In this document: positions 1-56,406 of the stretch, one piece after another | How positions within the stretch are numbered: position 1 is the first letter of the stretch | Layout: each line of letters starts with the position of its first letter | Origin: Octopus bimaculoides | Taxonomy: Eukaryota | Direction: 5' to 3' | Assembly (NCBI RefSeq): GCF_001194135.2 | Contig: NC_068984.1 | Coordinates: 132,396,355-132,452,760, forward strand | DNA: 56,406 nucleotides | Program-made: the position numbers and the translations under genes | Notes under the pieces: model-generated | What the model was told of the DNA's origin: nothing | Seen by the model: the letters and a program-made list of their open reading frames with translations, nothing else | The model's database searches: none

Positions 1-143
1 CGTTAGGAAGGGCATCCAGCTGTAGAAACTCTGCCAAATTAGACTGGAGCCTGGTGTTGCCATCCGGTTTCACCAGTCCTCAGTCAAATCGTCCAACCCA
101 TGCTAGCATGGAAAGCGGACGTTAAACGATGATGATGATGATA
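1..143 (+). mobile_element. 3' end of SINE family A (GGAAGGGCATCCAGCTGTAGAAAC body, (GAT)n tail)
   Basis: The same ~140-nt segment ending GGACGTTAAACGATGATG recurs many times in the window (e.g. 2740-2889, 43190-43338, 51121-51240). Confidence 0.85.
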
Positions 144-162
144 TATATATAATTATATATAT

Positions 163-324
163 GACAGGCTTCTTTCAGTTTCCATCTACCAAATCCACCC
201 ACAAGGCTTTGGTTGGTCCAAGGCTATAGTAGAAAACACTTGCCCAAGGTGGCACACAGTGGGACTGAACCCAGAACCATGTGGTTGGTAAGCAAGCTAC
301 TTACCACACAGCCACTCTTGCACC
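163..324 (-). mobile_element. tRNA-derived SINE head (family A)
   Basis: Minus strand has A-box-like TGGCTGTGTGG and B-box-like GGTTCAGTCCC. Near-identical copies lie near 24500-24674, 41090-41250 and 46570-46720. Confidence 0.8.
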
Positions 325-699
325 TATATAAATGATGTGGGAGGATTTGTCTGACAGACATGGTGTGGTAAAGGATTTTTTACTATAAGATATGATTAAT
401 GATAGTCAGAACGAGAGATCTGACACAGACACCTAACTTCTTTAATACTATACTTTCTATATATTGGTTGGAGGTTCTCAAAGCAATTGGAAACTGTACC
501 CTAGATGTTACCCTCAGAAACACGTCCACTCTTCCTGTTTTCATTTTAACCCTTGATTTTTTAGCATTTAACTTTTATATATGTGTGTGTGTGTGTGTGA
601 AATCTTTATTAACAGCAAGACTAACAGCTCATTAAAATATTAAGTTAGGCCTTAACTATCTTTTAATTACCATTTTATATATATATATATATATATATT

Positions 700-896
700 T
701 GCTATGATAGATCGCTAGCCACTACACATTCTTTTTTTCTCTCCTTGTTTCTTTCTGTGTTCCTTTCTGTGGAAGAGTGTAGGCTCGAAACGTTAAAGAC
801 TTTTTCACTTCCTGAGCGTTATACTAATACATCTGTTTGTTGTCTACACCACCTGTCTTCGTCTTTTGTTTTGTTTTTTTTTGTGAATTCTCCCTA
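700..896 (+). mobile_element. Short repeat-like element between (AT)n and (TG)n tracts carrying a hammerhead-like motif; possible Penelope-like pLTR remnant
   Basis: Flanked by microsatellites. 763-798 folds as stem I CTTT/AAAG, core CTGTGGA, stem II GAGT/GCTC, GAA, palindromic ACGT. Penelope origin is inferred; only one copy is in the window. Confidence 0.45.
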
Positions 897-1095
897 TATG
901 TGTGTGTTTGTGTCCATTTTAAATACCCTTGTTTCTAACTCTATGTACAATAAACTTCCTAAATTATTTTTATATTAGTTTTTGTATTAATTCCATGCTA
1001 CATGTGTTGCCATAATCCATGATACATGTATTGCTATGGTCCATGGTCACATGCACTGCTATATTCTAAAATTCCTATATTTTCATTCCTTTCAG

Positions 1096-1285
1096 GGAAA
1101 AAGTAACTAGACATTTGTACTATCTACAGTTGAAAGAGAATGTTTTGAAATACCGGCACTTCTGCAGTAAGGAACGTTGTTTCCAGTTGGCAGCTTTTGC
1201 TCTACAGGCTGATTTTGGTAACTACTATCCAGAAAAACATAAATCTGGAGACTATTTTGATCCTCGAAAATATTTCCCTGCTTGG
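1096..1285 (+). CDS. ex: Expanded/FRMD6-like FERM protein, first visible exon (FERM lobe B)
   Basis: ttcag acceptor and TGG|gtaag donor. Encodes EKVTRHLYYLQLKENVL...FQLAAFALQADFGNY...YFDPRKYFPAW, matching the FRMD6/Expanded LAAFALQADLG...YFP.W pattern. Confidence 0.93.
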
Positions 1286-2024
1286 GTAAGACCCTGTTTT
1301 ATCAATCTGTTTTTTTTTTTTTATTCCTTTTGAAATAAAACCTAGCGCTGTTTCTGCACTGAAGAAATCAAACATTTTTATAAAGCACAAAGAATCAGGG
1401 TGATGGTGTTTAAAATTGTGTAAAAAAAAAAATATTTAACAAAGGAACAAACATTCAGTCATTCATGGAATATCTCAAAGCACACACTCAAGGCTATAAA
1501 GAATAGTCTGAGATTCAATGTTGCAGAAGAGAATTATTTCACATTCTCTNNNNNNNNNNNNNNNNNNNNNNNNNNNNNNNNNNNNNNNNNNNNNNNNNNN
1601 NNNNNNNNNNNNNNNNNNNNNNNNNNNNNNNNNNNNNNNNNNNNNNNNNNNNNNNNNNNNNNNNNNNNNNNNNNNNNNNNNNNNNNNNNNNNNNNNNNNN
1701 NNNNNNNNNNNNNNNNNNNNNNNNNNNNNNNNNNNNNNNNNNNNNNNNNNNNNNNNNNNNNNNNNNNNNNNNNNNNNNNTCAACTAGGAGATGGCAGGCT
1801 AGTGTTGAGAGAAATGGCTTTATGCCAGATGATGAAAGATTAAAGTGTGGTAGAGTGACAGGAACCAAGTGTCCTGCTGTAGGGGAGATGCATGGTTACC
1901 CCATTTGATAAAACCTTACGTAATTCTGACCATTTCATTATAATAAATTTATATTTTGCTTTTAATTATTGCTTCGGGGATGATGTCAAACTTTGCTTCA
2001 TTTTTTCTGTGCATTGTGTTGCAG

Positions 2025-2249
2025 ATGGTTGGGGAACATGGTAAAGAATACCTCATTGAAAATGCTCCCAAGATGCATAAAGAACAACATGATGTCACAA
2101 GGAATGAAGCAGAACTGAAATTTATTCGAGAGTCTATCAAATATCCTGCTGCTCATAACTTACATTTTTACCGTTTAAAGAAGAAGAAAACAGACAAAAT
2201 TTGGAATGCATGGCTGGGTATCTGTCCCAAGGGAGTAGAAATTTATGAG
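2025..2249 (+). CDS. ex: Expanded/FRMD6-like exon (FERM lobe B/C)
   Basis: gcag|ATG...GAG|gtaag, phase 0-0. MVGEHGKEYLIENAPKMHKEQ...HFYRLKKKK...WLGICPKGVEIYE. Confidence 0.93.
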
Positions 2250-2635
2250 GTAAGTTCATTGTTCTTTTCCTAACATTTTGTGTCTGTGTGTGTTGTTGGT
2301 TTTGGGCAAGTATTTTGTATTTCATGTCATGAGTTCAATCATGTTGTCTGATCATGTCTATTGTGTACCCGATGATTTGTATTCTTGTATTCTCTGCTGT
2401 CCAGTCTATCCAACCATTCAAAAAATTAGATGTCACTGTTCTTGTTCAGTTAATCATGCATGATAAAGAAGTTTACTTTGTAGCCACATAGTTTGGAGGT
2501 TGATTCCATGTAGAACATTCATGGCAAAGTGTCATTTTCTGTGGCTTTAGACTGTGTTGTGTGTGCCTACATGTGTCTCTCTATGTCTTCACATGGACAC
2601 TATTTTGACATCAGTATTATTTATATTCCCCGTGC

Positions 2636-2889
2636 AGGTGGCACGTAAAATACACCATTTTGAGCATGGCCGTTGCCAGTACCGCCTGACTGGCCTTCAT
2701 GTTGATGGCACGTAAAAGCATCCACTACACTCTCAGAGTGGTTGGCATTAGGAAGGGCATCCAGCCGTAGAAACTCTGCCAAATCAGATTGGAGCCTGGT
2801 GTAGCCATCTGGTTCACCAGTCCTCAGTCAAATCGTCCAACCCATGCTAGCATGGAAAGAGGATGTTAAACGATGATGATGATGATGAT
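2636..2889 (+). mobile_element. SINE family A body and tail
   Basis: GGCACGTAAAA...GGAAGGGCATCCAGC...(GAT)n, shared with many other copies. Confidence 0.85.
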
Positions 2890-3094
2890 AGGTCAAATAT
2901 TTCTTCTGATTAAGTAATGAGATTGGTGGTGTGCACACTTCACACATACCCCTACTTATGTATGTCTGTGTGTTCGTATGTAACTGTATTAATCTCTGTA
3001 TGGTGGTGATGGTGGTGGTGGTAGTAGTTGTGATTGATACTTAAAAGGAATGTCTTCTGTGAATTGTGTTTCACTTTTCTGCCTTTTATTTCAG

Positions 3095-3166
3095 GAAATG
3101 ACTGAAGATTTCAAGAGTCTTCTCTCAACATTTCTGTGGCCAGACATAGAAAAGTTATATTTCGAT
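3095..3166 (+). CDS. ex: Expanded/FRMD6-like exon (FERM lobe C)
   Basis: ttcag|GAA...GAT|gtaag, 72 nt, phase 0-0. EMTEDFKSLLSTFLWPDIEKLYFD (F.W..I.KL.F FERM-C motif). Confidence 0.9.
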
Positions 3167-4053
3167 GTAAGTATATTGTTTCATCACTTTTATGTACTGC
3201 TACACACAACAGTACAAATATTGTGTGGCCCCAGTTTAATAATCTTACCACCATTGTTAGTATGTTGCTATTTGTATTGTTACAAATTTTACAAGACCAT
3301 ACGGCCACAGTCAGAATGACTGACACAAGTAAAAGAATATGGAAGTATCAACACTTAGGAGCCTTCAAGTGCTTCAAATACTTGAACACTGGCATTCTTT
3401 CATGAAGATGTGAGGTCACTAATCTTTTATTCTGATAGTCCATTCTTCTAGTATTTCTTATTTCACCATGCTTAACATAATAGTAATAGTATCTTTTGAT
3501 ATTAGTAATAGTAATAATATCTTCTTTTGTACATCATGGAAAGATTGAACTCTGTACTATAAGTTAACAAAACACTAATCAATCATTTGCTCGTCTGAAT
3601 TAGTTAACTGCAAACCCTCTTCCCCTAGCTGCACTCAGCTTTCCTCTGCCGTTGCCCGTATTCCAGTGCAGTTTCCTAGTAGTCCTTCCTTGTTCTGCAG
3701 ATAATCAAGCGGAATATTAACTCCATCACTTTCACCAGTTTGGGATGAAGAGCCTGCAAATATTACAAGCATTGACTCTCTTTCTCTGATTATTTTACAT
3801 CATAAAAAAGCCAAGCAGTTATGCTGTGCTTCCCCACAGTGACTATTCACAACATGGTACTCAATCAGGAAAGGTATCTTATCAGGGACATAGTACAGTA
3901 CCAATAATGTTATGAAGTGAAGATTGACCGTTAAGCCAGTAGCTTAATGACTTAAATCTTTTTTATTAAACATAAATTATTCCCTTTCTTCATGTTCTAA
4001 ATTTCGATTTACATTTTTTTAACCTTTTGTTTTTGTTGATATTTTTTACATAG

Positions 4054-4225
4054 AAAAAGAAGTTTGAAATTCGTTCAGTTGGTAAACCAGAAGGACGTAA
4101 GTTTACTTACTATACAGACAGTGATGCCAAATCTAAATACATTCTGTCCATATGTCGTAATACTCATATGTTCCATTTGGAACTGGAGCCAAAATTGATG
4201 GAAATTCGACACTTACAGGCAGAAG
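4054..4225 (+). CDS. ex: Expanded/FRMD6-like exon (end of FERM lobe C); absent from the ORF track
   Basis: acatag|AAA...GAA G|gtaag. KKKFEIRSVGKPEGRKFTYYTDSDAKSKYILSICRNTHMFHLELEPKLMEIRHLQAE; frame continues from the previous exon. Confidence 0.92.
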
Positions 4226-5137
4226 GTAAGTGTCTCTTCAATCAGGGATTAATTTTGCTTCTGCTCTTATGCCTCTTTTTCTTTCTTTTTTTTGCATGTT
4301 TTTCTCTTCATTAATTTTGTATGTCTTAGCTTCTTCCAGGTTTCTAGGAGCTAAGTGATTGAGACTCACTAAGTTTCCCTGGATAGTATGTCAGCCTGAT
4401 GTAGGCTTTGCACATAGCTGTAGGGTTCAGCACTACAAGTTAGTAAAAACTTAGTACACCGATTGCTTCCAGTAGAGAAGTGTACCTACTAATGGCATGG
4501 CATATGAATATAGTGGCTTTACTGTAGATGCAGTGCAAAATGTTTCCTAAATTTCCTTTAGTGGAATATCTGAGATGTTGAAGGCAAACATTGGTGAGTT
4601 CACAATATCAGGTGACAAGTTAGTCGGTCAGGCTGGAGGTGACAAATCAGTCAGTCATTGAAGAAGATTGGGAGGATTGTAGGGAAATGACTAAGATATA
4701 AGTTGCACTTGAATTGACTAAATAGGGGCTAAAGAGATTGCACTGAAAGATATTCAGTTGGTTAATTCCCAATTTGACGATAGAAGAATCATAACTTTGC
4801 TGGAAAAGTCTTATCTCAGGTATCTTTCACCCTGCAAATAGTTGTTTTATGTGTCTAAATTGAAAGATGGCCTTAAATTTTTTTTTTTAAGTGAATTTAT
4901 TTATAACAAATTGATATTTTGATAAATTGAAACAGCATTTTACATTTCCAGAAAGTAAAAAATAAGAAAAATCGTTTTGCATGTAGTTTCATGGGATGTA
5001 AATTAAGCAAATTTAGGCCTTTAATTAAAAATAATAAAATGGATAACATTGCCCCTAATTTTTAGGCTTGAAAAATCTGGTGGGGAAATGTGCATATTGT
5101 ACATTATGATATATGAATATTTATTATTTATTTTCAG

Positions 5138-5344
5138 ATAAGCGAAGATATCGTGAATCATATATCTATAGTGATGCACGTGATATGGTAGCTAATGGTG
5201 GTTTGGTGTGGAACACACCATCAGGAACAGGAAGGGGTACTACTGGGGTTGTGCAACGTTGTTCAGTTGTCAGTGATGCTAGTTCTAATACCACATCAGG
5301 CATTGTTAGTGACAAGGTACCAGTAAGTTTTGATGAAAATGAAG
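5138..5344 (+). CDS. ex: Expanded/FRMD6-like exon with YRESYI motif and TSGIVS degron
   Basis: ttcag|AT...GAA G|gtaag, phase 1-1. DKRRYRESYIYSD (FRMD6: KKQYRESYISD) and SSNTTSGIVSD as in Drosophila Expanded. Confidence 0.92.
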
Positions 5345-5975
5345 GTAAGGAGGACATGTTTAATCATTTTGTTCTGTTCTGCTATTATTATGCGTGTGTG
5401 GCTGGATGGATACAACATGGTCAAATGGTCGAGAAGTTCACTATGCAATCACAAGGTCTTTTGTTCAATCCTACTTTGCAGCATGTGGACAAGGGTCTTT
5501 TATCATTGCTTCAAGTCAACCCAAGCCTTGTAAGTGAAACTGGGAAGATGGAAATTGTGAGGAAGCTTGTGAGATGCTAATCAAAGGTACAACCTGGTCA
5601 CACTTTGTGTCCCATTGATTGTACTTGAGGATATGTTAATGGTGTGTTTGTCTGTGGAATACTCACCCACTTACTATTAATTCAATGGGCAAGAAATTCA
5701 GTTGAGTAAATAAATAAATCCTCATCACTGAAATCAACAGATTTGTTTACTTGAATTTACAAACTTGTACAGTATAAGCTCTTTGATCTTCAGTGATGTT
5801 GTTATTGCAGTTGGAGTTGTGATTACTACTGTTGTTGATTTAGGTGTACTTTCCCAAGAGTGTGACTTGTGTTCTTGGTACCACAGCTTGGTTGAGCAAA
5901 GATCTAGTTGCTGTACTATTTATGTTTTGGAGACACTGTGAAACTGTTGTTAAATGTCTGTTTATGTGTTAACAG

Positions 5976-6098
5976 ATCATGGAAGAGAAATCATTATTGA
6001 TAGTCCACCCAGGTCAAATGTGTTGGGTACACCTAGTCAAGGACAGAACAAATTTTCCCTCCAGCCTAGAGAAGTTCATTCTGTACCCTCCTTATCAG
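5976..6098 (+). CDS. ex: Expanded/FRMD6-like exon
   Basis: aacag|AT CAT GGA...TCA G|gtttgt, 123 nt, phase 1-1 matches the upstream exon. DHGREIIIDSPPRSNVLGTPSQGQNKFSLQPREVHSVPSLS. Confidence 0.75.
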
Positions 6099-8202
6099 GT
6101 TTGTCTCTCTCATTTTTGCCATCTGTATACTGAAAGGTCATCTCCATTATCATCATTTAACATCTGTTTTCCACACTAGCATCAGTTGGATGGTTTGACA
6201 GATGCTGGCCACCTGGAGTGCTGCACCAGGCTCCAATTGCCTGTTTTGGCATGGTTTCTGTGGCTTGATGCCCTTCCTAATGCCAACCATTTTACAGAGT
6301 ATATTGGGTGCTTTGTACATGGCATCATTGGATTTTTGTATAGTGTTAAAGCTGGTCTTTCAACAATTATATTACCATTAACCATTTAAAATGGAAATCA
6401 GGCCGATGCTCATTTTCTATCAAATTATATTTGGTAAGCCAAGTAATAAGGTTTGCTTAGTTTTGCTGAGATAAAACTTTGAGGCTAACCTTTATCTGTT
6501 CTATTGTTGGTCATGCTGAGCAAAATAAGACAGATGTAACTAAGCATGAATTCTGTTCAGCAAGTATTGGCAAGAAACATGTCTTTTAACTTCAGAAATA
6601 GTTAAACTCAGGACCTTTGAGATATCTTAATATTGCAACATATAAGCATCCATATTACTTTAGTTTAAAAAACATGTTGTTGAAATACATCTAGAGATAA
6701 AGTTAATTAACTATATTTCATGTTTGTTGTGATTACATTCTTGGCACTCTAAACATTGAACTAAAAATGTTTCTTTTTTGTACACAAGCTTCATCCATTT
6801 TTGTTGTGTTCCCTTACTGCTACATATTGCTTTCCCTTCTAGATTGAGAGTAATTGCTTGCTTCACTTAATATGTTAATCCTACCTTGCTTCCAACCACT
6901 TTCCATTAGGAATTCTGTTTAAAACGGTTTTAAACAGTATGCCTGTTGTGTTATGTAAAATACAAGTTAGCTTAAATTATACTTTATTAGATTAAGGTGC
7001 ATGCTGACTTGAGATTTAGAACATAACCTCGTGATCTTCAGTTTTAAAGATATCAAAGTATCTTTGATGACAATTTGGCTGATAGATTTAGCTGCTCAAA
7101 CAACTGACATTGTAGAAGACTTATCACCAGTAGATTTGTATATTGATTAATACAAGGGTGGAGGATATCTGCAGAAGTGGAATTCGAAAAGATATGGGGG
7201 AAATGATGAGATTAAATCTTGTAGTAAGCTGGACCTTACAGTAAAGACAGTGAGAGGCAAAGGAAATTGGTGATTTGCTGTTCAGTAGATGTATCCAGCT
7301 TATGTTAGCTTCAGAAAACAAATGTGATCACATTTATGATGATAAGAGTGGTTACAGTGAGTAGTGAGCTACGTCAATGATACACCACTTTGAATGTAAG
7401 TCTTTCCAGCATTGTCGTCATTTCATTCTACAAACCAAGTGCAGTTTTAGGAAAATATTTCCTTGCTTGAAAGTAGGTGAGTGTTGGTGACAGGAAGGGC
7501 ATCAGGCTGCAGAAAATCTGCCTCAACAAGTTCTGCAAGCATGGAAAAGTAGAGGAGGATGATCCAGTGAAACGCTAAGGTCAAGTCTATTGACTCCACC
7601 AGTCTTCTCTTTTGTGTATGTATGCGTGTGTCACATATTTATCTTAATTAATCATCAGGTGGATTGCAGAATTAGTAAAGTATTCTAAACAATTTTGTTT
7701 TGTTACTCTAAAAGCCCAGTTCAAATCTCAGCAGGTTCAATTTTGCTTTTTGCATTTCATATTGCTGTATATATTTCACCATCATCATCATCATCATGAA
7801 TGTTAAAACAACAACGATGATGATGATGTTGATATATATACCAGGCATTATTGAGGATTGTTTCAATCGAATATATACTTCCCCTACAAATTTGTGGCCT
7901 TATGCAGCTGTAAGAAATAATGATTATTATTATTATGAGCATAACGAAGCTGGTGAACTGGCAGAATCATTAGTATGCTGGGCAAAATGCTTAGCAAGCA
8001 TTTCACCAATATCCATATTCTAAGTTCAAACTCTACTGAGGTCGACGAAACAAGTACCATTTATTCTCAGGGATCAATGTAATTGACTAGCCCTTTTTAC
8101 CATTTTCAGGCCTTGTGCCTATCATAAAAAGGATTACTGTGAGTGTAATGAAGTGACAGAAATGCCAGGCTGAATGTCTTGCATTATTTAGTTATATTCT
8201 AA

Positions 8203-8420
8203 GACAGCGAGCTGGCAGAATTGTTAGCACACCGGGTGAAACGATTAGCAGTATTTCACTCATTGCTATGTTCTGAGTTCAAATTCTGCCGAGGTCAACT
8301 TTGCCTTTCATCCTTTCAAAGTCTGTAAATTAAGAACCAGTCGAGTACTGGGGATGATGTGATCAACTGTCCCCCTCCCCACAAAATTCAGGTCATGTGC
8401 CTATAGTAGAAAGGATTATT
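8203..8420 (+). mobile_element. SINE family B (tRNA-like head, Deu/Nin-like core, (ATT)n tail)
   Basis: GAGCTGGCAGAA head, GTTCTGAGTTCAAATTC, and core GGTCAACTTTGCCTTTCATCCTTTC resembling the Deu/Nin-DC domain. Copies at 7944-8133, 21190-21340, 41690-42330, 45520-45650 (-) and 47120-47290. Confidence 0.7.
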
Positions 8421-8837
8421 TAATCACATTCTTTTGAATTCTTTCATTTCAGAGTTAATAAAATAAATGCTAGTCAATTATTGCAGACAATTCAAGTGAC
8501 TCTACTCTTCTTACAAAACCTGTGATAGTCTGCTAGCACATCTAAAAAACTATTAGCATTGGACAAAAGCCTTAGGATATTAGATGTGGCTTTTTATGTC
8601 CTGNNNNNNNNNNNNNNNNNNNNNNNNNNNNNNNNNNNNNNNNNNNNNNNNNNNNNNNNNNNNNNNNNNNNNNNNNNNNNNNNNNNNNNNNNNNNNNNNN
8701 NNNNNNNNNNNNNNNNNNNNNNNNNNNNNNNNNNNNNNNNNNNNNNNNNNNNNNNNNNNNNNNNNNNNNNNNNNNNNNNNNNNNNNNNNNNNNNNNNNNN
8801 NNNNNNNNNNNNNNNNNNNNNNNNNNNNNNNNNNNNA

Positions 8838-10184
8838 AGCCCTAAATTTGACAGCAGGCCAATAGAAGTGTATAAATCAACAGGTCGTGCTGGGAGTAGC
8901 CCCAACTCAAAGTCTGCCAGTCCGCATTCCCCCAGCAGTTATAGAGGCCACCTACGTCAACAACCACCCCAACCAACAGCACCGCCTCCACCTCCTCCAC
9001 CACCACAACAGCAACAGCAACCACCACCACCACCTCCTCCACCATCAGCACAGCAGCAGCAACAACAACAACAACCATCTCCTCAACCTGGCCAACTAAA
9101 TTCTGCCACACCTTCTCCTCAACAGGTTATATTTAATGGCAAGATTCCTCTAAAGTATGCAATAACTGGGCCTCCAACCCCAGTGATTTCACAACAATCA
9201 ACTCCAGGAGAAAAATCTAGCAAGCCAGTAAGTCGGGGCGACAGCTTCAAGCAACGTTGTCTTCTCCATGTAGAAAACAATTCTTCAGGAGAACCAACTA
9301 CTTTAGCAGTAGACAATCCTGATAGCACTGCTACCAACCTTTATTCATTACCACCTCCTCTTTCTGTTGCTCATCCAGTCAGCTTAGACTCACGGTTGCA
9401 TCCGAAAAACATGGTTCCACTCCCTTCTGTCAACTATAATTGCCCATCATCCAACCAGAATCTTCCTTCAACATCTGCTGCCATTGATCATATCGGTGGT
9501 GCATCTTGGGCAAAAATGGTTGCATTGGACTCTATTTCACCTTGTGGTGCTGGTGTAGCTTGGGGAGGTGGCGGTCTGCCACCAGGACCTCCTGATAAAT
9601 TAAGTCCTTCACAACTGAATAATGTTTGGACAAATAATGAATCTCCAGTTGCTGGTGCTTGGAATAAAAACTTGACTGCCATATGCACTGACCAAATGAC
9701 GTGTCCCATATCTGCTGGGTCTCAATGGAAATCTATACCAGCAGCCCCTTCTGATCCCTCCTGGACGGCTGATCCCATGTGTAATATAGTAAAATCTGAT
9801 CCAGTTGTGATCCCAATGGCAAGGGCAACATTTAGTGCCATTGATGGTGCTCCAAAACATGTTTTACCTGATGTATTATTACCAGAACTTCCACCCCAGC
9901 GAACTACAGATGCAAACCTACTGTCAGCAACATCAGCAACCACTCCAACTATTCCCCCTAAAGCTGCACCTACTGCTGATGTACTGGACCTTGCTAATCA
10001 TACACAGCAGTCAGAATCTGTTAATATGCATGTAGAGAATGTAACATCACCTTCATCAAATACAGAAGCTACAAATATGACCTCTAACCCTAGTGGTAAC
10101 ACTAACCAACTTTTGGGCAATGTGAGGGAGAAATCTACAAGAACTGTACCTGTTGATTCAACTGTCGAGGGTCACAGAAATCAG
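8838..10184 (+). CDS. ex: Expanded/FRMD6-like large Pro/Gln/Ser-rich exon; true 5' boundary hidden in or near N-gap 8604-8836
   Basis: 449 uninterrupted codons after the gap, ending CAG|gtgaga (phase 0), which matches the phase-0 acceptor at 11122. Confidence 0.85.
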
Positions 10185-10871
10185 GTGAGATTTTCTTGAT
10201 TACTTATTTTTGTACATAAATAATTTTTATTGATCTGGTATATGCAACTGGGCCAGTATTTAATTAAAACGGCCGATGATGTCTGTCATGCTAAATGTAT
10301 TCACTCAGTTGTTGGTTCTTTACTGCAGTATTTGTCCTCAGATAATATCTCTGATATTTATAGTGTTTTTAACATAGCAAGTCTAGAAGTGGTGTTATCT
10401 CGGGATAAATACTGCAATAACTGGCCTGTCGAGTGTGTTTACATGAAGTATGATACACAGAAGACTAAACAAACTTTGTTAGTTCAAATGTTTGTGACAT
10501 ATTTTAACTTCTAAAGGCAACTTTATTGCAGTTTACTATGGAGAAAGACTTCTCACTTATAGTAAAAAGTCTAAATACACCGTTATCAGCTCTATGGTGC
10601 CATCCCTGGACCCCTAGATGCATTTCTGGTTTGTCATGCTGTCCTCTGTAGAAGATACCAAAGAGAGATAACCCTGAGTTGACAGAAAGCCGTAGCTTTA
10701 TAAAAAAAAAAAATCAGTCAATGCTAGTGACTGATTTGTGCTTATAGACTGCCGAACAGATACATAGGCAGTAGTACGAAGCATTGATAGGAAATAAACA
10801 AACAAAATGCATCTAAGGGATCCAGAGAGGGCACCACTGAGCTGATGATGGTGTATTTACACCTTTTACAA

Positions 10872-10902
<31 letters not shown>

Positions 10903-11121
10903 TATGGTAATTTATGCATTATATTTTGGCCAAACATCAGATTGATCAATTGTCTGTTAATTAACTCTTACTGTTTTATATACTAAAACCAACTTGTAAA
11001 TCAGCTTACCTTTTTTGTTTGTTTTTTTTTTTTCATATTTATTGTAATCAATACCAGTTTTCTACTCATTAATTCTTCAAATTTGATATCATTTCCATTT
11101 TTGTGTTGTTTCTCCTTGCAG

Positions 11122-11910
11122 GCACCAGCCCCCGATTCTGTTGGTCCGGTTGATTCAAATCTTCATCTACACCACCCACCCACTGTAGCTGCTCTCTCAC
11201 AACCTCAACAGCTGCCTGGTTCTAGCACAGCTACCTCAGATCCTGACAGCAGTGTCTCTAATACAGATGCCAAACCAAAATCACCAACCAAGATTTCTCT
11301 GAAAAACCAAAAAGAAATTTTACACCCAGAGTTGGAGAAAATCAGAACTGAGGCCAACCGGAACTCGGTGCCTTTCATTACTGCACTCTTTAACGATCAT
11401 TTATTATTGATGCAACACAGCAGCAGCAGTTTTTGCTCTACTGACACTGGCACCATAAAATCCACCGATTCACGGCATTCTACTGCATCAAACCATGATA
11501 TGGATGGTCGGCGGTTATCTGCTTGTTATCCGAGCAGCACTGGTACTATGATAATGTGCCACTCGACACGGCCTTACAGCTGGCACAATGAGAAGTTTGA
11601 CTTGGACTCGCAGCTTGGCTACAATGTTGGTGGCAATGGCGCCACATCTCCTGCGGGTCTTTCACCCAGTTACTTCAACAATCATCACAGTGAGCCAAAC
11701 ACCTTGAATAATTTCACCACACCTCTGCCTACCTCATGGACTCATTCAATAGCATGCATGCCTGGATGTGGACAGTCTTTGAATACATACGACCCACAGA
11801 ATATTGCCTCTCAGCACATGATTCCTGCGAGGCTGTCTTGTGGTGGACATGATAAAAATGAAGGCTCGATGCCCCACAAAACTTTAAAAGAAAATATAGG
11901 AATTGCATAA
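11122..11910 (+). CDS. ex: Expanded/FRMD6-like terminal coding exon
   Basis: tctccttgcag|GCA acceptor, open to TAA at 11908-11910. APAPDSVG...LHPELEKIRTEANRNSVPFITALFND...TLKENIGIA*. Confidence 0.85.
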   Translation, partial: APAPDSVGPVDSNLHLHHPPTVAALSQPQQLPGSSTATSDPDSSVSNTDAKPKSPTKISLKNQKEILHPELEKIRTEANRNSVPFITALFNDHLLLMQHSSSSFCSTDTGTIKSTDSRHSTASNHDMDGRRLSACYPSSTGTMIMCHSTRPYSWHNEKFDLDSQLGYNVGGNGATSPAGLSPSYFNNHHSEPNTLNNFTTPLPTSWTHSIACMPGCGQSLNTYDPQNIASQHMIPARLSCGGHDKNEGSMPHKTLKENIGIA

Positions 11911-14900
11911 TGATTTTACACTAATTTATACCCTTTCCTTCTCTCTCTCTCTCTTCCTACTATCAACAGACTTTTTATGTTCTTTTGTAGATATAGTTCC
12001 TTCTTCTTATAATGCTCCTTCCTTGCCTGACTCCTCACCTCTCATTCTTGGAGGGGAATGTTGTTTCAAAGTTGTTAACAAGGTTGTTTATTTTTCTATC
12101 CAATCCCATTACACCACCCAACTATATCCTCATGTAAAGATAAAAACTATGTAATTTATTCAAAATACCAGCAATTAATGCTGTAAACTAACGAAAAAAA
12201 GTGGGGCTTTATTCATGATTTTCTTTTCTATTTTATCTTGTTAAATCATACAAACTTATTTTATTATTATTATTTATTTCCTTTGTAAGAATACATTAAA
12301 AAAAATGGCCATCTTGAAAACTCACATTTTGTTCATGGCCACTCATACTCAAGGTTATTTTGAAAACATTTCTATAATGTATGTGTGTGTATATATGTAT
12401 ACATAAACGTATTCAGCAATTTTTGAAAGCTGCTAATTTATGGGTGGGGGGTAAATTTGGTGAGTTTGTATCTTCTGATTTATTGATTTAAAAAAAAAAA
12501 ACACATTATTATTGCATATTGAGCACTCTTATGTTCTTCCTACTTCCCAGATATGTCGGTGTGTGTACATATATACCATACTGTATACACACACATTAAT
12601 AGGCATTTACACATACCACGCACACACACACACACACACAATATATGTACATTTAGACTTAAACACATGTATATATGTATCGATGGCTGTGTTTGGAATT
12701 GGTGTTTTGTACTGTTTAATTTTTGTGTTGCTCTAAGAATACTAGATAAGCTAAGCAGGGTAGAAGAACTATGGAACTAGGTACATGCAAATACTACAAA
12801 GTTCAGTTATTAGATGAGCTTTTAAATTTATCATTTGAGAAGAAAAAATATCAATTCTATAGTATCTACAAAATACATATACATACGTGTGTTGTACACA
12901 AGTATGTATATATGTTTTGTGGTCAGACATGTGCGTGCACACGTACACACACGCATGCATGCTCACACTAGCTGAATCACTAACTCTTGCCTGAGTGCTG
13001 AAACTTGGCTCTTCATTATGTAGGGGTAAAAGAGACCCACCCAAATTGTAAAATGTCCCTGAACATTAATAGTCAACGTACTTCCTTCCTCTTTCACAAG
13101 GACTGTACTACCAATTGAGGTCATTTGAAAGTGGGAGTTTTATTTTATGTATTTCAGACATTATATTAAGAAATTTACAATCCAATTCATAGTGCATAAT
13201 ACCTGAATATTTTATAAATACTAATAAAAGTTTAAATGTGAAGCTATAGAAGAAAAAATTATGTTCTACCTTCTATGGTATTTGAAATCGCGTACCAACT
13301 TTAATGAAGATATGAGTTTCAAATGAGGAATTTTAGTTAGTACAATGTTCTAATATATATATATATATATATATATACTTTCTATACAATATTGTCTGAG
13401 AGAGATGAGTGATAAAGTGCAAGAAAGAAACAGAAGGGGGGAGCTCACCTCTCCCTTATAACTATCAGTCTTTCACTTTCTCTTTCTTTTGGACCCAAGA
13501 TTTTTTCTTCGTGCATTATTGTGGGTTGAATAGATTTGTGTTCAAATTTTAGAAAACATTGTCAAGTGATAGCATTGTTTCAAGACAAACAGTGATGCTC
13601 TCTCTCTCTCTCTCTCTCTCACTCACACACACACACACACACACTATTATTGCAGTTCTCAGAGAAGTGTATACTGGATTTAGTGAGTAGAAATTTCATT
13701 TAATTTCCAATGTTTATTTTAATTTAGCATCATCGTTTAATCAACGTGTGTCAATGAAAGTTTAACTCTTATGTAATACATACATATGTACAAAATTCTA
13801 ACTTGGCTAAATATTTATATTCAATATTGCCATTACCATTGTTCTCTTTATTAGTATTGTTATTTTACCAACACTATGGCGCTGGGGGACAAACTATTTC
13901 CAAGCCATTATACAACTTTTTGTTTCCAATAGCATCTAATTCACTTCACTTATGCCTCTCATACCTTTCCCTAATGCATGGTTATCATGCAGTCCTATTT
14001 CTCTCCTTTATAAATTGTAGCTTTTTGCATAAATAGGTAATCTGTCTTGTTTGCATGTGTGTATAAGTCTTTATTAGTGTTAGGCAGTCAGTCACGCGGC
14101 TGATTTTATAAAGTACCAGACTAAATTCTTTGTAGTTATTACTTTGTTTCTTTTATGTTCATATTCAAGTCTTCATCTTTCCTTTGTCTGGATTCACTAA
14201 AATGAGTACCAGCAATGTACTTTAATCAGTTCAGTTGACTGTACCTTCTCTCTGTATAAATATGTGACTTGTCCCAAATTTAGGAATTTTTGTCTTGTCT
14301 GCTGGTGTTCTTAGTGCTATGACTGCTAGAAGAATATTAAACCATCCCAACTGTTATATAAATGTCTTTTGCTGTCAATTATTATACTAGTGGTACTGCA
14401 TCTCAAGTATTTTATACAAATTATGCTAAGCTAGATTCTATTGATACTGGCTCACTAGCTCTACTACATTGGCAAAAGCAGACTTTTAAATTGGAAAAAT
14501 CAAATGTTTTTTCTGAAAGAAATCAAATCCTAACAGTTTCTCTTGTGCAGCTAATCATATTGAGAAAGGCATGACTGTTATATAATCTTAATCTAATAAT
14601 GCTATAAATCTAAATGTCTTTAATTCTAATAAAATAATTGACTGCGATGTCTGTCGTATATTTAACGTCATAAGTAACATGTAGCTGTATCACATTAAAA
14701 GAGCTAGTAGTCATATTATACATTCAGTGATAGAAAGCTGGCTGTCAACAGTTGTACAAATGAAAGAGATAGCATTGTAGCCATCAGGGTGAATTGACAC
14801 TCAAGACAATGTTGTAAGTGAATGGTTTAGACTAGACTTATTGAGGGATATGCTCATGTGCCTGAACTGATAAAAAAGATGGTGTCTACTGCTAATATTA

Positions 14901-15100
14901 CTACTACTACAAATACAAAATACTCCAATAGCTTCAAACTTTGGTCATATGACTCAGCTTGTTCCTTTTAATATCAGTGTCTTCTCTTTAGAATAAATAA
15001 ATGTTCTGCATCTTATCTATCATTTCCATTCGCTTGACATTCAGTCTATCATTGCAGTCTGTCTCTTTATGGAATATATATATATATATAAATATATATT

Positions 15101-15340
15101 ACGGAGATGTACTTGCATAGCAAGTGACCTGATCTGAGATCGGGTGCTGGAACGAAAACAATTGCAGCGTGGAAGGTGTTTATAAGCCATTTAAGAAACA
15201 CACAAAAACCGTTGGATTCACTTCAACATTTAAATTCAATTTGCCAAAATATTTTCGTCGCTTTGAGACCGCAACCTGTTCACTGACAAAATTCCGTGCT
15301 GCATCTTAAATGGCTTATAAACACCTTCCACGCTGCAATT
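15101..15340 (-). mobile_element. (AT)n-embedded element with a 36-bp perfect inverted repeat and a variant hammerhead fold; possible non-autonomous Penelope-like element
   Basis: 15160-15195 is the exact reverse complement of 15305-15340. The left arm is internal, so this is not a TIR pair. Minus strand 15290-15240 folds as a type-I hammerhead. Confidence 0.55.
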
Positions 15341-15419
15341 ATATATATATGTAGGTATGTTGATGCAGACAGGAAAAATAAAACTCAAAATGTGAGTTTT
15401 CTTTTTCTTTTTTATTTAT

Positions 15420-15551
15420 TTATTTCAGTCATTTGACTGCGGCCATGCTGGAGCACCACCTTTTAGTCGAATAAATCGACACCAGGACTTATTCTTTGTA
15501 AGCCTAGTACTTATTCTATCAGTCGCTTTTTGCCGAACTGCTAAGTTACAG
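15420..15551 (-). mobile_element. SINE family A-type 3' tail fragment
   Basis: TTTCAGTCATTTGACTGCGGCCATGCTGGAGCACC...AAGCCTAGTACTTATTC, also seen near 19630, 24310, 36550 and 52570. Confidence 0.8.
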
Positions 15552-16709
15552 GTTTTGCTTGAAGACCCTGTGCACCCACAAGCAAAATTCAGAGCAGCGA
15601 GAGACTTACTCAGCCGAAATAGAATAGTGTGTGAAAGGCTTGAAATATACGTTCAGATGCTTTCATCTGGAACTGACATGAAATGGAATCATTCTACAAA
15701 GTGAACCCAGGCCTAACAGCATCTCATTTGTCCTGTCAATGCACTTCTGCTTGACTTCCTATTATTGAAAATTTTACATGAGTGTCTTTCAAATAGACAT
15801 ATAAGTAGTTGACAGTTTAGTGTATCATTCTGGCCATAGGGTGAAAGCACAGGTGTGTAACACAGTTCACTATGTAATCACACACTATACTTTTTGGTTG
15901 TTTTATAACGCATATCACTTTGTGCCAACCAATACCACGTAAGTGGAATTTATAAACAAAAATTGTCAGGAAATCCATTGTGTGTTTGGACACATTTGTA
16001 TGTTTGTGTGAATGTTCACATTTTAACATTTTTGCAGATTTCCTGAGCAAAAAGTGATGTGATGTTTATATTCTCTGTAAATGTAAACATTCCTTTAGCT
16101 CTGCAATTTTGGAGTCGATTGGAATGTAAAAAGTCCCTTACTTGGAAAAAAAAAAAACCCAGGTAAACAATTATTTATAAGGAGTGCATTCAACCATAAA
16201 ATACCAACTCGAATAAGTATCCGTCCAACCCATTGCTCTGGGTCAGTTATTTCATCAGGATGAAATCTGTTTAGTGCCTTATTTACTGGCATTCAGAGTG
16301 GAGGTGCAATGGTCCAGTGGTTAGGACAGCGGACTCGCGGTCATAGGATCGCAGTTTCGATTCCCAGACCGGGCGTTGTGAGTGTTTATTGAGCGAAAAC
16401 ACCTAAAGCTCCACGAGGCTCCGGCAGGGGATGGTGGCGAACCCTGCTGTACTCTTCCACCACAACTTTCTCTCATTCTTATNNNNNNNNNNNNNNNNNN
16501 NNNNNNNNNNNNNNNNNATTTTGGAGTCGATTGGAATGTAAAAAGTCCCTTACTTGGAAAAAAAAAAAACCCAGGTAAACAATTATTTATAAGGAGTGCA
16601 TTCAACCATAAAATACCAACTCGAATAAGTATCCGTCCAACCCATTGCTCTGGGTCAGTTATTTCATCAGGATGAAATCTGTTTAGTGCCTTATTTACTG
16701 GCATTCAGA

Positions 16710-17094
16710 GTGGAGGTGCAATGGTCCAGTGGTTAGGACAGCGGACTCGCGGTCATAGGATCGCAGTTTCGATTCCCAGACCGGGCGTTGTGAGTGTTTA
16801 TTGAGCGAAAACACCTAAAGCTCCACGAGGCTCCGGCAGGGGATGGTGGCGAACCCTGCTGTACTCTTCCACCACAACTTTCTCTCATTCTTATTTACTG
16901 TTTCTGTTGTACCTGTATTTCAAAGGGTCAGCCTTGTCACAGTCTATGTCATGCTGAATCTCCCCTGAGAACTACGTTAATGGTACACGTGTCTGTGGAG
17001 TGCTCAGCCACTTGCACGTTAATTTCACAAGCAGGCTGTTCTGTTGATCGGATCAACTGGAACCCTCGTTGTCGTAAGCGACGGAGTGCCAACA
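16710..17094 (+). mobile_element. Full-length tRNA-derived SINE family C with 13-bp TSD
   Basis: A-box TGGTCCAGTGG, B-box GTTTCGATTCC. ACTGGCATTCAGA is duplicated at 16697-16709 and 17095-17107. Confidence 0.9.
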
Positions 17095-17630
17095 ACTGGC
17101 ATTCAGAATATTGTCATGTGGTTCTGGAGACAAGTAGATTTGAAGGTAGTCGTGTGAGTGACAATTGCTACACACACACACACACAGAGTAGAGATAGAT
17201 CTCAGTGCAATGTCATGGTTTCTACATCTTGGGGACATGCGTGTGTGAATATGTTCTTTCATGCCTGTGCCTATACATTCAAGTTAAGATTTCTGACTTC
17301 TTTCAAAGGCCAGTTAAGTACCAGTTAAAAGCTAGTTAAGTGACTACATCTCTACTTCATATATTTGTGAACTTGTGCCCTTGTCAGATCATATGCTAAT
17401 TTTTTTTTTTTAATTTAGGAGGAAAGGTAATGCTATGTTGTTCACATTTCTTTACAAACTGTAACAGGCCCATGTAAGGAATTTCTGCAGCTAGTGTGTA
17501 TATATATATATCTGCATATGCAAGTATGTAAGTGTACATAAATTTTTATGTGTGTAGATATATTTTTTTTAACAAATGCTCCTTCTTGCCAGTGTCTTTG
17601 AACTATTTTGCTTTCTTTTCTGACTTTTCA

Positions 17631-18097
17631 AAACATCCTTCCACCACCACCACAAACCATCCTTCCACTACCACCACAAACCATCCTTCCACCACCATCA
17701 CAAACCATCCTTCCACCACCACCACAAACCATCCTTCCACCACCACCACAAACCATCCTTCCACTACCACCACNNNNNNNNNNNNNNNNNNNNNNNNNNN
17801 NNNNNNNNNNNNNNNNNNNNNNNNNNNNNNNNNNNNNNNNNNNNNNNNNNNNNNNNNNNNNNNNNNNNNNNNNNNNNNNNNNNNNNNNNNNNNNNNNNNN
17901 NNNNNNNNNNNNNNNNNNNNNNNNNACATCCTTCCACCACCACCACAAACCATCCTTCCACTACCACCACAAACCATCCTTCCACCACCATCACAAACCA
18001 TCCTTCCACCACCACCACAAACCATCCTTCCACCACCACCACAAAACATCCTTCCACCACCATCACAAAACATCCTTCCACCACCATCACAAAACAT
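17631..18097. repeat. 24-bp minisatellite (AAACCATCCTTCCACCACCACCAC)n spanning an N-gap
   Basis: Unit seen directly on both sides of the gap; explains the repetitive ORFs in both orientations. Confidence 0.95.
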
Positions 18098-21000
18098 CTC
18101 ATGACCATAAAAATCAAACAAATCTCACCCTCCTCCTCCTCCTCCTCCAATATCACTACAAAAATTAATTTGAATCTCTTTCGAATATCCAAGAAAAGTC
18201 ACTTTCACAACACTGGTGTTAGATTGGAATGGGGAAAACTTTGCCTTTCAGAGATTGCTTTGCCTAAAAACTGTTATTATTTTGAAGGGCAGTAGATTAG
18301 CAAAACAATAGTGTGGTATATTTAATTATGGCAGAGGATTTTTTATTTAATTTTGATCTTTTGTTCAAAATACTATCAGGATTGGCTTTGCTTTCTTTCG
18401 CTTCTCCTTGGGTTTCGTAGAATTAGCAGCAACAATAATATAGGTGTTGACTCTGTCGATTAGACAACCATTTACAATTTTCTGGTTTTTAGAATGGTTT
18501 AATTAGTTTCATTGAGTGGCCGCAAACACTCATACCCTACTAAATTATTATTGATTTTATAAATTCCCTCTTAATTTTTATGTTCACCTGGGCACAAACT
18601 TATTTTCTCTCTTCGTCTGTCTGTCTGTCTCTCTCTCTCTGTTGATTTTTACATTGGTAAAAATGAGCAAACATTAGTCAAATGAATTTAGCTACTCTTG
18701 ACATTTCTGATGATGTTTATAAGCTGTAGTTTTGTGATTTCAGCAAATATTGGCAGTTAATGTTTAGCTTATATATTGTGTGTGTGTGTGTGTGTGTGTG
18801 TATAAGACCTATACTCACTCCTACTTGATCGAGCATGTGACACAGCAACACCTAAGAGCATCATACAGCTTCAACACCTTCCACGTATAGATAATGCTGC
18901 TAGGCATGTCATGTTATTTTGTTTTAAATTTCAGCAGGATTTATATTCTAGTTATATCTATGCCACTTTCACTTCAACGAAATTAGAACTCTAAGAATAT
19001 GCATACAATCCTCAATTTAAAGATGGAGGTTTGTTGAGAGAGATTTGATTGCTGCAATGAATGTGAAGTATTTGTATTCAAAGGGATGGTATTCTAATTG
19101 AAACTTCAAATTTCTGCAAAAATAAATAAAGGGACTTATTTAACTGTTTATATTTTAATGTGCTCTCTCTCCAATTATTCAGTCTATATGATCTGTTATT
19201 GAGTACCTTATTGTTGCCCAAGGTTGTTTCTCAGCTTTATTTCCCATGTCATCTGTGATAGTGTTTTAAGATTTAATCATCCAAATAACAAACTTCACTC
19301 TTTCATTTACCTGGGTACTTCTGCGTGTGAATTGCTGCAATTTGTTCAGGGGGGAACAAAATCAATAATATCTGTATAATTTGCATACATTCGTTAAGAA
19401 TGTGGGATTAATTTTATTGGTTGAATGTTATTTGCATAAATGTTTGGGATGAATTATCTGAATTATTTTGGGTGCTGGTTGGAAAATTAGAATTGGTAGG
19501 GACAAGTTAAGCAAATATTTTTGGAAAAAGATGGGTGTGATATTTTTTATTTACATTTTTTTGTAGGCACAATGTTTCAGGATATTTTATCCCACCACCA
19601 AAAAAAGTTAACTGATTAAACAATATTCTTTTACTTGTTTCAGTCATTTGACTGCAGTCATGCTGGAGCACCACCTTTCAGTTTCCGTCTACCAAATCCC
19701 CTCACAAGGCCTTGGTTGGCTCAAGCCTATAGTAGAAGACACTTACCCAAGGTGTCACACAGTAGGACTGAGCCCGGAACCATGTGGTTGGAAAGCAAGC
19801 TTCTTACCACACAGCCACGAACTTCAAACTCTATCTCATTTCATTGTGTTGGTGCATGTATTTCTAAATGGATGATAGGCTTTCTGTAACTAACCACTCA
19901 GGCATGAAGTACAAGGGACAAATTTTGTTTTGTCAGATGAACTGAAACAATCAGCTGTGTGCCTTACTCAGTGATGCAAGACAAGGCTGTATGGTCAATC
20001 AGTAGTACAGTATCTTTATCTCACAACCATTGCCAATGACCATGATGGATGAAGAGCTCTTGTTGGTGCCCCATAACCCACATAGATTTCTAGGATTAAG
20101 AAGAATTTGTATTTCCATAAAATTGACACTATGTAATCATATATTATCTAGAGCTGTTTTTGTCTTGACATTTTGTTAATCAATCTCTCTTTTCATTCAC
20201 ACATACACATGCTTGTGCATGCACACATACACACACACACCTATGCACATTTTTAGTGTTTATTTGTTTCTTTTGTGTCAAAACATAAGAGTGTTCAATA
20301 CAAATTTGTGGTGGAAGAGTTGGTTAAAAAGTATATATAGATATGTGTGAAACCCATGGTATGGGATTGATATCATAGTTTGTGTACAGACATACACACA
20401 TGCAAATGATTTGTTACTTTGTCGGAATGAATATTTTTACCTGTTAAATTAAATGTTTATAAGAGATTTCTTTGAGTAAAGGGCTTTGTATTCAATTAAA
20501 CATAACTGTTTAATCACCATTATTATTTTTAGAGCAGTTGATGGCCGACCCTGTGGAGCATTGGACAAAATACCTTTTGTATTCTTGGTCCGAATCTCTC
20601 CAGGTTTGGCTTTGCCATTCATAATTTCAGGGATGATAAAATAAGAACCAATGAAGTACTGTGGCTTTGTGCCTATGTTAGAAATCACTATTATTATTGT
20701 TATTAATAATCTGTTATATGGAATTATGGTACAAAACCAAGTTTGTAAATTTGAATTTGATTGCCAGCCAAAAACTATTTTATTAAAGGCACCAAATGAA
20801 TGTTGTATCTTCCAATTTTTCTTTTTTCCTCAGCTATAAACCTGAAATGTCATGTGCATGTAAGAAATCATCATTATTATTATTATTTTATTATCATACA
20901 GATCAACAGATTGGCAAAAGGGGCAGAAAACTGAATTTTTACAAAATCTAGTTTTTTGCCTTACCTATCTTAAGTCAGTTCCCTCTAAGGTTTACTTTAC

Positions 21001-24000
21001 TTTCATCCCTGCAAAGTTGATAAAAATACCTGTAATATACTGGTACTTTACAATTTACTATTCTCCTTATCTCTTACACAGACGGTCTTGTGCCTTGCAA
21101 AAATCTTCAACATTATGTCGTTATGGAAACTGGAGTGGTGGAATCAGGAATGCATTGAACTAAATACTTTCTTGTATTTATTAATAGCTTCCTTCTGTGT
21201 TCCAAATTCAGATCCACCACAGTTGAATTTGCCTTTAATTCTCCTGGGGATTTGATGAAACAAGTACCAGTCCCTATACTGGGGTCGATTCCTTTGACTG
21301 CCTCCCTTCCCCTACAAATTTTTGGCCTTGTGCCAATTTAAAAAAAAAAAGAGAATTCATCACACCATAATTATTTTTATTGGGTTTCAAGAAGCTTGCA
21401 AAATATTACAAACGCTTCTTTCCCCCCTTCCCTTTTATTTTTTTTTCTCTTCCATTTTTCGGAAAGTTGTCGGTTAGTACTTATGTAAATACCATTGGTC
21501 TCTCATCTAGATCATCGAAGCCAAGCAACTGTATATATTCTTTCCCATGGAAAGTACTTGCATGTTAACCATGAACCCTGCTACTTCCTGCAGGGTATCT
21601 GGCACCCTTCATCAACATTGTCATATAATAATTCTATCTACTCCACCTTTGTTGTTACGGTTTTTTTTTTGTATATTTTTCATACTATTATTATTATTAT
21701 TATAACACTGTATATTTTCCCTCCATTTTTCTATAATAAAGGTAAATAACAAAAAAAAAAAACTATATCCATGTATCTTTTTGATAGTAAAAACAAAATC
21801 AGTAATTGTACACAATTTGTAGAAAAAGCAAAATGTTCTTAACTTTTTTTTTTTTCTCTCTCTCCATAGCTCCTTTGTTATGTTGTTTCAGTATGATTGT
21901 CAGTTATGGCCAGTCTTGCGATTCAGGGGCTTAAACTTGCCCTTATTAAACCAAAGGTTTTCAGGATTCAGCTATAATCAAAAATTCATTCCCCCCTTTT
22001 TTACTTATATAACCTTAAAGATTCATCACTTTCTGTGGTTTGTTAAATTCGTAGTTGTTCCTTTCCCAAATCCCTTCCCGTTCTCATTTTGTTTCCCTTT
22101 TAAATATTTCTCACCCTCAGTTGTCCTTTCCATTATTTATAGATATTCAGAATATTTTATGAATACTCTAAACAAAAAGTACACTCAAACACACACACAT
22201 ATATATATATATATATGTATATATATACATACATACACACATATACTTTCTCATTTTATAATTTTTAAATATTTTTATCTGTGCCTTCTTTGTCCCAAGT
22301 TATTCACTTACTGACATATATTACTATACCTGTTATTTCTTGTGGCACTTCTAAGGTTTTCTTCATTATGAAAAAGTGTCATTTATTTAACATTAAGGAA
22401 TGTTTCAAGTGTCACAAAATGTTTTGAAAGGGTGTGGATTTTCTTTCTACTTAGAGAAAACAAAAAACGTTTTATAAGTAGACCAAAGTGTTGTTTAAAT
22501 TCTTCTAACCATTGATTTTTTTTTTTTTTAACTTCCATTTTGGTCAACTGGCAGAAAGACTTGCTTTAATTCTTGTAATATTGTCGTCAACCAAAGAAAA
22601 TTTTGTTGATGACTTTGAATGTTTAATTTTATAACTAACGAAATTAGATCTGAAGTTTTGATCCTCAGTGAACATGTTGAGGTTTGTTGGGCTGTTCCAG
22701 TGACCTTTTTTAATTTTTGTTAACTATATTTCTGCCCAACTGTTTCACTGAGAATTTATTACACCTCATTTGGTACAATACACAAATATCTACACACGCA
22801 TATACGTATACACAATATTGCAACCTAAGTCAAGAGATTAAGAATGCAGACTTATTTAATGTTTTTGTTGCCTTGGATGTCTTACCACTTTACTTGTAAA
22901 GGTAAATCTTTGGGTTCACATCGAAGTAGTTCTTTATATATTTATGCCAGTTGAATTTTCCCCTTTTCTAACGAATGTATACTGTTTTTTTTTTTTTTAT
23001 GTAAATTTTCAGTGAATCTCTGATATACTTACAGAGCATTTCCATAAAGTTTATTTGCTTTTGAAATATTCTTGAATATAAACACAACATAACATACATA
23101 TATATTTATATATATTTAAAAATAAATATTAAAACCGTTTCATTGTATTTTTTTTACAAAATTTTACCTACTTGGATTTTTTTTTCTCCCTTCTTTTTAG
23201 TATATAGATCTTTCCTCTACATGTTGGGGGAAAATACCTTGAAGTTAATAACAGATATGGTCTGCTGTGCAGGTGTATGTGCATGTGTGCTTGCGTGTTT
23301 GTGTGTGTGTTGTACATGTTTAAAAAAACAAAAAACTATTGTTCTTATTTGATACTGAGCTATTTATCGTTTCAAAAATGGTTGACTTTAGTTGAAAAGA
23401 AAAGAATGGAGGTATCTTAATGACTCAACTATCAAAGAAGATACCAGCTAGCAATAACTTGAAACTTGCATGCTATTCATACAGAAAGAATGAGGAGGGA
23501 TGTTATAGATGTATCACTGTTATATACTCAGTGAAATACTGTTTGGTTCATGTGTGTAGATCTATTCTAGTAATAAATGTTATTTACAGTCAGTTCTCTT
23601 GGTCTTCTTTTTATCTCTATATATACTGTCAGCCTTGACTCAACAGTTAATGTTTGCTTTTGTCATTTGTATGTCTATATTGCATTGTTGCCACTGTACT
23701 GTACCTTTTTAATCCTTTAGCATTTAATCCAGCCATATCCAGCCCAAATATTCTACCTGTCTTATGCTCAAATCAGCCAGATCTGGTCTCTCACATCCAC
23801 CCTACAATGTCATTCTAAAAATATATACCTTCCATCTATATATAATAACTGAGTTAATGATTTAAAAAAATTCTGGTATAAAATACTAACATTCATGCCA
23901 TCATCATCATTATTCTAACATCCACTTTTTCCATGCTTGCATGGGTCAGACAGAATTAACTGAGGCAGATTTTCTACAATCAGATACCTTTCCTGTGTCG

Positions 24001-24300
24001 CCAACCCTTGCTGGTTTCCAAACAAAATAGTTTCCTATGGCCAGATGTACCTAGTGTAACTATAATCCAATGTTTCAGCATGTTTCTTTCAGTATAACCT
24101 CACAGTTATGTTGTCTAACCCATGAGTGTATTCTGTATTACAATGTTTGTATTCACTGTAACAAGTGACTATGTTCTGTGTAAAACAGTTGTGATCAATG
24201 CAACCTTTTGTTATGATGTGTAAATAACAGTTCATTATAACACAATTGTTTTGTATAACCATTGTTGTCATGAATGTGGGTTGTGTTCTATTTAACTTAT

Positions 24301-24674
24301 ACTCTTTTACTTGTTTCAGTCATTTGACTGTGGCCATGCTGGAGCACCGCCTTTAGTTGAGCAAATCGACCCCAGGACTTATTCTTTGTAAGCCTAGTAC
24401 TTATTCTATCGGTCTCTTATGCCGAACCACTAAGTTATGGGGACGTAAACACACCAGCATTGTTCCCCCAACATCGCTTGGCAACCAAACATAGACACAC
24501 ACATATATATACGATGGGCTTCTTTCAGTTTCTGTCTACCATATCCACTCACAAGGCTTTGGTCGGCCCGAGGCTATTGTAGAAGACACTTGCCCAAGGT
24601 GCCACGCAGTGGGACTGAACCCAGAACCATGTGGTTGGTAAACAAGCTACTTACCACACAGCCACTCCTGCGCC
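24301..24674 (-). mobile_element. Near full-length SINE family A (tRNA head to TTTTACTTGTTTCAGTC-type tail)
   Basis: The head seen at 163-324 and the tail seen at 15420-15551 are joined here through a short (TA/CA)n spacer. Confidence 0.85.
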
Positions 24675-25560
24675 TATGGTTGTTTTCAGTGTGATCATCA
24701 TCATTTAATATACATGTTCCATACTGGCATTGGTTGGACAGTTCAACAGGATTTGACTAACCTGAGAGCTGTGTTGGTCTCCATTGTCTACTTTGACAAG
24801 GTTTCTATAGTTGAATGCCCTTCTTAATGCCAACCACTATACAGAGCATACTGAACACCTTTCTTTTCATGGCACCTGCACTAGTGAGGTCACCGAGTAA
24901 TTTACAAGACAAGATTGCTTCAATGAGTGGAACTGCAGTATTGAGGGAGGTGTCTTTGTGTCAGGTTTAGAGAGGCTGAAGTAGAAAAGACGCATAGGAA
25001 CAGTGTCACGTCGTGGAAGAGGTAGAAGGGTAACCCAGCAGGAAAGAGCGAAAGGATGGTGAATCATTATCCTGTTCAGTGTATTCCATATTTACGTTCT
25101 ATGTTCATTTTAACCCATGGCTTTGATCAATGTCATTATAATAGCAGTAAAGAAGAGTTTTGCTTAAGAATGCAATGCATCACCTGGTTCAGGAATCAAA
25201 CCACAATCTTACGGTCAGGAGTCCAACACCCTAACCACTAAGCCACATGCCTCTCTCATGTTGGTTATGTTTTGTGCCATACAGTTTTTGGTCTTTCTCG
25301 CTTTCTTCTTTCCCCACTAATGGTGTCCATTTGAAAATTGTTTTGGAATGGTGTTATTCTGGTAGCTGCAGTAGCTTTAGGGGAACAAAATTTAGCTGAA
25401 AGTGAAGTGGATTCAAGAGGAAATCAGAATATTAGTCATTATTGTAATAATTTCTCTCAAATCTGAAGACTATTAAAACAAAATAATGAAGATGAATATG
25501 TTGTTTAATAAAAATTTAACAATACAGTATTTAATAATTCTTTTACATTTCAATATTGAT

Positions 25561-25951
25561 TACCTTCTGCCAAGGAAAGAGGTTATGTTTTCATCGGTGT
25601 TGGTTTATCCGTCTGTGTGCAAAATAACTCAAAAAGGTTTGAACAGTATTTGATGAAACTTGCAGGAAAAGTTGGTAACGACACAAGGAACAGATGATGA
25701 AATTTTGGTAGTGATCTGGGAGTTTTTATGGATTCTTGAAGGATTTTTCATTTGTTATATTTACTTTACATGAAGTATTACAATGTTATGTTCTTTATCT
25801 CCCTTGAAAACATTAATTATTTTCACGTAACCTATGGTGGTGTTGCTGTTTCCAAAGTTTATTTTCGTTTCTCTATTAGTAATTTTACTCGTGTATCTAT
25901 CTTAAAATGAGCTGCTTGGCGGAGGTCTGCGCTCTCTGAGTGCTTTTCTAG
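25561..25951 (+). mobile_element. Helentron/DINE-like non-autonomous rolling-circle element
   Basis: 5' subTIR CCTTCTGCCAAG (25563-25574), 3' subTIR CTTGGCGGAGG (25915-25925), 3' hairpin GCGCTC-TCT-GAGTGC (25929-25943), CTAG end followed by a T-run. Confidence 0.7.
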
Positions 25952-26030
25952 TTTTTACTTATGTAAAGGAGTTATTTTAATGGAAGGGGAAGGGGCCATT
26001 TAAATCTGGTGTAGTACATTTACACTTCAA

Positions 26031-26335
26031 TTTTTCTTTCTTACATACTAAGTCTAGAGGAAGGGCTGTGCCCATGACTTTTGCAATTCCTTTGAGACTA
26101 ATGAAGTTGATGATGTTAATGTTTCGTTTAAATTGTTGGAAGTTGGCTCCTGCAGGAAAGACATGAACAGGGAGGAGATTCCAAGGAGCCAATGTTCTGG
26201 GAAGGGAAGACTGGCTGTAGTGGTTAGTGCAAGACCTGGCAATTGCATACAAGGGTAATGAGTGAGTCGAGAGCACCTGAGTGGAAGAGTTACAAGAACA
26301 GTCAGCTCAAAGGAACAGAGGCCATTATAGTAGTG
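26031..26335 (-). mobile_element. 3' end of a CR1/L2/Jockey-like LINE (RT C-terminus)
   Basis: Minus-strand translation RSCTNHYSQSSLPRTLAPWNLLPVHVFPAGANFQQFKRNIN matches the RT..Y..SF.PRT...WN.LP..VFP...N...FK pattern. Confidence 0.7.
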
Positions 26336-27360
26336 ATAATAAAGCTGTATCGTACAATACACGTAACCTTCAATGATGTCCAGACTATATTATAGTACTT
26401 GATAACACCAAACCACAAGTATTACTTATTCCTCAGATGACATCTATTATTCCACAGTTCGTGAAAGTTCATAATTCAAAACTCTAACACATTATATGCA
26501 ATCATCAAGGGTAGCCATCTGGCAGAATAATTAGCGAAATGTTTAGCCCCTTTGTGGGCAATAAAGAAATAAGAATCATTAGTGAAATGCTTAATGGTAT
26601 TTCATTTGTCTTCACGTTCCGAGTTCAAATTCTGCCAGGGTTGACTTTTAATAAGTACCAGTTACTCACTGGGGTGGATGTAATCGACTTACCCCTCCCA
26701 CCAAATTTCAGGCCTTGAGCCTACAGTAGAAAAGATTATCTGCAGTCATCATATTTGTCTTGGATAACTGTAGACTCTCTACAGGGTCCAAATAGGTTGA
26801 CATGTAAATAGCATAAAACTGACTGTTACAAATATAGGTACCTGAGAATGTGTACATCTTTCGAGTGTTCATATTCTCATAGGCTCCGAAGACAGTCAGT
26901 TGATAGAAATGATATTAAACACCTCTTGGTATTGAACTACATTTCTCAACTTTATGGGTTGACCTTGTTCTTTATCTTATCCCTGCAGGGCTCAATAAAA
27001 TAAATACCTGTAATATACTGGTACTGATTTCCAATAGCATAACAAAGTTTCTCGGTATCCAAGAGCAAACACACTTTTGGTGCCCTCCCCTTAATAGGCA
27101 TGACAGACCAGAGACACTTTTGCATTCTTTCATGGCTGCACCTGAAGGCTGTCGGAAAGCATACTTTCTAGTCATGCCTCAGTTGGTTAGCTCTCCAATA
27201 AAAGTCAGTCTTGCATATAGTCTCCAGCCATAGTTTTGTAGTCTCTACTGATATACAGACTGCTAACACAAGGGTTCATTTATTCTCTGGCTGATTGAAC
27301 CATAAGAACACTCTCCATATTTCAAAACACTTGTGTCAAATGCTGAGGCTTGGTATGGAA

Positions 27361-27393
27361 TCATGTTTCAATCTGGGACTTCAGCTGGAGATA
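27361..27393 (-). CDS. IQCC: IQCC-like protein, exon 4 (terminal)
   Basis: ttttcag|TAT CTC CAG CTG AAG TCC CAG ATT GAA ACA TGA (YLQLKSQIET*), phase 0. AATAAA on the minus strand at 27284-27279. Confidence 0.85.
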   Translation of the reverse strand, partial: YLQLKSQIET

Positions 27394-27507
27394 CTGAAAA
27401 GATAAAACAGATACATCATGTCACATACTTGTAATTAAACTATGATCATAATATTGCCATTCTCCCACAATTTCCACACCATGAGGGCCACAATGGAACA
27501 GGATCTA

Positions 27508-27716
27508 CAGGGTGTCCACAAAGTCTGGGTACATGGGGATTAACACATACTTTAAGAAATTATTATTTCTTATACTTACTTGTTTATGTTATGATTTTAT
27601 TTACTCCATGTACCCACATGGGGATTAACACATACTTTAAGAAATTATTATTTCTTATATTTAATTGTTTATGTTATATTATTTACTCCATGTACCCAGA
27701 CTTTGTGGACACCCTG
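27508..27716. mobile_element. Tc1/mariner-type MITE with 29-bp perfect TIRs, TA TSD and an internal ~85-bp tandem duplication
   Basis: TA|CAGGGTGTCCACAAAGTCTGGGTACATGG ... CCATGTACCCAGACTTTGTGGACACCCTG|TA. Confidence 0.9.
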
Positions 27717-27970
27717 TACATCATCACTGCTTAGATTAAGATTTACTGCATTTTCCAGCATACAAGTCAGATTTATCAGATCAAAAAAGGTAGGTCAACA
27801 TTTACACCAAAACGACTTTGGAGGACCAAAAATTCCATGTAAAATGCATCAGAATTTGGAAAGATAGTTACAATGTTTGAATGTTTCCACTATATACATC
27901 AACTTGTATGCCAGAAAATATGGTAAATAAGAAATTTGTATTAAAATTAGAGGTAAATCAGAATACTGAA

Positions 27971-28280
27971 TGATTGGCACTGTCAGTTACATTGGCAAGG
28001 ATTCCAGTTGACCTGATCAACAGAACAGCCTGCTAGTGGCTGAACATGCCACAGACTGTTATACCCTTAACGTAGTTCTCTGGGAGATTCAGCATGACAC
28101 TGAATGTTACTAAGCTGGTCCATTGAAATCCAGGTACTACTTATTTTTGCTAGCTTTGTGTACTGGAGCTATGTGAAATAAAGTGTCTTGCTCAAGGACA
28201 AAACACACCACCAGGAATTGAACTTATGATCTTACGCTCATGAACCGAATACCCTAACCACTAAGACATGCACCTTCACT
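27971..28280 (-). mobile_element. tRNA-derived SINE family C with 10-bp TSD
   Basis: GAATACTGAA at 27961-27970 and 28281-28290; body homologous to 16710-17094 and 48811-49137. Confidence 0.8.
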
Positions 28281-28739
28281 GAATACTGAAACACTTTTGG
28301 TAATATGCTAATTGTTGCTTTTAATAAAAATTGATTCTTAATGCAAGTTCAAGAATTACAAATTAATTTCTTCTTCAGCCAAATAACACACACTCACATA
28401 TACATACATACATACAATGGGCTTGCTGTACAGTTTCTATCTATCAATTTTTACTCACAAGACATTGGTCAACCTGAGGATATAGAAGACTATTAACCAA
28501 GGTGCCATGCAGTGGGGTGGAACCCAAAACCACATGGCTGTAAGGCAAACTTCTTAAGTACACAGCATGCCTGCACCTATACCCAAGTGTGCATTTAGTA
28601 CCTTATTTATCTGCCTAAAACATCAATATACACCTTTCTTCGTAGCATATGAAATTCTTTCATGCTGCAAATTTTATCAACAATTAGGCTGAAGGTTTTA
28701 TAAATTTTATCCAGAGTTATGCTGAAGCTTTCAACTCAC

Positions 28740-28855
28740 ATTTTTCCGACTTGATATTGCTTGTTGTATCCACACTAACTCCATGGCCAAATTCTGTCTC
28801 TCCTGCAGTAAAGAGCTTGCACTTTCTGAAGATTGGATGTCATCCAGTGTGATGT
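28740..28855 (-). CDS. IQCC: IQCC-like protein, exon 3
   Basis: aatcag|AC...AAT|gtgagt. DITLDDIQSSESASSLLQERQNLAMELVWIQQAISSRKN matches the IQCC hallmark LAMELLWLQQAINSRKEYL. Confidence 0.92.
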
Positions 28856-29099
28856 CTGATTTATGATGAGAACAAAAGCAAATGGATTATTATCATTAAA
28901 CTGCACAAATAACAGCAACTCAGATTACAGTATTGATATATAACATGTAGTATACTACACTGTGTTTATGAAATATGACAAAGTAATGTTTGTATATGAT
29001 GGTTAACAAGGCCATGATCCAACCGATCACCGGTGGGGTTTTGGGAGCTATAATAAAGAATTTTAGTGTAAACCTTGGAAAGTTTGATCTTGATCTGGG

Positions 29100-29421
29100 A
29101 ACAGGTACAACTACTGGCACTCCATCAGTCATCGCAAGGGTCCCAGCTGACCTGATCAACAGAACAATCTACTCATGTAATTAACGTACAAGTGGCTGAG
29201 TACTCCACAGATACGTGTACTCTCAATGTAGTTCTCAGGGAGATTCAGCATGAGACAAGATGTGATAAGGTTGGCCTTTTGAAATACAAGTACCACTCAT
29301 TTTCACCAGCTAACATGAAATAAAGTGTCTTGCTCAAGGACACAATGGGCCACCAAGAATTGAACTCATGACCTTACAACTGTGAACCAAATACCCTTAA
29401 AACTCAGCCACATACCTTCAC
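29100..29421 (-). mobile_element. tRNA-derived SINE family C copy
   Basis: GTGGCTGAGTACTCCACAG...GTGTCTTGCTCAAGGACAC body shared with the other family C copies. Confidence 0.75.
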
Positions 29422-29514
29422 TGGGAATGGGTTCAGTTTAGATAACCTGTTTATCTGCTTCAGCAAGAACTATATCTGAAAGTCCTCAATACAAAGTAAA
29501 AACAGATATCATCA

Positions 29515-30122
29515 TCATCATCATCGTTTTAATGCCTACTTTTCCAGGCCTGCATGGGTCAGACAGAAGTTTATTGAGGCAAATTTTCTATGACTGGATG
29601 CCTTCCCTGTCACCAAACCTCACCTGTTCCCAAGCAGGTAATATTTCTCTTTAGCCAGACATGTTTTTGCAGAATACTGGAAATGAATGACACTGCTTGT
29701 ACGAGAGTGACACGGAGCGCTAACAGCACCGTCTGAGCGTGATCGTTGCCAGAGCAGCTGTCTGGCTTCCGTGCCAGTGGCACGTAAATAGCACCATTTT
29801 GAGCATGGCTGTTGCCAGTACTGCCTGACTGGCCTTTGTGCCGGTGGCACGTAAAAGCTCCCACTACACTCTCGGAGTGGTTGGCGTTAGGAAGGGCATC
29901 CAGCTCTAAAAACTCTGCNNNNNNNNNNGCCTGACTGGCCTTTGTGCCGGTGGCACGTAAAAGCTCCCACTACACTCTCGGAGTGGTTGGCGTTAGGAAG
30001 GGCATCCAGCTCTAAAAACTCTGCCATATCAGATTGGAGCCTGGTGTAGCCATCTGGTTCGCCAGTCCTCAGTCAAATCGTCCGACCCATGCTAGCATGG
30101 AAAGCAGACGTTAAATGATGAT
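29515..30122. mobile_element. Composite of family A SINE segments in both orientations around a 10-N gap
   Basis: A minus-oriented (CAT)n-tailed piece is followed by a plus-oriented body and tail; 96 bp are duplicated across the gap. Confidence 0.7.
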
Positions 30123-30486
30123 TAGCATAAAAGGACTTTAACAGGAGAAGAAACAAGAATGCTTTTCATTCTGAACCACAGATTGTGGTCTAATAGAAAT
30201 TAAGCAAGTTACAACACTAACACTATTAACAGCAAAATAATAAAAATGACAATGATAATGTTTAAGTTTAGTAGAAAGAGACACAGAAGGGAAGTGGGAG
30301 TGTACAGTTGGTCTAATCAGTTCAAGTACTTCACTGGAATTTATCCTATCAACCCAGGCAGAATGAAAGAGGAAGTCAACTCTGGCAGTATAACCTCAGA
30401 ATGTAAAAAAGCCGTAACTAAATATCACAAGGTAATCAGTCAGACATCCTAACATTTCTGCTACTGAAATACAAATATATAATTAC

Positions 30487-31183
30487 CTGGAGATGATGGG
30501 GTACTGTCCCAAACTGAGGTGACATCAGTGAAAGATGAACAGTCAAATGATGTAGAAGATACAGGCAGACAAAATGATGCTGTAGAAATGGAGCCATTGC
30601 CATTTTTCATGAACTGTTCTTTTCTTGAATTTCTTGGAAGGCTATTTCCATTTCTAAACAAATGATCACAATGATTTGAAGTTTTTCTATCAAATTCTGT
30701 CTCACTGCTGTCCGTATGCAAGGAAATTTTTCTCTCTTTCTTCAGTTGCTCTGACTCAAAAGAGTCTTCTATAAAATGATTCTGATCTTTTTCAACCAAT
30801 TCTTCACCTCTATGTACTTCTTTGTCTCTTTCACTATTAGTTCCTTGTATATTGTAAAGTTCAGTGGTATTTACAGGTGTTTGATTATTTAGACACTGGT
30901 TCAAAGAATTTGATGTCTTTGAAGAACGCTTGTTAAAATTTCCAGGAATCGAATGGTTCTCTTGTTTAGTTAGAAGTTCAGGAGGTTTTGATTTATGTGG
31001 TTTAGAACTCAACTGGAATGGTTTACAACTTTCTTTCTTTGAAGAAAATTCAGGTAAGCACAACAAATTTCTTTTCCAAACAACATGAAGATTTCCATTG
31101 GGATGAATTTCCTGCATAATTTCCTCAAATTCTGTTCTTAGTTTTTTCATCCGATGTCGGACAACAAAACCACGAATATGAGC
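30487..31183 (-). CDS. IQCC: IQCC-like protein, exon 2 (second half of IQ motif plus low-complexity linker)
   Basis: cctatag|GCT...CCA G|gtaatt, 697 nt. AHIRGFVVRHRMKKLRTEFEEIMQEIHP resembles IQCC [28 protein letters not shown]. Confidence 0.92.
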
Positions 31184-33769
31184 CTATAGGAATAAATAAA
31201 TAAATAAATACATATAATGGATATGATACTTTGGGAGTAATAACAGCATAAATAAAGATATAAATAGGCAACAACTGGACCGTCTGAGATATAAGAAGAA
31301 AGAAAACAATAGATATAAGCTTGCGACACAAGGTGTCAATGATATAACAGGCCTGTTTACATTTGTATTAGGGCCTTTAGCCCGAAGGGGTTACTGAAGT
31401 GAATCACTTTTAACATATTAGAAGAAATAACTGCCAAATCTCCTTCAAATCACACTCTACCTTAGAAAAGGAAGTGTAATGAAGTCCTAAATACATGAAT
31501 GACCATGGGATTTGTACCTAGAAAGCTTCCCCTCCAAGGCACAAGTCTGGGCAAGGTTGTTTATGGAAGACCAGCAGACACCCACGCATACTAGCCCCCC
31601 CCCCACATCTCTATGCCACTGATGTTACCCAAGGGAAAGACAAAGGGCGACGCAGCTTGACACCAGTGACATCACAACTCATTTCTACAGCTGAGTGAAC
31701 TAGAGCAACGTGAAATAAAGTGTCTTGCTCAAGAACACAACATACAGTCCAGTCCAGGAATCGAACTCACTACCTCATGATTGTTAGCCTGACACTCTAA
31801 CCACTGAGCCATGCACCTTTGTATTCTTTCTTGGTCCAGTCCTTGTTATGGCGTGGTGGCATCATCATCATCATTTCATAACCATTTTCCATGCTGTCAT
31901 GGGTTTGATGGCTTAAGCCTTGCTGTCTGCTCTGGATGCCCTTCTTCATGCCAACCACTTTATACAGCATACTGGGTGCATTTTACTCACAAGACATTGG
32001 TCAGCCTGAGGATATAGAAGATTATTAACCAAAGTGCCATGCAGTGGGGTGAAACCCAAAACCACATGGCTGTAAGGCAAACTCTGTCAAAAACTTGCCC
32101 TGTAGCTTAACACTTACTTCTGAAGACAAGAGGAATAAAAAAAAAAACTTTTACTTGAAAAAACAGAAGAGTGTTAGTGTCCAACTGTAACATAATTCCA
32201 CAGTAATTAACATTTGTGCAACATACGATAGTATTGGGAAAAAACAGGCATTAAACAAATAAAGAGAAATTTAATCAGAAGTCATAAAGCAGTAACAGAG
32301 AGAAAAATATATCGGAAATGTGAAACCATCATAGGATAGTTGAAGGTTACAAGAGCCCTTCATCTAGCTTTTATTAAAAGTTTTAATCTAGTTTTCTGTG
32401 GTATGGAGTTGTGTTGAAGACATGTCAACCCAGTTGGATTACAGCACCAATTTATCTGAGCTTTGTTGCCAAATTGCGAACGGTGATATGTTCACACCAG
32501 ACATCAAATTATTTCAGTACTTCAAGTCAAAGCTAGCTGAAGTTAATTGTTTTGTTGAAAGGTGAAAGACTAAGTAAAAACTGCATGAAATTTGAACCAA
32601 GGGACAGTAGGTCCGAATTTCGTTACTGACAAGTAGTAATTACGACAGTTGCAATTGGTTGAAATACAATAGGGAATATAGTTACTGGTTGAAGGGTCAA
32701 CTTCTGTTATTTTTGCACCGCATTAACAGTTTGCCATCTACATTAAAAAAATATTGTCACTCAAGTAGCAATATACCTCATCACACAATACTGGTTACCC
32801 TTAACTGTAACCTAACTACTTCGTTATACCCAAATGTTTCCATCATATTTTTGTTGTACCAAAGTGAAGGATGCTGGAGAATCAGGTGTTGTGGCAATGT
32901 CCTGCAAAATTAACCTTCGTTAGCTCAATTCACCAAGTGACAACAGGAGCAATGCATAATAGACAAGTGTTTACATTAGATTGCAGTGCTAAGTTCAAGT
33001 ACGCCTGTTGGCTTAAGCTATGAGAGAAGCTATGATATAAGCACTCATATTACAATCTTACTGAACAAATTTTATCCTCTCCACATTTAAAGTAGACTTG
33101 ATATGAATGAATCAATTACGGTGACATTGTTTGTTCATCAACTGAGTCATAAAAGACGAAGATAATTAGTTAAAAGAGTGAAGAGTAGTGAGACATCTAT
33201 CTACACGTGTCTTAGTTCAAAAACAGGTGTCGATTATTAATTTTTGACTACAATTAATGTTTGAGCAGAACAAGTATCACAAAATCTCGTTTCCCCTTTC
33301 ATTAAATATCTGAAGAAACATTTAATAAGAAAAGAACAATCTTTAACTAAAGTGGTAGTAATTAAAAGTGAACCAACAATAATAGGGAATGTGCAAAAAT
33401 AAATTCGCGTCCTTGAATAACCGAAACGAATAAGTAAAAGGTTATTGTTTCAGATTACTGCTTTAATTTTTGTTAACACCAGCGTTGAGTTAACTTATTG
33501 ACTAATAAACACACACACATATGTAACTGTTAGAACTTTCCGTTTTCGCTAAATCGGTGTCCTTTTTTTTGTTTTATTTCCTTTTACCGGTTTCACGAAC
33601 CTTCGGTTTAATAAAAGATATTGGTTTAATGGGATGTCCCGCTCGATCATAGCTAGCAGTGCTGCATAACAACAACATTTACCTTTACACCTAATGGAAT
33701 ACAAACCACTATCTACAGACAAAAGCGATACATCAGTATGTAATTAGAGCCACGAAAATCTCGAAATAC

Positions 33770-33847
33770 CTGCAGTACGAGAATCTGACGGAGTGCAATA
33801 GAAGGATTGCTTCGGCTGAAAGAGTATGTACCACTTTGAGAAGTCAT
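33770..33847 (-). CDS. IQCC: IQCC-like protein, exon 1
   Basis: ATG at 33847-33845. MTSQSGTYSFSRSNPSIALRQILVLQ|gtattt; the phase-0 join completes the IQ motif LQAHIRGFVVR. Total CDS 924 nt (307 aa). Confidence 0.85.
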
Positions 33848-33933
33848 TTTGGTAGCTTTTGGTAACCAAGAAAGCTAGCCAATCACAGGCCTCCTTTTAT
33901 CGTCAGTCGGCTCTTCATTCTAAGAAGATGGCG
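33848..33933. promoter_or_regulatory. Compact bidirectional promoter region between IQCC and Archease
   Basis: 80 bp between divergent ATGs. CCAAT box AGCCAATCA (33877-33885), CGTCA half-CRE (33901-33905), YY1-type AAGATGGCG over the Archease ATG (33925-33933); locally CpG-enriched. Confidence 0.7.
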
Positions 33934-33991
33934 AACAATTCTACCAACAATGATTTCCTGGACACGGAACTGCCTGTTATTAAATATGAAT
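33928..33991 (+). CDS. ZBTB8OS: Archease exon 1
   Basis: ATG in good context. MANNSTNNDFLDTELPVIKYE T|gtaatt (phase 1); KYE|Y matches the archease N-terminus. Confidence 0.88.
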
Positions 33992-35214
33992 GTAATTATT
34001 AGAAAATACATTTTCTTTGCTTTCAGTTATTTTGTCTTGATCGTTTATTAGCTCTGTATTTACTTGTTATCCTTCATACCATTTGTCTTTTCCTTGATGA
34101 TATAATAACCTGCTTTTGAAACCGTTTCAGCGCACTCATTGCGCAATCTTACATGTAAACAAAATGACTTGGAATCATTGTTTTGTTTTTGAGTGTGTTA
34201 ATATACACATCAGATAATGTAGAAATGGGTAAGCACCGTGTTTGGATGGGGCTACCATTGATGATTTTCGTCTTTTCGTTTCTTAACTAAGAAGTTATTA
34301 GTTGTAGAGAAAATGCGTAGTTTCGATTTAAAACAGTTTCTGTATAGCATGCTACACGATCAGACCGAAATTTAAAAGTAATAACTTTTAATCAGGTTCA
34401 AGGCAAAGTCCTTTGATATAGACTGCTGAATGGATAACAGCATTTTTTTTTTTCGATCTTTCTGTTTTAATAGTTACGATGAGAGAAAGGTACCCTCAGA
34501 CTGGAGATTCGATCCGGATACTTACAACATAGTGGACATCGCTAAAGACATCCGAAGGCCGGATTAAATCTGCCTTATTCATGAGATGATCTGGTGGTTG
34601 CTTCTAATAAAATGTAACAGATTTGGAAGAACTAGTCGTAATCTTTATTGGCTATAATCAGTTTGATAAAGCTCACAAAATAGAATAGATTTGAGGTAAA
34701 GAGAGAAGGATCTTTCGTGCATAATGTACTATATTGTTCTGGTGAAACTTGCTTAGCAGCTAAGTGAACTGGGCATTTGAGAGTTTCCCTGTTGACTTTA
34801 AAGACACTAGCTGGTGATCACTGACTTCTGAACTGATTGCCTGATACTGTAAACAGTCTATCCGCGTTCTCCATACATTCGTATATACACGGATAGAGGA
34901 TCCGATCCGGAACATCAGAATTCTCGTTCTCATCGTACTCAAATTTATTCCATTTTGTGGACTTATAACCGTAGATCTGGTTGTACGTGGCTAAGATACT
35001 ACCGGCATGTTGGTTATGATATAAGAGGTGCTTGTGGTAATCGTGAGATACTATTTACTTGAGTGGAGTTTCTCATAAGTGGCAGAAACTGTGAGGTTTG
35101 AAAAGGAGATAGACAAATGGCCATGTTTAATAAAAATTCAGTTGGTTTAAAATTTTTTAAATTTGTCAAACCCTAGTGAAGAAAGAAGAATTATACAGAT
35201 GCAAAATCTATTAA

Positions 35215-35493
35215 CCCATTACCTCCCATAATTCTATTAACTGGAATTTTTTTTTATGAAACTTTGATTTTTAGCATAAAACAGCCTTAGAAGCACGCTG
35301 GAATGATCAAAATAACATTTTAAATAGAAATAAGCGGGATATTGGGTGAAAAATTAGCAAACCTCATTTGAATATCAGAGAAATATTCCTAGTAGATATA
35401 GCAAAAAGGTTAGATATGTGTAAATATTGACAGATAATTACGAAATGTGTAATTTTTAAGTGATCTCATATGAGATCACTGGTAGGTAATGGG
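35215..35493. mobile_element. piggyBac-type MITE
   Basis: TTAA|CCCATTACCTCCC ... GGTAGGTAATGGG|TTAA (13-bp TIR, 1 mismatch, TTAA TSD); internal 20-bp palindrome at 35460-35479. Confidence 0.8.
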
Positions 35494-35835
35494 TTAATCT
35501 ATTTTGTTATCTCATTGATAAGGAGGTGGAAAGAAATTCAAGCATTTCACTGATACTTTTTTGGTGGTGGTGGGTGTCACTGCTGTTTGTCAGTTTGAGA
35601 ACCACTGTCTCAGAGAGGATTTACTCCCAGTGCCCTCCTGTATCTAACATACCCTCCCCCGAGTCATTCCCATACTATAGCCAGATGTCTTTCTTGTTGC
35701 CAAAACTTATCTGTTTCCAAGCAAGATAATATCTCCCTATAGCTAGATATGCTTTTGCAGAATATTGGAAATGAATGACATTAATTTACAACAAACATGC
35801 AATGTCAAGGTACATACATACATGCATACATATAT

Positions 35836-35923
35836 AATGATAAACTTCTGGAAAGTTTTATAGATTTTTGCATACATATGTATGTATGTAAAAATCTGTA
35901 AAACTTTCCAGAAGTTTATCATT
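35836..35923. repeat. Fold-back inverted repeat with 43-bp arms and a 2-nt loop
   Basis: AATGATAAACTTCTGGAAAGTTTT...CATACATA / TATGTATG...AAAACTTTCCAGAAGTTTATCATT. The two mismatches are G-U on the plus strand. Confidence 0.9.
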
Positions 35924-36158
35924 TAAATATATATGAGCATGTCTAGATATATAACTATATGCATGAGAATACATACATAAAGTAAAACATACAAATCTGC
36001 ACATATACATACATACATACAAACAAAAATACCCTGTTGTTGATGTTGAAATTCCAATGAAGGAGCCTTAAATCTAGGTTAGAAACCAGCTTTTACTCTG
36101 TTGGCAAGAAATCTCGAAATAAAACTGGACAATGACATACACATGTACATACATACAA

Positions 36159-36400
36159 CAGTCAGAACTCTTCTCTTACAAGACAATATCCCACAATGCA
36201 TTTGCAGTACCAGTGCTGATTCCAACATTCCGGATCCTTGACAGGTCTGTAGAGGAAACCCACTCCATAGACATTAAAACCTGCAAGATACTGACATCAA
36301 CTATTTCTGTGGAGATTTCCAGTTGGTGTCAGAATCTTGTAGGTTTTAACATAGAGGTTCAAATACACCATCGACAATACTGTCACGACCATCACTTACA
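36159..36400 (+). mobile_element. R4/Dong-like non-LTR RT fragment with fold-back, copy 1
   Basis: ISHNAFAVPVLIPTFRILD...IDIKTCKILT resembles the R4-clade AIN.FAVPVL.YSFGILDW...LD.KTRKIL region. Confidence 0.6.
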
Positions 36401-36744
36401 ACAGTCACTTCTGTCTCATCACTAACCATCTCTCCTCACATTCTTCTGCTAGCATTTTGTTGTGTTTGAAGACAGAACACTTTATTCTACATTGCCTCAC
36501 TTTACCTGAGATTGTACCATGAAACCAGAGCATCATCAACATTTTACTCTTACTTGTTTCAGTCATTTGACTGCAGCCATGCTGGAGCACTGCCTTTAGT
36601 CAAACAAATTGACCCCAGGACTTTTTCTTTGTAAGCCTAGTACTTATTCTATTGGTCTCTTTTGCCAAACCACTAAGTTACAGGGATGTGAGTATACCAA
36701 CATCGCTTGTCAAGCGATGGTGAGGGGACAAATACACACACACA

Positions 36745-36908
36745 CATCATCATCATCCATTTCACGTCTGCTTTCCATGCTGGCATGAGTTGGACGATTT
36801 GACTGAGGACTGGCGAACCAGATGGCTGCACCAGGCTCCAATCTGATCTGGCAGAGTTTCTACAGCTGGATGCCCTTCCTAACACAAACCACTCCAAGAG
36901 TGTAGTGA
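36745..36908 (-). mobile_element. SINE family A tail, minus orientation
   Basis: Reverse complement of the segment at 1-143. Confidence 0.85.
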
Positions 36909-37195
36909 GGGCCAGTCTTAAGCCCTTCACTCCCTGTGGGGCATTGGCCATCAACAGCTTTTTTCCACTGTTCATGACTCTTAAGCTGTCCTGTTCACTT
37001 GAAGACCTGTTGTGGCCGATGACAGTACCACCTGACCGGCTCCCATGCCGGAAGCACGTAAAAAGCACCATTCAAGCGTGGTTGATGCCAGTGCCGGCTG
37101 ACTGGTCTCATCTCATGCCAGTGGCACGTAAAAGGCACCATTCAAGCGTGGTCAATGCCAGTACTGCCTGACTGGCCCTCATGCTGGTGGTATGT

Positions 37196-37359
37196 AAAAA
37201 GCACCCCCTACACTCTTGGTGTGGTTAGCGCTAGGAAGGGCATCCAGCTGTAGAAACTTCACCAGATCAGATTAGAACCTGATTTGCCTGCCTTCAGTCA
37301 AACTGTCCAACCCATGCCAGCATGGAAAGTGGACGTTAAACAATGATGATGATGATGAT
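37196..37359 (+). mobile_element. SINE family A tail, plus orientation
   Basis: GGAAGGGCATCCAGCTGTAGAAAC...(GAT)n. Confidence 0.85.
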
Positions 37360-37898
37360 TATCTAGCCTGATACAAACTTTGATTTAATGAAGCTGTTGA
37401 CCTTGCCCTCAATAAGAACCAATGGCAAAAATCAGCTGGTCAGTAATGAGTGCACAATATCTCTTATGTTGTGCACTACCCCTTATGAAAATGTAATTAG
37501 GTGTTGAAAATAATATTGCTTTCAAATTTTGGCATTTGATTATATCGACCTCAGTACTCAACTGGTACTTAATTTATCAGCCCCGAGAGGATGAAAAGCA
37601 AAGTTGAACTCAGAACATACAGACAGATGAAATGCCACGAAGCATTTCATTTTCTACATTGGGCAGAATGCTTCACGGTTTTAGGCTATCTTTACATTCT
37701 AAGTTCAAATTCCCGCCAAGGTCAACTTTGCCTTTCATCCTTTCAGGACCAATATAATAAGTACCAGTTGAGTACTGGGGTCATTCCAAAGCTGTTAATA
37801 TGTTGGTATTAATGACATTAACAAACAATTTTAAAAACTATTTAATAAAAATCATTTTATATTTTTTAATTGTTATATAACTTTTTTTTTTTTCACAG

Positions 37899-37923
37899 AC
37901 TTGGACCATCCAGCTGATGTCCA
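37899..37923 (+). CDS. ZBTB8OS: Archease exon 2 (25-nt microexon)
   Basis: Long T-run, cacag|AC TTG GAC CAT CCA GCT GAT GTC CA|gtaagt = YLDHPADVQ. Confidence 0.93.
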
Positions 37924-38455
37924 GTAAGTTCCAACTCCTTTACCCCTTTTAATACCAGCCCATCCCAAACTGCCTATGATACAAGCTTTATAATTTTGAA
38001 CCTTTGCCTGTTCTGTGTATCATATGTGATACAAAGGACATAGTTTCTTAGTGTCCATGCTTTATGTATGATACACAATCATAATTTTATTTCAACCACT
38101 AAAGTAACTTGGAACTTATGAAAAGAAAGCCTTATATTACTCAGAATGTATGAAGCAAAGCCTAGCTAAAAACTTGAAAACAGTCATAGCCATTTAGGAG
38201 AAGCTTATGAAAATGCTTTGAATAGGAAGAGTTAAAGTGGTTGGTCTAAATTAAACCCTTCCATCAAAATTTCATATTTATTTATGTCATAAACACCAGC
38301 TTGATAATGACAAAGTTATTTTACTAAATTCTTCTTCATTTTGAAATGAAACAATGGCAGAAATATGGTAACAAAAGGGTTAATACATTCTTAGAAAGAT
38401 CCACAAGTACCTATTATATCAAGGATTCTAATTAACTGAAATATGATTTGTTTTC

Positions 38456-38770
38456 TAGTTGTAGTAACATAATTCACTGTATATCTAGTTGTTGTGAGAT
38501 AATTCACTTTAATCTGTACTTGTAGTAATATAATCCCCTGTATATGTAGTTGTAAGGACATAATCCTTCGTTTAGGTAGTTATAATGACATAATTCTGTG
38601 TATTTGAATCTGTATTGATATTATCTCTTATATCTAAAATGAACTCCTATACATTTTTTGTACAAGAGATTATGTAACTATGACTACATAATTTACATAG
38701 GTAATTGTAATGACGTTAAACTCTGTGCCTGAAAATGTAATGATATAATCTATGCATGCAGTTGTAACTC
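38456..38770. repeat. Degenerate ~30-bp minisatellite
   Basis: Successive units such as CTAGTTGTAGTAACATAATTCACTGTATAT and GTACTTGTAGTAATATAATCCCCTGTATAT. Confidence 0.65.
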
Positions 38771-39000
38771 CACAATCTGAATGGTGCTGATGATCCCAAG
38801 ATGAAAACAAGACATTTGTACTTAGAGCCAGAGCTGGTTTCAGCTGGGTTGGTAACGAAAGGTTAAGAAAAATGTCCAGTCATAGAAACCATATCAAAGC
38901 AAACACTGGAGAATAATCCAGTCCTTAGGCTCATCTAATCCTGTCAAACTGTCTCACGCATGCCAGCATGAAACATGGATATTGTTTTTGTTGTTGTTGT

Positions 39001-39032
<32 letters not shown>

Positions 39033-39289
39033 GTTCCCTGTACTTTGTAAGTGTAGTGACATAAACCCCTATATATTTCATTAGTTTTAGTGGCATTCTT
39101 TAACTTCAGGCATTTATAGGTGAAATATGCTTCCCCATGCCATGCAAGGAATTTTTTTTGTCTTCCATTGTCTTTGGTAGGTTTTCAATTTCATGTTGCT
39201 TATCTCTATTAGCAACATCAACAGAGTTGAGTGGTTTTCATCCCTTATTAGGATGTGAAAGTCTTCAAAACATAACATCTGACTTGATC

Positions 39290-39535
39290 TGGTATTCAGT
39301 ATGATAGCAAAGCATACTCTGCTTTTAGCAATAATAGTGGAGTTGGAGAGAATGTGTGTCCATAAGTCTACACTTTGGTCTTGTGTTCACATCCCATGTT
39401 TTGAGCTCTCATGAAAAACCTGGTGTATGTACCATGAAGACAACCTCAAAACTCCTTCATAGTCCAGGTTTCAGCTCCAATGAGAAGAATGCTCTCTGCA
39501 TAAACCCTAAAGAAGGACTTGGAAGTATTTGATTG
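39290..39535 (-). mobile_element. Decayed RTE-like LINE fragment
   Basis: Minus translation KSFFRVYAESILLIGAETWTMK...GTYTRFFMRAQN resembles RTE FFRA.VESVLLYG.ETWT...DG.YTR.LR; contains stops. Confidence 0.55.
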
Positions 39536-39919
39536 ACAGCAGTGGTGTATGGTGTTTGTTGTATTGGGTATGCTGCCACACCCAATGCCACCAAATTTCA
39601 ATCCATTAAGATTTGTGATTGAATTAATGAGTAAGGTTAATATTTATAATGAATTTGCCATTTTCGAGGGGTGTACAGCACACACCTAGCAACACCCAGA
39701 ATATACACCCCTAACTGACAGATGTTTTGAAGCTTGTTACAGATACTCCAAGTTTGTCCCTTGTGTTTCGGGAAGTCTTTCTTCTGACTGGCAATTAGTC
39801 CAATGTAGCTTCATTTTGTCTTGTTATTTCTTTGCGATAGCTGTGAACTTTAATTTGTTTCATTTCTGTTATTAATAATGATTTAAACCTTTTACTTTCG
39901 TCTTCTATTGTCTTTTCAG

Positions 39920-39930
39920 AATTCATGCCT
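39920..39930 (+). CDS. ZBTB8OS: Archease exon 3 (11-nt microexon)
   Basis: tcttttcag|A ATT CAT GCC T|gtatcc. Supplies the conserved Q-IHA-W residues; phase 2-1 exactly bridges exons 2 and 4. Confidence 0.9.
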
Positions 39931-39939
39931 GTATCCTTT
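39931..39939 (+). promoter_or_regulatory. U12-type 5' splice site
   Basis: GTATCCTTT matches the minor-spliceosome RTATCCTT consensus. Confidence 0.9.
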
Positions 39940-40521
39940 AAAATCTAATAAATATTTGAAGCTATGTTGTCACTGATCATCACTGTCACTATCATCACTA
40001 TCATCATCATCATCATATTCAATCCATTTCACTTATCATTGCATCCCATGAAATATAGTTTGCTGCTCAAGTTGCAATGATATCAATATTTTACATATTT
40101 GACATAAAGCCATGAATTTGAATAGGAAGGGAATCTTAGATTCAGTATATCCCCCAGTAGTTGATTAGTACTTTTATTGCCACGTGAAAGGATAGAAGAC
40201 TAAAGCAATGAGGCGAGGGTTTGAATGCAGAAAGCAGAAGGACTCAGTTAAACATCACAAAGCTAGCCTACAGTTGACTGCTTCTGCTATTCTGCTACTC
40301 TACAATCATCATCATCATCATCATTTTAATATCCACTTTTCCATGCTTGCATGCATTGAACAGATTTTATTGAGGTAGATTTACTACAGCCGGATGTCTT
40401 TCCTGTTGCCAACACTTATCTGTTTCCAAGCAAGGTAATATCTCCCTGTGGCCAGATATGTTTTTGCAGAATATTGGAAATGAATCACATTAATTTACAA
40501 CAATCATGCAATGCCAAGGCA

Positions 40522-40576
<55 letters not shown>

Positions 40577-40577
<1 letters not shown>

Positions 40578-40815
40578 AGTCAGAATTCTCCTCTTACAAC
40601 AAGGCAATATCCCATAATGCATTTTCAGTACCTGTGCTGATTCCAACATTTCGGATCCTTGACAGGTCTGTAGAGGAAACCCACTCCGTAGACATTAAAA
40701 CCTGCAAGATACTGACATCAACTATTTCTGTGGAGATTTCCAGTTGGTGTCAGAATTTTGTAGGTTTTAACATAGAGGTTCAAATGCACCATCGACAATA
40801 CTGTCATGACCATCG
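40577..40815 (+). mobile_element. R4/Dong-like non-LTR RT fragment with fold-back, copy 2
   Basis: SEFSSYNKAISHNAFSVPVLIPTF...; highly similar to 36159-36400, including the hairpin. Confidence 0.6.
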
Positions 40816-40852
40816 TGAACAATCATCACTCATGAGTCATCACCACTCATAT

Positions 40853-40861
40853 TTCCTTAAC
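40853..40861 (+). promoter_or_regulatory. U12-type branch point
   Basis: TTCCTTAAC ends 14 nt before the intron end (AG at 40874-40875); no long polypyrimidine tract. Confidence 0.9.
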
Positions 40862-40875
40862 TGACATCTCTCTAG

Positions 40876-40907
40876 GGGGCAACACACTTCAGGAGTCTTT
40901 TGAACAG
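40876..40907 (+). CDS. ZBTB8OS: Archease exon 4 (32 nt)
   Basis: ctag|GG GGC AAC ACA CTT CAG GAG TCT TTT GAA CAG|gtaaaa = WGNTLQESFEQ. Confidence 0.92.
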
Positions 40908-42262
40908 GTAAAAACCTTCCATTTTTCTATAAATCAATGATTTCTTAAAGCTTCAGATTTATATTCTAATTAAGTAAAATTGGATTTTGTGTCGTTCATA
41001 CATTTGCACAAAATTATGTATAAAACATGTGAATTAATGTCCAGTCAAGGATCAAAATACATTTGCAGATTTAGTTTGTTACAAGCAGATGTAGGTGAGT
41101 GATTAAGAAGCTTGCTTCCCATCCAGATGGTTCCGGGTTCAGTCCCACTGCGTGGCACCATGGGCAAGTGTCTTCTACTATAGCCTCAGGCTGACCAAAG
41201 CCTTGAGAGTGAATTTGGAAGATGGAAGTTAAAAGAAGCCCATTGTGTGTGTCTCTCTCTCTCTGTGCAGTGAGTGATAGTGGTAAACAATCGTACAGGC
41301 AATTTCATTCATTACCAATATTCTGCAAAAGCATCTGGCCATGGAAACTGGTGAGGGTTGGCCAATTGGAGGGCATAAAGGCATCCAGCTGTAGAATATC
41401 TGCTTCAATAAACTCCACTCAGCCCATGCAAGCATGGAAAAGAGAACATTAAAATGATGTTGTTGACATTACAACATCATGTGTTATGCTTTTCTCTTCT
41501 GAATGACATCCTGGATACGTAATGATGGCTAAGCCTAACTAAGCTTATTGAGTTGAGCTTATGGTACCGTGTAAGCCCAAATCCTAACACAGACATTTTA
41601 TTGTACATTAGGAAAATACATTATGCGAGCACAGAAAAGTGGAAGTTAAATGATGACAGCTATTATTATTATTGTTGTTGTTGTTGTTGTTAAGGCAGTA
41701 AGTTGGCTGAATCATTAGGGCGCTGGGTAAAGTGTTTAACATTTCATCCTTCTTTATAAATACCAGTCAAGTACTGGGGGTCAATGCAATCAACTAGCAT
41801 CCCACTCTCCCAAAATTTCAGGTTTTGTGCCTTTAGTAAAAAGGATCATTGTTGTTATCATCATCATCATCATGAAGGTGGTGAGCTGGCAGAATCATTA
41901 GCATGCTGGACAAAACACTTAGCAGTATTTCACCCATCACTACATTCTGAGTTCAAATTCTACCAAGGTCAACTTTGCCTTTTATCCTTTCTGGGTCAAA
42001 AAATTAAGTACCAGTCAAGTACTAGGGTTTATGTGATTGACTGTTCCCCTCCCCACTAAATCCAGGCCTTGTGCCTATAGTAGAAAGGATCATTATTATT
42101 ATTTCATTCATCTTTACGTTTTGAGTTCAAATTCTGCCGAGGTTGACTTTGCCCTTCATCCTTTCGGGGTTGATAAATTAAGCACCAGTGAAATACTGGG
42201 GTCAAAGTAATCGATTAGTCCCCTCCCCCAAAATTTCAGACCTTGTGCCTTTAATAAAAAGG

Positions 42263-42287
42263 ATTATTATTATTGTTATTATTATTA

Positions 42288-42331
<44 letters not shown>
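42263..42331. repeat. (ATT)n microsatellite, tail of a family B SINE just upstream of the exon 5 acceptor
   Basis: Direct repeat visible in the sequence. Confidence 0.9.
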
Positions 42332-42333
<2 letters not shown>

Positions 42334-42359
42334 AGTGTTTTTCTTTGTTTCTGTTGCAG

Positions 42360-42438
42360 GCGGCCATGGCAATGTTTGCTTACATGACAAATATAGAAAC
42401 AGTTGATATGATGGAAAGACAAGAAATTAAAGCTACTG
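42360..42438 (+). CDS. ZBTB8OS: Archease exon 5
   Basis: ttgcag|GCG...ACT G|gtaggt = AAMAMFAYMTNIETVDMMERQEIKAT. Confidence 0.93.
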
Positions 42439-42879
42439 GTAGGTAGCAGACACATTGTTCTTCTCTTGTATTTGTTTTAAGGCTGTGATGAGCGTCAAGT
42501 GTTTGACTTTCAACTCAAAGTTATTGAAATAAAAGTAATGAGATGGAAATAGTGATTGAAATGCAATGTAGTAAAGAAGAGATAAAAAAAAAAGAAACTG
42601 TTCGAAGGCACAAGCACTTACACTCACATGTACACATACGGCGATAACTTCCGCCTATCAAACTCAATTACAAGGCTTCAGTCAGCCCAAGGCTATAGCA
42701 GAAGACCCTTGCCCAAGGTGCCATGCTGTGGGACTGAACCTGAAACTAGCTTCCTAACCACACAACCTTGGTATATTCTTTTATTGCTTTTAAGACCTTC
42801 CACTTTTCAGATTTACATAGTCTCTCTAGAACTACATCACTCAATGTGCCTTTTTTGTCTTCATGATTGAACCAAATTC

Positions 42880-43338
42880 GATGACTGGCACTTGTGCCAG
42901 TGGAGCACTAAGAGCACCGTCCAAGCATGATCATTGCCAGAGCAGCTGTCTGGCTTCCGTGCCTGTAGCACGTAAATAGCACCATTTGAGCGTGATCGTT
43001 ACCAGCGTCGCCTTACTGGCACTTGTGCTGGTGGCATGTGAAAAAACATTTGAGTGAGGTTGTTGCCAGTGCCACTGGACTGGCTCTTGTGCAGGTAGCA
43101 TGTAAAAAACACCATTTTGAGCGTGTCCATTGCCAGTACCGCCTGACTGGCCCTCGTGCCGGTGACACATAAAAGCACCTACTACACTCTCGGAGTGGTT
43201 GGCGTTAGGAAGAGCATCCAGCTGTAGAAACTCTGCCAAATCAGATTGGAGCCTGGTGTAGCCATCCAGTTCACCAGTCCTCAGTCAAATCGTCCAACCC
43301 ATGCTAGCATGGAAAGCGGACGTTAAACGATGATGATT
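42880..43338 (+). mobile_element. SINE family A long variant (tandem GGCAC..GTAAAA modules plus tail)
   Basis: Modular body homologous to 29710-29918 and, inverted, to 47946-48470. Confidence 0.8.
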
Positions 43339-43699
43339 AATNNNNNNNNNNNNNNNNNNNNNNNNNNNNNNNNNNNAGCCATCCAGTTCACCAGTCCTCA
43401 GTCAAATCGTCCAACCCCTGCTAGCATGGAAAGCGGACGTTAAACGATGATGATGATGATGATATATATATATATATATCCAGCTGTAGAAACTCTGCCA
43501 GATCTGGTTGGAGCCTGGTGTAGCCATCCAGTTCACCAGTCCTCAGTCAAATCGTCCAACCCATGCTAGCATGGAAAGCGGACGTTAAACGATGATGATT
43601 AATTTCAGCTATTAGATTGAAGTCTTGCTTGGGTACTACTTCCAAGACTATAGTATAATCAGTTACGTCAAACCCAGTATCTGACTGCAGTTATTGTTC

Positions 43700-43955
43700 T
43701 GATTCATGGCTCACTTCCTGCACTTGTGATGTTTCATCAACCAAGAGGTGGTGGAAGCTTCAATGAAGGAGTTCTTCACCTCGAAAGACGGACAAGAGCT
43801 GGTATCATCATGGAATCAAAAACTGGCCTAAACATGGCTTCAAACAGTGCAACATGATGACCTCTACTTTGAATACTAGACTGCTTTTGTTCTAACGTCA
43901 CGAATAAAGCAAATAAGTTACCAAAATATTGCAGAACTTTTGACTCAACACAATA
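43700..43955 (+). mobile_element. Mariner transposase C-terminal fragment with 3' TIR remnant
   Basis: MAHFLHL*CFINQEVVEASMKEFFTSKD...TWLQTVQHDDLYFEY* (with stop and frameshift), followed by GCAGAACTTTTGACTCAACACAATA. Confidence 0.7.
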
Positions 43956-45801
43956 CTAAACTTAGAAAGGATGATGAATGGGAAAATCAGTGAATTCAAA
44001 ATGCAACAGGATGTAACTAAATACCACTAAAATGACTATTAGTCTGGCACATTACTGACTCTACCATCTGCTATCACTTGTATGGCTATAAATCATACTG
44101 GATTGGTTAACAAACTTCTGTGCTGCACCTTATAATAGTATCTTCTTTACCAGAATTACTTAGAACCCTAAATTTTGCCAGTGCTTGTGATTATTTTATA
44201 GCCCTAAGTCAATCCTGGTTAAGCAGACCTGTGATAAAAACATTCAAGCTATGACCATCGTGTTTTTGTTTCAGGAATAGTGTATCTTGGATTGTATCGT
44301 TCAGTGTGTCCTTTTTTTTTAAGACAGTAGAATGCTATTTTATTATTATTTCTTTTTTGTAAGTTATTGATTTAAGGTAGATTTCACTGCTATTTCTAGG
44401 TAAAACAGTCACACTGAGATCCCTCTGTGTTTGTTTGGCACAAGGAATGATAGCAATAATATTTCTAATATGGGCACAGGGCTACAAAGGGACCATTTTT
44501 TACCATAATTTTAATGAAATTTACTGTCCTACGTGTCTCAGTTAGTTTTGAAAATAATCAAAAATTTGGAGAGATTTAATAAAATAACATTTTTTTTTTT
44601 TTATTAAGTTTATGTCTGGATTGTAAAAAAAGGTGAACATACAAACAACAGAAAATTAAAGCTGAAGGTTCATCATCATCATCATTATCATCATCATCAT
44701 CGTTTAACGTCCGTTTTCCATGCTAGCATGGGTTGGATGGTTCAACCGGGGTCTGGGAAACCAGGAGGCTGCACCAGGCTCCAGTCTGATAACGCCAACC
44801 ACTTTGTGAGTGTAGTGGGTGCTTTTTACGTGCCACCGGGACAGAGGCCAGAGGAGGCTGGAAACGGCCACGATCAGTTGGTGCTTTTTTACGTGCCACC
44901 AGCATGGAAGCCAGTCAAAGCAGCGCTGGCATCGGCCACGTTCGGATGATGCTTTTTACGTGCCACCGGCACGGGTATCACAACTACAATTTCCATTTGA
45001 TTTTGATGTTGATGTACTTGACTCAGTAGGTCTCCTCAAGTACAGCAGGTTGCCCTATGATCCAAGGTACTTTTGAATGGGCTGGGGCTGGTTATGCGAA
45101 ACTGGTGTAGGATACAATCATGAACTCACTTTATTTGCTGGGTCTTCGCAGTCACAGCATATCTCCAGAGGTCTCAGTCTTTTGTTACTAACAATGAGAT
45201 AAAGTGCTGCTCGTATCATATTCTCCATTTTGTCTTTTTAGATGCCAATATTAATCATTCTTTCACTCAGCCATTTGACTCTGACCATGTAAGTTCGCAT
45301 AAAGCTTCCTCAGTAACTTGAAGAAGTTAACCAATATAAATATTTGGATTGACAGAATCACTCAACAAAAACAAATATAATAAAAAAAAAGAAAGATAAT
45401 ATTTACGATACCTTTTTCTACAAGCCAGGGGTTGGTTGAATTTATCAATTTAAACATTTCTATTCTCCGGTCAGTTTTACAACAGGACCAAACACTTTGA
45501 ATATATAATTATTCTTTTCTACTATAGCCACAAGGCCCGAAATTTTTGGGGAGGGGTCCAGTCAATTAGATCGCTCCCAGTACGCAACTGGTACTTAATT
45601 TATCGACCCCGAAAGGATGAAAGGCAAAGTCGACCTCGGCGGAATTTGAATATATAATTATTATTGGAGTTGTACTTAATTTCTTCAGCTGGGTATTACG
45701 ATGAGTTATCTCCCTTGTAATCATTTTTATGCATGAAGTCTAGCATACAGGTTGAAGTACATTTCTTCTCACCAAACTTCATTTCCAATTCCTGATAACT
45801 A

Positions 45802-45997
45802 TCGTATTTGACGGCGTATATAATACGCACACTTTTTTAAAATATATGTTTCAAAAATTAACCCTGGTCCTGTATGCGAATTTGAGCCTATATTACATGC
45901 AATAATGCATTAAAACCCCACTTTTCTCCTGAATATGCGTTGCTGAAATTGAGGTGCATCTAATGTGTCTGTGCGTCTTTTATGCCATTAAAGTCGG
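45802..45997. mobile_element. Degenerate Tc1/pogo-type MITE
   Basis: TA|TCGTATTTGACGGCGTATATAATACGCAC ... GTGCGTCTTTTATGCCATTAAAGTCGG|TA imperfect TIRs. Confidence 0.6.
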
Positions 45998-46183
45998 TAA
46001 CTCTTCATTTCAGGTTCATTATTTAGTTTGTAGTAGTAATAGTAGTAGTAGTAGTAGAGTTATTAGTGCAGAACAGAGCCTCCTCCCATGACTAACTTAT
46101 AAAAATTAAAGTTTTTATCAGCCACAAAGTATAAACTTTGTGTGTGTGTATAAGTATGTTTATAACTTTGATTTTTGTTTCAG

Positions 46184-46266
46184 GTGATGATTTGCTGTCG
46201 CTCTTGTTTCATTTCTTGGACGAATTCTTATTCCTATTCTGTGCTGAACCTTTCTTTATAGTGCGA
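46184..46266 (+). CDS. ZBTB8OS: Archease exon 6
   Basis: tttcag|GT GAT GAT...CGA|gtaagt = GDDLLSLLFHFLDEFLFLFCAEPFFIVR. Confidence 0.95.
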
Positions 46267-47491
46267 GTAAGTAGAATGCTTGTTTTTAATTGTTTATTTG
46301 TTTCTTTTTTTAATCTCTGTCTGGACTAAGGATTGTGATAAAGAAGAGATATTTATGCAGTTTGAATTTAATTAATGCCATTGTTGTTATCTTTCTCCTC
46401 ATTAAAACTTTTGATGCATTTATTGTCATTATCATAACAACTGTAAGTCACATGGGTTTATCAAACAACCCACATTCATCCTAGCCAGGAATTATTTAAT
46501 ATAATAAAAGAGCCATGACGAGAAAAGCAAGGAGACAGAAACACGCACACACACACACACACATATATGTATGACAGGCTTCCTTTCAGTTTCCATCTAC
46601 CAAATCCACTCACAAGACTGATTGATCTGGGGCAGTAGTAGAAGACACTCCCCCAAGATGCCATGTAGTGGGATTGAATCCAGAACCATGTGGTTGGGAA
46701 GCAAGCTTCGTAGCACACAGTTACATAGTTCCAGTCCCACTGCAAGCATCTTAAGGTGTCATTAATGACTGTGAAGCCAGTTTCTCAACCAAACATCTAT
46801 GCCCTGTTGTTATTACTATCCCTGCCCCTCTTCATGCCTACACCTGTCCATGCTTTAATACAGTAAAAGAGCCATGACAAGAAAAGGAGGCATAGGTCCA
46901 TCAGGAATGGTGTTGATGAATTTTGGGAAGTATGGCAGTTATGAGAGATTCACTGTTCTGATGCTAACAAACGGCATGGGTAGTTTATTCCATGCTTCAA
47001 CAGTTCAGATCTTGAAAATATGTTTCAAAAGTCATGGATGCTGCACTAAATTTTTGATTTTATAAGCATGTACAGAAACAGTTAAGATATTGAATTCAAA
47101 ATTGGCATGTCAGACAAAATGCTTGGTGGCATTTCTTCTGGCACTTTACATTCTGAGTTCAAATGACACCAAGGTCAACTTTGCCTTTCACCCCTTCAGG
47201 GTCAGTCAATAAAATGGAATTCTAGTCAAGTACTGGGATGAATATAATCATCTTATCTCTTCCCCTCAGAATTGCTGGCCTTAAACCCTGCAACAGACTG
47301 GCATCCCATTTAGGGGTGATGTTGTGATCTCAGTTACTTATAAGTCACAGAAGCTGGGTAACTGATCTTATGAATCCTAAGGCTCAAGAAAAAAAAGAAA
47401 AAAGAAAAAAAATTAGTCACTACTTCAACCACTAAAACTTTCAAATTTTAACTGAATACTGATTTTCTCTCTAACTTTTAATCTCTTGCAG

Positions 47492-47544
47492 AAAGTGAAA
47501 ATATTAGAATTTGATTTAGAAAATTTTATTATACATGCAGAAGG
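47492..47544 (+). CDS. ZBTB8OS: Archease exon 7
   Basis: cttgcag|AAA GTG...GAA GG|gtaagt = KVKILEFDLENFIIHAEG. Confidence 0.92.
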
Positions 47545-47945
47545 GTAAGTTAACTTTTCACAGCTCAGATTTTACAATCATTTTATAACTTGCTATTGAA
47601 TAAAACCATAAATCTGGTTTTTATCAGTTCTGTAGGTCTATGTGTAAAAGTGCTATGGGTCACAGCTAAAGACCTTTGTTACTGACAACTCTCTCTATAA
47701 TCAATTTCACACTTTGACAAACTTCACTATATATGAAACCCATTACTCTAACATACCTTATACTAATGAAAAATTCAGACAATACTAAACTTCACATGAT
47801 GATAAATCACATACTATAAAGACCTTTTTGCTATAACAAACATAGTATTTCAATAAACCTCTCAGATCAGGTATGGGGACATGTACCATTGCAGTGTATC
47901 ACTGCATCCACCATTTATCAGTATTTGTTCACATTCTATAGCAAT

Positions 47946-48470
47946 TCATCGTCGTTTAACGTCCGCTTTCCATGCTAGCATGGGTTGGACAATTTGACTG
48001 AGGACTGGTGGACCAGGAGGCGACACCAGGCTCCAATCTGATTTGGCAGAGTTTCTACAGCTGGATGCCCTTCCTAACGCCAACCACTCCGAGAGTGTAG
48101 TGGGTGCTTTTATGTGCCACCGGCACGAAGGCCAGTCAGGCAGTACTGGCGACGGCCACACTTGAAATGGTGTATTTTACGTACCACCTGCACAGGAGCC
48201 AGGCCATCGGCACTGGCAGCGATCTCGCTCGAATGTCTTACTGGCAACAGCCACGCTCAAAATGGTGTATTTTACGTGCTACATGCACAGGAGCCAGTNN
48301 NNNNNNNNGTATTTTACGTGCTACATGCACAGGAGCCAGTCCATCGGCACTGGCAACGATCTCGCTCGAATGTCTTTTCACATGCCACTGGCACAAGTGC
48401 CAGGAAAGCGACGTTGGTAACGATCACGCTGTTGCTATTTACACAATGATTGTGCTCGGACGGTGCTCCA
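47946..48470 (-). mobile_element. SINE family A long variant, minus orientation
   Basis: Reverse complement of the 42880-43338 modules; interrupted by a 10-N gap. Confidence 0.8.
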
Positions 48471-48638
48471 CACTATGGTATATCTTGCAATAAAAACATT
48501 ACACTATAGTAAATTCATACTCTATTGACTGTCTCCCTAACAAAACTTTATCAATCATTGCTACTCATTTCAATATAATGTGTTTTTTAGATATGAATTT
48601 ATAATGTTTTCCTCGTGTTTCTTTTTATATTATTGCAG

Positions 48639-48675
48639 GTATGGTGAAGAATTTGATCTTGATAAGCATCCTCAG
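48639..48675 (+). CDS. ZBTB8OS: Archease exon 8
   Basis: ttgcag|G TAT GGT GAA GAA...CCT CAG|gtaagt = YGEEFDLDKHPQ. Confidence 0.94.
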
Positions 48676-48810
48676 GTAAGTGATGAGGTGAAAGAAAGAC
48701 AATGAGTTGAATGTGAAGCAACAAAATTTAGGGGTACTACTGCTTGTTTAGGTAAACTGAGTGTAATGTAGAGCTATTGTTGTTGAACTCTAGGTCAATA
48801 TTGATCAAAT

Positions 48811-49137
48811 GGAGCACTCTCCATTGGTTACGACGACGTGGGTCCCAGCTGATCCGATCAATGGAACAGCTTGCTCGTGAAATTTACTTGCAAGTGACTG
48901 AGCAATCCACAGGCACGTGTACCCCTAATGTAGTTCTCAGGGAGATTCAGCGTGACACAGAGTATGACAGGGCCGGCCCTTTGAAATACAGGTACTACTC
49001 ATTTTTGCCAGCTGAGTGGACTGAAGCAATGTGAAATAAAGTGTCTTGCTCAAGGACACAGTGCGTCGCCGGGAATTGAACTCACGACCTTATGATCGTG
49101 AGCCAAATGCCCTATCCACTAAGCCATGCACCTTCAC
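48811..49137 (-). mobile_element. Full-length tRNA-derived SINE family C with 11-bp TSD
   Basis: ATTGATCAAAT at 48800-48810 and 49138-49148; tRNA-like head at the right end. Confidence 0.9.
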
Positions 49138-49433
49138 ATTGATCAAATAGACTTATGATCAAAGCCATTTCAGTGTCCTTCATTTTCAATATGGCAGGGT
49201 AGAATTTGAGGGAGACTCGGCTCTTGTTTTTTGCCACAGGGGTAACTATGTAGTGGCTGCTTATTGTGGAGGTTGTTCTTTAGCTCCGTCTCAATCATTA
49301 TGCAGCAGACCTGTATTAAAAGAGATTCCAGCCATGACTTCCCTTCCTTTTGTTTTTAAACCAGAATTACATTATCTCGTGGGCCCTATTTAACTCAGTA
49401 GGGTCCAAAATGTGGGAGATATGGCTGTTATTT

Positions 49434-49800
49434 TTAGGAGGTTGAGTGACTGATTAGAGGTAGTCTGGACATGTGGATGATAGCCAGAATAGTATGGGTA
49501 TCTGAAGGTAGTGAATGGTGGTAGTTTAAGTAGTAGTAAATGAAGATGGTATGGCTACATGAGGATAGTGAATGGTTGGTCCTGATGGTATGGACATATA
49601 ATAATAGTTGATGGTAGCTACTGCAGTAGAAGGTCATGATGGTATAGTCATGTGATAGTTCTGGATGGTAACTAAAATTGTGGTAGGGCATGGCTATGTT
49701 GTAGTGGTGTTGGTGGTGGTTGTGGTGGTTCTAGTTGTAGTAGTGGTAGTAGCGATGGTAGCAATACTGATGCTTGTAGTAGTGGTGATAGTGGTACTTC
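49434..49800. repeat. Decayed (GTA/GTG/GGT)n low-complexity tract
   Basis: Trinucleotide-like GT-rich sequence producing spurious poly-V/poly-T ORFs. Confidence 0.75.
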
Positions 49801-50219
49801 TACATGTGTGTGTGTGTATACACTCATGTAAACCAGTTAGTATTGTTTCATGCCCACGCTTTTGATGGTTAGGCAGGCAAGTCTCATGCGTCACCCTAGT
49901 GTGAAGAATGACAATTCTCCAATTCTAGTGTGGAGAATGACAAGAAAAGGATAATATGACAAGGCAAAGAATACTACAAGGTGTGAATGGTCATCCATCA
50001 TGCCTTCAAATGGAGCAAGGCCCATTAAGATTTTTGTTTCTGGTATTGCTAAGTCTTTACTCAACTTCTATATCCAATTACATCTCTCAGACATACCATC
50101 CTTGCCTTTCATATGAGTCAAGAAAACCCAGGTGAGAAATAAGTGCAAGGATCATCCATGGATCCATGGTGCTTTAAACCAATCCCGGTTGTGATTATTA
50201 TCATCACTTTTCACATTGC

Positions 50220-50279
<60 letters not shown>

Positions 50280-50668
50280 AAGGCGAGTAACCATGTAGCT
50301 TCTCTACAAGAACATGCTTTCCCCTCCTTAACCCTTATCTCCTCACATAAATTCAGTTCCTACCACCACCACCTGTTTGGATTTTGTGGTCCCACGAGCT
50401 GTGTAGCATCCTCTCTAATGCTGGTGGCACGATAAAAGGCACCCAGTACACACTGTAAAGTGGTTGCCATTAGAAAGAGCATCAAGCTGTAGAAACCATG
50501 CCAAAGTAGACACTGGAGCACAATGCAGTCCTTGGAGCCCTCAGATCTATTCAACCTGTCCAGCCCATGCCAGTATGACACACAGATATTAAATTATGAT
50601 GATGATGTTATTCTATTCATAGTTGATTTTTTTTATGACTAATTGTTTTTTTTTCTTGACCTTTGCAG

Positions 50669-50758
50669 GGAACTGAAGTAAAAGCCATCACCTATTCCAA
50701 CATGCAAGTTCATGACAAAAAAGAAGATAATGATATATTTGTAATAATTGATATTTAA
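50669..50758 (+). CDS. ZBTB8OS: Archease exon 9 (terminal)
   Basis: tttgcag|GGA ACT GAA GTA AAA GCC ATC ACC TAT...ATT GAT ATT TAA = GTEVKAITYSNMQV...FVIIDI*. Total CDS 474 nt (157 aa). Confidence 0.96.
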   Translation, partial: GTEVKAITYSNMQVHDKKEDNDIFVIIDI

Positions 50759-50821
50759 TAGAATTTTAATCTTTACCTGCCTATCCAAGAAACTTTTTTC
50801 TATTGTCCTTGTTGAACTGCT

Positions 50822-50827
50822 AATAAA
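50822..50827 (+). terminator. Candidate Archease polyadenylation signal
   Basis: First AATAAA after the stop codon; the region is AT-rich, so a chance occurrence is possible. Confidence 0.45.
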
Positions 50828-51240
50828 ATACTCATAAATTTTTTTTCTAAAATCATGAATTCTAACTACATATGAAATTAAATATTTCATAAACTTTTCT
50901 TTCTGATTCACATTTCATTTATATTCTTTAACAATGTTATTAGATTTAAGNNNNNNNNNNNNNNNNNNNNNNNNNNNNNNNNNNNNNNNNNNNNNNNNNN
51001 NNNNNNNNNNNNNNNNNNNNNNNNNNNNNNNNNNNNNNNNNNNNNNNNNNNNNNNNNNNNNNNNNNNNNNNNNNNNNNNNNNNNNNNNNNNNNNNNNNNN
51101 NNNNNNNNNNNNNNNNNNNNNGATTGGAGCCTGATGTAGCCATCTGGTTTCACCAGTCCTCAGTCAAATCGTTCAACCCATGCTAGCATGGAAAGCGGAC
51201 GTTAAATGATAATGATGATGATGATGATGATGATGATGAT

Positions 51241-51780
51241 TACTTGCTCATTTATGCTCTTGCTCGAGGGGGCTGGAGTCATCCCAGGTTAGTGGTTTCA
51301 GAGGTGACATCATGCGTAGAGCTGACCAGGTCCACCAGTGCTCTTCATCACTGGCGGTCCCATGCCAGCTTTTCTGCATCCTCCAAGATGATGTTGAGCC
51401 TTTGGAGATCTTCCTTAATCATGTCCAACCATCTGGTGCGAGGCCTGCCACAGGGTCTCCTCCAGCCCACAGCTGCTGCATCGAACAAGAGTAGAGCCCT
51501 GATAAGATGATCTGGCAGGAGATGGAAGACATGTCCAGACTAGCATGTGTGGTGGATGGGTATGAGGTGGGAGGCTGTGGGCTGATATGTATGTGCATGC
51601 AGTTGGAAACATGATGGTGCCATTTGATGTTCTTGATGGTCTTCAGGGCTCTGCTATCTAAGACGTTGAAATCTTTTTGCCAGGGTCTTCATGAGGAGCC
51701 ATGTTTCTGCTCTATAGAAGAGAATGGAGAAGACTGATGCTTTGTAGATGTGGAACTTTGTCTTCCAGGAGATAGAATTG
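51241..51780 (-). mobile_element. 3' end of an RTE-clade LINE with (CAT)n tail
   Basis: Minus translation KTKFHIYKASVFSILFYRAETW...GWRRPCGRPRTRWLDMIKEDL...AWDR matches RTE ORF C-termini; stops and frameshifts present. Confidence 0.8.
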
Positions 51781-52559
51781 ATTAACATCTTGTATTATAT
51801 TGAATTCTAATGTCCAATTTCTTCCACTAATGTGAGATGGGTAGTTTTGTAAGGATTATACATTTGTCACAAAAAATTGGTGCAGATGTTTCTCTGTTCA
51901 ATTTGCATGAGCCTGGGAACAGGATGTGCAAGTGCATCCCTTAGAATTTTTGTGGGACGCAAAATCAAAATTTGCACCCCCTACTTACTTTTTGTAGGTT
52001 TAGAAAACTGAATAAAAAGTGCCCTGTAAAAAGTAGCTCATGGTTATGTTTCTTTACAAAGAACAAAAATAAATAAATTTTAAAAAAAAACAAGACCTTG
52101 TAAAAAATTTTCAGACCTGGGTTTACACCCCCTAAGCAAATTTCATTCCTGGGCCAGTGGTTCTATGGACACATTTTCCACTGTCTCTTTTGTGAGAGAA
52201 ATTGATAAATGGAAACTTCAGAAACCTATATTCATGTGTTTGAACTCTTATTTTTCCTTAATCAATCACTCGAGTAAGTGTGCAAGTCCTAGGTTACTAA
52301 GTCATCTTGAAGCTTAGCCTCTTGCTTCCACCTCACAACCATTTATTTCTCACCTTCCTGTTGTCATTACTTCCTCTGGTGTTTCTCTTCTTGATCTTGA
52401 CGTCTTATGTTACTAAGTCCTCTCTATATTTATTGTGTACGAGGCACCTTTTTCCCCTGCTGGTCCTATAATTGAACTGCTCTAATACTGGTGTTATGAA
52501 AAATGCACCCGGAACATACTGTAAAGTGGTTGGGAAATGAATAGAGATAGGGTAAGGTT

Positions 52560-52880
52560 ATCTTGTATTTGTTTCAGTCTTTAGACTGTGGCCATGCTGG
52601 GGCACCGTCTTGAGGAATTTTAGTCAAATGAGTCAACCTTAGTACTTATTTTTTATGCCTGGTACTTATGCTATCGGTTTCTTTTACCAAACCACTAAGT
52701 TACGGGGACGCAACCACACCAACACCGGTTGTCAAACTGTGGTGGTGTTGGACAAACACACACACATATAATATACAAGCTTTTTTTCAGTTTCCATCTA
52801 CCAAATCCCTCTCACAAGGCTTTGGTTGGTCCGAGGCTAGTGTAGAAGACACTTGCCGAAGGTGCCAAGCAGTGAGGCTG
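52560..52880 (-). mobile_element. SINE family A copy, degenerate
   Basis: Tail and body homologous to 24301-24674. Confidence 0.7.
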
Positions 52881-53489
52881 ATCCCACATAGATCCAGTAC
52901 ACTTTGTACTGACAGAAAAAGCATCCTATCAGAGAAACCAAGCCAAATTACATGTCTGAGCACTAGTGGGAATAGCAGCCAATAAGAAATGGCATCGATC
53001 CTCCCCGAGTCATGTAGACCCATAGGGCCGGTTTCCGTATCACATATATTCCACCAGTCTGTCACCGAATTATTTATTTATTCTGGTTGAGTAGACTAGA
53101 ACAATGTGAATTGAATGAAGTGTTTTGCTCAAGAACACAATGCACCGCTTAGTCCATGAACTGAAACCATAATCTTATGATTATGAATCCAACATCCTAA
53201 CCACTAAGCCACGTGCCTCAACAATAAGAAATGGCTTTGACTGTGACAACCATTCTAATCTCTGCCAGGATTATGATATATGTACGCAAGGGTTTGTTAT
53301 GTCTGTCTCTATGTCTATTTTTACATTGACATTCTTAAAAATACAGTGTCGTTGTTTATATTCCATAACTTAACAGCAGGATAAACAGAGATCACTAAGT
53401 AAATAGCATACTTAAAAATAGGTCCTGGGGATGATATGATTGTTTGAAACCCTTCAAATTATGTCTTAGCACCTCTAACACTTAACCCA

Positions 53490-55475
53490 CTGTTCAAGTG
53501 CCAACGTTCCTATGATGTGAAGATCAATCCAACTAAGTGTGTATTCGGCTCTCCCAGCTTGGAATTCTTGGGGCATCTCATTGACGCCAACGGTATTCGT
53601 CCGCTTCCCTCTAAAGTGGAAGCCATCAAACGCCTGTTTCCTTAAAACAGCTCAGAAATTTTATTGATTTAATTAATTATTATCGTCGTTTCATTCCTAA
53701 ACGTGCGGAAAAATTGCTTCCTTTGACCAAGATCTTGAAAGATCAACGGAAAAAAGACTCCCCGATAACGCTGTCTCCTACAGCCATCCAAGCTTTTAAA
53801 TCTGACCTTGCTCAAGCACCCTTCCCCGCTATCCCTATTGCAAAATTGGCATTCACTGTCGATGCGCCATCATCCACCATTGCCGCAGTTTTAGAGCAAT
53901 CTGTCAACAGCCGAAGCCAGTCATTGACCTTCTTTTCTCGCCAGTTGAAAAATGCTGAACTGAGATACAGTGTGTTTGGTAAAGAACTCTTAGCAATTTA
54001 TCTAGTGCTGAAGTATTTCTCTCACCTTCTCGAAGGTAGAGATTTCACGATTTTCACCGACTACAAACCGTTAACGTTTGCTGTTTTGCCAAAACGGACC
54101 GGTACTCGCCCAGAGAAACACGGCATTTGGACTACATATCACAGTTCACTAGTGACATTCGCCACATCGCTGGCACTGACAACATCCCCGCCGACGCCTT
54201 ATCTCGCCTGCCTGTAGGTGCATTGTTGACTCCTGCTTCGATTGATTTGGTTTCTATGGCTACTGGCCAACCCTCCATGGACTCTCTACACGTCTCTTCA
54301 CCACAGTTTTCCTGCTGCAAGTTTGAACACCTGCTTCTGCGTTTTTCTGAAGGAACTATTCTCTGCAATGTTTCTACCGGATCACCGATACCCCTCGTAC
54401 CTGAACATCACCGTCGTACTGTTTTTGAAGCACTGCATTCACTGTCACACCCCGACATTGCGGCCACAGTAAAGCTTATCTCGGTCTGCTTTTTCTGGCC
54501 GAATATGCGTCGGTCTATTACTGCTTGGTCGGCGTTCCAAGGTGCATCGTCACGTGAGAGCACCTCTTGGGCACTTCCAGCCACGGGACACTAGGTTCCG
54601 TCACATACACATCGACCTGGTTGGTCCTCGGCCGGTCAGTTGCGGATTTACTTATATATTGACCTGCGTCGACCGATTCTCCAGATGGTCTGAAGCCATT
54701 CCTCTTGTGGACATTTCTGCGGAAACAGTCGCTATAGCATTCATCTCGAATGGATATCTCGCTTCGGAGTACATTCTACAATTACTACTGATCGTGGACG
54801 CCAATTTGAAGCCTGCCTGTTCCGTGAGCTTTCGAGATTGCTCGGCGTTCAGNNNNNNNNNNNNNNNNNNNNNNNNNNNNNNNNNNNNNNNNNNNNNNNN
54901 NNNNNNNNNNNNNNNNNNNNGTCAAGGAGGATTTAGGCTACTCCTCCGCTGAGCCCCTGTATGGCACCACCTTAGCACTTCCTGAATAAATGTTGACGCC
55001 TGTCGACTTACCGAATGCGAACCTCACATCTTACGTCACGCGACTCAGGTCATTCTTTGCTGACTTTCCACCAATGCTTCCTCGCAACCAGTCTATTTCT
55101 TCTACAGTACCTCCAGATATTTCTACTTGGACTCAGGTGTTTGTAAGAAATGATGCCGTCAAGGGACCGCTCACACCTCCCTACATTGGCCCCTATCGCG
55201 TTCTTAGAAGCACACCGAAACTGTTCACTGTGGACATTCACGGAAAAAAAGAGACTGTCTCTATCGACAGAGTAAAAAAAGTATTTTCCGAAACATTTAT
55301 GCCACTTGCTAATACACCCATCATTCCACAAACACTGCCACCCTCATTCCCACAAGCACCACCTCCAATCACCAAAAAACCATCTACACAAACGCATTCT
55401 TCACCTTACAGGACACGTTCTGGCAGATCGGTTCATCGGCTGAAGAAATTGTCTCAGACTAATTACATTTCTTAA
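53490..55475 (+). mobile_element. Decayed Ty3/Gypsy LTR retrotransposon pol (RT C-terminus, RNase H, integrase, GPY/F)
   Basis: KCVFGSPSLEFLGHLI, NYYRRFIP, FFSRQL...YSVFGKELLAIY, FTIFTDYKPL, GTDNIPADALSR, HIDLVGP, TCVDRFSRW, PPYIGPYRV. Domain order is RT-RH-IN; several frameshifts; one gap. Confidence 0.93.
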
Positions 55476-55509
55476 CTTTGCCTCGCCAGTGACTATTCCG
55501 GAGAATAGA

Positions 55510-55815
55510 CTTATGTTGTTAAAAACACTGCATTCATATTTTCTCCTTTTCTGTACTATTGAACATATATACTTTGTTCTATTTGATTGGACACCTTTCT
55601 TTGCTGAACGTTTTTTCTTTGTACATACTTGAATTGTATTTTTTCAATTGTTCATACAACTGTTTTGCCATGTTTCATTCTTTTGTGCCCTCCTAGCGCA
55701 CACGTACTTCACATTCATACAGATCGTGTTTTCCATTCAGATGTGTAGATTAACCATCAGTCGCATTAGTTTTGCTAGTCGAAGGGAGAGGAAGCGCAAA
55801 CTATGGTCACTATCG
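55510..55815 (+). mobile_element. Possible 3' LTR of the Gypsy element
   Basis: Follows a degraded purine tract (GGAGAATAG) and starts TGT. No second LTR in the window to confirm it. Confidence 0.3.
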
Positions 55816-55841
55816 TTCATTCCCTGACCGACCAACCGATC

Positions 55842-55941
<100 letters not shown>

Positions 55942-56406
55942 TCTCCGCTCACTATTCCTAAGATCGATGAAGTATAGTCCTCATGCACTTCATCCATAAG
56001 GTCCTATGTGAAGCAACCGTCATTTGATTTTCCAGCTGGAATCCCAAGCGCGATTAACTGAGACTATAAGTCTTACCCAACCATCACGTTCTTAGTCTAC
56101 CCTTAGGTCTCCTGCTGTGTGGCTCGGCTTGAAGAATCTGTTTTGCAATTCTTTCTTAAGACATTCTAATCACGTCTGTTGTACAAGATTTGACTAATTT
56201 TTTTTTTTTAATGTTTTAAAAGAAAATCAGTAACAAATCAGATATTTGAAATTATATTTATTTACAGAATAAACTATATAAAGCAAAAGTACAGGAGTGT
56301 AAAGTTTTAATGCCTTTCTTCTTCTTCTGTGTGCTGTTTATCAACTTGAAATTTACGGAAAATCTTGGTAAATTTTTTTCTTGGAAATTAGCATTTTTTA
56401 TTTTTT

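Follow-up and report, generated by a model that had tools for sequence, protein, structure and literature searches.

The gene for Archease in Octopus bimaculoides appears to carry a coding exon of only 11 nt, followed by an intron with the look of a substrate of the minor (U12-type) spliceosome. This raises the questions of whether so short an exon is real, which spliceosome removes the intron behind it, how old the arrangement is and whether it makes the RTCB cofactor, and through it tRNA ligation and XBP1 splicing, subject to control by the minor spliceosome, as a first-pass annotation of this DNA had suggested. We addressed them in a stretch of 56,406 bp, hereafter the window, and in the orthologous genes of other animals.

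The 11-nt exon of the Archease gene

The gene model was built by hand from a tblastn search with human archease, using a query that is 100% identical to the Homo sapiens archease entry P0121, after which the exon junctions were read off the sequence. The search yielded seven similarity blocks on the plus strand between 40.8 and 50.8 kb, plus the residues LDHPADVQ at 37901-37924, and the best exon matches between the octopus and human proteins were 64-70% identical. The features of the model are as follows.

33928-50758, plus strand: Archease coding region, nine coding exons, product of 157 aa
33928-33991, plus strand: exon 1, 64 nt
37899-37923, plus strand: exon 2, 25 nt, encoding (Y)LDHPADV(Q) and containing the conserved Asp motif
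39880-39919, plus strand: 3' end of intron 2, U2-type, 85% pyrimidine at positions -23 to -4, with a CAG acceptor abutting the microexon
39920-39930, plus strand: exon 3, 11 nt
40876-40907, plus strand: exon 4, 32 nt, encoding (W)GNTLQESFEQ, with a U2-type GTAAAA donor next to it
42360-42438, plus strand: exon 5, 79 nt
46184-46266, plus strand: exon 6, 83 nt
47492-47544, plus strand: exon 7, 53 nt
48639-48675, plus strand: exon 8, 37 nt
50669-50758, plus strand: exon 9, 90 nt, stop codon included

The 157-aa product matches the Pfam Archease profile (PF01951) over all of its positions (1-136 of 136, E = 1.1e-43), and the best homologues from outside the cephalopods are at most 77% identical to it. 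The octopus gene is Archease, a member of a family of activators of the RNA ligase RTCB, and activation of RTCB by the octopus protein is predicted from its sequence. The N-terminal D-H-x-A-D motif reads DHPAD in the octopus. We had considered the replacement of Thr by Pro as an oddity and dropped it as a recurrent variant: DHPAD occurs in 23 of 240 homologues and DHTAD in 205.

Exon 3 has the sequence AATTCATGCCT and codes for the last base of a Gln codon, for Ile-His-Ala and for the first base of a Trp codon. With its flanks, the segment 39910-39945 reads gtcttttcag / AATTCATGCCT / gtatcctttaaaatc. An exon of this size might be an annotation device, with the IHA residues encoded elsewhere or nowhere, or the locus might be a pseudogene. 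Microexons are indeed a known source of annotation errors, and several mammalian archease predictions garble the region of exon 2. The protein was therefore aligned to region 30001-52000 with our own exact spliced aligner, which searches exhaustively over GT/GC-AG and AT-AC introns of 40 nt to 60 kb and exons of at least 6 nt. All six solutions contained the same exons 1-8 and differed only, and trivially, in alternatives for the final codon. Since a single exon chain accounts for exons 1-8, no other site between exons 2 and 4 supplies the residues QIHAW at exon sizes of 6 nt and above; the first-pass annotation had named transcripts that take the IHA residues from a different place as grounds for rejecting the exon. 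The intact reading frame, the full-length Archease domain, the presence of (I/L)H(A/S)WG in 230 of the 240 retrieved homologues and of the same 11-nt exon in five other species (see below) further argue against a wrong model, which we consider extremely unlikely. The exon had been proposed as a real coding microexon, and the exact coordinates, the single spliced solution and the five orthologous exons bear this out. Its length and its necessity for the coding sequence were computed here, and we infer its inclusion in the mRNA from the conserved protein sequence and the public gene models.

At every one of its 157 residues the model agrees (100% identity) with two predicted entries, XP_014778956.1 and UniRef100_A0A0L8GQS4 ("protein archease [Octopus bimaculoides]"). 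The public annotation of O. bimaculoides hence already models Archease exactly, microexon included, contrary to the earlier expectation that automatic annotation would probably mis-model the gene. The annotations of O. vulgaris, Argonauta, Littorina, Antedon and Oscarella likewise include the microexon.

Splice signals of intron 3

The intron that follows the microexon contains these features.

39931-40875, plus strand: intron 3, 945 nt, phase 1, assigned to the GT-AG subtype of U12-type (minor) introns, splitting the conserved Trp codon of the QIHA/WG motif as T/GG
39931-39939, plus strand: U12-type 5' splice site GTATCCTTT, 9/9 match, once in the window
40853-40861, plus strand: U12-type branch-point sequence TTCCTTAAC, 9/9 match, once in the window
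40874-40875, plus strand: 3' splice-site AG, the first AG past the branch motif

Phase 1, in which intron 3 lies, is the phase enriched among U12 introns. The segment 40848-40883 around the 3' junction reads catatttccttaactgacatctctctag / GGGGCAAC. Two adenosines, at 40859 and 40860, are candidates for the branch point and stand 15-16 nt from the 3' junction, a distance that is short and slightly over the optimum of 11-13 nt. The hallmarks of U12-type introns are a conserved donor and branch sequence, a short distance from the branch point to the 3' splice site, for which that optimum is given, and the lack of a distinct pyrimidine tract (Turunen et al. 2013, PMC3584512).

To judge the specificity of the two motifs, we counted their occurrences on both strands of the 56,406 bp, corresponding to 112,812 strand positions. 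Each occurs once, against 0.54 occurrences expected from shuffles for GTATCCTTT and 0.61 for TTCCTTAAC, and the looser pattern [AG]TATCCTT is also found only once in the window. From these counts, the chance of finding one motif right at a predefined exon end and the other no more than about 20 nt away from a predefined acceptor is roughly 1e-9 to 1e-10 per intron. A second TCCTTAAC at 50325 is irrelevant, as the nearest acceptor is 343 nt away.

The alternative makes intron 3 a substrate of the major (U2-type) spliceosome and its U12-like motifs a coincidence. The GT-AG termini are compatible with this, as is the base composition upstream of the acceptor: the last 20 nt, taken at positions -23 to -4, are 75% pyrimidine in octopods, which is like the U2-type introns of the gene (70-85%). 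The claim of the first-pass annotation that a long polypyrimidine tract is lacking can for this reason be upheld only in part. It agrees with the gap of only 13 nt between branch motif and AG and with the tract-poor orthologues in Littorina, Antedon and Oscarella (45-55% pyrimidine), but it does not separate the octopus intron from its own U2-type neighbours. The donor does separate them. The other seven Archease introns start with GTAAGT, GTAAAA, GTAGGT or GTAATT and match the U1-type consensus CAG/GTAAGT at 6-9 of 9 positions and the U12 donor at 3-5, whereas intron 3 matches the former at only 4 and the latter at all 9. With each motif present a single time in the 112,812 strand positions, exactly where it is expected, with a donor that fits U1 poorly, with orthologues outside the cephalopods that have no pyrimidine tract, and with a 9/9 donor retained in six species from sponge to echinoderm to mollusc (see below), we regard removal by the major spliceosome as very unlikely. 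The U12-type assignment had been made earlier at precisely these positions and with these sequences, and the complete donor, the complete branch motif and their deep conservation sustain it. The accompanying statement that all other introns found in the window look U2-type holds for the other seven introns of Archease, the gene to which our check extended. An Rfam scan of the 56-kb window gave no match.

Comparison with known systems places the intron firmly within its class. Its donor core GTATCCTTT is the same as in mammalian GT-AG U12-type introns, being carried by the validated minor introns of Smap1, Mapk14 and Phyh, and its branch sequence is nearly identical to that of mouse E2f3 (octopus ATTTCCTTAACT, E2f3 ATTTCCTTAACG; PMC6717393 supplement). 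As in the mammalian cases, the distance from branch point to 3' splice site is short, a lone minor intron is found among major ones, and its position has been conserved across very great evolutionary distances. The differences are that the host gene, Archease or ZBTB8OS, has no minor intron in vertebrates and that the upstream exon measures merely 11 nt. Octopus intron 3 is thus a textbook member of the GT-AG U12-type class, distinctive only by the 11-nt spacing between a U2 acceptor and a U12 donor. We found no prior description in the literature that links ZBTB8OS or Archease with minor introns, the bulk intronIC and MIDB tables lying outside this search, and, judging by titles and abstracts among the matches listed, no paper on a microexon that ends at a U12 donor. 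Genome-wide intronIC or MIDB analyses of the octopus annotation would probably flag intron 3 already.

Retention and loss among animals

To follow the intron through animal evolution, we aligned the annotated archease protein of each species to its own genomic locus in a sample of 11 species, consisting of the octopus and ten others, with no cnidarian and no insect among them. Five relatives retain the intron.

Octopus vulgaris, cephalopod: intron 3 of 1627 nt, branch motif TTCCTTAAC, 15 nt to the 3' junction
Argonauta hians, cephalopod: intron 3 of 744 nt, branch motif TTCCTTCAC, 14 nt to the 3' junction
Littorina saxatilis, gastropod: intron 3 of 2026 nt, branch motif ATCCTTAAC, 12 nt to the 3' junction
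Antedon mediterranea, crinoid: intron 3 of 358 nt, branch motif AACTTAACC, 14 nt to the 3' junction
Oscarella lobularis, sponge: intron 3 of 164 nt, branch motif ATCCTTGAC, 13 nt to the 3' junction

The other five lack it.

Lingula anatina: intron absent, fused exon of 43 nt (11+32)
Owenia fusiformis: intron absent, fused exon of 43 nt (11+32)
Daphnia pulex: intron absent, fused exon of 58 nt, downstream intron differs
Mouse: intron absent, fused exon of 122 nt (11+32+79)
Mugil cephalus, teleost: intron absent, fused exon of 122 nt (11+32+79)

All five retaining relatives have an 11-nt exon followed by a GTATCCTTT intron at the same codon and in the same phase. The residues encoded by the microexon vary among the retaining species between IHA, IHS, LHS and LHA, reflecting synonymous and conservative differences, and the ends of the neighbouring Archease introns vary freely. 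The U12 donor is complete (9/9) in the six retaining species, which represent three phyla, and reaches at most 6/9 in every other intron of the 77 introns tabulated. In Oscarella, intron 3 is 164 nt long as compared to 49-59 nt for the other seven introns. A 95-nt AT...AC "intron 5" in Littorina (ATGACG...) was considered as a second minor intron and rejected, since it contains no U12 motifs; we treat it as an artefact of the annotation or the aligner.

Exon 2 measures 25 nt in each of the 11 species, and none of them has a U2-type intron at the position of intron 3, giving 0 conversions as compared to 5 losses. The survey of orthologues that had been proposed for this intron thus gave a divided result: it is kept in the molluscs O. 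vulgaris, Argonauta and Littorina and lost in the annelid Owenia and in the vertebrates mouse and Mugil. Molluscs are relatively rich in minor introns, and Octopus sinensis is among the representative species of the survey reporting this (PMC10639083). Under the simplest reading of the sequences, the layout of a 25-nt exon, a U2 intron, an 11-nt exon, a U12 intron and a 32-nt exon would already have existed in the last common ancestor shared by sponges and bilaterians, if not earlier. The same reading suggests at least three losses, one leading to vertebrates, one to Daphnia, and one or two among annelids and brachiopods, their number and timing being rough given the 11 species. ZBTB8OS is absent from the published tables of human and mouse genes with minor introns, which do list MAPK8 and E2F3 (PMC6717393 supplement). 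Because the intron is missing from mouse and teleost, vertebrate ZBTB8OS does not depend on the minor spliceosome in this way.

We conclude, on comparative sequence evidence, that intron 3 is in all probability a genuine, constitutive GT-AG intron of U12-type that follows a constitutive 11-nt microexon, in a layout at least as old as the ancestor of sponges and bilaterians and precisely lost in several lineages.

Splicing of the microexon and a proposed regulatory role

On the classical view of exon definition, an exon needs roughly 50 nt if its two ends are to be bound simultaneously, and 11 nt is far below this size. Ordered or assisted splicing of the exon is plausible and, in view of what is generally published on microexons, would be a reasonable hypothesis. 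Like other constitutive ancient coding microexons, exon 3 is no longer than 30 nt, has strong flanking signals and a constant length and position across phyla, and its skipping breaks the frame; it differs from other microexons in that its donor is U12-type rather than U1-type. Eleven is no multiple of three, which excludes a role as a regulated in-frame cassette of the kind represented by neuronal microexons. The arrangement also resembles the systems in which U11-59K/PDCD7 contacts U2AF across an exon, such as the USSE of SNRNP48 and RNPC3, in that a site of the type bound by U11, predicted in the octopus, is located 3' of a U2-type acceptor. In mammals, bridging of exons by U11-59K and U2AF and exon skipping under minor-spliceosome inhibition have been described, and where U11 binds past a U2-type acceptor, it could therefore activate this 3' splice site upstream of it (PMC8034651; PMC8329584). 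The octopus differs from these systems by an acceptor-donor spacing of just 11 nt, and the literature searched gives no distance limits for activation of an upstream acceptor by U11.

We favour, and infer from the layout, intron-defined recognition of intron 3 by a di-snRNP in combination with a strong upstream acceptor. Such recognition suits introns of 50 nt, as in the sponge gene, and of kilobases, as in the octopus gene, alike. A preformed U11/U12 di-snRNP would span the 945-nt intron and bind its perfect 5' splice site and its branch site cooperatively; U6atac would then take the place of U11, and the first AG located 10-20 nt downstream would be chosen (PMC3584512). The di-snRNP would provide the microexon with a sharp downstream boundary, whatever the length of the exon, while the upstream U2-type acceptor would rely on its own strong pyrimidine tract (85%). 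A cross-exon contact between U11-59K and U2AF may help this acceptor, at very close range. Alternatively, the flanking introns could be removed sequentially via an intermediate exon of 36 or 43 nt.

A stronger proposal is that the 11-nt exon and the U12 donor form a functionally coupled unit, in which the U11/U12 di-snRNP would recognise the U12 5' splice site with high specificity and independently of exon length, and would thereby allow an exon so far under the exon-definition limit to be included constitutively between kilobase-sized introns. If so, the intron would only be kept as U12-type or deleted and never be converted to U2-type, which matches the count of 0 against 5, and the dosage of cephalopod Archease would be sensitive to the activity of the minor spliceosome. 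We consider such a coupling unlikely.

The consequences of mis-splicing were examined by translation of the products. Skipping of exon 3 shifts the frame and leads to a stop after 8 codons (...VQGQHTSGVF*), and skipping of exons 2 and 3 together (36 nt) keeps the frame and deletes YLDHPADVQIHA, so that both effects predicted by the first-pass annotation, a frameshift in the one case and an in-frame loss of the Asp in the other, were reproduced. Retention of intron 3 introduces a stop after the three intron-encoded residues C-I-L (...IHACIL*). Because failed splicing gives only truncated products, the output of functional octopus Archease would depend on the minor spliceosome.

From such dependence it is a further step to propose that the U12 intron and the microexon act as a selected valve, coupling the dosage of Archease, and thereby tRNA ligation by RTCB and XBP1 splicing, to the minor spliceosome. 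Splicing of minor introns can be slow and rate-limiting (PMC3584512; see also PMC3728624); each outcome of mis-splicing is either null or without the catalytic Asp motif; and several lineages have preserved the arrangement over hundreds of millions of years. Set against these points are the clean losses, at least three among 11 species, which include the vertebrates in which the RTCB/XBP1 pathway was characterised, and the position of ZBTB8OS outside the human and mouse lists of minor-intron genes. The absence of the intron from Daphnia, Owenia and Lingula likewise argues against an indispensable regulatory role. A pan-eukaryotic survey argues that much of the evolution of minor introns may be due to neutral processes (PMC10639083).

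The pattern of conservation within the introns also bears on this question. Along their whole length, the introns of O. bimaculoides share 85-90% identity with those of O. vulgaris, and the comparison of these two is therefore uninformative about enhancers. Between Octopus and Argonauta, the alignable blocks in the 37.5-42.6 kb interval are limited to 39908-39939, 40838-40935 and exon 5. The first block consists of 12 nt of the acceptor, the microexon and exactly nine donor bases, ending at 39939, and the second covers the branch site together with exon 4 and the first part of intron 4. No conserved intronic enhancer was found around the microexon in comparisons with Argonauta or across phyla, a test that short degenerate elements would escape. 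Since only the core signals align in these comparisons, there is no evidence for a dedicated intronic enhancer, and conservation that stops at the core signals between Octopus and Argonauta speaks against a selected valve, which we regard as improbable. Control of RTCB, tRNA ligation and XBP1 splicing by the minor spliceosome holds only in the trivial sense in which it holds for any gene with a U12 intron, and we find no evidence that the dependence of octopus Archease on this spliceosome is used for regulation. The intron by itself reveals no further level at which tRNA ligation or the unfolded-protein response would be controlled, and it has no bearing on vertebrates.

What the locus adds is a well-documented ancestral U12-type intron of metazoans that human-based catalogues cannot contain because vertebrates have lost it, and that shows a clear-cut distribution of retention and precise loss among phyla. 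Its architecture is unusual: an 11-nt exon whose skipping shifts the frame has a U2-type acceptor on one side and a perfect U12-type donor on the other, and this has stayed the same from sponge to octopus even though intron sizes rose from about 50 nt to kilobases. The Archease locus is thereby a convenient natural substrate for studies of how two spliceosomes cooperate across an exon below the size that conventional exon definition requires, and of the order in which its flanking introns are removed.

Archease and its surroundings

Several runs of N, visible as runs of X in the ORF translations, mark assembly gaps in the window. The part of Archease from exon 2 through exon 4, with both introns in between, is free of them.

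Assembly gaps and ORFs neighbouring Archease
about 1560-1780, 8610-8850, 17750-17900 and 50940-51120, plus other short runs: assembly gaps
1115-2273, 8559-10199 and 11083-11910, plus strand: large low-complexity ORFs of another gene, in the 1-12 kb region
30461-31150, minus strand: 229-aa ORF upstream of Archease
53714-55475, plus strand: ORFs with matches to RT_RNaseH (E=8e-20) and, at a weak level, to rve (integrase core domain)

The sequence at 53714-55475, downstream of Archease, represents a fragment of the pol gene of an LTR-type retroelement. On the other side, the 229-aa ORF may be an exon of the divergently transcribed neighbour gene that the O. vulgaris and Argonauta annotations likewise place upstream of archease. 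Neither this ORF nor the low-complexity ORFs at 1-12 kb had a match in Pfam.

Short exons and their annotation in the family

Every one of the 11 species compared, from sponge to mouse, has an exon 2 (here 37899-37923) of exactly 25 nt, and with the U12 intron kept, exons 2 to 4 form a series of three consecutive very short exons (25, 11 and 32 nt). In octopods, the codons at 37906-37920 in exon 2 specify DHPAD in place of the usual DHTAD beside the conserved Asp, a substitution that appears to be tolerated since the same variant was found in 23 of the 240 homologues retrieved, including those of spiders.

Errors in the annotation of short exons do occur in the archease family, but not in octopus. 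The exon 2-encoded DHTADVQ is replaced or garbled in several automatic archease models of mammals and birds (predicted proteins P0148, P0150, P0151, P0158, P0163 and P0219). In the Littorina saxatilis locus (L003), exact alignment of the protein requires a 95-nt AT...AC gap at 7738-7832 (ATGACGCG...GTGAC), which interrupts what other species have as a single 79-nt exon. The gap contains no U12 motifs, adjoins a repeated 'TRV' peptide and is probably an artefact of the annotation or of the aligner.

A segment shared by introns 3 and 1

Sequence comparison within the window identified a copy in intron 1 of about 460 nt from intron 3.

Related intron segments
40382-40857: intron 3 segment, reaching up to the U12 branch site
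35673-36436: intron 1 copy, 88% identical to the intron 3 segment
O. vulgaris locus (L001), about 2633-4252: corresponding region

This similarity looks like the product of an old intragenic duplication. The alignment of the O. bimaculoides copy is lost beyond about 36436, while the O. vulgaris copy still contains TTCCTTAAC and the AG, as well as a 32-nt pseudo-exon 4 with the donor CAT|GTAAAA. The apparent remnant of the duplication is a decoy U12-type 3' splice site located 5' of exons 2 and 3.
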